A stretch of 44,420 nucleotides of DNA. It comes from Gemmatimonadota bacterium. Lineage in GTDB: Bacteria > Gemmatimonadota > Gemmatimonadetes > Gemmatimonadales > GWC2-71-9. Below the pieces are notes generated by a model, which was given only the letters and a program-made list of their open reading frames with translations, was not told where the DNA came from and ran no database searches. The translations under genes were made by a program, and so were the position numbers. The stretch lies in contig JANYAG010000341.1 of NCBI GenBank assembly GCA_025361465.1, forward strand, positions 1-44,420, written 5' to 3'. Every line of letters begins with the position of its first letter. Within the stretch, counting starts at the first letter, position 1. Positions 1-44,420 of the stretch are shown in pieces.

Positions 1-129
1 GTCCGTCTTGGCCGCGACTTCCTTGGCCTGACCGCTGCGATGCTCTTGGAGGTGGGCTACCCACGGGCCGATGTCCTCTTTGAGTATCTTTTCCACTTGC
101 GCCCGACGCTCTGGAGGGATGACGCCGCG
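1..129. repeat. Terminal overlap copy A, identical to 44292..44420; the contig closes into a circle or a circularly permuted genome.
   Basis: The 129 nt gtccgtcttggccgcgac...ggatgacgccgcg occur identically at both window ends. One minus-strand ORF reads in phase through the join. Confidence 0.95.
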
Positions 130-888
130 CACCTGTAACGGAGCGGTAAGCATCGAGAATCGACCCCAAAGTTCTTCGGGCGTGACGTGCGAGTTGTCCT
201 GCAAGAGTCCGTCATAGGTCGGCATGATCCGACTGCTGACGAACTCGACGATCTCCTTGTCCTGCTTGACCTGTGCATCCTTCTGCCTGACGGCCTTGAC
301 TTCGGCCTCGGCACGCTGCGCCCGCGCTTCCGGGTGGTTGAAGTTCTCAAGCGCTTCCTGGGCCGCCGCGAGATAGTCCCGGTCGGTGAGCAGGCGTTCG
401 ATCTGCGAATCGCGGAGGGTCACTACTTCGTCGCGCTCACTGACCTTCGCGTGCAGTGCACCCAGGTCGGTGCGGGCGGCATCGCGTTCCTTGATGATGG
501 TTTCATTGTAGAACCCGGACTGTGCCAGGCGCACCACCTTGTCCAGCTTGAACGACCGCATCTCCCCGTTCGCCTTGAACTCCAGGGTTAGGTCGGGGAT
601 TTCCAGCTCGCCCTCGGCGTCCATCACCTTGAACGTGGTGATCGGCTTCGGGGTCGAATCGGGTACCGGGGCTGCCTCTGTACCCTCTTTGGGTACATCT
701 GTACCCGTTTCGGGTACGACTTCGGGTGTTGGGGTTTCAGGGGTTTCGGTTTCGACGACTTCGGGGACTTCAACTTCGGGGGCATCAGGGGTCGCGGGTG
801 CTTCCTTGGGGATGCCGAACGCCTCTGCAAACTGATCGCCCTGCAAACTGGCGATGGACTCCGCAGTGGCCGGTGCTTCGTCGCTCAT
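1..888 (-). CDS. Capsid scaffolding-like protein, 5' part. The gene wraps the contig junction (888->1 joined to 44291->44127) and is 350 aa in total.
   Basis: ATG at 888 has GAGG 4 nt upstream. The frame stays open to base 1 and continues in phase at the other window end. The N-terminus is acidic and Pro/Glu/Thr-rich (PEVEVPEVVETETPETPTPE), followed by a long charged helical region. The gene lies between the portal and major capsid genes. Confidence 0.6.
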   Translation of the reverse strand, partial: MSDEAPATAESIASLQGDQFAEAFGIPKEAPATPDAPEVEVPEVVETETPETPTPEVVPETGTDVPKEGTEAAPVPDSTPKPITTFKVMDAEGELEIPDLTLEFKANGEMRSFKLDKVVRLAQSGFYNETIIKERDAARTDLGALHAKVSERDEVVTLRDSQIERLLTDRDYLAAAQEALENFNHPEARAQRAEAEVKAVRQKDAQVKQDKEIVEFVSSRIMPTYDGLLQDNSHVTPEELWGRFSMLTAPLQVRGVIPPERRAQVEKILKEDIGPWVAHLQEHRSGQAKEVAAKTD

Positions 889-940
889 GCTGCCTCGTTG
901 GTGGGTGTGCGGTGCGGGCGAGATGCCCGGAGCCGGTCGA

Positions 941-3235
941 TCATGCCCCGCCTGAGTGGGCGTCAGAGCCGCCCATCAGTGGCGCATTGGGGTTGCCCAT
1001 CACGTTCGCGGGCGCGGAGGCCATACTGGGGTTCGTGCCCAACATGGGTTGGAGACGCGGCGACAGGGACGGACCATCTTTCGGGTCGGGTGGAACGGCT
1101 GGCCCCGGAGGGGGCGCCATCTTCGTCGCTGACTGCTGCGCCAGCGCCTTCCAGCGTGCGTCGGCGGCCTGCACGACCGCTTCCTCGAGATCGTCACGGA
1201 GCAGGATTTCCGACTCCAGCACGTCCTGATGGATCGCTTCATTGTCCTGCCAGCGGATCGGCGGGATGGGCTTGTTGGCCTTGATCGCCTCGGCCACGCG
1301 GAAGGCACGGGCCTGCTGGGTGTCGTTCGGGGTCTGGAGGTTGCGCGTGTACGCGAAGGGCAGCCGCTTGCGGTACTCGTCGGCGGGCATCAACCCCTTC
1401 TCGAACATCTGGTCGAGCAGGAACAGCCGGAGCGCACGCGGCATCGGCGTCATCGTTTCCGGGTCGATCTCGACATCGGCGATTTCGTCGAAGTCCTCAC
1501 TGCTAATGGCGCGGGCCAAGTCGGGCCGCCCGTGCCCCATGATGCCCAGCAGGCGTGGGATGTCGTAGCCCCAGCGCATGAACTGGAGCGTGACCTTGCC
1601 CCACTCCACCATCGCCTCAGCCACGGCGTTGACCGGCTCGGCAAACACGCGCTCCAGTTGCTCGCGCAGGGCGAGGATGGCGCGGCCGGAGGTGTCGCCG
1701 GAATACTGGCCCCGGCTCGACGCGTTCCAACCACTCTTGTCCTCGAACAACTGACGCTCGGCCTGAATCAGTTCCTTGATGTCGGTGCCGACCGAGAACC
1801 CTTGCACGGGCAGGACGGACTCGCTGATCGGCCCGGTGCCGCGCACTTCAATCGCCGAGAGGGTGCCCGCCACCAGGGTGTCGTTCGAGATGGCACGCGG
1901 GCGGGTGAGGAAGCGACCCCCGGAGTTGAGCCGGACACTCTCGACCCACTTGGAAATCGCCGCGTTGACGCGAATCTGGTGCTCAACCCAGTCGTCCATC
2001 TCCGGGGCCGGGAAGAACGCCGGGTCGGCCGTGCCGTCAGGCACCCGCACCATCGGAACGACCCCCTGCACCAACGGAGACAGCACGACCAGCTCGCCAT
2101 CGACCGTGATGACGGTCAGCCCTTCGGGGAGATATTCACTGCGTTCGCAGTAGACCGTGAAGCGATCCACGGTGTCTTGCCCCTCCAAGGGATCACTGTC
2201 GCCGGGGCCGGTGGAGTTTCCTATCAGGCCCATCGCCACGTTCGCACGGCCTGTATTCACGGCTCTCCGGGTGCCCATCGCTCGCACGCCATGAGCCGTC
2301 ACGGCCTCGGCGGTCGAGATCGTCTCCTTGATGACCCAGTAGCTCGGCTTGATATTGGTGGTCGCATTGGCCGACACGACCACCTGTTCGATCTTGAGGA
2401 TGCGGGTGCGGACATCGCCCAGTCGCATCGTCTCGCCGGTCGTCATCTCGTACCACGGTCCCGCCTGATCATCCCAGTGGAGATGCCAGAAGGCTACACC
2501 GTCGGTCCCGTTGTGGAAGCGGGTTTCCTTGGTGATGCCACGCATCCCCTGTTGGTCGTACTGGTACTCCAGCGCGTACTGCTGCGCCTCGGCCTTTTTC
2601 ACCTTCTCCGAGTCCTGCGTGATCGGCTTCGTGCGGAAGCCCGGTCGCTGTTCGCTGACAATCTGCGCCCGCTGATCGAGCGCGGGCTTGATAAGATTGT
2701 GAACGGCGCGGGCCTGCTCGCGGGGCTTGGGCGGCTCGATCCACGGGCCGAACCCGTTGGCGCTCACCCACTGGACGCCCTTGTAGAACAGGCGATTCCG
2801 CTGGGTCAGGTGCATCCGACGCCGCTTGCCCGGTTGATGCCGGTCCCACAAATCTTCCGCCCAGGCCGCCCAGTCCTGCGGCTGGGGTTCGTCCTTGATC
2901 TGAGGGAACTGGTCGCCGTACAGGGCCGCCATCGCCGCCCGCTCACGGGCCTGCTGTTCCTCGGGGGACATCTCGGGTTCCGGGGCGTCGTTCGGCTCCT
3001 CGGGGGGCGCCGCCGGCTGCGTCGTCAAGGCGTCGTCGAGTGGTGCCGTCAAGGGCGGTGCGGGCGGCGGGGCCGTGACGCCCTCATGCTCACCGGGCAC
3101 CGGCTCCATCATCGGCATCGGGTCCGACTCGCCTACATGGGGGGTCATCGGGCCTTGATGCCCCTGCATCCCGCCGTCCACAATCGACTGGAGCAGATCA
3201 GGGGTGATACCGGGTGTAGCGGTGGGAGCGTTCAA
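941..3235 (-). CDS. portal protein
   Basis: 764-aa ORF with a TTG start inside a TTGA overlap with the upstream stop; downstream ATGs are also possible. Supported by its size, its position directly upstream of the scaffold and capsid genes, and a portal-like core segment (RNRLFYKGVQWVS...). Confidence 0.7.
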   Translation of the reverse strand: MNAPTATPGITPDLLQSIVDGGMQGHQGPMTPHVGESDPMPMMEPVPGEHEGVTAPPPAPPLTAPLDDALTTQPAAPPEEPNDAPEPEMSPEEQQARERAAMAALYGDQFPQIKDEPQPQDWAAWAEDLWDRHQPGKRRRMHLTQRNRLFYKGVQWVSANGFGPWIEPPKPREQARAVHNLIKPALDQRAQIVSEQRPGFRTKPITQDSEKVKKAEAQQYALEYQYDQQGMRGITKETRFHNGTDGVAFWHLHWDDQAGPWYEMTTGETMRLGDVRTRILKIEQVVVSANATTNIKPSYWVIKETISTAEAVTAHGVRAMGTRRAVNTGRANVAMGLIGNSTGPGDSDPLEGQDTVDRFTVYCERSEYLPEGLTVITVDGELVVLSPLVQGVVPMVRVPDGTADPAFFPAPEMDDWVEHQIRVNAAISKWVESVRLNSGGRFLTRPRAISNDTLVAGTLSAIEVRGTGPISESVLPVQGFSVGTDIKELIQAERQLFEDKSGWNASSRGQYSGDTSGRAILALREQLERVFAEPVNAVAEAMVEWGKVTLQFMRWGYDIPRLLGIMGHGRPDLARAISSEDFDEIADVEIDPETMTPMPRALRLFLLDQMFEKGLMPADEYRKRLPFAYTRNLQTPNDTQQARAFRVAEAIKANKPIPPIRWQDNEAIHQDVLESEILLRDDLEEAVVQAADARWKALAQQSATKMAPPPGPAVPPDPKDGPSLSPRLQPMLGTNPSMASAPANVMGNPNAPLMGGSDAHSGGA

Positions 3236-3537
3236 GCGTCATCCCCTTCGACTGTCGGTGCGTTTGCAGTGGGCAGGGTCGCCCGCACGGCGTCCCAAGA
3301 ATCGAACTTCTCGTAGGATTCCTCGATGGCCTTGAGTGCGCCGTCCCTCGCCCATCCGTCGCCCCAACTCTGTGCGTAGGCAATCAGGTCGCTTGGCATG
3401 GGTTCCCGTTTCACGTTGGTTCTCGGCAGTCCCTGGACCTCGGCGAGCGCGATCAGGCGATCCACGCGAGGGAGGGCGCGACTGACCAGCCACGACAGGA
3501 AACAGAGGACGAGGGCGACGGAGGCGAGAATGAACAT
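3232..3537 (-). CDS. small membrane protein (101 aa, N-terminal TM helix)
   Basis: ATG 3537 shares one base with the upstream stop (TGATG). The N-terminus MFILASVALVLCFLSWLV is hydrophobic. The longer 208-aa track ORF is an Arg/Gly-rich extension overlapping the previous gene. Confidence 0.55.
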   Translation of the reverse strand: MFILASVALVLCFLSWLVSRALPRVDRLIALAEVQGLPRTNVKREPMPSDLIAYAQSWGDGWARDGALKAIEESYEKFDSWDAVRATLPTANAPTVEGDDA

Positions 3538-3896
3538 CAATCCTGCGTAGTAAAGCCGCGCAGGGAGACGGTCGCCTTGCAGGAGCCGCCGCCCGAGGGG
3601 CAGCTCACGCTGACCAGCTCGTTCGCGTTCAGCGCCCTGTAGGGGCGGGGGAAGTTCACGACGAGAGGTGCCTGGGCAGCGGCGGGGATTTCGAGCTGGT
3701 CGATGACCGTTGTGCCGCTCTTGACCGTCACCGACAGGACCCCGGCTGGCGCCGTACTCAGCGAGAGCGACATCCCGGTGATGAAGTGCCGACGCGCCGC
3801 CGCCGCCGACTTCGTCGCCGTGGCGATTGCTGCCGTTTGGGTATCCACTACAAACCACGTTGCCGGAGAGTGGGAAGTCAGGGAGATGTCAGCCAT
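3537..3896 (-). CDS. hypothetical virion-associated protein (119 aa)
   Basis: Intact ORF, beta-rich and Ala/Thr/Ser-rich, chained to its neighbours in the structural block. Confidence 0.5.
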   Translation of the reverse strand: MADISLTSHSPATWFVVDTQTAAIATATKSAAAARRHFITGMSLSLSTAPAGVLSVTVKSGTTVIDQLEIPAAAQAPLVVNFPRPYRALNANELVSVSCPSGGGSCKATVSLRGFTTQD

Positions 3897-3911
3897 GTGA
3901 AGTACCTTGGT

Positions 3912-4433
3912 TTAGAGTTCGGAGCGATTGCGTCCGATGAAGGAACCTGCGACGAACGCCTGGTAGGTGGTGGTGACAGCCCCGGCGATGCCGCTCAGGG
4001 TGCCCGCAAGCGTCTTGAACTGGCCCCGTGCGACTTGGCCGCTTGGGGTGATCGCCCCCGCGAGAGAGCGCGTCATTGTCCGACGAACCACTGCGGCTGG
4101 TGCGACGGCCCCAGCGAGTGCGCGACTGGTCCCTTTGCCGATCACACCACTCGGCGTGATGCCGCCCGCCAGAGTGCGGAAGTACGCCAGCCCCCTGACG
4201 ACCACGCCCGACGGGGTGATACCTCCAGCGAGCGAGCGAGCGATGGTACGGAGGATGGCACCCGCAGGGGTCAACCCTCCCGCGAGATTCCGGGTCGTCC
4301 ACTTGGCAGCTATCGCCGACGGCGTGACCCCACCAGCCAGCGTGCAGTTGTAGTTGGTCGGGCCACCACCGGCCGCGACGAACTTTCTGGCAAGCCGTCG
4401 TGGGACCGGGAAGCTCCGACCAAACCGTGCCAT
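3912..4433 (-). CDS. tandem-repeat protein with 7 units of about 18 aa, LAGG(I/V/L)TPSG...
   Basis: 173-aa ORF. The units LAGGVTPSA.., LAGGLTPAG.., LAGGITPSG.. (x2), LAGAVAPAA.., LAGAITPSG.. and LAGTLSGIA.. follow each other. The DNA shows the same periodicity of about 54 nt. Confidence 0.6.
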   Translation of the reverse strand: MARFGRSFPVPRRLARKFVAAGGGPTNYNCTLAGGVTPSAIAAKWTTRNLAGGLTPAGAILRTIARSLAGGITPSGVVVRGLAYFRTLAGGITPSGVIGKGTSRALAGAVAPAAVVRRTMTRSLAGAITPSGQVARGQFKTLAGTLSGIAGAVTTTYQAFVAGSFIGRNRSEL

Positions 4434-4446
4434 TGAGCGCCCTAGC

Positions 4447-4947
4447 TCAGACTTCGAGGATCAGGTAGGCGTAGGCATTGACCGCTGCCCCGGCTGTCAC
4501 CCGAATCCGCACCGCGTTCCCGATGATGCACTTCGGCTCGCGGCCGAGCGGGAACTGCTTCAAGTACTGCGAGGTCGGCGCAACCAGTTGGGCGTCGAAC
4601 ATCCGAACCGCCGTGATCGTCCCCTCACTGGTGCAGGTATAGCCGGTGGCGGCGACCCCGAGCGTGAGGCCCGCAACTGACGCCACCGCATCCTCGACGC
4701 TGCCGAGTTTTGCCACGTCCGCGTCAGCGGAGGCGGTCACGGTGCCGAACACCGTGCCGGTATCCAGCAACTCGCACTTGATCGGCGTGGCGGCGGCGGA
4801 CCCATCGAACGACACACCCCACTCCACAATCCGGCAGGTGTTGAATGGCTTGATCTGGAGCAGCGTCTTGATGGCCGTGCCGGTCGTGACGGGGGCTTGC
4901 GCCGCCGTGGTCGGCATCGGGCCATTCGCAATCAGGTAAAGTGCCAT
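4447..4947 (-). CDS. hypothetical structural protein (166 aa)
   Basis: ATG 4947 is preceded by AGGAGA 7 nt upstream and lies just after the upstream TAG. The track ORF start at 5025 would overlap the previous gene. Confidence 0.5.
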   Translation of the reverse strand: MALYLIANGPMPTTAAQAPVTTGTAIKTLLQIKPFNTCRIVEWGVSFDGSAAATPIKCELLDTGTVFGTVTASADADVAKLGSVEDAVASVAGLTLGVAATGYTCTSEGTITAVRMFDAQLVAPTSQYLKQFPLGREPKCIIGNAVRIRVTAGAAVNAYAYLILEV

Positions 4948-4957
4948 AGTGAATCTC

Positions 4958-6370
4958 CTAGAAGTAGACCGAGCGATTGCGAGCGAACCCCACTCCTGCC
5001 CCACCGCCAACCAGTCCGGCCCCACCCGCCGGGTCCGCGTGCTGCACCGCGCCGATGTCGAGGTAGCCGGTGGTCAGCCCGCCCGGAAACACGCCGGGGA
5101 AGCCAGCCGCCTTGAGCGCGGCACCAGCGCCAGCGGTTGCGTTCAGCGCGAAGTTGCCGTTGGCGGCATCCACGAACGGGTCGCCCGTCAGGGTGATATC
5201 GTTAGCGCCTGCCGTAAGATTTGAGCGAGCACCACTCGAATTATTGTAGAAGGCGTTGTAGTTGACAGACGGCTCGGCCCAGCCTGTGTTGTAGTTGAAG
5301 GCGACCCCATAGCCGCCGTTCGACGAGAACACGTTGTTGATGACCGCAAAGGTCTGCTCGTAGGTGTCCGTGACTAGTCCATGTCGCCCATTACCGACAG
5401 AGACACAGTTGACCATCCCAAAGCCGTATAGGGCCTTAACGTTAAACCCGTCCGAGGACGCCCCGGTATTGTACGCCGCCACGCATCCCACCAGCTTTGC
5501 CCCCGCATTGTTCCCGTTTGTGCTGAAGCCGTGACAGGGATTGGCGTGGGCATAGGCGTACCAGTGATCCGAACTACTACCGTTGAGATCAAACCCGCTC
5601 GCGGCACCCGACTTCATGGCTGTCACTTCGCAGGCCAATGAACGAGTCCCGATCCCATGCGAGCTAAAGGCCGTCACATTGCATCCAATTGCGAAGCTGT
5701 CACCGTTGTATCCCGTATTGACGATGCCGTCACGGGCGGTACTGGTGCCGTCAAGGATGAGGTAGGCGACAGTCCCCCGCGTGTCTACCGCGAATCCGTC
5801 CACGCCCGCGCCGGTGCACGAAATGGTGGGGCGAGTGGCTCCGGTCGGGTTGTCGCCGTGCGTGACGTTGTATCCCGAAAAGAGTGTAGCCACCATATTC
5901 GGCGGGCTTCCGCTATTCGTGACCAGCGATAGAAGGGTGCTCGTCGTGTACGATCCATTCTTGAGCCACAGCCGGTGCCCAACGTTCCCGGACTGAACCG
6001 ACAGCATCTTGCTCGGGGTGAGGAATGCGCCGCCGATCTTGAGGGTCGCGCCCGTGCCGGCCGTGAGGCCGGTCGAGCGGTCCACCGTGATCGACGTACT
6101 GCTGTTGCGAACGGTGATTTCGTACCAGCCCGCCGCGATTGCGCCCGTGCCGCCCGTGATATAGAGGACGTTGCCCACCACATCAGTCCCGAAGCTGGCG
6201 GTGGCACTCGTGACCGTGGTCGTGCCCGCCGTCACGGCGTCCGTAACGGAATACTGTGCGGCGTTCTGTAGCGACCAGTCGGTGCCGGAGGCTCCACGCT
6301 TGAAGCCCCCGCCATTCGTGTCCGCGCCCGTACTGCGGCAGTCCCACTCGATCGCGGCAGAGAAGGCCAT
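4958..6370 (-). CDS. tailspike / polysaccharide-depolymerase-like protein with right-handed beta-helix repeats
   Basis: 470 aa, rich in Gly/Asn/Thr/Ser, with repeated short beta-helix rungs (..NVTAFSSHGIG.., ..GFDLNGSS.., ..HGFSTNGNN.., ..DGFNVKA.., ..NCVSVGNGRHG.., ..NNVFSSNGGYG..). Confidence 0.7.
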   Translation of the reverse strand: MAFSAAIEWDCRSTGADTNGGGFKRGASGTDWSLQNAAQYSVTDAVTAGTTTVTSATASFGTDVVGNVLYITGGTGAIAAGWYEITVRNSSTSITVDRSTGLTAGTGATLKIGGAFLTPSKMLSVQSGNVGHRLWLKNGSYTTSTLLSLVTNSGSPPNMVATLFSGYNVTHGDNPTGATRPTISCTGAGVDGFAVDTRGTVAYLILDGTSTARDGIVNTGYNGDSFAIGCNVTAFSSHGIGTRSLACEVTAMKSGAASGFDLNGSSSDHWYAYAHANPCHGFSTNGNNAGAKLVGCVAAYNTGASSDGFNVKALYGFGMVNCVSVGNGRHGLVTDTYEQTFAVINNVFSSNGGYGVAFNYNTGWAEPSVNYNAFYNNSSGARSNLTAGANDITLTGDPFVDAANGNFALNATAGAGAALKAAGFPGVFPGGLTTGYLDIGAVQHADPAGGAGLVGGGAGVGFARNRSVYF

Positions 6371-6373
6371 CGC

Positions 6374-6694
6374 CTACCTCGGGTTGACCGCGATCTTCAG
6401 GATCGCGTTCTTGACGGCCCCGCTGCTCGCGTTCACGCTGGCAAGGAACGCGGCCACGTTCGTGGCGAAGGCGTTGATTTCCGCGCCCGAGATCGGGGTG
6501 CGCCCATCGGGTCCCGTCACCGCGCCATCGGCCAGCAGGTCGGCGGTGTTCGGGACCAGGGCACCGATGCCCTTCGCGGTCCACGCGTCGCTGATTTTCT
6601 GCGCGGCGAAGATCAGCCCGCCGTACTGGTCGGCAAACGGGCGCACTTGCTCGTTGCAGAACTTGATCGCTTCGACATTCGTGATGTTTGGCAT
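6374..6694 (-). CDS. hypothetical protein (106 aa)
   Basis: Intact ORF placed tightly between the tailspike gene and the next structural gene. Confidence 0.5.
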   Translation of the reverse strand: MPNITNVEAIKFCNEQVRPFADQYGGLIFAAQKISDAWTAKGIGALVPNTADLLADGAVTGPDGRTPISGAEINAFATNVAAFLASVNASSGAVKNAILKIAVNPR

Positions 6695-6699
6695 GACGA

Positions 6700-7218
6700 T
6701 CAGCCGCCCGACGTGAAGGTGATGGAGTACGCGAACGTGATCGAATCACCGCTCACGACGTTGATTGCCGCGAACACGGAGCGGTCGAGCAGGACGCCCG
6801 TCGAGGCCGCCGAAAAAATCCCGTGCTCGGTGATGGCGAGTGTGCTGCCGTAGGTGATCGCCGCCGTGGTCTTGAGGATGTTCGCCGCTGTTTCCGTCTG
6901 CGTGCCCGCGACCCGGCTGCCTGTCTCGGTGCCCAGGGCGGTATTGCCCACGGCCTCTGCGCCCACCCCGGTCCCCGAGGCGTGATAGTTCATCGCCTCC
7001 ATTTCGACGAGGTTCTGAAACGCATCGACCATGAAGCCCACGCCCGCATCGGTGATGACGCGCCGCGAGAGGACGCCGAGGGGGATCAGCGTGCCGTCTG
7101 CCTTTCGCACCGTCGCAGACAGCTCCGAGAGCATCCCGATTCCGGCGAAGGTCAAGACTTCCGCCTTCCACCCGCGCAGGCGATGGGGCAGGTTTCGGAG
7201 AGCGTAGAGGGGCGACAT
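6700..7218 (-). CDS. hypothetical structural protein (172 aa)
   Basis: ATG 7218 shares one base with the upstream stop (TGATG). The 399-aa track ORF is an Arg/Pro-rich shadow extension over two neighbouring genes. Confidence 0.5.
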   Translation of the reverse strand: MSPLYALRNLPHRLRGWKAEVLTFAGIGMLSELSATVRKADGTLIPLGVLSRRVITDAGVGFMVDAFQNLVEMEAMNYHASGTGVGAEAVGNTALGTETGSRVAGTQTETAANILKTTAAITYGSTLAITEHGIFSAASTGVLLDRSVFAAINVVSGDSITFAYSITFTSGG

Positions 7219-7550
7219 CAGAAGGTTCCTTCGGGAAGGGGGAACTTCGCCAACAGCAGCGTCACCGCGTCCGGGGTACTGGCCGCGCTGACCGTGACCA
7301 CATTTTGATCCTTCGTCATCAGCGAGAGCAGCGTCTTGTCGCCGAGTCGCTGACGCCAGTAGGTCGCGTCGTACTGTTTGCAGATCGCTTCGAGTATCTG
7401 ACCAGCGTTCAGGTCGGCCAGCGTCGGGCGGTCCGTCACCGTCTCCAGTGATCCGCCCGGCGCCATGACCCCGTTCGTGCCAGGGGCGACCAGTTTCTTG
7501 AAGAAGAACGGCACGAGGGCGTTCAGCGCCTTGACAAGGAAGGCCCACAT
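7218..7550 (-). CDS. hypothetical protein (110 aa)
   Basis: Intact ORF, start/stop-coupled on both sides. Confidence 0.5.
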   Translation of the reverse strand: MWAFLVKALNALVPFFFKKLVAPGTNGVMAPGGSLETVTDRPTLADLNAGQILEAICKQYDATYWRQRLGDKTLLSLMTKDQNVVTVSAASTPDAVTLLLAKFPLPEGTF

Positions 7551-8443
7551 TAGGTGATCGAGGAGTAGAGGGGAGCGAAACCGAGCGAGGCACCAGCGGC
7601 GTCGAAGATTTCAATTTTCTTGACGAGGCCGGACACGGGGATCGTGGAAGCCGCCGCCGCGTTGCCGACGCCAAGACCTGCAGGGAACAGGGTCTTGCCT
7701 GCGCTATCGGTTTCCGCGCCAACCGGAACCGTGGTCGTCTTGACGTATGCCGAGAGGGTGCTGGCGTTCTCGACCTGCGCGCCCCAGAGGTAGACGGTTT
7801 GTCCGTTCGCGCCACCAATGTACGAAGCGAAGCAGAGCAGCCGGTTCGTATTCGCCGCGACGATGCTGTCCACGGTGAAGGCCACGCGAAACCAGCCATT
7901 CCCGACAGGGATTGCGGTGAACATCGTCCCCGACCCGCCCTGCTTGCTCAGGACCGGCACTCCACCCGTCCATGTCATCGCGACATCAACCAGAGTGGCC
8001 GAGGTGGTCGTATCGTATACCATGAACCCCGGTGCGGGCGCCGTCCCCTGCTTGACGAACACCGAGAGTGCCTTTGTGCCATTACCAGTGTAGGCGATGT
8101 TCTGATACACCGAACTGTCCAGCGCGGAAGTTCGGGTCAGAAGATCGGCGGTCGTCGTGCCGTCGGGGGCGACAGCCGCATCGGAGGTGACGGTGGCTCG
8201 GTCGAGGGTCCACGGGCCCGTCCCCAACGCCTCGGATTGCAGGCAGAGGTTGCGTCCGTGCTTGCCGAGCGTCAGGGCAAGGTTCGCCTGACTGACCCCG
8301 AGGGCCACTCCGAGGGTGCCGAGTTCCACACCGTAGTCCTCGTCGCGCTCGTGGTTGTACAGTCGCACCCGATCCAAGTTGTCCACTTCGGATGGCGCGA
8401 CGATGTTCAGGTTCTTGATGTCCGCTCTCGGTTCCACAGTCAA
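7550..8443 (-). CDS. fibre / receptor-binding-like structural protein
   Basis: 297 aa. The C-terminal half is lectin-like and carries ...GQTVYLWGAQVE..., a motif I recognise from phage fibre and structural proteins. Confidence 0.5.
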   Translation of the reverse strand: MTVEPRADIKNLNIVAPSEVDNLDRVRLYNHERDEDYGVELGTLGVALGVSQANLALTLGKHGRNLCLQSEALGTGPWTLDRATVTSDAAVAPDGTTTADLLTRTSALDSSVYQNIAYTGNGTKALSVFVKQGTAPAPGFMVYDTTTSATLVDVAMTWTGGVPVLSKQGGSGTMFTAIPVGNGWFRVAFTVDSIVAANTNRLLCFASYIGGANGQTVYLWGAQVENASTLSAYVKTTTVPVGAETDSAGKTLFPAGLGVGNAAAASTIPVSGLVKKIEIFDAAGASLGFAPLYSSIT

Positions 8444-8474
8444 CTCCGGGGAGTAAAGGTCAAGGGAAAGAGTC

Positions 8475-8681
8475 TCAGCACTCGTCGCCGTCCGGCATCT
8501 CGGCCTTCTGCTTCGCCATCAGCTTGGCCTTGCCCTTCACGAACTGGGGAGGGACGCTCCCCTTGCGCTTCGGGGTGAACTTCCGCTTGGCCGCTGGCGC
8601 GTCCTTCGCGCCTTTCTTGGCGAACGGGTTGGCCTTGGGGTCAGCAGCAGCGGCGAATGGGACAGGGGGAGTTTTGGCCAT
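8475..8681 (-). CDS. small basic Lys/Ala/Pro-rich protein (68 aa)
   Basis: Intact ORF and first gene after the tRNA-like element downstream of terL. Low-complexity basic sequence. Confidence 0.45.
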   Translation of the reverse strand: MAKTPPVPFAAAADPKANPFAKKGAKDAPAAKRKFTPKRKGSVPPQFVKGKAKLMAKQKAEMPDGDEC

Positions 8682-8719
8682 GATCTCGGTCGGAGAAGGA
8701 GGAATCGGAGGGCACTACA

Positions 8720-8787
8720 TGGTGGGGCAGGGAATCGAACCCACGGACGCGGCATCTATTTGGCGGCGAACGACCAAGCTCCCCACG
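8720..8787 (-). ncRNA. tRNA-like element with an acceptor-type stem and a GGGTTCGATTCCC T-loop but no normal anticodon arm
   Basis: The minus-sense sequence is cgtgggg-...-gtgggTTCGATTccctg-ccccacc-a. It has a 6/7-bp outer stem and a canonical T-loop sequence on a weak 3-bp T stem. It starts 6 nt after the terL stop. Confidence 0.4.
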
Positions 8788-8793
8788 CTCTGT

Positions 8794-10347
8794 TCAGAAT
8801 CCGAAGGGCAACGTGCCGAAGTCGGAGGTTTCGTCATCAGGAACAGCCAGGAAGCGCGTCGGATCGACGTTATCCAGTGGCTCGGGTTCCGTTTCCGCGC
8901 CTTCCTCGTCCAAGATGAAGCACATGGCGATGGCGTCGGCGAAGTCGGGCGAATCCACGCCCCGCGCTTCCATTTCTTCCTTGCGTTCGACCTGAATCCG
9001 GCCGGTCGAGGCGATCTTGTACGTTGGGGCCGTCAGGTCGGTGCGGGTTTGCTGGATGTCGGGGGAGCCATCGTCGGGCGGGAGTCGGATCGTGTCGGCC
9101 TCGAAGCGTTCTCGGAGGTGCCACCAGTGTTCCGACCTGCGATTCCCGAACAGGGCGCGGTTTTGCGCCGTGCGGCCCGAGTGAAAGCCCAGGGCGGGAT
9201 AGTCCAGCTCCACCAAGCGGTCCAAGACGCCCGCGCCAACGCCCACTTCATCGACCACGATGATCGCCGGTTCGTACTGCGTGGCCGCCACGCGGATCAG
9301 GCCGACCGTTTCCATCGTCTCCAGGCCCGACCAGGACAACAGCGCCTCAATGGCATCGCCGCGCCGCACTGCGACCACCGTGCGGTTGTGCCCTTTCCGG
9401 GCCACGTCCACCCCGAAGATGCGGGGAACACTGCGGGCCTCGGCAGCGGCCAGTGCCTTCTGCCACCGCGCCACGTCCTGCGACCGCTCCACCTGGTCCA
9501 GTGAGATCACCGACGAACCGGCTGTCCGGGGGAACTCGCCCAGCACGCGGCAGGCATAGTACGGGGACCGCTCGCCCCAGCGCGTGCGAACCTGCTCGAC
9601 CCAGCGGCGCGTCACCGCACCAGGGATGATCTCTTTGCCCGTCACCACATTGGGGTGATCGAGGCAACTCATGTGAATCCGGTGCCAACTGCCGCGCCGG
9701 AACGACTCGTAGAACGTGCCGCTGAGTTCGGTCGGGTTGCCGACCATGACGATGCAGTTCTTCTCGCCCGTCGCCAGCGACCCTATGGCCTTGTGAATGT
9801 CCTCGCCCACCCCAGGCGCTTCATCCACGATGACCAAGAGGCGAGGATGGTGCTGACCCTGAAACGCCGTCGGGTTGTCTGTGGACATCCCCAGGGCGAA
9901 CCAATCACGCGATATGCGGAGTTCCGCATTGAGGAGTTCCCCCGGCAGCTTGACACGCGCCCGGCCGTGCAAGGATGCGATCTCGCGCCACAGGACTTTC
10001 TCGACCTGGTTCCAGGTGCTTGCCGTGGTGATGACCAGCCCGTGCCGGGCGTACAACCACCAGAGCGCGAGCAGGGCCATCGCAAACGTCTTGCCCTCGC
10101 CATGCCCGGAGCGAATCGTTATCATCGCCTCGGTGATGGCCGCTTCCAGAATCTCAACCTGCTTCGACCAGAGGCCCGAGATTTCGTTCGGGAGGTCGAT
10201 GAGCGGGATGCCCAGCACTTCGTTGCAGAACTCGACCGGGTTGTTCTCGTAGACACTGAACCGCTCAGGGTCGTCGGCGACGCGTTCCGCGTGGGCCAGG
10301 GCATCGCGGATCGCGGCTTCCAGTACCGCGATGTTCTGGGCGTCCAC
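8794..10347 (-). CDS. terL: terminase large subunit
   Basis: 517 aa with Walker A-like GHGEGKT and Walker B LLVIVDEA, then a C-terminal nuclease-type region (FGVDVARKGHNRTVVAV...). GTG start. Confidence 0.9.
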   Translation of the reverse strand: MDAQNIAVLEAAIRDALAHAERVADDPERFSVYENNPVEFCNEVLGIPLIDLPNEISGLWSKQVEILEAAITEAMITIRSGHGEGKTFAMALLALWWLYARHGLVITTASTWNQVEKVLWREIASLHGRARVKLPGELLNAELRISRDWFALGMSTDNPTAFQGQHHPRLLVIVDEAPGVGEDIHKAIGSLATGEKNCIVMVGNPTELSGTFYESFRRGSWHRIHMSCLDHPNVVTGKEIIPGAVTRRWVEQVRTRWGERSPYYACRVLGEFPRTAGSSVISLDQVERSQDVARWQKALAAAEARSVPRIFGVDVARKGHNRTVVAVRRGDAIEALLSWSGLETMETVGLIRVAATQYEPAIIVVDEVGVGAGVLDRLVELDYPALGFHSGRTAQNRALFGNRRSEHWWHLRERFEADTIRLPPDDGSPDIQQTRTDLTAPTYKIASTGRIQVERKEEMEARGVDSPDFADAIAMCFILDEEGAETEPEPLDNVDPTRFLAVPDDETSDFGTLPFGF

Positions 10348-10353
10348 CGCTAC

Positions 10354-10554
10354 CTACTGGACAGCAGGTTCAGCGGGCTTGCCACCGGTGCCGAAGATCG
10401 AATGCGAAAGCAGGGTAATCAGCCCGGCCACGCCGATCACGGCCCCGGCGGGCTTGGTGCCAATGGCGGCGGCGAGTTGCATGAAATCGAGGCCCGCGAC
10501 GAACGTGATCACGGACGAGATGACGCCCATCCACTTCGGGAACGAGAACTTCAT
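10354..10554 (-). CDS. small membrane protein with two TM helices (66 aa)
   Basis: Two hydrophobic segments, WMGVISSVITFVAGL and AVIGVAGLITLL. ATGA overlap with the upstream gene. Confidence 0.55.
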   Translation of the reverse strand: MKFSFPKWMGVISSVITFVAGLDFMQLAAAIGTKPAGAVIGVAGLITLLSHSIFGTGGKPAEPAVQ

Positions 10555-10733
10555 GTGGGGGATGCCTTGGATGCGGGGGGAAGTGCGCTGAACACGGCGT
10601 CAGCGGTCGCCTGGTCGATCTCGCGCTCAGGTTTCTTGCGCGGTTTCTTCTTGGGGAAGGCCAACTCCCAACCCAATCGGTAGGCGTCGGTCGCGGGCTT
10701 GGAGGCAAAGGGTTCGGCCCCGAGGTACTTCAT
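10551..10733 (-). CDS. hypothetical small basic protein (60 aa)
   Basis: ATG 10733 lies in an ATGA overlap with the upstream stop. The track start at 10952 would overlap two genes. Confidence 0.4.
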   Translation of the reverse strand: MKYLGAEPFASKPATDAYRLGWELAFPKKKPRKKPEREIDQATADAVFSALPPASKASPT

Positions 10734-10945
10734 GCGTCTCCCCGGCGGCGGAGTTGATCGCGGAGGCGCCGCACGATCTCCGGCTTGCCCCGCTCCAGCT
10801 CCATCGCTGACACCAATCGCACGATGTCGCCACAACTCTCGCAGCGCACGTTGTAGATGTTCATGTCGGGTTTCGGTTCCAGTTCCACGAACCGGGGACA
10901 GCCACAGCGCAGACAGTCGAGCTGGACCGGCGGCTCGTCGCTCAC
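10730..10945 (-). CDS. zinc-ribbon protein (71 aa)
   Basis: GTG 10945 lies in a GTGA overlap with the upstream stop. CLRCGC...CESCG gives two CxxC pairs. Confidence 0.45.
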   Translation of the reverse strand: MSDEPPVQLDCLRCGCPRFVELEPKPDMNIYNVRCESCGDIVRLVSAMELERGKPEIVRRLRDQLRRRGDA

Positions 10946-11043
10946 TTGCCAATGAGCAGCAGCGGCGGGGGCGGCGGCGGGCCGAAGATCAGCATCGCGG
11001 CGAGGTACGTCGCCGCCAAGAGGGCCAGGAGGTCGAGGATCAC
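10942..11043 (-). CDS. possible 33-aa single-TM mini-protein
   Basis: GTG 11043 lies in a GTGA overlap with the stop of 11040..11453. It encodes VILDLLALLAATYLAAMLIFGPPPPPPLLLIGK and fills an otherwise unexplained gap. Confidence 0.3.
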   Translation of the reverse strand: MILDLLALLAATYLAAMLIFGPPPPPPLLLIGK

Positions 11044-11453
11044 GGGCGACTGAAATGGTGCAGGTAGCCAAACTCCATGATGCCCCAGCAGCTCGCCAGC
11101 ACCACCCGCGCCCAGCCACGGGTCCGAATCAGGATCGGCGCGATCAAGCTGGCCCAGCCATCGGCCAAGCGGTCGCGCCAACTGTCCGGTTGATTCCACG
11201 CGCCGGGATACAGGGTTTCGAGCCGGACGGTCGCCACCACCATCGGGGCCACCACGCTCACGCCGGTTGCCACGTTCGGGGAGAGCTTCACCAGCCGGGC
11301 GCCCGCGTAGACCATCCCGGTCACGACCGGCTTGGTGGCGAGGTGGACCCAGTGATCGTCCATGATGACGGACTGGAGACTCTGCCCGTGCAGTGGGGCG
11401 GCCCAGCACAGGAGGCCCAGGACCAGCACCAGCCGCCTCACTTGGCCGTCCAC
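11040..11453 (-). CDS. secreted/membrane protein (137 aa)
   Basis: Signal-peptide-like N-terminus (RRLVLVLGLLCWAAPLHG) and a hydrophobic C-terminal segment. Confidence 0.5.
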   Translation of the reverse strand: MDGQVRRLVLVLGLLCWAAPLHGQSLQSVIMDDHWVHLATKPVVTGMVYAGARLVKLSPNVATGVSVVAPMVVATVRLETLYPGAWNQPDSWRDRLADGWASLIAPILIRTRGWARVVLASCWGIMEFGYLHHFSRP

Positions 11454-11695
11454 AACAGCGCGTGCTGCGCCACTTCAGTCAGGCGACCTTGCAGTGAGCG
11501 ACGGCGCAACACCTTCACGCCCCGTCGGTATTCGCCGCCAATCAGCGTGAGATATTCCCCCGGATCGCACGACCGCCATTCCCCATCAAGCGGCCCATCG
11601 AAGCACTCCAGCATGAAGGGGTCCGTGGCGAGGTGGGCCAGGGCCGGTGAGACGGCGGCCATCACGTCTCGACCACCGGGCGCGGCATAAGCCAC
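11438..11695 (-). CDS. hypothetical protein (85 aa)
   Basis: Intact ORF inside the chain of small genes. Confidence 0.45.
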   Translation of the reverse strand: MAYAAPGGRDVMAAVSPALAHLATDPFMLECFDGPLDGEWRSCDPGEYLTLIGGEYRRGVKVLRRRSLQGRLTEVAQHALLWTAK

Positions 11696-11916
11696 GGCTT
11701 GACATACTGGCGATTGGGCGGCGCAACCGCTAACGGACTGGCGACCACATCCCCCTTGAACGGCGACGGCTTGGGCGGGACCATCTCGATCACCGGCCCA
11801 AACGGGTTCTTCTTCACGGCGCCACAGTCGAGGCAGGCCGGAGCGCCGGTCGGGAAGATCGACTCGGCCACCGGGCCGCCGCAGAGTCCACAGGTGCCGA
11901 GGACCGGGGCACTCAT
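11662..11916 (-). CDS. zinc-ribbon protein (84 aa)
   Basis: CGLCGG...CLDCG gives two CxxC pairs near the N-terminus. Confidence 0.5.
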   Translation of the reverse strand: MSAPVLGTCGLCGGPVAESIFPTGAPACLDCGAVKKNPFGPVIEMVPPKPSPFKGDVVASPLAVAPPNRQYVKPWLMPRPVVET

Positions 11917-12395
11917 GCTCGCGTGACCGTGACCTTCGCCGGATGGCCGCCCACCAACTCCACCGTCAGGGTGTCACCCCGGTAGACCTCGAACGTCAGG
12001 CGGCCGACCTCGACACAGGTGACATAGGGCGGGCCGAGCGGCGGCTTGACCACGGGTTGCCCACTGGGTTGCTTCTCCAGCGCGTGCAGCGCCATGAGGT
12101 GCCGGAGGACCGGGGCGGGCACCATGTCGTGCAGGGCATTGTACCGCCTGAACCCCAGGTCGCCGTCGTCCCATATTGACACCGTGGCGACGTGCTTCCT
12201 CGCCTCGAAGTGGCGGGCTTCCCACCACGCGATGTCGCGGGTCGGGGGCGTCCAGTTCGTCGGCCAATCGGTCGGCAGCGGCAACGTCGGCATAGTTCTC
12301 CGGTGTGGAAGGTCGGGGTTGGGCGCCGCATCCGACGGGACACGCTCAGACTTGGCAGACTCCCAGCGGGCACGACGCCCCCCGACCAGATTCAT
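11913..12395 (-). CDS. hypothetical protein (160 aa; an alternative start at ATG 12293 gives 126 aa)
   Basis: ATG 12395 lies about 18 nt downstream of a predicted promoter. ATG 12293 has a better SD (ccacaccGGAGAact). Confidence 0.5.
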   Translation of the reverse strand: MNLVGGRRARWESAKSERVPSDAAPNPDLPHRRTMPTLPLPTDWPTNWTPPTRDIAWWEARHFEARKHVATVSIWDDGDLGFRRYNALHDMVPAPVLRHLMALHALEKQPSGQPVVKPPLGPPYVTCVEVGRLTFEVYRGDTLTVELVGGHPAKVTVTRA

Positions 12396-12419
12396 CCTAC
12401 TGAACTATTTACTACAATG

Positions 12420-12447
12420 AACTTAAGGGTGAACCTGGAGAAGTCAA
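12420..12447 (-). promoter_or_regulatory. sigma70-like promoter, TTGACT-N16-TAAGTT
   Basis: On the minus strand the -35 TTGACT is at 12447-12442 and the -10 TAAGTT at 12425-12420, upstream of the gene starting at 12395. Confidence 0.4.
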
Positions 12448-12533
12448 GGGGGTGGGAACGCATATGAAAGGAGGGCGACCAGGGAACCGATTATGGGAAA
12501 ATGATAGGAGCAAAAGAGGAGGGTATTCGTACA

Positions 12534-12570
12534 GGGGGGCGGGGTCGAACCGGGTCATCCCCCACCCCCC
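12534..12570 (-). other. GC-rich 11-bp hairpin with GGTTCGA in its loop, a minihelix-like element
   Basis: The stem pairs GGGGGG(C)GGGG with CCCC(A)CCCCCC. The internal mismatch becomes a G-U pair only in the minus-sense RNA. It lies in the gap downstream of terS. Confidence 0.4.
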
Positions 12571-12610
12571 GGCCGGGCGCGGCGCACGTTCCTACCCTTT
12601 CTGCCCCGTC

Positions 12611-12634
12611 CGTGTCGCCTGTCGTGTCGCCTGT
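12611..12634. repeat. 2 x 12-nt perfect tandem repeat CGTGTCGCCTGT (minus sense ACAGGCGACACG)
   Basis: Read directly from the sequence. It abuts two TT(T/A)GCAGTG motifs at 12635-12654. Confidence 0.9.
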
Positions 12635-12716
12635 CACTGCTAACCCACTGCAAAAGGCAGGCAGGACGTGGCTTACAGCACGTTCACCCCAGCATCTGTA
12701 ATGCCGTTCTATCCTG

Positions 12717-13352
12717 TTATGTACTGCTAGTACTGCGCTCCGGGTCGCCGGGTACCACCTCCCAGTCGGATTCCGGCAGCGTCGCAAGAGCAAGAGAGGA
12801 AACCTCCCCTTCCTTCCTTCCTCCCGTTGCGCCTCCTGTCTCCTGTCCCTGTCCTGTCTTGCTCCCCAATGCCCCGCCAGCGGCCGCCACGGGGTCTAGG
12901 GATCGTTCGGACTGTCGCAGTGATGCAGTCACTACCCCCATGATGTCTGGGCGCTCCTGAGCGATCCAGCGGCGGACCGATGGATCACTTAGCGCGGCCA
13001 GCAGCGAGCGGGATAGTGCCTCAGCGGTTGCCCAAGCTTTGCTGTTGTCACTGCTGCCACCCTCAGCAGTAGAGACGCCTCCATACTTGGCCAGCGTGTC
13101 GAGTGCTGCCACCCGATCACGGGCCGATGGCGTGAACACAGTGGTTCCCTTGGGGCCGGTGGTGTACGTCTCAATCGTCCCGTCGGCGATGGCCTCCAGG
13201 ACGTGAATCCGACTAAAGAACGAGTCTTTGCATCGAGCCCGGATGATATCGGCGGTCAGGTTCGGCGCCGTCAACTGGCGCGGCAACGTGGCGACCGCTT
13301 TGCCGCCTTTGCGAGTCGGCTTGTCTTTGCCAGTGAAACGGGCGTGCGGCAT
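12717..13352 (-). CDS. terS: putative terminase small subunit
   Basis: 211 aa from ATG 13352. It has a basic N-terminus and a segment ...PSARDRVAALDTLAKYGG... that resembles the conserved helix of small terminases. It is the first gene of the leftward packaging operon and sits next to a repeat array. Confidence 0.5.
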   Translation of the reverse strand: MPHARFTGKDKPTRKGGKAVATLPRQLTAPNLTADIIRARCKDSFFSRIHVLEAIADGTIETYTTGPKGTTVFTPSARDRVAALDTLAKYGGVSTAEGGSSDNSKAWATAEALSRSLLAALSDPSVRRWIAQERPDIMGVVTASLRQSERSLDPVAAAGGALGSKTGQGQETGGATGGRKEGEVSSLALATLPESDWEVVPGDPERSTSST

Positions 13353-13368
13353 AGGTTCCAGTGATTTG

Positions 13369-13459
13369 AGTATGGAGAGTATGGAGAGTATGGTTGGATG
13401 TTGAGGTGGGTGATGAATCAATACCTCATACTGATCATACTACCCATAGTCACCATACT
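13369..13459. repeat. 9-bp-phased hexamer array: 3 x AGTATG (13369, 13378, 13387) facing 4 x CATACT/CATAGT (13427, 13436, 13445, 13454)
   Basis: Read directly. The two blocks are inverted relative to each other around about 13410, immediately upstream of the terS start. Confidence 0.85.
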
Positions 13460-13766
13460 CACGAGAGTAGGGGCAGGATTCCGGGGGACCAGCAACAGCA
13501 ACAGCAACTACGCTTCCCAGCGGTCGCTGCGCTCCCTCGGGGTCGTCGGGAACCGCACCCGACTCCCTGCGGCGGCTTGTGGTAGCTGCTCGGGTTGACC
13601 GGGGTGATCTATGGACTGGAGTGATGTATTGAAGGGGGGTTATAGGGGGGAACTTATAATGGTCGGAAACGCTTGTCAAGGGGTCTCCGAGTCATATGCA
13701 TAAGTCATTGCGGCGGCACCACTTGGAACATTACAAAAACTGTGGATAAGATACATTGGGGGTTGG

Positions 13767-13825
13767 ACGTTCCAAAACGTTCCACATTGCGGGCTAAGCC
13801 GTTCACTGTACTGACTTGTTCACTG
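13767..13825 (+). promoter_or_regulatory. two pairs of direct repeats upstream of and abutting the -35: ACGTTCCA x2 and GTTCACTG x2
   Basis: ACGTTCCA sits at 13767 and 13777 (10-bp spacing). GTTCACTG sits at 13801 and 13818 (17-bp spacing), and the second copy ends 4 nt before the -35 TTGACA. Confidence 0.4.
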
Positions 13826-13829
13826 GGGC

Positions 13830-13858
13830 TTGACAGATTGGGGCGCGGGTGCTAATAT
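13830..13858 (+). promoter_or_regulatory. near-consensus sigma70 promoter, TTGACA-N17-TAATAT, for the rightward operon
   Basis: TTGACA is at 13830-13835 and TAATAT at 13853-13858, with an exact 17-nt spacer. All downstream genes to 18424 are on the + strand. Confidence 0.7.
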
Positions 13859-13970
13859 CCCTGCACAACGTAGGGTAGGGCAGCACAGCCAGCTCATTGA
13901 TAACCGGGATGGATTCGCGGACGGCGCAAGCAAGGCGACGGCAACCATTCCCCTCACAATCGTCCAGGTG

Positions 13971-14047
13971 AGAAGCCTTAGCGACGATAGACCCCACCCG
14001 GCAAGATGTTGGCTTGCGTGGTTCCGGTTCGATTCCGGCGGCTTGGA
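13971..14047 (+). ncRNA. tRNA-like element E1 in the operon leader
   Basis: 5-bp stem with a 7-nt loop (gcaag-ATGTTGG-cttgc, 14001-14017), a T arm (tccgg-TTCGATT-ccggc) and a 5/7-bp outer stem (aagcc/ggctt). There is no D stem. Confidence 0.5.
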
Positions 14048-14087
14048 TTTGCAGCACACCACACAACCTCAACCGGAGTACCCGACA

Positions 14088-14279
14088 ATGACCAAGCACA
14101 TCACGATTACCATCGACACCGACAATGCCGCGTTTATGGACGGGAACGAGGGGCCGGAAGTCGCCCGTATCCTGCACCGGCTGGCGACGGTCTGCGAGGA
14201 CGGCGTCGGGTGGTTTCGGCTTGCCCTGCGCGACAGCAACGGAAACACGGTTGGCTTTGTGGACATTGAAGAGCGCTAA
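14088..14279 (+). CDS. hypothetical protein (63 aa)
   Basis: ATG 14088 follows a CA tract and GGAG. The track start at 13830 is the TTG of the promoter -35. Confidence 0.6.
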   Translation: MTKHITITIDTDNAAFMDGNEGPEVARILHRLATVCEDGVGWFRLALRDSNGNTVGFVDIEER

Positions 14280-14299
14280 CTGGCCGACCCGGATTGGAT

Positions 14300-14329
14300 A
14301 CGTCAGAAGCCCGCTCACGTTTCTGACGT
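14300..14329 (+). other. perfect 9-bp stem hairpin (ACGTCAGAA / TTCTGACGT, 12-nt loop)
   Basis: Read directly. It starts 20 nt after the stop of the 63-aa gene and has no U tract. Confidence 0.6.
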
Positions 14330-14359
14330 TCCAGCCAGAGACACCGAGCAGTAGACTAA

Positions 14360-14398
14360 GGCCGTCCGGACAGGTGGGGTTCAACTCCCCACCGGCCA
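14360..14398 (+). ncRNA. tRNA-like minihelix E2
   Basis: ggccg-tccggacag-gtgggg-TTCAACT-ccccac-cggcc-a, followed directly by TTGCAGG and a CA tract. Confidence 0.55.
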
Positions 14399-14443
14399 TT
14401 GCAGGACACCACACCACACTCCCCAACACCAGTGAGGCGCAAC

Positions 14444-15787
14444 GTGGACACGGTTACGGTTACGGAACCCGTCGCAGTGGCAGACAAGAAAGCGGCACGC
14501 GGCAAGTCATTCGGCAGTGGGTTCAATCCCGGCCGGTATCGCCCCACCAAGCGCACCGAACTGGCACCACAGGAAGAGGCCGCCGCTTTCACCCGACACG
14601 CGGATTGCGGCGGCCTCTTTAAACAGAGCGATGGCCGATACAGTGTCTATGTCCAGTGTGACAAATGCGGCGGATTCATCGACCCCAACAAGTCCACCGA
14701 CAGCTACACGGAAGATGGGATCCTCTACACCCGGCAGGACGAAATGGCGGCCCCGGTGGTGGTGACAGGCGCCAAGGCAAAGCCAGTTTTTGGTGTCAAG
14801 CCAGTGCCGGTTAGCAGTGGCGACACCGACGCCCTAGCGACCATCCGGGCGCTGTTGGGTGGTGCGGTGGATGAAGCGCAAGTTCGGAAGGTCGCGGCTG
14901 AGGTCGTTGCGGACTCCTTCGGCAGTATCGCGGAAGCCGTGCGGGAGGCGTTCGACAAATCAGGCGCTCTGCGGAAGGTCATCGAAATCCGGCAGCAAGA
15001 CGGGCCAGTGGTGACGCTGGAGGAGCATACGCACACCTCGTTCGAGTCTGTCCTTAAGACGGCGGGCTACCGTCGCCCGTTGCCCGGCACCGACCGCACC
15101 ACCCGGTTCAACATCATGTTGGTCGGTCCCAAGGGATGCGGTAAGACGCACCTAGCCCATCAGGTCGCCAAGGCGCTTGGTTTGCGGTACGGGGCGCTGT
15201 CGTGCGGCGCCGGGACCACTGACGGTGAGATTATCGGCCGCGTGATTCCGAACCTCACTGGCGGCACTGCAAACCTGCAAACGTCGCTGTTTCTTGATTT
15301 CTTCGAGCACGGTGGGGTGTTCCTGTTGGATGAACTGGACGCCCTGAATCCGACGACGGCGCTACGGCTGAACATGGCGCTGGAAAATGGCCGGATGTTC
15401 GATGCACTGGGACGCGAAGTCCAGCGCCACGCTGACTTTTTGGTGTTGGCTGGCTTGAATACGTGGGGGCATGGCGCTTCCCGTGAGTACTGCGGCCGGG
15501 AAATGCAGGACTCGGCGCTGCTGGATCGGTTCGCTGGCGCTGAGTTTGATTTTGGCTATGACGAAAAGCTCGAAGCATTTCTCTGCCCGGATGCCGGGCT
15601 GTTGGCAAAGCTTTGGGGGATGCGGAAGCGGGCAGTGGAGTTGAAGATGGTCCGGCGCATCGTCTCGACCCGGCGCATTGTGGCGGCCTATGAACTGGTG
15701 GCCGGGATGGGGATGACGCATAAGGAAGCCATTGATCGAGTCACGGCCGGATGGCCGGAGGCCGACAAGACGGCCGTGTTGCGGTAA
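14444..15787 (+). CDS. AAA+ ATPase (MoxR/CobS-like, AAA_5-type) with an N-terminal zinc ribbon
   Basis: GTG 14444 lies 6 nt after GAGG. Walker A GPKGCGKT, Walker B VFLLDELD, and sensor/arginine region ...DSALLDRFAG. The N-terminus has H..C...C..C (HADCGG...QCDKCGG). Confidence 0.8.
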   Translation: MDTVTVTEPVAVADKKAARGKSFGSGFNPGRYRPTKRTELAPQEEAAAFTRHADCGGLFKQSDGRYSVYVQCDKCGGFIDPNKSTDSYTEDGILYTRQDEMAAPVVVTGAKAKPVFGVKPVPVSSGDTDALATIRALLGGAVDEAQVRKVAAEVVADSFGSIAEAVREAFDKSGALRKVIEIRQQDGPVVTLEEHTHTSFESVLKTAGYRRPLPGTDRTTRFNIMLVGPKGCGKTHLAHQVAKALGLRYGALSCGAGTTDGEIIGRVIPNLTGGTANLQTSLFLDFFEHGGVFLLDELDALNPTTALRLNMALENGRMFDALGREVQRHADFLVLAGLNTWGHGASREYCGREMQDSALLDRFAGAEFDFGYDEKLEAFLCPDAGLLAKLWGMRKRAVELKMVRRIVSTRRIVAAYELVAGMGMTHKEAIDRVTAGWPEADKTAVLR

Positions 15788-15793
15788 GAGGTC

Positions 15794-15834
15794 GCCAGTC
15801 GCGGAGGTGGCCGGGTTCAACTCCCGGCGCTGGC
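15794..15834 (+). ncRNA. tRNA-like minihelix E3
   Basis: gccag(t)cg-cggaggtgg-ccggg-TTCAACT-cccgg-cgctggc. It begins 6 nt after the TAA of the ATPase gene and is followed by TTGCACC and a CA tract. Confidence 0.55.
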
Positions 15835-15884
15835 TTGCACCACACCACACTACACCAAGGGGGTTTGCAGTGATTACGGAACAC

Positions 15885-16787
15885 ATGAGCGAGTCACGGG
15901 GGGTCCATTACGGCGAGTGCGATGCCGTGGACCTGTGCGGCCTGTTGGATGGGGTGAAACGTCACCCGGTCAACGCCCAAATAGGGATCGCTAGGGGCGA
16001 CAATATGCCAGGCGGGCCGAAATGGTACGGCGGCATCACGAGCACGTCGCAGGTCGCTGACCTGTTTCAAGAGGGATGGGCTGAGGGGGCGGCCAAGGTC
16101 CAGCGGTTGTCGGAACAGGTGCAAGCGCCGACACAGACAGCCACCGTCGTCCGTCGCCGCAGCGTCTACAGTGACCAAGGTGACGAACTGGACGGATGGC
16201 GGGCGATGGCAGGTGACTGGGATGTGGCATGGCAGCGCCAGAGCGCACAAGAGCGCATCGGCCCGCGTGTCGTGAGTATCGCCGGGACGTGGGGCGGAAG
16301 CTATAATCGGTCGGCTGACGAGCTGTTCTGGCAGGGGGCGCAAATGATTGTCGCTGCCGACCTACTGGAACAGGCCGGATATGCGGTGGAGGTGGTGGCG
16401 CTCCTGTCTACCTCGATCTACGCGACTCACTTCAAAATCAAGGCCGGGAACGGGAAGATGATTAATCCATCCGCGAAATCGCTTTGGCGCATCACGGTCA
16501 AGCGCAGTGACGAACCGCTCCGGCCGGACCAAGTGGCTGCGATTTTCTGTCACGCTGGGACGTTCCGCACGGCGGGTTTTGAGGCTGTCTGTACCGCCCC
16601 ATTCGATGTTGGGCATGGCCTCGGGGCGCACGCGACCGCTGAGGCGTGCTACGCACAAGCCAAGGGGGATAAGGTCATCCCGGCGGCACCTGACTTCATC
16701 TTGCCGGATGCCTACACCCCACAGCAAGCGGCGGCCAATATCGCCGGGTTAATCGCCAAGCTTGAAGCGGCAGCGGGGGCAGCATGA
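15885..16787 (+). CDS. hypothetical protein, partner of the AAA+ ATPase (300 aa; an alternative GTG start at 15870)
   Basis: Intact ORF immediately downstream of the ATPase. I recognise no domain in it. Confidence 0.55.
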   Translation: MSESRGVHYGECDAVDLCGLLDGVKRHPVNAQIGIARGDNMPGGPKWYGGITSTSQVADLFQEGWAEGAAKVQRLSEQVQAPTQTATVVRRRSVYSDQGDELDGWRAMAGDWDVAWQRQSAQERIGPRVVSIAGTWGGSYNRSADELFWQGAQMIVAADLLEQAGYAVEVVALLSTSIYATHFKIKAGNGKMINPSAKSLWRITVKRSDEPLRPDQVAAIFCHAGTFRTAGFEAVCTAPFDVGHGLGAHATAEACYAQAKGDKVIPAAPDFILPDAYTPQQAAANIAGLIAKLEAAAGAA

Positions 16788-16903
16788 ACCCCCGCGCTGC
16801 GAAGTTTCAAGAGGCCGTCAACGCGGCGGCCTCACTCCTTGGGTGGCTCTTGTTCTTCTACGGGGTCGCCGTCCTCGCCTTCATCCTGACACGGTGGACA
16901 TGA
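16784..16903 (+). CDS. 39-aa single-TM mini-protein (not in the ORF track)
   Basis: ATGA overlaps at both ends (16784-16787 and 16900-16903). It encodes MNPRAAKFQEAVNAAASLLGWLLFFYGVAVLAFILTRWT. Confidence 0.45.
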   Translation: MNPRAAKFQEAVNAAASLLGWLLFFYGVAVLAFILTRWT

Positions 16904-17094
16904 TAACACGTCAACGACTCGCCCGCTTGCGACGGTGCCTTAAGGCGTCGTCGGCCCTGACGCGACAGATCGACGACCTCATCCACGACCTCCGGCACCG
17001 CCGGGTACTGCCAGAGGGGGCAGCCGACGCCCGACAGGCGGCACTGGAAGCGTACACCCTGACATGCGAACTGGCCGCACTGGGGCAGGATTGA
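16900..17094 (+). CDS. hypothetical helical protein (64 aa)
   Basis: ATG 16900 lies in an ATGA overlap. The track start at 16762 would overlap the previous genes. Confidence 0.5.
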   Translation: MITRQRLARLRRCLKASSALTRQIDDLIHDLRHRRVLPEGAADARQAALEAYTLTCELAALGQD

Positions 17095-17110
17095 CCTTTC
17101 CCAGGAGCAC

Positions 17111-17171
17111 GCCGGACGGGATTTGCAGTGACCGGGAAGGGCTTGCTGGGGGTTCGACTCCCTCACCCGGC
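17111..17171 (+). ncRNA. tRNA-like minihelix E4
   Basis: T arm ggggg-TTCGACT-ccctc with one G-T pair, enclosed by ccggg/cccgg (17132-17170) or by gccgg/ccggc (17111-17171). It contains TTTGCAGTGA at 17122-17131. Confidence 0.5.
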
Positions 17172-17222
17172 ATAGTCTCACCGCTGGACCCGACACACAC
17201 CACACCCACCAGAGAGGTTACC

Positions 17223-17612
17223 ATGTTTTCCACTGTCCAGATCGACGTTGACCGCGACACCAAGTCCATGAACGTCACTTATACCCGACACACGGGCACC
17301 CCGACCCTCGCCACGATGCAGGCCGCTGTTGGCGGCTCCATCGAGCGCGGGTTCGAGTTGGCGTCCCCGACCCGGCCGGGTATCACGCTCGACTACTGGG
17401 TGAACGAGGACGGGCTGGCTGTCACAGATAGTCCCGTGATGCGCTACCGTAGCCCTGACCTCGACGCCGGGTATGGGGTGGGCGTAATCACACTGGCAGG
17501 AAATGGCATCTATTCCGCCAGTAACGAGGACGGCGAGACAGTGGCGATGAGGGCCGACGAGATCAAGTACGTCTACAAGATCAAGATGTATCTGGCGGGT
17601 TTCACGCACTGA
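17223..17612 (+). CDS. DUF3846-like protein (129 aa)
   Basis: ATG 17223 follows a CA tract and AGAGAGG. The pattern ...LATMQAAVGGSIE...WVNEDGL...ITLAGNG...NEDGETV... resembles that phage domain family. Confidence 0.5.
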   Translation: MFSTVQIDVDRDTKSMNVTYTRHTGTPTLATMQAAVGGSIERGFELASPTRPGITLDYWVNEDGLAVTDSPVMRYRSPDLDAGYGVGVITLAGNGIYSASNEDGETVAMRADEIKYVYKIKMYLAGFTH

Positions 17613-17617
17613 CCGTC

Positions 17618-17656
17618 TGCCCCTTGGAAGTTGCCGGTTCGACTCCGGCAGGGGCA
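17618..17656 (+). ncRNA. tRNA-like minihelix E5 (the cleanest example)
   Basis: tgcccc-ttggaagt-tgccgg-TTCGACT-ccggca-ggggca. It begins 5 nt after the TGA and is followed by a 30-nt CA tract (17661-17690). Confidence 0.6.
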
Positions 17657-17703
17657 CTGTACCACACACCACACACTCACCCACACCACAGGACTCACTG
17701 CAA

Positions 17704-18066
17704 ATGCGATCACAGCGACCACCAGAGGAACCGCCCGAGGACTACGACCCGACCCTTGCCTATGGGCAGTGTACGGTCAACCTGTACCGCAAGCGGGAAC
17801 TAGAACTGTTTGAGGAACGCAAAGCGGCTCGCGCCGTCAAGCTGCCGCCCAGTGGCTCCCACGTTGCCGACCTGTCCGTGCGGGCTGGGGGACGGTACGT
17901 CCTGCTCACCGCGATAACGGAACGGGCATGGAACTGGATGCAGAACAACCTCGACCCCGAAGTGCAGGTCAACGGTGAGGAGCGCGGCATCTACATCGAG
18001 CGGCGCCACCTTGGGCCGCTCCTGTTTTTTGCAGACAAGTTCGCCCTGAATGTCGTCCCAGTATGA
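17704..18066 (+). CDS. hypothetical protein (120 aa)
   Basis: Intact ORF with an ATG start. Confidence 0.6.
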   Translation: MRSQRPPEEPPEDYDPTLAYGQCTVNLYRKRELELFEERKAARAVKLPPSGSHVADLSVRAGGRYVLLTAITERAWNWMQNNLDPEVQVNGEERGIYIERRHLGPLLFFADKFALNVVPV

Positions 18067-18239
18067 CCGTCTCCACTGCGGTAGCACTCATGCTGGTGGG
18101 GACGGTGGTGCTCCACTGGCTGCACCACGAAACCATCCGCGCCAAGGCGCTGATGAGGATGCGGGAAGCCGTTGAACGGAAAGCGTATCTGGCCCGACTC
18201 GCACGACACACGCCACACCGACCGGAGGGCAGCCAATGA
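18063..18239 (+). CDS. 58-aa single-TM mini-protein (not in the ORF track)
   Basis: ATGA overlaps at both ends. It encodes MTVSTAVALMLVGTVVLHWL... followed by a basic tail. Confidence 0.45.
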   Translation: MTVSTAVALMLVGTVVLHWLHHETIRAKALMRMREAVERKAYLARLARHTPHRPEGSQ

Positions 18240-18424
18240 CCGACCTTGCCAAGAAACCGCTCACCGCGCAGCAGCTCCGGCGATGGCGCACCGCCAAGGG
18301 GATAACCCAGGCCGCCGCCGCTGAGTGGTGGGGCTGTACCGAAGTAAGCTGGTGGCGCTGGGAGGCGGAAGCCGTACCCGTGCCGCTGACACTCACCAAG
18401 GTGATCCTTCGGGAAACAGAGTGA
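18236..18424 (+). CDS. small XRE/Cro-like helix-turn-helix protein (62 aa)
   Basis: LTAQQLRRWRTAKGITQAAAAEWWGCTEVSWWRWE matches the HTH_XRE pattern. Confidence 0.6.
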   Translation: MTDLAKKPLTAQQLRRWRTAKGITQAAAAEWWGCTEVSWWRWEAEAVPVPLTLTKVILRETE

Positions 18425-18433
18425 CGCACAACA

Positions 18434-18477
18434 GAAAGCCCCTCGCGCTTGGACAGGCGGGGGGCTTTCGTGTTTGT
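18434..18477. terminator. hairpin terminator between convergent operons
   Basis: 9-bp stem GAAAGCCCC / GGGGCTTTC followed by GTGTTTGT. It lies between the + gene ending at 18424 and the minus gene ending at 18487. Confidence 0.6.
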
Positions 18478-18486
18478 AGTGGGCGG

Positions 18487-18861
18487 CTACTCGTAGGCTG
18501 CCCGATCCTCCAGGAGTCGCAGGTACACCCATAGCGGCATCACCGCCAGATCGCTGCGGCGTCTGCCCGGTGCGGCGTTCCGGCGAATCAGGGCGACAGG
18601 AAGCTCACACCCACCGGCGACCATTTCGGCTTGCCGCACCGCGTCGTAGATGGGCGGGTTGGCGCCGACCTTGCACTGGTACTGGAACCTGCCCGTCGCC
18701 CCGCTGTCGATGTCGCCGCTGTTGCCTTCCCGTGTTTCGATCAGCACGCGCTTGTGCTCGATGCCGGTGGCGTCGGTCAGCATCTTGCAGCAATCCCGCT
18801 CGAACTGGTGCCCCTTGGCACGCGACAGGCGGCCGACCTGTTGTGGGGTGCGCTTCTTCAC
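18487..18861 (-). CDS. PD-(D/E)xK nuclease, Holliday-junction-resolvase-like (124 aa from GTG 18861)
   Basis: GHQFER...GDID...QCK motif order. GTG follows AAGGGGGG. The longer track ORF overlaps the upstream gene and is Arg-rich. Confidence 0.5.
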   Translation of the reverse strand: MKKRTPQQVGRLSRAKGHQFERDCCKMLTDATGIEHKRVLIETREGNSGDIDSGATGRFQYQCKVGANPPIYDAVRQAEMVAGGCELPVALIRRNAAPGRRRSDLAVMPLWVYLRLLEDRAAYE

Positions 18862-18973
18862 TTGCCCCCCTTGGCCGCAGGCTTCGCGGCCAAAGGGTTC
18901 AGGCACAGTGGACAGCAGCCCTTGTCGGCGTGCATACACTCCCGCCCCGGCGTCTGGTAGATCACTGGCTTGC

Positions 18974-19369
18974 TCACTGGAGGCGACCCGCTTCGAGGTC
19001 GAGGATGACGGCCGCGTTCGCCAAGTTCCAGTTACAGCAGGCGCCACGGGCAGAGGTCCAGTCTGACGGCGCCGCCGCGTACTTCCCGCCGGTACGGGAC
19101 GCAAAGTAGCGGTACTCGACCGAGTAGCCACTCAGCATACTCGGGTTTGGGACGCGCCGGAACTCGATCCCGTCCAGACCGCGATGGATGGTGGCCGGGT
19201 CCGGGTACATCGTGATCGCCCGGTCCTTGATCTCGCAGTGTGTGGCGTAGCTGACGGTCCCGCCCGTGCAGCTTGCTAGGGCGTACGCGCCATCAACGAA
19301 CGCCTCGCGCTGGGCGTCGGTCGTGGGGTCTTTGAGGATGATCGTGTCGCGCATCGTGTTCATGTTCAT
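18974..19369 (-). CDS. hypothetical protein (131 aa)
   Basis: ATG 19369 lies in an ATGA overlap and is preceded by a CA tract and GGAG. Confidence 0.55.
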   Translation of the reverse strand: MNMNTMRDTIILKDPTTDAQREAFVDGAYALASCTGGTVSYATHCEIKDRAITMYPDPATIHRGLDGIEFRRVPNPSMLSGYSVEYRYFASRTGGKYAAAPSDWTSARGACCNWNLANAAVILDLEAGRLQ

Positions 19370-20391
19370 GCTCCGGTGTATGGTGTGTGTGTGGTGGAAC
19401 CAGTGAGTCGAAACGCGAACTCGTCGCGGGCCACCGCACTGTTAAACAGGCGGCCCTTGTGGACATACAGTGGAACGGTTCGGTCGCGGGCATCGCCATC
19501 CAGCCGCAACTTGCCAACGCGCACAGCCATCGTGCCCTGCTCTGCCACCGCACTGATGGGCAGTTGCCCTTGCCGGACCATGCGGCAGTCGCCGTCGCTG
19601 GCTCCCGGCTTGAGTGATCGGTGCAGGAGAAGTACGCTGTCGGCTTCGGCCTCGGCGGCCCCGGCCTGCTTGATGCTCGACAGGGCGGGCGGCATATAGT
19701 CCTCCAGCACATCGCTTGACGATAGGCGCTTGAGCTGCGCGGTGGCGATCAGCCGGATGTTGCGCTCCTTGGCGATGCTCTTGAGCTGCACCATGCCCTC
19801 ATTCATGTTGCCGGTCAGGTCACTGGGGCTGCCGCCGTAGTCCATGCGGTGCAGGTGGTCCAGTACCACGACCCCGACACCCCGACCCGCCGCCCGATCC
19901 ATCCAGTAGCGCAGGCGATTGACCGACAAGCGCTCGTCCTCTGCAAACGTGACCAGTTCGCGCACCCGCTCGTCCCGCTGCCACTCCAAGTGCTGCCTGA
20001 GTTGGACCTGGGCATCGTTGGGCAGCAAGTACCACTGCTTGCGGAGGATCGGCGCGAGGTCCAGGCCGCACGCCCACGCCGCCCACTGCACCCGCAGTCG
20101 TTCCGGGTTGGTTTCCATCCCGACAAACAGGGTGGGTCGCCGGGTGTCAATCAGGTGTTGCAGGAGGTTCATGACGAACGTCGTCTTGCCGCCACTCGGG
20201 CGGGCGCCGATGATCCAGAACTCGCCAGCCAGCGGTCCGAACGTCAGCTCTTGCAGACCTCGCCACGGGAACGATACCTCGGCACTGTAGTCTCCTTCGA
20301 GCAGGCCCATCGCCCCGGCGATTTGCGTGTCCTCCATCACGGCCAGTTGGGACAGGGCGTAGTCCTGACGCTCGATCTCGTCGAGCGCCAT
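19366..20391 (-). CDS. DnaB-like replicative helicase (RecA-type C-terminal domain)
   Basis: Walker A GARPSGGKTT, Walker B VVVLDHLH, and ...IRLIATAQLKR. ATG 20391 lies directly after TAAGCAGTGAC. Confidence 0.8.
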   Translation of the reverse strand: MALDEIERQDYALSQLAVMEDTQIAGAMGLLEGDYSAEVSFPWRGLQELTFGPLAGEFWIIGARPSGGKTTFVMNLLQHLIDTRRPTLFVGMETNPERLRVQWAAWACGLDLAPILRKQWYLLPNDAQVQLRQHLEWQRDERVRELVTFAEDERLSVNRLRYWMDRAAGRGVGVVVLDHLHRMDYGGSPSDLTGNMNEGMVQLKSIAKERNIRLIATAQLKRLSSSDVLEDYMPPALSSIKQAGAAEAEADSVLLLHRSLKPGASDGDCRMVRQGQLPISAVAEQGTMAVRVGKLRLDGDARDRTVPLYVHKGRLFNSAVARDEFAFRLTGSTTHTPYTGA

Positions 20392-20417
20392 GTCACTGCT
20401 TATTGCGAGCGCCGTGC

Positions 20418-20729
20418 CTACCACTGGACGGGACCAGACATGGCGATCCAGTAGCCGACCTTCCGGGCGAAGCTCTTGGGCGTGATGAATCGCACGTCGT
20501 TCTCCAATCGGGCAGCGTTCTTGATGTACCACATCCATGCACGTTCGACCAGTTCGACGCCGTGCCGCTCGACCATCGTGTGCAGGTCGCGGTACATGAC
20601 GATGGGGTTGAAGTCGTACCCGGCTGCGTAAGCTGCGTCACTCAACCTGCCTTGCCAGTTGGCCCCCACGGGAGTTTCCCCGTGGGTCAGAGTGTCTATC
20701 ACCTCAAAATGGCAAGGCATCCTCTGCAT
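20418..20729 (-). CDS. hypothetical protein (103 aa)
   Basis: Intact ORF between the SSB-like and helicase genes. The exact start is uncertain (20729 or 20720). Confidence 0.5.
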   Translation of the reverse strand: MQRMPCHFEVIDTLTHGETPVGANWQGRLSDAAYAAGYDFNPIVMYRDLHTMVERHGVELVERAWMWYIKNAARLENDVRFITPKSFARKVGYWIAMSGPVQW

Positions 20730-21243
20730 CGAGCGCAGAGGGCGGATCGTTCAGTGAACCGGCGGGCTTGTCTGCCTTCCGTCCGGCGTCGGCAAAGCTC
20801 GGCCCGGCCGGGGCTTCCTCCTTCCGCTTGAGGATCGGGATACTGGCGGGCTTGGGAATCTTCCGCCACTTCGGGAACGCCTCGGTCAACTCGGGCGGCA
20901 GCTTGTCGCCCCCGAACAGGACGACCTCGAACCGTTTGGACAGCTTGCCGGACTTCTTCTGCGGCACCCAGCCCGCGAACTTGACGATGATAAGCTCGCC
21001 CACTGCGGCCGCCTTGATGTCAGGCGAGTAGCCCCAGTTCGAGTACAGGCGGCACTTGCTCCCGTCCGACTGGGTGATGTGGTACATCGGGCCGCCGAAC
21101 TGATCCTCGCTCACGCGAGTCAGCAGGCCGCGCACTTCCAGCACTTCGCCGTCGCCGTCCCCGATCTTACGGAAAGGGGAGTTGTCCGTCTGACTCTCCC
21201 ATTCGTCGTCGGTGGCCCACGGGTCGCTCTTTGCTGTGGTCAT
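20704..21243 (-). CDS. ssb: single-stranded-DNA-binding-like protein
   Basis: 179 aa. A flexible Pro/Lys-rich linker ends in an acidic tip, ...LDAEDALPF, like the SSB C-terminal D-D-D-I-P-F tail. The gene sits in the replication module. Confidence 0.55.
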   Translation of the reverse strand: MTTAKSDPWATDDEWESQTDNSPFRKIGDGDGEVLEVRGLLTRVSEDQFGGPMYHITQSDGSKCRLYSNWGYSPDIKAAAVGELIIVKFAGWVPQKKSGKLSKRFEVVLFGGDKLPPELTEAFPKWRKIPKPASIPILKRKEEAPAGPSFADAGRKADKPAGSLNDPPSALDAEDALPF

Positions 21244-21536
21244 GCCTTCTCCTGGTGTGTGTGTGCTGCATACTTGGCGTTCACTGCTAACCGCACGGTG
21301 GCACCCACCGGGTCATCGCGGCGCAAGATCACAACTTGGTGTCCACCGTCCTTGGCAAGCGACTGGATGGTGTTGATGATCGTGCCGCGTGAAACCTGGG
21401 GGTGCGCTTTGCAGAGCTTCGCCAGCGAGTGCGTCTTGCCATCAGCCAGTTCGGCGAACAGGCGCATCCGGAGTCGCGGCAGCGTCAGGGCGTGTGCGGC
21501 GACTGGGGTGACGGGTTGGCCGAACAGGTCTTTCAC
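21240..21536 (-). CDS. winged-helix-like DNA-binding protein (98 aa)
   Basis: GTG 21536 lies in a GTGA overlap. ...HSLAKLCKAHPQVSRGTIINTIQSLAKDG... looks like an HTH plus wing. Confidence 0.45.
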   Translation of the reverse strand: MKDLFGQPVTPVAAHALTLPRLRMRLFAELADGKTHSLAKLCKAHPQVSRGTIINTIQSLAKDGGHQVVILRRDDPVGATVRLAVNAKYAAHTHQEKA

Positions 21537-21914
21537 TCAGCGTCCTCCACGTTTACGGGTAAGGGGCTTGGCTTTGGCGGGACGGGCAGGCCGAACCGCT
21601 GGAGCAGGGACAGGAGCGCCGTCTTGAGCTGCGGTGAGGGGTTGGACTGATCCAGTGCCGCAAGGACCACTCGATCCGCGCTCGCGGCCCAGCCGTGGGG
21701 GCGTGACATCAACAACCTTCCCGGTAGAGGAATAGCCCGTCGCCGCGAGGTCGGCGGGCGTGACGTGACGGGGAGACAGCAGTCCGGCCGCGAACTGAAC
21801 GGCATCGGCAGCAGTGCGGGCCTTGGACCCTGGCAGGGTGACGAGTACCCATCGCTCGCGCTTGTTACGGCTCCGCACAACCCACGATGCGACAGTCAGC
21901 GGCCGGGGTGCCAT
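21533..21914 (-). CDS. hypothetical protein with an apparent +1 frame break at a C5 run
   Basis: The N-terminal frame from ATG 21914 has high GC3 down to about 21700. The C-terminal frame, which stops at 21533 in a GTGA overlap with the next gene, has high GC3 from about 21709. The switch coincides with GGGGG at 21697-21701. Confidence 0.4.
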
Positions 21915-21915
21915 C

Positions 21916-22293
21916 TCAGACCCCGATGGCGTCGATGGGGTCAGTGCTGGCGATCTTCTCGCCGGTCACTGAGTCGAGCAGGTCGCCACCCGTGACCATC
22001 AGGCCGCGTGTCATCATGGCGTACCGGGCGACGAAGTGGGACATCTCCTCGACGGCGATCATCGTGGAGATGATGTTCGCCATCAGGGCAGCCAGTTCCT
22101 CGTCGCTGTACCAATCGAGCAGGTCGTCCACGCCATCGCCGCCGCAGTCCCTGTTCGCATCGGCCGCGTCCTCGAAGAAGTCGAAGGTAACGTTCATCGC
22201 CTGCGTGACCGTGGGGGCTGACTTGGCCGACAGGTGTTCCTCGGCGGCCGGTTCCGGGGCGGATACTCCCTGCGCTTCCATCGTTCCGTTCAT
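21916..22293 (-). CDS. strongly acidic small protein (125 aa), first gene of the leftward transcript
   Basis: ATG 22293 follows a CA-rich tract. I count 23 Asp+Glu against 5 Lys+Arg (FDFFEDAADANRDCGGDGVDDLLDWYSDEE). Confidence 0.55.
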   Translation of the reverse strand: MNGTMEAQGVSAPEPAAEEHLSAKSAPTVTQAMNVTFDFFEDAADANRDCGGDGVDDLLDWYSDEELAALMANIISTMIAVEEMSHFVARYAMMTRGLMVTGGDLLDSVTGEKIASTDPIDAIGV

Positions 22294-22355
22294 GTGTTGT
22301 CCTTGGTGAGTGGTGTGCGTGTGGTCAACGGTCGAACTTTTCATCCCAGTGGATT

Positions 22356-22391
22356 GAGAGGCGACATGAGAGGCGACATGAGAGGCGACAT
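22356..22391. repeat. 3 x 12-nt perfect tandem repeat GAGAGGCGACAT
   Basis: Read directly. It lies between the 22441-22469 promoter and the ATG at 22293. Confidence 0.95.
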
Positions 22392-22440
22392 GGAAACCGA
22401 ATCCGAGGCCGCTTACTACCGTGTGTTATTGACTAGAGTG

Positions 22441-22469
22441 AACGTAGTGACGGCAAAGGCAGATGTCAA
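22441..22469 (-). promoter_or_regulatory. sigma70-like promoter, TTGACA-N17-TACGTT, firing leftward
   Basis: On the minus strand the -35 TTGACA is at 22469-22464 and the -10 TACGTT at 22446-22441. Confidence 0.5.
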
Positions 22470-22602
22470 GCACGCTGGCAAGATGCTGACGGTAGTGGAG
22501 TTGTGTCCACTGTAAACGAAATGGCTGGCGCAGAACTCATAATGTAGCGGGTTTTCTGGCAAACCTAGTAGTGGTGCGGGTTGTAGGGCGTTGACTCTAC
22601 CC

Positions 22603-22640
22603 GAGCGACATGAGAGGCGACACGGAAACACAGCGACAGG
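22603..22640. repeat. second GGCGACA repeat cluster (GAGCGACAT-GAGAGGCGACAC-GGAAACA-CAGCGACAGG)
   Basis: It shares AGGCGACA(T/C)GGAAAC with the end of the first cluster and ends 4 nt before the tRNA. Confidence 0.7.
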
Positions 22641-22644
22641 GCAG

Positions 22645-22718
22645 GGCTGGGTAGTTCAGATGGTTAGAACGCCACACTCATAATGTGGAAGTCGCGGGTT
22701 CGAGTCCCGCCCCAGCTA
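22645..22718 (+). tRNA. tRNA with anticodon CAT (Met, or Ile2 if lysidine-modified)
   Basis: Full 74-nt cloverleaf: acceptor ggctggg/cccagct, D arm gttc/gaac, anticodon arm ccaca-CTCATAA-tgtgg (CAT at 22679-22681), T arm gcggg-TTCGAGT-cccgc, discriminator A. CCA is not encoded. Confidence 0.9.
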
Positions 22719-22720
22719 TC

Positions 22721-22743
22721 GACCAGGGCCAGTCGCCCTGGTC
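22721..22743. terminator. 9-bp hairpin (GACCAGGGC / GCCCTGGTC) between the tRNA and a convergent gene
   Basis: Read directly. There is no U tract, so its role as a terminator is tentative. Confidence 0.4.
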
Positions 22744-22760
22744 GCCGCCGCCCCCTCTCC

Positions 22761-22970
22761 CTACGAACTACCGTTGACCTGGCCTTCCACCTGCTCCTTC
22801 GGCTCGTGGAGGACGCATCCGAAATCAGGACCAGTCACTATCCCGACACCGTTGTTCGCGTCGAACCCCTCGACGTAGCGATAGGAGAGCAGGTCGCAAA
22901 TCCTGGACTTGACGCCCTTGCTCTCGGGGTCCCACCACTTACAGGTCGCGCAGCGCGGAGCGTCGGTCAC
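22761..22970 (-). CDS. small Cys-containing protein (69 aa)
   Basis: GTG 22970 lies 4 nt after GAAGGAGG. It has an N-terminal CATCKWW motif and two further Cys. Confidence 0.55.
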   Translation of the reverse strand: MTDAPRCATCKWWDPESKGVKSRICDLLSYRYVEGFDANNGVGIVTGPDFGCVLHEPKEQVEGQVNGSS

Positions 22971-23036
22971 GTTGCCTCCTTCTGCCGTTCGATAGCCGCA
23001 ACGGTATTCGCTACTAGTTGTTCCGGGTAAACCATA

Positions 23037-23225
23037 CTATGCCTCGTCCTTAGTTCGGTTTAGGAGTTGCCGTTCGCGGTCGAGGGCGGCGGTGAGGCGC
23101 ACGATTCCAATGTCCACGATATCGCGCAGTTCCTCCTCGCCCTGAATATCTTCCAAATCATCCAACCACTCTATCACTTCCGCCACCACTTCGGCCAGAC
23201 TCTTCTCGGCGTCCGGGCGGGTCAC
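23037..23225 (-). CDS. small acidic helical protein (62 aa)
   Basis: GTG 23225 lies in a GTGA overlap with the upstream stop. The rest of the 134-aa track ORF is an Arg-rich shadow of the Ala-rich gene. Confidence 0.45.
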   Translation of the reverse strand: MTRPDAEKSLAEVVAEVIEWLDDLEDIQGEEELRDIVDIGIVRLTAALDRERQLLNRTKDEA

Positions 23226-23716
23226 TTCGCGGCCTCCGGGTCTTGTCCGGTGAGAATCCGACGCAGCGCATTGGTCTGCCACGCACGTTCGGCGGCGTGG
23301 GCGGCGTTGGCGGCGGTGGCGGCGTTGGCGGCGGTGGTGGCGAAATAGGCGGCGTTGGCGGCGTCGGCGGCGGCGTTGGCGGCGGTGGCGGCGGCATCTG
23401 CGAGCGCCACCCAGGTCGCTCCGGTCGGATCGTTGAGCCACGTGAAGATGGTTGCGATGCAGTCACGGGGGCTGCTGTCGGTCGGGCGACGGCGCTCAAA
23501 GATCGGTAGAACGTGGGCCGCACAATGCGCTGCATACGCCATGCGGAGCCGCTTGGCTTGCGACAGCCGGTCGAGCACCCACAGTGTATCGCTGAGCCCG
23601 TTGCAGTCGAGCAAGTCGGCTACTGGATGCCGTGCGTCGGCGGGATGGGCAGCACGGTACACCTTCCATCGGTTGATGCAGGGATTCAGCGCCTGAATCT
23701 CTGCCGGGGTAATCAT
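23222..23716 (-). CDS. helical protein with an Ala/Asn-rich repeat tail (164 aa)
   Basis: ATG 23716. The C-terminal sequence ...ALADAAATAANAAADAANAAYFATTAANAATAANAAHAAE... is encoded by GC-rich 18-nt tandem DNA repeats at 23291-23395. Confidence 0.55.
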   Translation of the reverse strand: MITPAEIQALNPCINRWKVYRAAHPADARHPVADLLDCNGLSDTLWVLDRLSQAKRLRMAYAAHCAAHVLPIFERRRPTDSSPRDCIATIFTWLNDPTGATWVALADAAATAANAAADAANAAYFATTAANAATAANAAHAAERAWQTNALRRILTGQDPEAAK

Positions 23717-23724
23717 TGGAATGG

Positions 23725-24072
23725 TCACTTCACCTCCGGGTTGATTTCCTGCGGGGTGATAGCCCGAAAGGGATAGCCGCCGGTCGATTCCGGGCAATAC
23801 GCATAGCACCAATCATTGAGGAACGTCCGCAACCGTTCGACCTCGGCTCGTGCCGCTGCAAGCGCGGATTCGGCTTGCTCGATGTAGCCATGCAGGAACT
23901 TCCGCTCCTCGTGGGTGAGCGATTCCTCCGCCTCCGTCCCGGCGACCGCGTAGCCGAGGTTCGACAAGAGATGTCCGACAAAAGACTTGGCCTGCTCGAT
24001 TCCCATGTTCGCGGCAATCGCCTGTTTCAGTACGAGGTCGGCGTGATCCATCGGCGTGATCGTGGGCTTCAT
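23725..24072 (-). CDS. hypothetical protein (115 aa)
   Basis: Intact ORF with an ATGA-type overlap with the upstream gene. Confidence 0.55.
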   Translation of the reverse strand: MKPTITPMDHADLVLKQAIAANMGIEQAKSFVGHLLSNLGYAVAGTEAEESLTHEERKFLHGYIEQAESALAAARAEVERLRTFLNDWCYAYCPESTGGYPFRAITPQEINPEVK

Positions 24073-24704
24073 GCGGCAGCCTCCTGCTGCTGCTGTCGTA
24101 CCCGAACCAGTGCCAACGTGCCCGCGTATCCAGCGATGTCCACTGCGTTATCCCGCTTTGCAGTGGTCATCTCTCGGCTCAACTTCACGCAGATCATCGC
24201 CAAGGGAATGTCCTCGGCCCCGAACGACTCGCCCTCCTTGAGCTTGTCGTGGAACAGGCCAGTCCACATCCCAGCCGTGCGGGTAAAGTCGTCCATCGGA
24301 TGCCCGTAGCTGCGCTGCCGGTCGTTGTAGACCAAGCGTTGCGCTTCCTCCAGCACTGTCTCGGGCTTGGGGTCCAAGGCGTAGCTTGTGAGGCGGTCCA
24401 TCGTGACAGCATCGTACAGCTCCAGGCCCAGCGCCCTCGCTACCTCGTACTCCAGTCGTGCGCCCTTGCTCTTTTCCCAGCCGGGCAGGAACGCCACGAT
24501 AGTCGCAGCGGTCAGGATTTGCTGGAGGTCGCACCGGAGGTAGTCGGCGTACGGCAGGGTGGTGTCGCCGTCGAAGTTCTCGGCCGGGTTGATGACGCGG
24601 TATTCCGCGATCCGCCACTTCTTCGCCGCCGCGTTGAACGCCGGGAAGTTCCAGTCGGGGATGCCTGTCATCGGCCCAGCGATGTAGACACATTCCGGTT
24701 TCAT
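24069..24704 (-). CDS. nucleoside 2-deoxyribosyltransferase-like (DUF4406-type) domain fused to a small helical phage domain (DUF6378-like)
   Basis: The N-terminal VYIAGPMTG...NP...GWEKSKGARLEYEVA pattern is typical of the deoxyribosyltransferase-like fold. The C-terminal half has ...RQRSYGHP...KLSR...D.AGY. Confidence 0.6.
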   Translation of the reverse strand: MKPECVYIAGPMTGIPDWNFPAFNAAAKKWRIAEYRVINPAENFDGDTTLPYADYLRCDLQQILTAATIVAFLPGWEKSKGARLEYEVARALGLELYDAVTMDRLTSYALDPKPETVLEEAQRLVYNDRQRSYGHPMDDFTRTAGMWTGLFHDKLKEGESFGAEDIPLAMICVKLSREMTTAKRDNAVDIAGYAGTLALVRVRQQQQEAAA

Positions 24705-25654
24705 GCGCCCCCCACTGCGGCCATCGAGGGTTCGCCAAAGAACACCCGGTCAGCTCGCTTGTCGATGACGAGTTGGGCATCGACGCTGCCCAGTGTCACC
24801 ATCTGCTGAATGTCGCGCTGCGTGAACTTGGTCACGCTACTCACCCGCAACACCTGAGACGGGCGGATCACTTCGATGTCGAGATAGCGGTGCTTCGGGT
24901 CGCCTGCGCCCTCGACGACGAGATCGTTCACGTTCTCGGCCGTGGCGAGGTCGTTCGCCAGCAGCTCGGTACACATCACGTCGAGCGTGCGGCTGACCTG
25001 CCCGATCAGGGACTCGGCCTTCCAGTCCGTACCCAGCACTTCGGTCTGCGCGGGTGACGTGGCGATCACCACAATCTGATCGGCGCCCAGCTCAATCGCC
25101 TTGGCGAGCGGGGCGATGTCACGAATCCCGCCGTCGTGCCACAGGTCGCCATTGATCCACGTCCCCGGCATCAGGATCGGGATGGACGCCGACGCCATGA
25201 TCCAGTCCAGTGATCCCTTCTGGCGCACCACGTCAGCGTACACAATCTGGCCCGTTCGCAGGCAGGCCGCCCCGACGAACACTTCGGCCGGGCAACGGGC
25301 GAGGTCGCCATAGTGCATCACCTCACTGACACGCTGCCGCAGCCCTGCGGTGTCCATGACGCCCGCCCAGCGGTTGCCGCCGAACCGGAGCGCCATGTCG
25401 AGCCACCCCCGCATCGACACGAACTGCCCCGGCCTCGTGACCTCATTGCGCCAGAAGTCGCCCAGCCGCCTGCCTGCGCCCTCCCATTCGCCGAACCCGG
25501 CGAACTCTGCCAGGAGCCCGGCGTTCAGTGCGCCGACGCTGATGCCAGTGATGATGTCGGGCACCCACCCGTCGCGGAGGACGGCTTCAATCGCGCCCGC
25601 TTGGTAGGCGCCCTTGATGTCTCCGCCTGCCAGTACCAATGCTCGTCTTGTCAT
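24701..25654 (-). CDS. patatin-like phospholipase
   Basis: Oxyanion motif LAGGDIKGAYQAG, nucleophile elbow GISVG (GxSxG) and catalytic Asp motif HDGG. 317 aa. Confidence 0.85.
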   Translation of the reverse strand: MTRRALVLAGGDIKGAYQAGAIEAVLRDGWVPDIITGISVGALNAGLLAEFAGFGEWEGAGRRLGDFWRNEVTRPGQFVSMRGWLDMALRFGGNRWAGVMDTAGLRQRVSEVMHYGDLARCPAEVFVGAACLRTGQIVYADVVRQKGSLDWIMASASIPILMPGTWINGDLWHDGGIRDIAPLAKAIELGADQIVVIATSPAQTEVLGTDWKAESLIGQVSRTLDVMCTELLANDLATAENVNDLVVEGAGDPKHRYLDIEVIRPSQVLRVSSVTKFTQRDIQQMVTLGSVDAQLVIDKRADRVFFGEPSMAAVGGA

Positions 25655-25687
25655 GCGTCCCCTGGTGTGTGTGGTGTGTGTTCACTG

Positions 25688-26878
25688 CTAACCGATCTTC
25701 TGCTGTGCCTCGGCCATCGAGGCGACCTTCTCCCAGTGATCTCGTTCAATGTCGGTCGGCTTGTAGACGCCGTACACGCGGGCGACCATCTGGATTGACG
25801 AGTGCCCGAGCTGGCTGGCGACCACCTGATAGGGGGTGCCTGCCTTAATGGCGCGAACGGCCCAGTAATGTCGCGCATCGTGCAGCCGGTAGTCCTTGAG
25901 CTGCAAGGCGACGATGGCCTTGTGGTGCGCCTTCGTCAGACTGTGCCGGTCCATCTTCGGGAACAGTCGAGCGGCGGGCAGCAGTGATTGGATGTGCCGC
26001 AGCAGCAGCGGCCACGCCCAGTCGGCCACTCGCACCACCCGGTCGCGGGTCGCGGTCTTGGTGCCCCGCGCCCTGATCTCCCGGCGCTCCACGTCCACGT
26101 CACTGCGAACGAGGCCGACCAGCACGCTTGCCTCGATCCCCGTGCCGTAGGCCAGTGCGACGGCCGTAGCAAACGGTTCCCGGCACGCGCCGATCACCTT
26201 CATCGCGGTTGCCGTGTCCAAGTGCAAGTCCCGTGGCGGCGCGGCGACCGGCCGCTCAAGGTCATCCTTGGCGAAGTTCCGCTCCAAGATGCCCCGCGTC
26301 TTGAGGAAGGCACAGAAACTCGACAGGGACGCCGCCGCCTTCCGTCGCGTCGAGGGGTTGAGGTCGAGGCAGTCCAGCCACTGCTGGCAGACCGGGAGTG
26401 TCAGCTTGGTTGAGGGAAACCGGATGCCCTCGGGGATCAGGCGGCGAACGTGCCGCTTGTACTCCATCGCAATCTTGACGCCCTGCCCCAGTCGTACGTC
26501 AGCCCATTCCCTCACCAGTGGGTCGAGGTCGATGACCTGGGCGGCCTGTCGAATCAGGGCGAGGTTGCCGTGCTGGAACGCCTTGTAGGCGTTCTCCCAC
26601 GGAATCGCCCCCGACTGGAGCAGGGCCAGTGTCTCGAACTGGTGATCGTCGGCCAGCCGGTCGAGCATCGAGGCCAGCTCTTGCGCCCGCTTCTTGTTGG
26701 CCGTTTGCAAGCTGACGCGAACCCACCGTCCATCGGGTTCACGCCAGCCGGAGTGCCAGTTCTTGCGGCCCTTCTGTTGGTATAGCACGGCATCCTCCGT
26801 GGTGCGTGGGACTGGTGACTGCACAGAACTATACACCACGATGGATGCCGGGGTCAAGCCCCTGTCGGTCTGGTTCAC
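25688..26878 (-). CDS. int: tyrosine recombinase / phage integrase
   Basis: 396 aa. The C-terminal catalytic region has ...RLHDARHYW...LGHSSIQMVARVYGVY (H-x-x-R, H, Y). GTG start in a GTGA overlap with recT. Confidence 0.9.
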   Translation of the reverse strand: MNQTDRGLTPASIVVYSSVQSPVPRTTEDAVLYQQKGRKNWHSGWREPDGRWVRVSLQTANKKRAQELASMLDRLADDHQFETLALLQSGAIPWENAYKAFQHGNLALIRQAAQVIDLDPLVREWADVRLGQGVKIAMEYKRHVRRLIPEGIRFPSTKLTLPVCQQWLDCLDLNPSTRRKAAASLSSFCAFLKTRGILERNFAKDDLERPVAAPPRDLHLDTATAMKVIGACREPFATAVALAYGTGIEASVLVGLVRSDVDVERREIRARGTKTATRDRVVRVADWAWPLLLRHIQSLLPAARLFPKMDRHSLTKAHHKAIVALQLKDYRLHDARHYWAVRAIKAGTPYQVVASQLGHSSIQMVARVYGVYKPTDIERDHWEKVASMAEAQQKIG

Positions 26879-27630
26879 CCGCCTGCTTCAACCACCTCGT
26901 AGTCGCCGTCCACGATGATCTCGTCGTCGAGTATCGGCGTCCGGGTGGCGGCCTGCCCAGCTTCCCGATCCACCAGCTCCAGGGCCGCTGCCAGCTCAGG
27001 GGTCATCGGCAGCACGTTGCAGAGGCGACGGATGACGGTCTTGCGCGCCATCTGCGGGTAGTCGTCCACCCACGGGCCGCTGTCGGCGGCAGCACTGCGG
27101 GCACGGATGGCGTCTACCTCGGCCTTCGTCATCCAGTCGAACAGCGAGCCGCCGCCAACCAGCTTCGCCACAGCAAAGAGCGTCAGGATCGGCCGGTCCA
27201 CGTTGGTTGTACTGGCCGGGATGTGCTTGATGGTTTCGTCTGTTCCCTGCACGACCTCGAAGCAGTCGCCCTCTCGCACGACACGACCGATGATCGACTT
27301 GACCTTGCCGCCGCGATGCACCAGCTCGATCAGTCCCTTGTACCCGACGATCAGCGTGGCCTTGCGCTTGTAGGGTACGATGTAGCAGTGGCCCAGTGGC
27401 CCGCCCAGTTCGAGGCCCAGTCGTGCCGCTTGGTACACGGCGACCAAGACTGACTTCGGGGAACACTCGTAGATGGCGGGGTTCGTGGCGGCCACCAGGT
27501 TCGCTCCGGCCACGATCTTGTCTACCGTGATGTTGCCGACCCGGTGCGCGTCGATGGACACGCGGGCCTTGTGCAGCATCAGGCCGAAACCCTTAGCGGC
27601 GGCAGCAGTGGTCGCGGGGGCGGTCATCAC
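26875..27630 (-). CDS. recT: RecT-family single-strand annealing protein
   Basis: 251 aa with ...SVLVAVYQAARLGLELGGPLGHCYIVPYK...GYKGLIEL...WMTKAEVDAIRARS...MARKTVIRRL, typical RecT blocks. It is paired with an exonuclease. Confidence 0.85.
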   Translation of the reverse strand: MMTAPATTAAAAKGFGLMLHKARVSIDAHRVGNITVDKIVAGANLVAATNPAIYECSPKSVLVAVYQAARLGLELGGPLGHCYIVPYKRKATLIVGYKGLIELVHRGGKVKSIIGRVVREGDCFEVVQGTDETIKHIPASTTNVDRPILTLFAVAKLVGGGSLFDWMTKAEVDAIRARSAAADSGPWVDDYPQMARKTVIRRLCNVLPMTPELAAALELVDREAGQAATRTPILDDEIIVDGDYEVVEAGG

Positions 27631-28703
27631 TCACCCCCGTTGTGCTTGAACGTGAACCGGCGCGAGTGACTGGCGAGTTCGGTGTGGTTGACAAGCAGTG
27701 AGTCCAGCGCCTTCCCGTCGTCGTCCCGCATCATCGACATCTCGGCGGCGATGGCCTGCCAGTCCGTCTTGGACTTGCCCTGCACGGGCGACCACTTCAC
27801 GGACCAGTCCCCAGAGGACAGACCCAGGTGCGCCCCGACCGCTTCCTTGAGGATGACTTCGCACTCGTCCCGCTCGACCTCCAGTTCCTTGATGCGGGCC
27901 TTTGTGACGTGGAGCAGGGCGGCCGTTTCGTGGAGCTGTTCAGCTTCCGGCAGCAGGCCCACCTCCAGCACATCCTCGTCGGCGGCCGGGTGGTAGTGCG
28001 CCATCTTGTCGTTGTCCGTGCCACGGGCCAGCGGCGGCACGCGAGGGAGGACGTGGTTGTTCCAGAAGTCTGCGACCTCGGTGCGGGCCAGCTCGGCCAG
28101 CTCGGCGTCCCACTGCAAATGGTAGATTCGCAGTTCGGTCCCGAAGAACAGGGCGGCCACGTCCCAGCGGCGCAGACCCGTGACCCACATTCCCCAAAGG
28201 CACTGGTAGTAGACATCGACTGGCACCTGATCGCTGCCGTCCGGCCCCCATTCCCGTGACATCCGTGACCGAACCTTGATCTCCAGGCCGAAGTGTTCTT
28301 CGAGGTCGCCGTGGTCGCCGTCTCGCGTGATGCGGGTGATGATCCGATCCGGGGTCGCCAGCTCCCAGCTTTCCTCACCGATCAGGGTAGGGGACTCCCG
28401 TAGGGTGTAGGTCGCCAGCGGGTCGCCCTCGCTGATCCGCTTGCCGTAGATGCTGGCGATGACCGGCTCCAGCGTATTGCCCCATTCCACCGCCTCCACG
28501 GAGGACAGGTCGTCCCCCGGCCCTTCCTTGACCTTCGACTCGTACACGCCCAGCGGGCTGCGGTAGGGGGCCAGTCCCATGACGGCGGCCACCTCCGATG
28601 CCCCGACGCCCATCTTCCTACGGGTGAGCTGTTCAGGTGTCAGCACTAGCGGTCCTCGGCGTGAGTGTGTATCCTGCAAGTGTGGCGGGGTGGTGCCCGC
28701 CAT
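27627..28703 (-). CDS. YqaJ/lambda-Exo-like recombination exonuclease
   Basis: 358 aa. The N-terminal ...GVGASEVAAVMGLAPYRSPLGVYESK... is the YqaJ signature. It lies upstream of recT. Confidence 0.85.
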   Translation of the reverse strand: MAGTTPPHLQDTHSRRGPLVLTPEQLTRRKMGVGASEVAAVMGLAPYRSPLGVYESKVKEGPGDDLSSVEAVEWGNTLEPVIASIYGKRISEGDPLATYTLRESPTLIGEESWELATPDRIITRITRDGDHGDLEEHFGLEIKVRSRMSREWGPDGSDQVPVDVYYQCLWGMWVTGLRRWDVAALFFGTELRIYHLQWDAELAELARTEVADFWNNHVLPRVPPLARGTDNDKMAHYHPAADEDVLEVGLLPEAEQLHETAALLHVTKARIKELEVERDECEVILKEAVGAHLGLSSGDWSVKWSPVQGKSKTDWQAIAAEMSMMRDDDGKALDSLLVNHTELASHSRRFTFKHNGGE

Positions 28704-28725
28704 GATGTCCCAAGTGTGTGTGTGG

Positions 28726-28763
28726 GCGAGCGGTCCTGGGTAACTGGGGCCGCTCGCTGTTTT
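28726..28763 (+). terminator. 8-bp hairpin (GCGAGCGG / CCGCTCGC) followed by TGTTTT
   Basis: Read directly. It is terminator-shaped only on the + strand. In minus sense it sits just upstream of the CA tract and exonuclease start. Confidence 0.35.
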
Positions 28764-28825
28764 CGGCCCCTTGACAAGATGGTTACTGGCGACAATCGTT
28801 CAGTACGGTGAGTTTGACCGTGGTG

Positions 28826-28854
28826 AATATACCACCATGATGAACTCAGCGCAA
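28826..28854 (-). promoter_or_regulatory. candidate leftward early promoter, TTGCGC-N17-TATATT
   Basis: On the minus strand the -35 is at 28854-28849 and the -10 TATATT at 28831-28826, inside the divergent region between the exonuclease operon and the CI-like gene. It overlaps an imperfect palindrome, GGTGaatataCCACC. Confidence 0.35.
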
Positions 28855-28882
28855 CAGGACGACAAGGGGGATGGGGTGACTT

Positions 28883-29416
28883 ATGACGACGCGACGGGGG
28901 GCAGAGGGCGTTCGGGTTCCGAGTGAGGCGGGGCGGCTGCGGGACGAGCGGCAGTTCTTGGTGCGGCTCCGCAGCGCCATCGACGGATCGCGGCTCTCGC
29001 AGCGGGAACTGGCCGACCGGCTCGGGTGCAACGCCAGCACCGTGACGGAGTGGTTCGCTCGCGGCTCGATGCCCAAGGGGCACATCCTGATGTACCTGCC
29101 GCGCATCCTGGGCGTGTCAGGGACATGGTTACTGTCCGGCGATGGCCCGCACGAGGCCGCCGAACACAAGGCGGGCACTAGCTCGGCCTACCTCGGTGGG
29201 GCACGGGAAGTGTTGGCCCAGGTCGAAGCCAGCCTCCAGGCGGTGCGGCGGGACTGGGAGGGACGGGTGCCCTCTACGGCACCAGCGTCGGGCGAGGATC
29301 ACGGGGCGGTGATGGATGAGATGAATCGTCACGCGGAATCACACGCGCCGGAATCAGCTCAACGGCATGGGCCGCCAACACCTCGGAAATCGCGGGCACG
29401 TCGGCGAGCGTCCTGA
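28883..29416 (+). CDS. CI/XRE-family helix-turn-helix regulator
   Basis: LSQRELADRLGCNASTVTEWFARGSMPKGHILMYLPRILGVSGTWLLSGDG is a classical HTH_XRE. The gene is divergent from the early-left operon. The last ~25 codons have low GC3 and overlap a convergent gene. Confidence 0.7.
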   Translation: MTTRRGAEGVRVPSEAGRLRDERQFLVRLRSAIDGSRLSQRELADRLGCNASTVTEWFARGSMPKGHILMYLPRILGVSGTWLLSGDGPHEAAEHKAGTSSAYLGGAREVLAQVEASLQAVRRDWEGRVPSTAPASGEDHGAVMDEMNRHAESHAPESAQRHGPPTPRKSRARRRAS

Positions 29417-29561
29417 GCAGTTGGACGGGTCGGCCCGCCGGGGACGAGCAGCGCAGGACGTCGCCGGGAAGCGCCGTGTGGGTCAGGAGCGGGACGAGTA
29501 CCCGGAAGTAGCACGGGCCAGAACAGGGCAGGTTGTGTTCCATCTTTGCACAGGCGAGCAT
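29274..29561 (-). CDS. hypothetical protein (95 aa), convergent with and overlapping the CI-like gene
   Basis: By hand count, GC3 is about 84 percent over 29543->~29410 on the minus strand. The ORF then reads on through a low-GC3 tail to the stop at 29274. Confidence 0.45.
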   Translation of the reverse strand: MLACAKMEHNLPCSGPCYFRVLVPLLTHTALPGDVLRCSSPAGRPVQLLRTLADVPAISEVLAAHAVELIPARVIPRDDSSHPSPPRDPRPTLVP

Positions 29562-29584
29562 GAGGACGGCCGCCCTTCGAGGTG

Positions 29585-29627
29585 GAGGAAATAGAAACGG
29601 GAGTAGAGCCAATCAAGCTCTACCCCC
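29585..29627 (-). terminator. intrinsic terminator after the SPFH gene
   Basis: In minus sense: ggg(g)GTAGAGC-ttgattg-GCTCTAC(t)ccc followed by GTTTCTATTTCC. Confidence 0.45.
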
Positions 29628-29678
29628 GTATGGTTGCGGTCAAGTCGTGGACTCTCCCACGGTTTGTAGTGAAACCCC

Positions 29679-30203
29679 TTACTTCAACTCCCCGAACAGT
29701 CGGTAGCCCCGCACGTTCCGCACGAAGTTGTTGAACCGCAGCCGCTCGACGTGAACCCCGTAGGCGTTGATCTCGGCGTTCACTGCTGCCGTGCAGGTCT
29801 TGAGCAGGCCGCGCCGCTTCTCCGGGTCCAGGCGCCCCACTTCGAGGTCGGCCAGGGTGTCGGCCAGCACGGCCGCCACGTCCTCCAGGGCCGTCTCATC
29901 GTACCGCTGCACGGCAGTCAGAGCGAGAACCGGGTCCGTGATCGTGAAGCTGGCCGTGGCGTTGAACGTGAGCGTGCCACCGTCCTTGGTCGTGATCGTT
30001 TGCAGCAGGGTTTCGTAGTTGTCGCGGGTGATCGGGACGGGCTTGACCTCGGGGAACCACCAGCCGGTCCAGTAGACACCCGGCTCGGTAATCCCCCGCG
30101 CCTTGCCGCACCAGTAGCGCACGCCGCGCTCGCCCGTACGCACCCGCGTGACGGGCCACACGAACGAGATGACTTCAAGGATGAACTGCGCGAAGGTCAG
30201 CAT
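29679..30203 (-). CDS. SPFH / band-7 (prohibitin-stomatin-like) domain protein
   Basis: 174 aa with an N-terminal hydrophobic anchor. The sequence ...VRTGERGVRYWCGK...PGVYW...TKDGGTLTFNATASFTITDP...AVNAEINAYGVHVERLRF... follows the SPFH pattern. Confidence 0.65.
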   Translation of the reverse strand: MLTFAQFILEVISFVWPVTRVRTGERGVRYWCGKARGITEPGVYWTGWWFPEVKPVPITRDNYETLLQTITTKDGGTLTFNATASFTITDPVLALTAVQRYDETALEDVAAVLADTLADLEVGRLDPEKRRGLLKTCTAAVNAEINAYGVHVERLRFNNFVRNVRGYRLFGELK

Positions 30204-30204
30204 A

Positions 30205-30996
30205 TCAGGTCGCTCGTAGGACGTTGCCCCGCCAACTGGCTAGTCCCTTGATAACGTGGATGATCTCGGTGGCCACTGCGCCCGTGTCGTTGTCGAACGT
30301 CAGCACGACACAGCCATTTTGCCAGTTCGGGTCCGCGACATATTCCGGCGTCAGCGAGCAGCAGCAGCCCGTTTCAAGCCAGACGTGCGCCCCGTTGCGG
30401 TCGCGGCGGAAGTATTGCCCGAAGCGATGGGTATGCCCTGATGCGCCTGAGTAGTTGTACTTCTCCATCTCGCCGCGAGCGGTGTAGGCACTGTACTGCC
30501 GCACGACTTCGCCGTGCTTGAGGATGAACTTCGGCAGGAAGTTCTGGTTGCTCTGCTGGCTGTATTCGTGAAACTCGATGTGCAGGTCGTCGAGGCCCAG
30601 CAGGGAAGGCCAGGTCATCGCCTGCCGGAACGCGGTGAGCTTGTTCAGCGTGGCCGCTTCACTGCTCAGGTTCCAGAGCGTCCGGCGCAAGCGATCTTCG
30701 TGGTTGCCTTCGAGCAAGATGAAGCGGCTGTTCGGCACGATGCCGCGCATCTGCGCGAGATGCACCCGCGCCATGTCGATCTCGTCCTGCAACGTCTCGA
30801 TGCGGTGTGGGTCGTGGTCGAACCGAGACAGCGGATAGGCGTCGAGCAAGTCGCCCATATTGCACAGCACGTCGGGCTGGAGGACGTGGGCCACCTGACG
30901 CACGACCTCCAGGGTCGGCTCGTCCGGGTCCGGCAAGTGGCAGTCGCCGTACAGCAGCGCCTTGGTGATGCCGCCTGCCTTGGGTGTGGCGAACAC
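30205..30996 (-). CDS. calcineurin-like metallophosphoesterase
   Basis: The motifs YGDCH, MGDLLD, EGNHE and GHTH occur in canonical order. The frame is also open for 73 codons upstream of the GTG at 30996 (see findings). Confidence 0.85.
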   Translation of the reverse strand: MFATPKAGGITKALLYGDCHLPDPDEPTLEVVRQVAHVLQPDVLCNMGDLLDAYPLSRFDHDPHRIETLQDEIDMARVHLAQMRGIVPNSRFILLEGNHEDRLRRTLWNLSSEAATLNKLTAFRQAMTWPSLLGLDDLHIEFHEYSQQSNQNFLPKFILKHGEVVRQYSAYTARGEMEKYNYSGASGHTHRFGQYFRRDRNGAHVWLETGCCCSLTPEYVADPNWQNGCVVLTFDNDTGAVATEIIHVIKGLASWRGNVLRAT

Positions 30997-31284
30997 GGGT
31001 GGCGGGACGTGGATGCTCAGGGGGGCCAGTGCTGGCCGCAGGATGCGGTCAGGGTCGGCAAAGGTCTGGGCTGGGGGAGCGCCCCGCTGGTCGGCCAGCT
31101 TGCGGTATCGCTTCTGGGTCTGGTCTTTTGTGAGTCTCAGTGCGTCGGCTGCTGTCGAGAACGAGAACCCAAGTTCATCACGGAGATACAGGAGGCGATG
31201 GTCGATGTCGTGGATACATCCTCACAGGTGGTGTGTGTCCCTCAAAGATACACCGCTGTCAACGATTCACCAGACCGGCACGCG

Positions 31285-31683
31285 CTATATGGCGGCGGCC
31301 CTCCAGCCCCGGCGCTCGATGTGTCCGAAGTCCTTGAACGACCATCCAGACTGTATACTTGGGTGGGTGATCGTGTGGGCCTTGAGCCAGAGGTAGGGGG
31401 CTGACTTGCTCACCCAGTTCATCTGGAGGCCGTTTAAGGGGTTGTTGTCGAGGTCAGGCACCACATCCACGGCCAGCCCGAAGTTGTGGGCGCTGCGGCC
31501 CGGTGGGGCCGCCAGGGGGCCACCTGCAAGGTGCTGGGCATAGAGAACTTGCTGGACAGCCGGGGAGCGGTACGCCGACAGCACATACCACCCAAAGGGG
31601 GATGGGCCGAGTAGGGATTCCAGCTCCCCGGCAAACATCGGGTCCAGACCCTTCTGCGAGATACCCCGCCAGTAGAGGGCCAT
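31285..31683 (-). CDS. peptidase M15 (VanY / DD- or LD-peptidase) endolysin
   Basis: 132 aa from ATG 31683 (TAATG overlap). Zinc-ligand motifs SAHNFGLAVD (SxHxxGxAxD) and DFGHIE. Confidence 0.8.
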   Translation of the reverse strand: MALYWRGISQKGLDPMFAGELESLLGPSPFGWYVLSAYRSPAVQQVLYAQHLAGGPLAAPPGRSAHNFGLAVDVVPDLDNNPLNGLQMNWVSKSAPYLWLKAHTITHPSIQSGWSFKDFGHIERRGWRAAAI

Positions 31684-31976
31684 TACCGGGCCACCCCGAG
31701 CCTCTGGCAGTCCAGCCGCATCCGGGCGAAGTCGGCAGCCGGGATGCCTGGGTCGAGGCAGAGGTTGATGACCAGGGACTCCAGCATCGCGTTCTGCTTG
31801 GCCGTGAGACTGTCGTGGAGGGCGAGCTTCTGTTCGAGGACCAAGACACGGGCCGGGGTGTCGAATACGGCACTGGCTTTGAGTACCCCGGTCATCAGGA
31901 GGCAGGCGAGCGTGATACACAAGACGATCAGCTCAACGTTGGCCTTGAGGTGCTGGATCGTGGCGCGAGGGGACAT
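31683..31976 (-). CDS. single-TM protein next to the endolysin (holin- or spanin-like)
   Basis: 97 aa from ATG 31976. The TM segment is ELIVLCITLACLLMTGVL. Its stop overlaps the endolysin start. Confidence 0.45.
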   Translation of the reverse strand: MSPRATIQHLKANVELIVLCITLACLLMTGVLKASAVFDTPARVLVLEQKLALHDSLTAKQNAMLESLVINLCLDPGIPAADFARMRLDCQRLGVAR

Positions 31977-31978
31977 GG

Positions 31979-34900
31979 TTATTGCACTCCAAAGCGGGCC
32001 TTGAGACGATCCACGCGAGACATTTTGCCGGGGAGCGAACTCCCCATGCTGCTGCGTACCGAGGACATGACTTGCGAGAGGACGTACGCCTTCTGCCAAT
32101 CGGGAACCTTGGCGTACTGCGGAGAGGATATGACGGCCGCCATCTGCCGGTGCAGCATCGGGCCTTCACGGCTCACCACGTCGGCCACATCGGCGTCAGT
32201 GGCCCCCTGTCCAGACTTGCGCCGCCCGAGCGTGAGGCCCAGTCGGCTCATTTCGGCCTTGACGGGATCGGCCCCGCGCTGGTCATGGACGATCTTGACG
32301 GGATTGAAGAGCGCGTTCGCGGTGCCAGAGAAACCGGACTCCCGCTGTGCGGGGGCGCCGAACTGGTCGAGGCCACCCGGCTGGTCCTTCGAGAGTCCCG
32401 GCAGGCGTGACTGGAGGAAGCCGGAGACATCCGTGGGTTGACGGTAGCGCGGATCGCTGGCGCGGGCCACGGCGGCGAGTCCGGCCGACATTGGCACGAA
32501 GCCGCCCAGGATGTTGTCTGCAAACGACGCGGCAGGCTTGCCCGCAGGATCGTCGATGGCGTTGGTGACGGCCTTGATGCCCGTCAGGAACGGCTGGTCA
32601 GCCAGCGAGCGCACAATGGATGCGGCACCCGTACCGGCGAGCGCCAGCGGGTCTTTCCGTTCCGTGCCCTGCGCGAGCTTGTAGAGGTTCGCGCCCAGCA
32701 CCAACATCGTGCCGAGTGGCTGGAGCCGGGACACATCGAGGAACGTGTCGCCGACCTTGAGCGAGGCGTCCGGCACACCAAGCATCTGATTGGTCTGCTG
32801 CGTCACCTTGTCTTTCTTGTCGGTCTGTCCGGTCAGGATGCCGCTGGCTGCTGCGAGGTATCCCGCCGCGACGGCTGACGTGCCCACCATCCCGCGCCCG
32901 AACAGGCGAGCGGCTGACCGCTGCGCTTCGGCCGAGACGTCCTTGCCCCGGAGGGCTTTCTGGATGACGTTGACGACCTTGCCGGTTCCGGCGATGGCAC
33001 CGAAGGGCGAGTATTCCAGTGTCCGGGTTGCCACGGCACCCGGCGTCTTGGTGAAGGGCAGGACGTACCCCATGAGGTGCGACGACTTGCTCAGGCCACC
33101 GAGCGCGTTCCCCAGGAACGTCTTGTCCTGAAAGACGGCTTCCTCGGCATCCGAGATCGCCCGCAGGACCATGTGATCGTCGGGTGTGGCGAGCGCCACC
33201 TTGACGCGCTCTGCAAACGCTGGCCCCTTGAGGCGTTCTGAGGCGGCGAGCGCCCGTGCCTGATTGGCAAGGGACGCCTGATAGGCCGCCCCGCGAGACA
33301 CCTTGTCCTCGGCCGACAGTAGATTGAATACCGTGTTGACGTAGGTATCGAGGATCACGTTGTCGTAGTTCGTGCGCCGCCCGATGTCGTACTTCTCCAG
33401 CGCGGCGTTCTCGCCCTGTCCCTTGAGGATTCGCAACCCTTCGGCCACGCCATCACGGGCACCCTTGAGGCTCTGGCCCAACTCCTGAAAACTGGGAGCC
33501 GCCACGGTGCGCCGTCCGGCCGTATTGCCGCGCATCGCCAGAGACATCAGCTTGTCGGCAACCGCTGCCGGTGCGTTCTTCGCCGCTTCCATGCTGGCAA
33601 CCGTGAGGTTGCTGGACACATTGACGATGTGCGTTAGCGGGTTGGTCAGCAGGTTCGCTTTCCAGAACGTCTGGGTCTTTTCGCCGAACGTGGACTTGCG
33701 CTGCCGCATCAGGAGATCAACCAAGCCGTTCGTGTTCTTCTCGCCGACGAAGGCGTTGATCTTGGCCGTGATCGCATCGCCTTCCTTGGCCCACCGATCT
33801 CCGAGGATGTTCTTGGCCTTCATCATCCAGAAGAACGGGTCATCCACCCGGTTCGCCAGGATGCGGAGACTCTGGAGATCGCGGCCAGCGGCGCTGCGGC
33901 TCTTGATGAACCGCTGCAAAAGCTGGTCGTTCTGGTGGTCGAGTCCAGCGAGCTGCCCAGCGATGACAGTGCGCTCTGACTGCGGCAGCAGTGGATCAGC
34001 CAACCGCTTCACGGCGGCCGCCATGTTGTCGATGTTGGTTGTGACGACGTTGCGGATCGCCAGCATCTCGGCCCCGCTCATCCGGCGTACGTCGTCCGGC
34101 CGAACCTTTGTCACGTCGATCCCGATGGCTTGGGCGTGCTGCATGGTCTGTTCCCACGTCACCGGCTCGCGCAACTTCTCGCCACCCTGCTCGATGATGC
34201 GCGACACTTCCCCCGACAGCATCGCTTCGCCGGTCGGGTCTTGAGCGAACGTGCGAAGGGCAGGGTTCTCCTTGCCGGTGCTAGTGACTTCCCGCGCTGG
34301 CCCCACAAACTCCCGCACCTGGGGATTGGCGGGGCCGAGTGGGGTCGCGCCGGGCGTGACTACGGCATCGGGGGTCGGCGGCACCACGGGAGCTTCGGGG
34401 ACGACCGGCGCAGCCGGATCGGAGGGGGCTGGCACTTCCGCGCTCGCCACCTTCTTCTTGCCACGGCCGCCGACAGCGCCGAGTTCACTGCTGTTGGGGA
34501 GATCGAGTTCTGCCTGCTTGCTCTCACCACCGAGCTTGCCGAGGCCCGCGCCCGCTGCGGCACCCATCGCACCATACAATAGGGCGTTCTTGATGCGCTC
34601 GCCGGGCGTGTCGCCCTGCGTTGCCCCATACGCACCACCACCAATGCCGCCGGAGATGCCGCCCATGATCGGGACCGCACCGTGGCCTGCGGTGGCGAGC
34701 GCGGTTTGTCCGAGACTGGCCTCCATCGGACGGGCGTTAAACTCTTGAACCGCTGCCGCAAGGTCGGTTGGTGACATCTCATTGAGCTTGGGCGCTTCGG
34801 ACACCTTGCCCTTGAGGCCATGCAGGCCACCCTCGAACACGCCAGCCATCCCGGCCGACAGGGCAACGTTCTTGGCCAGCGCCTCCGCCTTGTCGCCCAC

Positions 34901-35527
34901 ATCGCCGTCTGTTTGCAGTGCCGCCTTGACATCCAGGGCCGGACCAACGCCGCCACCCAGGTAGTTTGCCGTGATCTTGCGGCCCAGGGACGCGCCTTCT
35001 TCGGGGAACAGTGTGCGCCCCACGGCCGACTTCCCCATACCCAGGCCGTCCAACGCCTTGCCCACCGTCCGGGTGCCCGCGGCAAACAGCGCCGCGTTGC
35101 CCACCAGATTCCCGGCGAAGCTGGCTATCGGGTGTTCCTGCTGGGCCGCCGCGTCCCGGCGAAGATTCTGTTCCAGCTCGGCCTTGTAGTCGGTGCCCTT
35201 GACCACGGAGCGCAGGGCCGAGGACGCCCGTTCCGTGAGGCCCGAGAGGCCGGTGCCTTCGTTGGCGGCTCGCAGTGCGGCCTCAAGGCCCGTGGTGGGC
35301 TTGTCCTTGTATTCCTGACTGTACCGCTCACCGTACTTGGTGGGTTGGTCTGGTGTGGCCCGCATGACACCGGGCGCGGCAATCTTCGGCCGGGGGTCGC
35401 GGGTGCGGGTGGCGTCCGTGCCGAAGCCGGGACGGTCGAGCAAGCCAACAGCCCCCTCGTCCGTTTTGTCGGAGGGGGTGTAGCTGGAGAGATTGGAGAG
35501 GAGACGGGTGAGGCGGGAGTCCGGCAT
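31979..35527 (-). CDS. 1182-aa internal virion / DNA-ejection-type protein
   Basis: Largest ORF and last of a chain of four TAATG-coupled Gln/Ala/Gly-rich proteins. It contains Gly-rich hydrophobic stretches (GGISGGIGGGAYG..GAMGAAAGAGLG). No tube, sheath or chaperone genes are nearby. Confidence 0.55.
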   Translation of the reverse strand: MPDSRLTRLLSNLSSYTPSDKTDEGAVGLLDRPGFGTDATRTRDPRPKIAAPGVMRATPDQPTKYGERYSQEYKDKPTTGLEAALRAANEGTGLSGLTERASSALRSVVKGTDYKAELEQNLRRDAAAQQEHPIASFAGNLVGNAALFAAGTRTVGKALDGLGMGKSAVGRTLFPEEGASLGRKITANYLGGGVGPALDVKAALQTDGDVGDKAEALAKNVALSAGMAGVFEGGLHGLKGKVSEAPKLNEMSPTDLAAAVQEFNARPMEASLGQTALATAGHGAVPIMGGISGGIGGGAYGATQGDTPGERIKNALLYGAMGAAAGAGLGKLGGESKQAELDLPNSSELGAVGGRGKKKVASAEVPAPSDPAAPVVPEAPVVPPTPDAVVTPGATPLGPANPQVREFVGPAREVTSTGKENPALRTFAQDPTGEAMLSGEVSRIIEQGGEKLREPVTWEQTMQHAQAIGIDVTKVRPDDVRRMSGAEMLAIRNVVTTNIDNMAAAVKRLADPLLPQSERTVIAGQLAGLDHQNDQLLQRFIKSRSAAGRDLQSLRILANRVDDPFFWMMKAKNILGDRWAKEGDAITAKINAFVGEKNTNGLVDLLMRQRKSTFGEKTQTFWKANLLTNPLTHIVNVSSNLTVASMEAAKNAPAAVADKLMSLAMRGNTAGRRTVAAPSFQELGQSLKGARDGVAEGLRILKGQGENAALEKYDIGRRTNYDNVILDTYVNTVFNLLSAEDKVSRGAAYQASLANQARALAASERLKGPAFAERVKVALATPDDHMVLRAISDAEEAVFQDKTFLGNALGGLSKSSHLMGYVLPFTKTPGAVATRTLEYSPFGAIAGTGKVVNVIQKALRGKDVSAEAQRSAARLFGRGMVGTSAVAAGYLAAASGILTGQTDKKDKVTQQTNQMLGVPDASLKVGDTFLDVSRLQPLGTMLVLGANLYKLAQGTERKDPLALAGTGAASIVRSLADQPFLTGIKAVTNAIDDPAGKPAASFADNILGGFVPMSAGLAAVARASDPRYRQPTDVSGFLQSRLPGLSKDQPGGLDQFGAPAQRESGFSGTANALFNPVKIVHDQRGADPVKAEMSRLGLTLGRRKSGQGATDADVADVVSREGPMLHRQMAAVISSPQYAKVPDWQKAYVLSQVMSSVRSSMGSSLPGKMSRVDRLKARFGVQ

Positions 35528-36654
35528 TAGAAGCCCTTGAGGATGCGTGCCCGATCCACGGCCGAGTACCCTTGCGTGACAAGTTCCTGCTCAATGACGG
35601 CCCGAGTCAGGTTCGGGTTCTGCTTGCGAGCGGCGGCGATACCGCCCTGCGCGTCGGCGACTTCCTCGTTACTGGCCGGTTCTGCCTGGGCCTGGACCTG
35701 CGGTTTTGCAGTGGGCTTGCCACCCACCCGGTCGATGAACGAACCGAAGTCGCCGTTCCCCCGTGGCATGGCCGGGAGCGGAGGCGGGCCACCCGATCCG
35801 TCGTCGTTGCCCCAGCGCGGCGGTGGCTTCATGCCCATGCTGCCGCTGTATTGGTACTCGAAGCGGTCACGGTTGGTGTTCGCGTCGGCGAGCCCTGCGC
35901 GAACCTCGGCCTGCACGGCTGGATCGTTCGGGTTGAGGCCCAACTGCTTTGCCGTGTCCAAGGACGCGGTGTACGCGTTCCTCGGGTCGCCACCCATCCC
36001 CACCGACACCGCACGCTTGATGTTGTCGGCCCGCAGACCCCGCGCAACAGTCTGGTTGTCGAGGCCGATACGACTGCCCTCAAGGCCAACCCGCTTGCTG
36101 TCGAGCGTGAAGCGACGGTCGCGGTCCTTCCCTGCGGCCACCCGATCTGCCTCGGCGGCCGCAAACTGCTCCCGGTCGCGGGTCGCTGCGTTGTCGGCCC
36201 GAATCTCGCTGGCCCGGTATCGCCGGTCGTTCGTGGCGTTGGTGTCCATCCGGTCAGCCGTCGCAAGCATCGGGGCGTAGTTGCTCCCCCGAGCATACGG
36301 CAGCGGCAGCGGGGCCGCCGTCTTGCGAATGGCCTGCCCGATGATCTTGCCCGCCGATCCCATGCCCGCCGGGGTGAGGTCAGCAGTGTCGCCGCCCGTC
36401 ATCTTCTCGGCGCCCTGAGCATCACCCTCGACACCCCGGTTCTGATGGCCGGTGATGGCCTGGAGCGCGTCATAGTTGCCGCGTTGCAGTGCCTCCTCGT
36501 CGGCGTCATGCTTGGCACGTTCGTCGGACGCGATCTTCCGGTCCTCGATCTGGAACCCGAGCTGGCGCTGCTTGTCCTTCTGCTGCTGTGACCACTGGTA
36601 TCCCTGCATCCCGCCATTCAACAGTCCGGCGAGCAACGCGGCGATGTCAGCCAT
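35527..36654 (-). CDS. internal virion-type protein (375 aa)
   Basis: ATG 36654 lies in a TAATG overlap. Gln/Arg/Asp-rich and low in complexity. Confidence 0.5.
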   Translation of the reverse strand: MADIAALLAGLLNGGMQGYQWSQQQKDKQRQLGFQIEDRKIASDERAKHDADEEALQRGNYDALQAITGHQNRGVEGDAQGAEKMTGGDTADLTPAGMGSAGKIIGQAIRKTAAPLPLPYARGSNYAPMLATADRMDTNATNDRRYRASEIRADNAATRDREQFAAAEADRVAAGKDRDRRFTLDSKRVGLEGSRIGLDNQTVARGLRADNIKRAVSVGMGGDPRNAYTASLDTAKQLGLNPNDPAVQAEVRAGLADANTNRDRFEYQYSGSMGMKPPPRWGNDDGSGGPPPLPAMPRGNGDFGSFIDRVGGKPTAKPQVQAQAEPASNEEVADAQGGIAAARKQNPNLTRAVIEQELVTQGYSAVDRARILKGF

Positions 36655-37856
36655 TAGGAGTTCCCCCACTGGTCGGCGTACCCTGGCCCTTGCTCCATTC
36701 GGTTCTGCCACTCCGTATAGCTCTCACCTGACCGCTGTGCCCACGGGTCGGTCGTCGGCCCGTTAATCGCAGGCGGCGGCGTGTAGTCGGACGGCGGCGG
36801 CGGAGCGGCGGCGTCAGCAGGTAGGGGCGTATAGCCCCCATCTGCTGTGCCGATCCCGTCAAGGCCCATCCACTTCGCAATGTCCAGCGCCCGGTCGTCC
36901 TTGTGGAACTCGCTTTGCTGTGCCTGGTTGGAGTCAAAGTGCGCGTTGTTCGCGTCGTAGTTCTTCTGCCACTGCTCCCGGCCCGTGTCGACCTCGCTCT
37001 TCTGAAGCCCGAACGTCCGATCAAACTGGTCCCGGCCCGTGCCAGCTACTTCCCGGTCGAAGTTCAGTTTCGAGTCGAACTGCTGGCCACCCTGCTTGAG
37101 CTGGTCGGCGGCGATCTTGCTGCTCACGTCCTGCCCGCGCGCCTGTACCATCAACGACGCCTGCGACTGCGCCTCCTGCTGATCCAGTCCCATCAACTGC
37201 AAGGCATTGGCGATAGACGCCGCCTTCGCCGCGTCGGCCTTGTCGGCCTGCTTGGTGAGCAGGGAATCCATTAGGGCGGTCTTGGCGCTGCGCTGACCCA
37301 CGTTCAGGTCAGCCGTGCGCCCACCCCGGATACTGGAGTCGGAGAGTCCACGTCCCGCCATCTCCTCGCCCAGTCGTGTCTGTTGCAAGGCAAAATCGTC
37401 GTCGATCCCCCGGCCGCCCACGTCGTACTCGTGCTGCATCGCCGCGCTGTCGTAGCTCGACTGCGGGTTCGCCAGCAGCGAGGTAATCCTTGCGCGCACC
37501 CCGGTCGTATCCGACGCCGGACTCGCCGAGTAGGGCGCCGGAGTCCGGGTGTAGTTGGAGTCGTAACTTGATGCCGCCGGAGCGGCGGGCGCGGGTACCT
37601 GTGGAGCCGGTCGGGCCTGTCCAGCGGCCTGTTGCTGGGCAAAGGTCTGCGTGGGGGCCGGGGCGGGAGCGACCTTGGCTGCCGCCTGACTGATCGCCGC
37701 CTGGGCCTGTGTCGCCTGGTCTGCGGGCTTGGCCGGGGGCGCGATGCCCGCCGCAGTAGCACTATACCCGTCCGCGATCTTCTTCTTGGCTTCCGAGTCC
37801 GTGGCTGGGGCGCTGGCCGGAGATGCCGAACTGCCGCCGTAAGTGAAGTCGGCCAT
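36654..37856 (-). CDS. internal virion-type protein (400 aa, Ala/Gln/Pro-rich)
   Basis: Intact ORF in the same coupled chain. Confidence 0.5.
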   Translation of the reverse strand: MADFTYGGSSASPASAPATDSEAKKKIADGYSATAAGIAPPAKPADQATQAQAAISQAAAKVAPAPAPTQTFAQQQAAGQARPAPQVPAPAAPAASSYDSNYTRTPAPYSASPASDTTGVRARITSLLANPQSSYDSAAMQHEYDVGGRGIDDDFALQQTRLGEEMAGRGLSDSSIRGGRTADLNVGQRSAKTALMDSLLTKQADKADAAKAASIANALQLMGLDQQEAQSQASLMVQARGQDVSSKIAADQLKQGGQQFDSKLNFDREVAGTGRDQFDRTFGLQKSEVDTGREQWQKNYDANNAHFDSNQAQQSEFHKDDRALDIAKWMGLDGIGTADGGYTPLPADAAAPPPPSDYTPPPAINGPTTDPWAQRSGESYTEWQNRMEQGPGYADQWGNS

Positions 37857-37857
37857 C

Positions 37858-38286
37858 TTATACCCCCATCAGTGGCGAGGCGGGGCGGGACCCGAACTTC
37901 TGCATCAACAGGGCGAGCATCTGCTTACGGTCGGGGTTCAGGTACGCCTGATCCCCGATGACGCGCCGCTTGTCGTCCTGTGACGAGACAAACGCCCGGT
38001 TACCCGCCTGCCTGTTGGTGTCCGCGACACGCGAGTTGAGGCCGTAGGTCTGTTGGTACTGCGCCTGATTCTGCGCGAGTTCCGCGTTGAACTGGCGCTG
38101 CTGTTCCTCGCGGGCTTTCGCGGCCTGCTTCGAGGCGGAACTGGCACCGAACAATCCAGCGATGCCGCTGATGATGGACGGGGCGGCGGCAGCAAGGAAC
38201 GGGAGTGGCATGGAGGAACCCACGGAGGAAGGAGAGGTGCCGGTGAACCTGGTGACGCCAGAGGTGTAGGCGAACGGATCGGCCAT
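37858..38286 (-). CDS. hypothetical virion protein (142 aa) with one hydrophobic segment
   Basis: The hydrophobic segment is LPFLAAAAPSIISGIAGLFGA. Intact ORF. Confidence 0.5.
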   Translation of the reverse strand: MADPFAYTSGVTRFTGTSPSSVGSSMPLPFLAAAAPSIISGIAGLFGASSASKQAAKAREEQQRQFNAELAQNQAQYQQTYGLNSRVADTNRQAGNRAFVSSQDDKRRVIGDQAYLNPDRKQMLALLMQKFGSRPASPLMGV

Positions 38287-38289
38287 GTA

Positions 38290-38568
38290 CTACTCGGTGC
38301 GGAAGGTGGCGTAATCGACGGTGGCGTTGGCGGGAGCAGCGGTGCCGAGGTTGATCGTGAAGCCGGTGGCGGTTTTTGCAGTGACCCAGGTGGTCGTGCC
38401 CCAGGACGGGGTGACACACACGCCGTACTGCCCATCCCGCTCGGTGCGGGGCAGCGTGATCGCCTTGGTGGTGGCCGTCACGGTGACGGGTACTGCCACC
38501 CCGTTGCCCGCTTGAGTCAGAAAGCGCAGCAGGAGACGGCGGGAGCGTTCCTCGTCCCGTGCGTCCAT
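38290..38568 (-). CDS. hypothetical small beta-rich protein (92 aa)
   Basis: Intact ORF directly downstream of the tail-fibre gene. Confidence 0.5.
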   Translation of the reverse strand: MDARDEERSRRLLLRFLTQAGNGVAVPVTVTATTKAITLPRTERDGQYGVCVTPSWGTTTWVTAKTATGFTINLGTAAPANATVDYATFRTE

Positions 38569-39524
38569 TATGCCACCATCGAGAAGAACAGAGAGAACTG
38601 AAGCTTGCGAAGCAAGGCGGTCGGGTTTATCACGTCAACGCAGAGCGATGCGCCAGCCGAGAGATAGACAAGGAAACTGGTTGTCGAACCCACCATCGTC
38701 CCATTAGCGCGCAGCATGGGGTGATGGGCAGGGACGACGTTTGTGCCGCCCCCGCTAGCCCAAAGAATCACTTGCCAGTTCTCGTTCGTCCCCGTGTCCC
38801 CAAAGTGACCGCTGACCGTGACATGGACAATGCCATCGACCCCGGAGGCGTTCGTGACGAACCCAGTGCCAGCGTTGTAGGTCAGCCCGGTCCCCGACAC
38901 AAGGGGTGTCCCGTTCGGTAGGAGCGTAGTGTCCTCCCCGTAAGGGAAATCTTGGTCTGTCGTGTGACCGACCATGACCGCCGACGCCGTGGGGACGTGG
39001 GGAAGCGCGACAAAGGCCAGCGTGCCCGTGCCATTGGTCTTGAGGTAGCCGTTGGCGACTTCAGCGACCGGGAAGGTGTAGGTGCGGCCCCCGAGCTTGA
39101 TCGTGCCGGTAAGTTCGAGTCCCGCCGCAAACACCGCCAGGCCACTCACGTTCAGCGTGCCGGTGATCGCCGAGTTGCCCGTGATGTTGGCGCCACCTCC
39201 GATTACCGCCCCGCCTGCGACCGTGATGCCGCCCGTGAAGCTGGGGGCCACCGCCGGGGCGTAGGCCACCTCGGCCCATGCCGCGCCCGTGTCGTAGTAG
39301 AGCTTCAGGGTGTCACTGCACAGCCACTTCCGCCCCACGGACCCGAAAGCCGGACGGGAAGCGAGAACACTGGACTGCACATGAACGCCCGTGTCGGCAT
39401 CGTGGGCGTTCAGCTTCGTGCGCGTGTTGTTGTCGTTGCCAAGCACGACCGTCGCATCACCCGTGCCGCCGTTGACTGGCGTGACGTATGCGGACTGCTG
39501 GTGCTGGCCTACCGTTTCCGCCAT
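38568..39524 (-). CDS. tail fibre protein
   Basis: 318 aa with a Gly-rich beta-strand repeat region. The block ...KLGGRTYTFPVAEVANGYLKTNGTGTLAFVA... is a motif I recognise as widespread in phage fibres. Confidence 0.65.
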   Translation of the reverse strand: MAETVGQHQQSAYVTPVNGGTGDATVVLGNDNNTRTKLNAHDADTGVHVQSSVLASRPAFGSVGRKWLCSDTLKLYYDTGAAWAEVAYAPAVAPSFTGGITVAGGAVIGGGANITGNSAITGTLNVSGLAVFAAGLELTGTIKLGGRTYTFPVAEVANGYLKTNGTGTLAFVALPHVPTASAVMVGHTTDQDFPYGEDTTLLPNGTPLVSGTGLTYNAGTGFVTNASGVDGIVHVTVSGHFGDTGTNENWQVILWASGGGTNVVPAHHPMLRANGTMVGSTTSFLVYLSAGASLCVDVINPTALLRKLQFSLFFSMVA

Positions 39525-41036
39525 TTACCTTCTCCCCATGTTGAACGCATCCACTTCGACGCGGCTGAACTTCGATTCGGTGCCACCGTCATCGACGATG
39601 GAGAGTTCGACCCAGTACCCACGACCGGACACCGGGACGCGGTGCGTGGTCGCTCCTGCGCCACCCCACACAAAGGCACCCCATACGAGCTTGCCCCACT
39701 TCGGGGAGGCGGGGGCGACGAGAGTGACCGTGCCGCTTTCTGTCGCCGACTTCCACTGCAAGCTCGCGCTCGGTGACCCCTGGAGGTCGGCAACGACGTA
39801 GGCCCAGCGCAGCGCCTTCTCCAGCGAAGTCGATTCGAAGAACATCCGGTGACACTGGAGGTTCATGGTGTAGCTGTTGCCACCAGCGCCGTCGCTCAGG
39901 GCATCATCGAGAAAGAGGCCGGGGAAGTTGCAGTGCCGGAGATGGCCGTCCACGGACCCCATGAGGACAATCGACTTGCCGTCGTCATCGACGGCCTCGA
40001 ACAAGCAGTGCGGTGTCGGCGCGGTGTACACGCCATCCCACGGACCAGCCCATGCCTGCGTTCGGTAGTTGTAGACGTAGACGCCGATCCCCGGCAGGAA
40101 GAACAGGACTTCGCGGGTGGCGCGACTGTGGACGGCGCGGATCGCAGCCAAATCCACCGAGGCGAGTGCCGCCACCACGGGGTCGATTTTCCGGCTGATC
40201 GACTCCACGCCATCTTCGGTGATCTTGTAGAAGCCCCGGTCGCTCACAAAGAAGCCCACGTTCTCAACCGAGAGGATCGAGAAGGGGGCAATGGAACCCA
40301 CGTCTTGTGACACGCCGCGAGTCCCGGCCAGAATGGCGATGTCGTCGATGCTGATGCCCGTGAATCGGGAGATGCCGCGTTCGTGAAACAGCAGCAGGGA
40401 GTTGCCCAGCGCCAAGAGGCCACACAACCGCTGCCGCCCGAAGGTGCGGATCGCGGCCTGGATGCCACCCGACGCCACGATGCCCAGCGTGTCACCGTCA
40501 TCGAGGGCCGAGGCGTACAGCATTTCATCGAGGCCCGTGATGCCGTAGAGCCGGGAGTTGTAGACGGCCAGCACGGAGCAGGCGGGCGTCGAGGCGATGT
40601 TCACGGTAAGCGTCGTGCCGTCGTACTTGTTCAGCAGCCCACCGTCCGCGATGTAGCACACGGCTGTCTTGGTGGGATTGCGGAAGGCGGCGAAGGACGG
40701 GGGGACGGTGATGCTGAACGCCCCGGCGGGGTTGATCAGGGTGGTCGGTGTCCCATAGGCGCCGGTATAGAACTTGCCATCGGCGACGGCCAAGATTTCC
40801 TGCGCCTCGCTGGCGTTCGACCAGGCAAATCCACCCAAGACGGCGGCCGGTAGCGCCGTCTCCAGCAACCGCCGTGACCCTCTGCGGCGCGTGGCTCCGC
40901 CATCGTCAGTCAGGCGCACGTTGGCCGCGACCCGCAGCTCATCGTTGCCGAGCTGCGATTCGTCGGCCACCAAGTTCAGGCCGCCCCGGAACCCTGCCTG
41001 TGTGTCCTGTACCACGTCGCGCATTAGCAGCCCCAC
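39525..41036 (-). CDS. tail (tubular/nozzle or baseplate-like) structural protein
   Basis: 503 aa and beta-rich, located between the connector-type genes and the fibre. An alternative start at 41024 lies in a TAATG overlap. Confidence 0.5.
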   Translation of the reverse strand: MGLLMRDVVQDTQAGFRGGLNLVADESQLGNDELRVAANVRLTDDGGATRRRGSRRLLETALPAAVLGGFAWSNASEAQEILAVADGKFYTGAYGTPTTLINPAGAFSITVPPSFAAFRNPTKTAVCYIADGGLLNKYDGTTLTVNIASTPACSVLAVYNSRLYGITGLDEMLYASALDDGDTLGIVASGGIQAAIRTFGRQRLCGLLALGNSLLLFHERGISRFTGISIDDIAILAGTRGVSQDVGSIAPFSILSVENVGFFVSDRGFYKITEDGVESISRKIDPVVAALASVDLAAIRAVHSRATREVLFFLPGIGVYVYNYRTQAWAGPWDGVYTAPTPHCLFEAVDDDGKSIVLMGSVDGHLRHCNFPGLFLDDALSDGAGGNSYTMNLQCHRMFFESTSLEKALRWAYVVADLQGSPSASLQWKSATESGTVTLVAPASPKWGKLVWGAFVWGGAGATTHRVPVSGRGYWVELSIVDDGGTESKFSRVEVDAFNMGRR

Positions 41037-41722
41037 TCAGACGCAGTGTCGCCATGCTGGACCGTGTTGGGGTTGGTAGTGAAGCGGGCCACGTCGGCGA
41101 GCATATCGCCACGGGCCTCATCGGCGAGGAACTTCAAGTCGCGGCTGGCCTGCGTCTCTGCGCCACCCTTGGCAAGCAACAGGGCGCCCAGTTCCATGGA
41201 CAGGATCGACTCGTAGCCAGCCGGGAACTCCACGGTCGAAGCACTATCGGCCAGCAGGCTCGGCGCGACCGGCGTGTAGTTGACAAGGACGGACGGGGCG
41301 GTGCTCGCTCTGGCAGGGCTCAGGGAAACCGTGGTCCCGACCACCCAGTACGCTGGGGAGGCGAGCGCCAGACTATTAATCGTGGTCATCGCGCCAGGGA
41401 TGCGGTCGAGCGCGTCCAACTGGTACGTCATGCGGTCGGCCCGTACCGCGATGATGCGATAGAAGGTCTGGAGCGTGTCACCCGCGCCGCTGTTCAGGGC
41501 CGACAGGTCGAAGCTGCCCCGCCCCAACGTGCTATCGAGCGTGAGGGCCGGGGTGCGCACCGCCGCCCGGTACATCTTGTTCGCGTTGAGAATCCCACTC
41601 CACTCGCGCCGGAACACCAAGTCGGCCACCCGCAACACAAGCGGGTCGAGCCAGCGGGTTGACCCCGTGGCGTCGGCGAACTCTCGGGCATCGGCCAGCA
41701 ACGTCGAGCGGAGGATGCTCAT
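41024..41722 (-). CDS. head-tail connector/adaptor-type structural protein (232 aa)
   Basis: ATG 41722 lies in an ATGA overlap. The call rests on position in the late operon only. Confidence 0.45.
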   Translation of the reverse strand: MSILRSTLLADAREFADATGSTRWLDPLVLRVADLVFRREWSGILNANKMYRAAVRTPALTLDSTLGRGSFDLSALNSGAGDTLQTFYRIIAVRADRMTYQLDALDRIPGAMTTINSLALASPAYWVVGTTVSLSPARASTAPSVLVNYTPVAPSLLADSASTVEFPAGYESILSMELGALLLAKGGAETQASRDLKFLADEARGDMLADVARFTTNPNTVQHGDTASEWGC

Positions 41723-42201
41723 TTCTTGCTTCCCTTCTTCTTGGGTTTTGCAGTGATCCCGCCGTAGCTCTTGGCGATGACACCGCTTTCCTTGGCGAAC
41801 ATCTTGTGGCCCATCACCTCGATCTGGTTCATCGCTTCGTCGGTGGTGCCACTCCACATCTTCGCGGTGTTCTCTTGGTTGAACTTCTCCACGTCGTTCA
41901 GCAAGTCCCTGATGCCTTGGTCGCTGCTGCGACGGAAAGCATTGATCGCGTAGCCGTACGCTTCTCCGGCCGAACACCCCATCGGCAGCATCGAGAGCAT
42001 ATCCCACGCTTTGTCGGGGGCGAGTAGGCCATCACGAACGCGAGCGCGGCGCGGGTCGTTCTCGGGCCAGTCCCATGTCAGCGCCCAGTACGGGTCGCGG
42101 CCACAGCAGGGAACCATCTTGAGGCCGAGGGCCGGGTGGATTTGCTGGAGCCGTTCGACGATGCCCGTCGGCGGCTCGATGTGCCGGATATTGAGACTCA
42201 C
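41719..42201 (-). CDS. hypothetical virion protein (160 aa, Lys-rich tail)
   Basis: Intact ORF with a GTG start. Confidence 0.5.
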   Translation of the reverse strand: MSLNIRHIEPPTGIVERLQQIHPALGLKMVPCCGRDPYWALTWDWPENDPRRARVRDGLLAPDKAWDMLSMLPMGCSAGEAYGYAINAFRRSSDQGIRDLLNDVEKFNQENTAKMWSGTTDEAMNQIEVMGHKMFAKESGVIAKSYGGITAKPKKKGSKK

Positions 42202-42219
42202 GAATGTCCTGGGTGGGGG

Positions 42220-42241
42220 CCGCCCGGCGAGTACCGGGCGG
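42220..42241 (-). other. 8-bp GC hairpin (CCGCCCGG / CCGGGCGG) between two late genes
   Basis: Read directly. Confidence 0.3.
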
Positions 42242-42255
42242 TGCCGTGGATCGAA

Positions 42256-42699
42256 CTAGTTGCGGAGGGCGACTTCGGCGCTAACGAAGAAGTCGATTGG
42301 CTGAGTCGTGACGGAGCCAGCGGCGACGATATCCACCGCGAGATAGTCCCCGACCTTCAAGGTGCGGTCAGCCTCAGTGGCCGTAATCGGGATGGCCTTC
42401 ACGACACCAACGGCCAGGTTTGCAGTGAGCAGGTCGAACGTGCCCGTCAGCGCCTTGCTGAGTGCGCCAGTGGCGTTGCGCTTGAACACCTGAGCCGTCA
42501 CGGCGCCAGCCGAAGCGGTCAGGGTGCTGCACTGCACGCCGAGCGTCTGAACAACGCTAGCCCGAGGGAGCGTGGGCATCCGGTAGATGGTAGTGCCGCC
42601 GTTGGCGATGACGGGCGCGAGGGCGCCGACATTACCCGCTTCGGTCATTACCGACATTACGCCGTACCGTCCGGCACTGGGAAGAAAGACGTTGTTCAT
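42256..42699 (-). CDS. hypothetical capsid-associated protein (147 aa)
   Basis: ATG 42699. It is the first gene after the hairpin that follows the capsid gene. The track start at 42771 would run through that hairpin. Confidence 0.5.
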   Translation of the reverse strand: MNNVFLPSAGRYGVMSVMTEAGNVGALAPVIANGGTTIYRMPTLPRASVVQTLGVQCSTLTASAGAVTAQVFKRNATGALSKALTGTFDLLTANLAVGVVKAIPITATEADRTLKVGDYLAVDIVAAGSVTTQPIDFFVSAEVALRN

Positions 42700-42740
42700 G
42701 GTGGCTGTGTTCCTGAGAAAGAGAGAAAGGTGGAACAGGC

Positions 42741-42769
42741 GCCACGGCCCCGTTACGCAGGACCGTGGC
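42741..42769 (-). terminator. hairpin/attenuator just after the major capsid gene
   Basis: 7-bp stem GCCACGG / CCGTGGC. In minus sense it is followed by the pyrimidine/U-rich CCTTTCTCTCTTTCTC. Confidence 0.45.
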
Positions 42770-42780
42770 ACCTTAGAGAA

Positions 42781-44085
42781 CTACATAACCAAGCTGTACC
42801 GGTTGCTGTCGGCGTAACCCGAGATCAAGCCGTGCGCCGACCGGAACGTGGTGCCGAGCTGGAGGTACGCCCGGAACGAGGTCTGGTAGGCATCCTTGTT
42901 GGCGATGGGACGCCACACGGACGAGTCCTCATACGCCACCGCACCCCAGTCCACCGCGTCAATCCATGAGAGCGACGGCAGGTGCACGAGGTAGACCACA
43001 CCGGCCGGGCACCACGGGTCAGAGATCATCGGGATGCCGCTGAACGACACCGCCTTGAACCCGCCCTTGATGTCCATCATCTTGTCGATGCCGATGGAAC
43101 GCTGTCCGAAGAAGGACTCGGCGAACTTCCGCTCAAGGCCCGGCGTGGTGAGCAGCATGAACTCACCCGGATTGAGCTTGGCATCCTTGCCGCTGCGTCC
43201 AGCCACGCGGGTTGCCAACTCCCAAATATCGAACTCGGTAGGCAGTGCGGCATCCGGGGTATCGGTGCCAGCCACCAGCCGAAGGGTGTCCCAGCGCGGC
43301 GAGGTGGACGCGTCGAGGATGTGTAGCGCGTTGTACGAGCCGCCCCGGTTCATGATGTTCGTCAGCCCGTTCGGGAACGAGTTGAACGAGTTGTCGGCAG
43401 AGGTCGCAGCCACAACGATGTCCGTGGCTCCCATCCCGGCGATCGCCGACCCAAAGGTGAGGGTGGCGTTGTCGCCGGAGTTGCTAACGGCCGTGATTTC
43501 CGCCGCGCCACGCTGCGTGGTCCCGGTCGTGTCAAGGACCGCAACGTACATTCCCACGTCCAGCAGCAACCCGCCCTGACCGGCGCCCGAAATGCCGTAG
43601 GGGCTGGTCACGACACAGTGCGTGGTGTCGGCCGTCGAGGACAGGATCGCCTTGACGCCGCGTCCATCGGAGTGCGAGAACTCCTGCATCCCGAGCTGAA
43701 TCGCGTCCTTCGCTTCCTCGACCAGCTTCTTCGCCAGGTTGACGAACGAGGCTTCGGTCGAGCCGGTGCCAGCAATCGCCAGCCCATCGACTTCGCGGGT
43801 GACGTACAGCCGCTTGATATTGAACGTGCCCTGCTTTTCCACGGCCGCACTTGAAGGCGGCAGGTTGCCGGTTGAGGAAGCGGTCATGCCGACCGGGCGC
43901 GACATCACGGCGTCGAACACGACCCCGTTGCCACCCCAGCGGAAGTTCCGAGAGCCGCCCTTGGCTCCCTTCTTGATGTTGGCGAACAGCGGCGTGGCAA
44001 TCGGGACGATCTTCTCCCGCACGTTGCTGTACACCGTCTTGAGGACACCGGCAATCCCGGTGTCGGTCATTTGCGTCACTGCCAC
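42781..44085 (-). CDS. major capsid protein (HK97-fold type)
   Basis: 434 aa. Supported by its position after the portal and scaffold genes, typical capsid length and composition, and a downstream attenuator hairpin. GTG 44085 or ATG 44070. Confidence 0.75.
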   Translation of the reverse strand: MAVTQMTDTGIAGVLKTVYSNVREKIVPIATPLFANIKKGAKGGSRNFRWGGNGVVFDAVMSRPVGMTASSTGNLPPSSAAVEKQGTFNIKRLYVTREVDGLAIAGTGSTEASFVNLAKKLVEEAKDAIQLGMQEFSHSDGRGVKAILSSTADTTHCVVTSPYGISGAGQGGLLLDVGMYVAVLDTTGTTQRGAAEITAVSNSGDNATLTFGSAIAGMGATDIVVAATSADNSFNSFPNGLTNIMNRGGSYNALHILDASTSPRWDTLRLVAGTDTPDAALPTEFDIWELATRVAGRSGKDAKLNPGEFMLLTTPGLERKFAESFFGQRSIGIDKMMDIKGGFKAVSFSGIPMISDPWCPAGVVYLVHLPSLSWIDAVDWGAVAYEDSSVWRPIANKDAYQTSFRAYLQLGTTFRSAHGLISGYADSNRYSLVM

Positions 44086-44126
44086 TTGAGTACCCTATAA
44101 TGTTGGTGTGTGTGCCTGCGGAGGGG

Positions 44127-44420
44127 TCAGCGGCCTTCGAGCATCGCTTGAATGTCCAGCACGGCGTCGTTGGCGCTGACGGGTGCCTTGGCTTTCGCCG
44201 GGGCAACGGTCTTGGTTCCTGCGGGCTTGACGGCCTTGGCAAGCGTGCGCTTGGCTAGGGTCGTCTGCTCCTGGGCCTTCCGAACAGCGGTGTCCGTCTT
44301 GGCCGCGACTTCCTTGGCCTGACCGCTGCGATGCTCTTGGAGGTGGGCTACCCACGGGCCGATGTCCTCTTTGAGTATCTTTTCCACTTGCGCCCGACGC
44401 TCTGGAGGGATGACGCCGCG
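44127..44420 (-). CDS. scaffolding-like protein, 3' part (the same gene as 1..888)
   Basis: In-phase continuation across the circular junction, with TGA at 44127-44129. Confidence 0.6.
   Translation of the reverse strand, partial: RGVIPPERRAQVEKILKEDIGPWVAHLQEHRSGQAKEVAAKTDTAVRKAQEQTTLAKRTLAKAVKPAGTKTVAPAKAKAPVSANDAVLDIQAMLEGR
44292..44420. repeat. terminal overlap copy B (identical to 1..129)
   Basis: Exact 129-nt identity with the window start. Confidence 0.95.

Follow-up and report, generated by a model that had tools for sequence, protein, structure and literature searches.

RNase P, RNase Z and the CCA-adding enzyme each gauge distance from the elbow of a tRNA down its acceptor/T stack, and CCA is an anti-determinant for RNase Z (PMC4919913). 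Hairpins made of an acceptor stem, T-stem and T-loop are efficient RNase P substrates; other RNAs that the enzyme cleaves include a polycistronic mRNA and, from phages, M3 and C4 (PMC11143913). In plant mitochondria, t-elements mark the mRNA ends that are produced by RNase P/Z; they were found with the same GGTTCRANYCC motif (PMC1920247), and as putative processing signals the phage elements described here would be analogous to them. The first-pass annotation knew of no such arrangement in a phage operon, and our search of the open-access literature likewise found no prior description.

The operon and its elements

Within the window (the whole 44,420-nt stretch of DNA that was analysed, from a Gemmatimonadota bacterium contig) nearly all genes outside one rightward operon, which belongs to a temperate phage, lie on the minus strand. 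The TTGACA-N17-TAATAT promoter that the first-pass annotation had placed ahead of this operon is the single sigma-70-like match in a scan of 12300-19300. The gene map has gapped junctions at the 5′ UTR, g1 to ATPase, ATPase to DUF7192, 16900-17094 to DUF3846, and DUF3846 to 17704, the remaining junctions of the operon being overlaps; the earlier count of five out of five gapped junctions bearing an element is thus correct as to position. The features are as follows.

13830..13858, + strand: sigma-70-like promoter TTGACA-N17-TAATAT, driving the sole rightward operon of the window
13973..14044, + strand: E1, weak degenerate tRNA-like element in the 5′ UTR, 72 nt and so tRNA-sized (from sequence)
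14045..14087, + strand: leader after E1; TTGCAG, then CACACCACAC (14055-14064), then SD GGAG; ATG at 14088
14360..14398, + strand: E2 minihelix (paired part 14360-14397), GGCCG-TCCGGACAG-GTGGGG-TTCAACT-CCCCAC-CGGCC
14399..14443, + strand: leader after E2; TTGCAG, CA tract 14405-14419, SD GAGG; GTG at 14444 of the AAA_5 ATPase
15794..15834, + strand: E3 minihelix, GCCAGT-CGCGGAGGTG-GCCGGG-TTCAACT-CCCGGC-GCTGGC
15835..15869, + strand: leader after E3; TTGCAC, CACACCACAC (15841-15850), SD AAGGGGG; GTG at 15870 of DUF7192
17132..17170, + strand: E4 minihelix, CCGGG-AAGGGCTTGC-TGGGGG-TTCGACT-CCCTCA-CCCGG
17171..17222, + strand: leader after E4; CACACCACAC (17196-17205), SD AGAGAGG; ATG at 17223 of DUF3846
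17618..17656, + strand: E5 minihelix, TGCCCC-TTGGAAGT-TGCCGG-TTCGACT-CCGGCA-GGGGCA
17657..17703, + strand: leader after E5; CTGTAC, long CA tract 17661-17691; ATG at 17704
8721..8786, − strand: E6, tRNA-like element of 66 nt in the leftward late operon, outside the coordinates of the first-pass annotation (from sequence)
22645..22718, + strand: tRNA-Met(CAT), a genuine phage tRNA, for comparison (ARAGORN; Rfam 72.3 bits)

The acceptor/T-arm minihelix shape claimed for E2-E5 is borne out by the sequence and by a structural descriptor (below). E2 stacks 5+6 (or 4+7) = 11 bp around the 9-nt connector TCCGGACAG and the loop TTCAACT, with A14398 in the discriminator position. E3, which begins 6 nt past the ATPase TAA as had been stated, stacks 6+6 = 12 bp including one U-G pair, with connector CGCGGAGGTG and the same loop. 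E4 stacks 5+6 = 11 bp including one G-U pair (connector AAGGGCTTGC, loop TTCGACT), and the alternative outer stem proposed for it is present as a competing pairing, 17111-17115/17166-17170. E5 stacks 6+6 = 12 bp (connector TTGGAAGT, loop TTCGACT) and starts, as reported, 5 nt past the TGA at 17610-17612. The sense-specificity noted for the G-U pair of E4 holds also for E3: both pairs fit the + sense RNA only.

E1 and E6 are weaker, decayed, tRNA-sized relatives of the E2-E5 kind. E1 has a 5-bp outer stem (AAGCC/GGCTT) and a T-arm, CCGG-TTCGATT-CCGG, at 14024-14038, whose stem is merely 4 bp (CCGG/CCGG), with a 46-nt connector and a 1-nt offset before outer closure; its match to Rfam and to our model R1 is through the T-arm alone. 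The additional 5-bp/7-nt arm that had been seen in it is real (14001-14017, anticodon-like, loop ATGTTGG), but as an element E1 is weak and degenerate, and its drawn form is not the minimum free energy (MFE) fold. E6 begins 7 nt past the large-terminase TGA (8796-8794); its outer stem is GTGGGG/CCCCAC, and its T-loop, GGG-TTCGATT-CCC, sits on a decayed T-stem. The tRNA scan that the first-pass annotation had proposed, run with ARAGORN and Rfam, called none of the E elements tRNA or tmRNA, and gave a weak mascRNA-like match to E3 (18.9 bits). CCA follows none of the elements; the phage tRNA-Met(CAT) has no encoded CCA either, TCGACC coming next.

These elements exceed chance expectation. The motif GTTCRAYTC is present at 9 places in the window, where chance predicts 1.45. 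A structural descriptor was run over both strands of the 44 kb; it required a T-loop on an inner stem of 4 bp or more, 3-16 nt of connector, and an immediately closing outer stem of 5 bp or more. It returned E2-E5 exactly and nothing else, while shuffled windows gave 0.09 hits, or 0.02 with at least 11 bp. The four strong elements (0.02 expected) are all in mRNA sense and all intergenic, in gaps that total 694 nt of one operon. The RNAfold check suggested earlier upheld part of the set: with each element folded alone the minihelix is the MFE structure of E2 (z −2.07), E3 (z −1.96) and E5 (z −2.48), but not of E4, whose MFE takes the alternative outer stem, nor of E1. When the full junction context is folded E3 and E5 persist, and E2 and E4 retain the T-arm only. 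Scores with model R1 are 35.1 bits for E2, which is a training sequence, and 30.7 bits for E4.

Of the TTGCA(G/C) and/or CA tract said to follow each element, the CA tract is confirmed and proves sharper than had been described: the exact CACACCACAC is found a single time behind each of E1-E5 and at just one other place. All five operon copies of TTGCA[GC] lie within intergenic gaps. The leaders are rich in C+A and poor in G (70% and 19% after E1; 81% and 9% after E5) and show less structure than shuffled sequence.

Distribution among phage loci

In a survey of recurrence and stack length over ~3.5 Mb of fetched loci, the equivalent shape was found after stop codons and before SD/start sites in L133, L136, L173, L276, a Tsukamurella prophage, crAss-like phages and others. 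At the ATPase to DUF7192 junction, the site of E3, both L133 and L136 have an equivalent element: L133 carries two copies, one straight after the ATPase stop and another overlapping the DUF7192 stop, and the L136 copy, which follows the ATPase stop, scores 28.1 bits with model R1 although L136 was outside its training set. The element of L173 (33.4 bits with R1) lies 6 nt past a TAG, and that of L276 lies 8 nt past a TGA. The Tsukamurella soli prophage (L214) has five copies within 2.5 kb, which start 7-32 nt past stop codons (three of them at 7-11 nt) and which resemble one another, preceding sequence included. In crAss-like phages the element is carried, for example, by GenBank OR575929, where it is unannotated. 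Intercistronic copies are all in sense orientation, mostly 5-12 nt past a stop codon, and all 18-56 nt ahead of a start codon.

Mimicry of tRNA by these elements is well supported, as their recurrence in unrelated phages is joined by four further observations. Among 96 non-tRNA descriptor hits, the totals of outer plus inner stem were 8 bp in 28, 9 bp in 28, 10 bp in 4, 11 bp in 10, 12 bp in 22 and 13 bp in 3, a bimodal distribution in which a second peak, at the 12 bp (7+5) of tRNA, stands apart from a chance background; the descriptor search did not impose this length. GG is found in the connector of 31 of 36 elements, where 14.4 would be expected, frequently as TGGT(A), resembling G18G19 of the D-loop. 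Stems differ while the shape is kept, as had been proposed: in ten compared copies neither the equivalent of the G53-C61 pair nor the T-T-C-R-A of the loop varies, and 11 of 13 stem pairs are changed on both sides, which, the copies having been picked by a pairing descriptor, shows that stem sequences differ rather than proving structure; the orthologous copies of L133 (L133a) and L136 at the ATPase junction have wholly different stem sequence, and the L418 counterpart of E6, its ortholog, likewise has replaced stems, with compensatory changes in the outer stem and a 7+5 stack that is better than that of E6. Finally, real tRNAs occupy the slot of the element in L001, L164 and L173, with the CA leader and start codon directly after.

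Possible function

The likeliest role for E2-E5, which we infer, is that the host enzymes which trim tRNAs divide up the long phage message, and we put the chance that these tRNA-elbow/acceptor mimics serve as putative RNase P/RNase Z processing signals at about even. The elements copy the tRNA portion that maturation enzymes read, namely an 11-12-bp coaxial acceptor-like plus T-stem stack and a canonical 7-nt T-loop closed by G-C, and the short 5′-side connector with its D-loop-like GG could complete a tRNA ‘elbow’. The enzymatic steps and their consequence for expression, all of which we infer, are as follows. The operon would be read from the promoter at 13830-13858 into a single polycistronic RNA; host RNase P, measuring from the elbow along the stack, would cut at the 5′ end of the outer stem, a few nt past the upstream stop; and a 3′ tRNA-processing activity would cut just past the outer stem, for which RNase Z is the candidate because the elements and the phage tRNA-Met encode no CCA. 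The message would then exist as separate segments, each with a stability of its own, and every segment downstream of an element would begin with an unstructured C/A-rich leader, SD and start codon. A minihelix RNA of ~40 nt would be released and could receive CCA. Against processing stand the stacks of E2 and E4, which are 11 bp rather than 12 and whose outer stems are not preferred when the surrounding junction is folded, and the degeneracy of E1 and E6. A 3′ RCCA aids bacterial RNase P, and the elements are without one. It is also not obvious what benefit an RNase P cut would bring, as it would strip the upstream cistron of its 3′ protective hairpin.

Other functions can be considered. Factor-independent ‘I-shaped’ terminators or attenuators, hairpins without a U-tract, might produce graded polarity along the operon; in Actinobacteria, terminators that lack the U-tract have been proposed, and GC-rich hairpins straight after stop codons of high-GC genomes would suit them. 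We consider this extremely improbable, as a terminator scan found none at the elements, all of which lack a T-run, genes that look essential follow every element and have no new promoter, and termination requires neither T-loop, 5′-side bulge nor 12-bp rule. Released or embedded minihelices might otherwise be decoys or ligands that sequester or recruit some tRNA-binding factor, such as a host defence toxin that targets tRNAs at the acceptor end, an enzyme that modifies the T-arm, the CCA-adding enzyme or EF-Tu. Many tRNA-binding proteins recognise the acceptor/T-arm/elbow surface, which the elements preserve exactly, and several copies per early operon would provide a high dose early in infection; this nevertheless seems quite improbable, since a decoy has no need of a constant place between stop codon and SD, the missing anticodon arm rules out the best-known anticodon nucleases as targets, and no tRNA-related enzyme or recognisable defence/anti-defence gene was found beside the elements. 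That the elements are functionless, decaying tRNA genes or tRNA-derived selfish repeats, retained because gaps tolerate them, is improbable too. It would account for a size continuum from real tRNAs through degenerate copies (E1, E6 and others in L170 and L418) to 40-nt minihelices, for the minihelices found inside tRNA arrays (L186, L215, L281), for the sporadic distribution among relatives and for the alikeness of the L214 copies. Random loss should, however, wreck pairing, whereas 12-bp stacks are retained even where the stems of orthologs have been replaced throughout; removal of the D and anticodon arms is clean, leaving an 8-13-nt GG connector; intercistronic copies are uniformly sense, most of them shortly past a stop codon and all ahead of a start codon; and the flanks show neither target-site duplications nor terminal repeats. 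Attachment-site remnants should be 3′-half fragments, but the elements have their 5′ strand and lie 8-12 kb from the integrase gene (25688-26878). The evidence for mimicry given above argues likewise, in agreement with the first-pass annotation, against decayed tRNA genes and attP remnants.

It is unlikely, though more credible, that the elements are end-protecting or insulating hairpins in a generic slot, not excised by tRNA enzymes: they could stabilise the 3′ end of the upstream segment after another nuclease cuts in TTGCAG/CA, or the 5′ end of the downstream one, the T-loop being just one stable cap or a recruiter of a protective tRNA-binding protein. The confinement of TTGCA[GC] to gaps could mark such a separate cleavage site, and the weakly structured leaders fit. 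This reading leaves unexplained the invariant T-loop letters and G-C closure, the 12-bp peak with its dip at 10, the D-loop-like GG and the genuine tRNAs in the slot, and the plain hairpins of relatives have unrelated loops (TAACCC, TACACT, TCACAC), which argues against general pressure towards a special loop. Those relatives speak in its favour. The closest, L001 (syntenic, ATPase 54% identical), has plain GC hairpins without T-loops, and L417 has a single hairpin that is a T-arm only, alongside plain ones; the plain hairpins of both are of 8-10 bp and precede the same (C)TTGCAG/CA leader, which weakens the idea that tRNA-like punctuation is obligatory. Plain hairpins also lie 3′ of the ATPase gene in L099, L107, L087 and L088, and among ~70 loci of ATPase relatives most show either a plain hairpin or a tight junction at the equivalent sites, so that the tRNA-like form is dispensable for the operon design. 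Judged from these sequence comparisons, the conserved slot is one of ‘hairpin + leader’, of which the tRNA-like form, putative processing signal or otherwise, is one filling.

Genome context of the rightward operon

The window (44.4 kb, ~64% G+C) is that of a temperate tailed phage or prophage, in which nearly all genes lie on the minus strand, the exception being a single rightward operon. The landmarks are:

941-3169, minus, P22-like portal
8794-10347, minus, large terminase
13830-13858, plus, sigma-70-like promoter TTGACA-N17-TAATAT, the sole such match in a scan of 12300-19300
14088-14279, plus, 63-aa ORF, rightward operon
14444-15787, plus, AAA_5/MoxR-like ATPase, rightward operon
15870-16787, plus, DUF7192 protein, rightward operon
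16784-16903 and 16900-17094, plus, two small, mutually overlapping ORFs, rightward operon
17223-17612, plus, DUF3846 protein, rightward operon
17704-18424, plus, three further genes of the operon
22645-22718, plus, genuine tRNA-Met(CAT), found by ARAGORN and Rfam, without encoded CCA
25688-26878, minus, tyrosine integrase

A DnaB-like helicase, RecT, a YqaJ exonuclease and a patatin-like protein are also encoded. The Pfam match of ORF 8794-10347 is weak and AAA_30/helicase-like; we read it as the terminase because JGI annotates its homologues as large terminase subunit and the ORF is located in the packaging module. The tRNA-Met gene stands on the plus strand among minus-strand genes, and a hairpin (GACCAGGG..CCCTGGTC) comes after it. 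The closest relative of the window, a 43-kb Logan contig (L001; ATPase 54% and portal 66% identical, syntenic), has its tRNA-Met placed differently, in the leftward operon and immediately 5′ of a CA leader and start codon. Logan contigs of run SRR23617164 carry the ATPase gene of the window, and L001 comes from SRR30872625.

The sole hint of a host is an ATPase homologue in Thermogutta (Planctomycetota), the portal and terminase relatives being almost all metagenomic. DNA searches of GenBank phages with the operon, and with the region from a Tsukamurella prophage (L214), gave no match, and a protein search of GenBank phages gave ATPase relatives that were distant only (~30% identity) and uninformative. 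When IMG/VR was scanned with the ATPase or the DUF7192 protein singly, no relatives came up; it took an alignment query to reach them.

tRNA-like minihelices in the intergenic gaps

Five tRNA-like elements (E1-E5) lie in the gaps of the operon, and a sixth (E6) lies 3′ of the terminase gene. In a minihelix, an acceptor-like outer stem and a connector lead to a T-stem-like inner stem with a 7-nt T-loop; by the stack we mean outer plus inner base pairs. E2-E5 are written as outer stem / connector / inner stem / T-loop / inner stem / outer stem.

8786-8721, minus, E6, tRNA-sized, in the late operon, starting 7 nt past the terminase stop codon; weak, 9-bp stack
13973-14044, plus, E1, 4-bp T-stem, 1-nt offset and then 5-bp closure, 46-nt connector; weak, 9 bp in total
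14360-14398, plus, E2, GGCCG / TCCGGACAG / GTGGGG / TTCAACT / CCCCAC / CGGCC; 11-bp stack
15794-15834, plus, E3, GCCAGT / CGCGGAGGTG / GCCGGG / TTCAACT / CCCGGC / GCTGGC; 12-bp stack
17132-17170, plus, E4, CCGGG / AAGGGCTTGC / TGGGGG / TTCGACT / CCCTCA / CCCGG; 11-bp stack
17618-17656, plus, E5, TGCCCC / TTGGAAGT / TGCCGG / TTCGACT / CCGGCA / GGGGCA; 12-bp stack

The first-pass annotation had described an outer stem, connector, inner stem, T-loop and immediate closure, and E2-E5 are built in just this way. For E1 the description stood in part: its 5-bp/7-nt arm is present, inside the connector, but the T-stem has 4 bp, the closure is offset by 1 nt, the minihelix is not the MFE fold and the model match covers the T-arm alone. 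The G-U pair of E4, said to work in the plus sense only, does so, the opposite strand having a mismatch there, and the same is true of a U-G pair in E3.

We searched with a descriptor for a T-loop on an inner stem of no fewer than 4 bp, preceded by a 3-16-nt connector and enclosed by an immediately closing outer stem of 5 bp or more. From both strands of the 44 kb it returned exactly E2-E5; dinucleotide-shuffled windows gave 0.09 matches (0.02 with at least 11 bp). E2-E5 as chance matches are excluded. All four are mRNA-sense and fall within the operon's intergenic gaps, which add up to 694 nt. In the whole window there are 9 copies of the T-loop core GTTCRAYTC, with 1.45 expected (those at 3299, 37072 and 43379 are chance matches in coding regions), and the T-arm motif GGTTCRANYCC is present, outside canonical tRNAs, in E1-E5 and E6.

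Folded in isolation, E2, E3 and E5 have the minihelix as their MFE structure (z -2.0 to -2.5), and E4 and E1 do not; in folds of whole junctions the minihelix persists in E3 and E5, and the T-arm alone is kept in E2 and E4. The elements begin 5-80 nt past stop codons and finish 35-52 nt ahead of start codons, and the gene map with its single promoter places them in a polycistronic transcript, adjoining coding-region ends and in sense orientation. They have the single-stranded 5′ leader, ~12-bp helix and 7-nt T-loop that characterise minimal hairpin substrates of RNase P.

Leaders and the TTGCA(G/C) motif

Between each element and the next Shine-Dalgarno sequence (SD) or start codon runs a C/A-rich leader. 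The CA tract reported earlier after the elements proved sharper than claimed, as the window has one copy of the exact sequence CACACCACAC behind each of E1-E5 and a single further copy:

14055-14064, 14410-14419, 15841-15850, 17196-17205 and 17665-17674, plus, CACACCACAC after the elements
25669-25678, minus, the remaining CACACCACAC, within the 33-nt integrase to patatin junction
14049, 14399, 15835, 15865 and 17123, plus, TTGCA(G/C)
17657, plus, CTGTAC, directly after E5

The leaders are 63-81% C+A and 9-20% G; none of the junctions folds better than shuffled sequence and three of four fold worse. Leaders of like composition, rich in C/A and poor in G, stand before genes in L001 and in the comparison loci L173, L164, L206 and L214, and they are probably the unstructured ribosome-loading leaders of high-GC phages.

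All five plus-strand copies of TTGCA(G/C) between 13800 and 17750 are inside intergenic gaps, mostly directly 3′ of an element. Forms of the motif also follow hairpins or tRNA-like elements in relatives (TTGCAG with TTGGCAGTACAG in L417; CTGCAGTAC in L418), and it could be a second processing signal. We rejected TTGCAG as the -35 box of internal promoters because no -10 box is found at the right spacing.

Exclusion of other RNA classes

ARAGORN called nothing in the window except tRNA-Met (22645-22718), with no call for any of E1-E6 and no tmRNA. The same tRNA-Met was the sole Rfam match at gathering threshold, which gave none of E1-E6, and the Rfam tRNA model had no match at E1-E6 at E<=10. 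A functional tRNA gene, with full cloverleaf, D-arm and anticodon arm, is thus ruled out by ARAGORN and Rfam (RF00005), as is a tmRNA or the acceptor piece of a permuted tmRNA, there being no ARAGORN tmRNA and no element that ends in CCA. Under permissive Rfam settings E3 matched mascRNA-menRNA (RF01684) at 18.9 bits (E=6), so far under the 42.5-bit gathering threshold that we do not count it as a member; E5 matched just a model resembling antisense tRNA, and E1 and E6 matched as bare T-arms. A reading of E1 as a decayed tRNA-Asn, from an anticodon-like GTT in the loop at 14006-14012, is unsupported, with no D-arm and no tRNA-model match.

No intrinsic terminator was found at the elements in a scan of 12300-19300, where there is no T-run and the flanks are C/A-rich. 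Attachment-site (attP) remnants or tRNA 3′ fragments left by integration, already argued against in the first-pass annotation, are ruled out because the elements own the complementary 5′ strand, occur in multiple copies and are 8-12 kb away from the integrase gene. The elements lack a 3′ RCCA, which pairs with the P15 loop of bacterial RNase P RNA, their 3′ flanks reading ATTG, TTGC, CATA and CTGT; RCCA aids RNase P cleavage, yet is dispensable with the holoenzyme.

The same design in other phages

The IMG/VR locus L133 carries two copies. One begins 7 nt past the ATPase TAG (GAGCG / AAAGGTGCCGGAT / GGGGAGG / TTCGATT / CCTCCCC / CGCTC), the other overlaps the DUF7192 TGA (GAGGCG / ACGGTGCA / GGGGGG / TTCGACT / CCTCCC / CGCCTC), and downstream of both come ACCAACCACCGAAAGGAGA and a start codon. 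A covariance model built from ten elements (R1) found, outside its training set, a copy directly 3′ of the ATPase TGA in L136 (28.1 bits), one in L173 at 6 nt past a TAG and followed by ACAACCACACACAAC..GGAGG..ATG (33.4 bits), and an additional copy in L214 (32.8 bits). L214, a Tsukamurella soli prophage with terminase and SPP1-type portal genes, has a divergent small-gene operon with five copies in 2.5 kb, which start 7-32 nt past a stop codon (three of the five at 7-11 nt), end 33-56 nt before the next start and are of 6+6 bp, except for one with a bulge.

Two pattern scans of IMG/VR gave L276 (8 nt past a TGA, 6+6 bp, with an SD 3 nt further on) along with a dozen other elements, some in AT-rich phages. 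One family is carried by crAss-like phages, and in GenBank OR575929 it sits in an unannotated gap between hypothetical genes. Searching viral and genome collections for a T-loop with CACACCACAC returned mostly genuine tRNAs and was useful for L164, L173, L170, L206 and L214 only.

At the terminase junction, L418 (terminase 72% identical) has a 72-nt counterpart of E6 (2938-3009) that is better formed, with 7+5 bp, and the two outer stems show compensatory changes (GTGGGG/CCCCAC in E6, GGCGGG/CCCGCC in L418). L417 (terminase 55% identical) has a T-arm at the equivalent place (~12000-12060). ARAGORN made no tRNA call for E6 or for its counterparts in L418 and L417.

Evidence for tRNA mimicry

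In an alignment of ten copies the loop-closing G-C pair and the loop letters T-T-C-R-A are invariant, and 11 of 13 stem pairs are changed on both sides. This bears out the earlier remark that the stems differ in sequence; as the copies were picked by a pairing descriptor, it is no independent proof of structure. The L133 copy past the ATPase gene and that of L136 occupy the equivalent ATPase to DUF7192 junction with similar connectors and wholly different stems.

A census of stack lengths over all fetched loci, with overlaps to tRNA and tmRNA calls removed, gave 96 distinct descriptor matches:

Stack lengths among 96 descriptor matches
8 bp: 28
9 bp: 28
10 bp: 4
11 bp: 10
12 bp: 22
13 bp: 3
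17 bp: 1

These totals combine chance matches, at the shortest length that the descriptor admits, with a distinct peak at 12 bp, which is the length of the 7+5 bp acceptor/T stack of tRNA and was not imposed by the search; the commonest split is 6+6. Among elements with at least 11 bp, 31 of 36 have GG in the connector, whereas windows of equal length drawn from the fetched loci predict 14.4; the GG is mostly 2-4 nt past the outer stem and frequently within TGGT(A), resembling G18-G19 of the D-loop. This suggests that the connector may dock on the T-loop and so rebuild the tRNA elbow.

Genuine tRNAs also stand in the slot that the elements fill, directly followed by a CA leader and start codon (tRNA-Met in L001 and L164, tRNA-Ala in L173), and L170, L418, E1 and E6 are tRNA-sized intermediates without an ARAGORN call.

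A proposed processing model and its alternatives

The T-stem-loop/acceptor stack is what RNase P binds, and the distance it measures from the elbow to its cut is constant; the elbow is clamped by RNase Z and the CCA-adding enzyme too, and CCA is an anti-determinant for RNase Z (PMC4919913). Hairpins of acceptor stem, T-stem and T-loop alone are efficient RNase P substrates, and other RNAs cleaved by RNase P include M3 and C4 of phages as well as one polycistronic mRNA (PMC11143913). As the best-supported reading we infer a pathway in which RNase P would cut the operon transcript at the 5′ edge of each element and RNase Z, or an equivalent, would cut just 3′ of it, as CCA is encoded neither in the elements nor in the tRNA gene of the phage; the products would be mRNA segments opening with an unstructured leader, together with a ~40-nt minihelix. 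That the elements are RNase P/RNase Z processing sites of the operon mRNA seems to us about evenly balanced between right and wrong, every enzymatic step being read from analogy.

The main alternative takes its force from the ATPase-operon relatives. L001 has equal junction syntax, but its hairpins are plain GC ones that have no T-loop, and ACCACACACACC-type leaders come after them; L417 has plain hairpins and one T-arm-only hairpin (GGGGAGG-TTCGACT-CCTCCCC). Among ~70 loci with an ATPase relative, a T-loop element 3′ of the ATPase gene is found in the window, L133 and L136 only, the others having tight junctions or plain hairpins at that site. The conserved slot is thus one of hairpin, unstructured C/A leader and SD, with the tRNA-like form one filling among others. 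The elements might be hairpins in a generic slot that protect ends or insulate genes, with cleavage, if any, at another site, for which TTGCA(G/C) is one candidate, with its confinement to the gaps and its recurrence in relatives; we consider this account rather unlikely, and it does not explain the 12-bp peak or the GG connectors. Lower odds still go to neutral tRNA decay, to decoy functions and to U-less terminators.

Taking the elements as processing sites, a broader proposal, to which we would give somewhat less than an even chance, is that many tailed phages, from high-GC temperate to crAss-like gut phages, use elbow-retaining mini-tRNAs (12-bp stack, T-loop, GG connector) as general punctuation, by which their polycistronic mRNAs would reach the tRNA-maturation machinery of the host (RNase P, RNase Z and CCA addition); released CCA-tailed minihelices could double as decoys for tRNA-binding host factors. 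If true, this would be the bacterial-virus counterpart of mitochondrial tRNA punctuation.

Comparison with known systems

In animal mitochondria RNase P and RNase Z cut polycistronic RNA at tRNA-shaped spacers; those spacers are functional tRNAs, whereas the phage spacers are non-decoding mimics, with no anticodon arm, in a bacterial virus. In the mascRNA and MEN-beta modules of MALAT1 and NEAT1, an RNase P cut makes the 3′ end of the upstream RNA, and an RNase Z cut and CCA addition follow; these modules are eukaryotic and nuclear, and mascRNA, whose model E3 matches weakly, keeps a cloverleaf-like fold. Phage T7 has RNase III hairpins between its early genes, and polycistronic mRNAs of E. 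coli and Salmonella (e.g. the his operon) undergo RNase P/RNase E processing. Common to these is that structured intercistronic signals are cut by a host RNase into segments with their own stabilities; the T7 signals differ in their enzyme from the one proposed here and in being long irregular duplexes. To our knowledge, known bacterial RNase P sites in mRNA are not recognisable T-loop minihelices.

The model hairpins of McClain/Altman and Kirsebom have equal architecture, and bacterial RNase P RNA, alone or together with its protein, cleaves them with good efficiency and accuracy (PMC11143913); they carry a 3′ RCCA, whereas the phage elements have no CCA and are embedded in mRNA. Another close system is that of the t-elements of plant mitochondria, which are tRNA-like, non-canonical, within mRNA precursors and adjoining coding regions, with the T-arm motif GGTTCRANYCC (Forner et al. 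2007, PMC1920247). Their boundaries coincide with mRNA 3′ and 5′ termini that are ascribed to cutting by RNase P and RNase Z, genuine tRNAs serve other genes likewise, and released t-elements bear non-templated C/A additions (PMC1920247). The phage elements share this motif and a place near coding-region ends. However, t-elements are organellar, are ~74-nt non-canonical cloverleaves in the examples of PMC1920247 rather than 40-nt minihelices, and do not have the repeated syntax of element, leader and SD; their processing has been mapped by experiment, whereas the phage elements are known from sequence alone.

Thus tRNA or tRNA-like spacers that direct RNase P/Z processing are already known, in organelles and in MALAT1/NEAT1; new here are the bacterial-virus setting, the minimal elbow-retaining form and the repeated syntax. 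Full-text searches of the open-access literature found no account of phage operons punctuated by tRNA-like minihelices, in agreement with the first-pass annotation, which knew of none, absence being no proof. Should the elements be cut by tRNA-maturation enzymes, they would constitute a phage-operon processing code, overlooked by gene callers and tRNA finders alike, that determines where individual phage mRNAs begin and end, how stable they are and which 5′ leader they have. Such cutting would carry the principle of tRNA punctuation and t-elements over from organelles into bacterial viruses, and would provide natural minimal elbow-containing substrates of RNase P and RNase Z, as well as compact parts for dividing synthetic operons. 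The census suggests that many uncultivated phages may have such elements, crAss-like phages of the human gut included, in which the element is in unannotated intergenic DNA.

Look-alikes and minor elements

A look-alike in L259 and seven other loci (AGGTG..TCGGG TTCGATT CCCGA CACCT CCACCA), first read as a minihelix with CCA, was excluded once recognised as the acceptor piece of a permuted tmRNA that phages encode. The tmRNA of L259 (4701-5083) is in two pieces, with the tag peptide ANDERFALAA, and such RNAs are also present in the IMG/VR contigs L261, L264, L266, L277, L279 and L289. Matches within the variable arms of tRNA-Leu, tRNA-Ser and similar tRNAs were removed by means of ARAGORN. Those in tRNA arrays were set aside, their context being different from that of intercistronic elements; minihelix-like truncated tRNAs stand among genuine tRNAs in the arrays of L186 (3160-4920, a Planctomycetia MAG, with the repeated unit GGGCACCGTGCGCAGCATGGTCG), L215 (4160-4290, an Acidimicrobiia MAG) and L281 (2870-3015).

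Within the window, an extra 9-bp hairpin (ACGTCAGAA..TTCTGACGT; 14297-14331, plus) lies 5′ of E2 in the same 164-nt junction. A weak T-loop-like element (12533-12571, minus; GGGGGG..CCCGG TTCGACC CCG..CCCCCC, then TGTAC), scoring 14.9 bits with R1, lies in the divergent control region, 5′ of a possible leftward promoter (TTGACT at ~12455).
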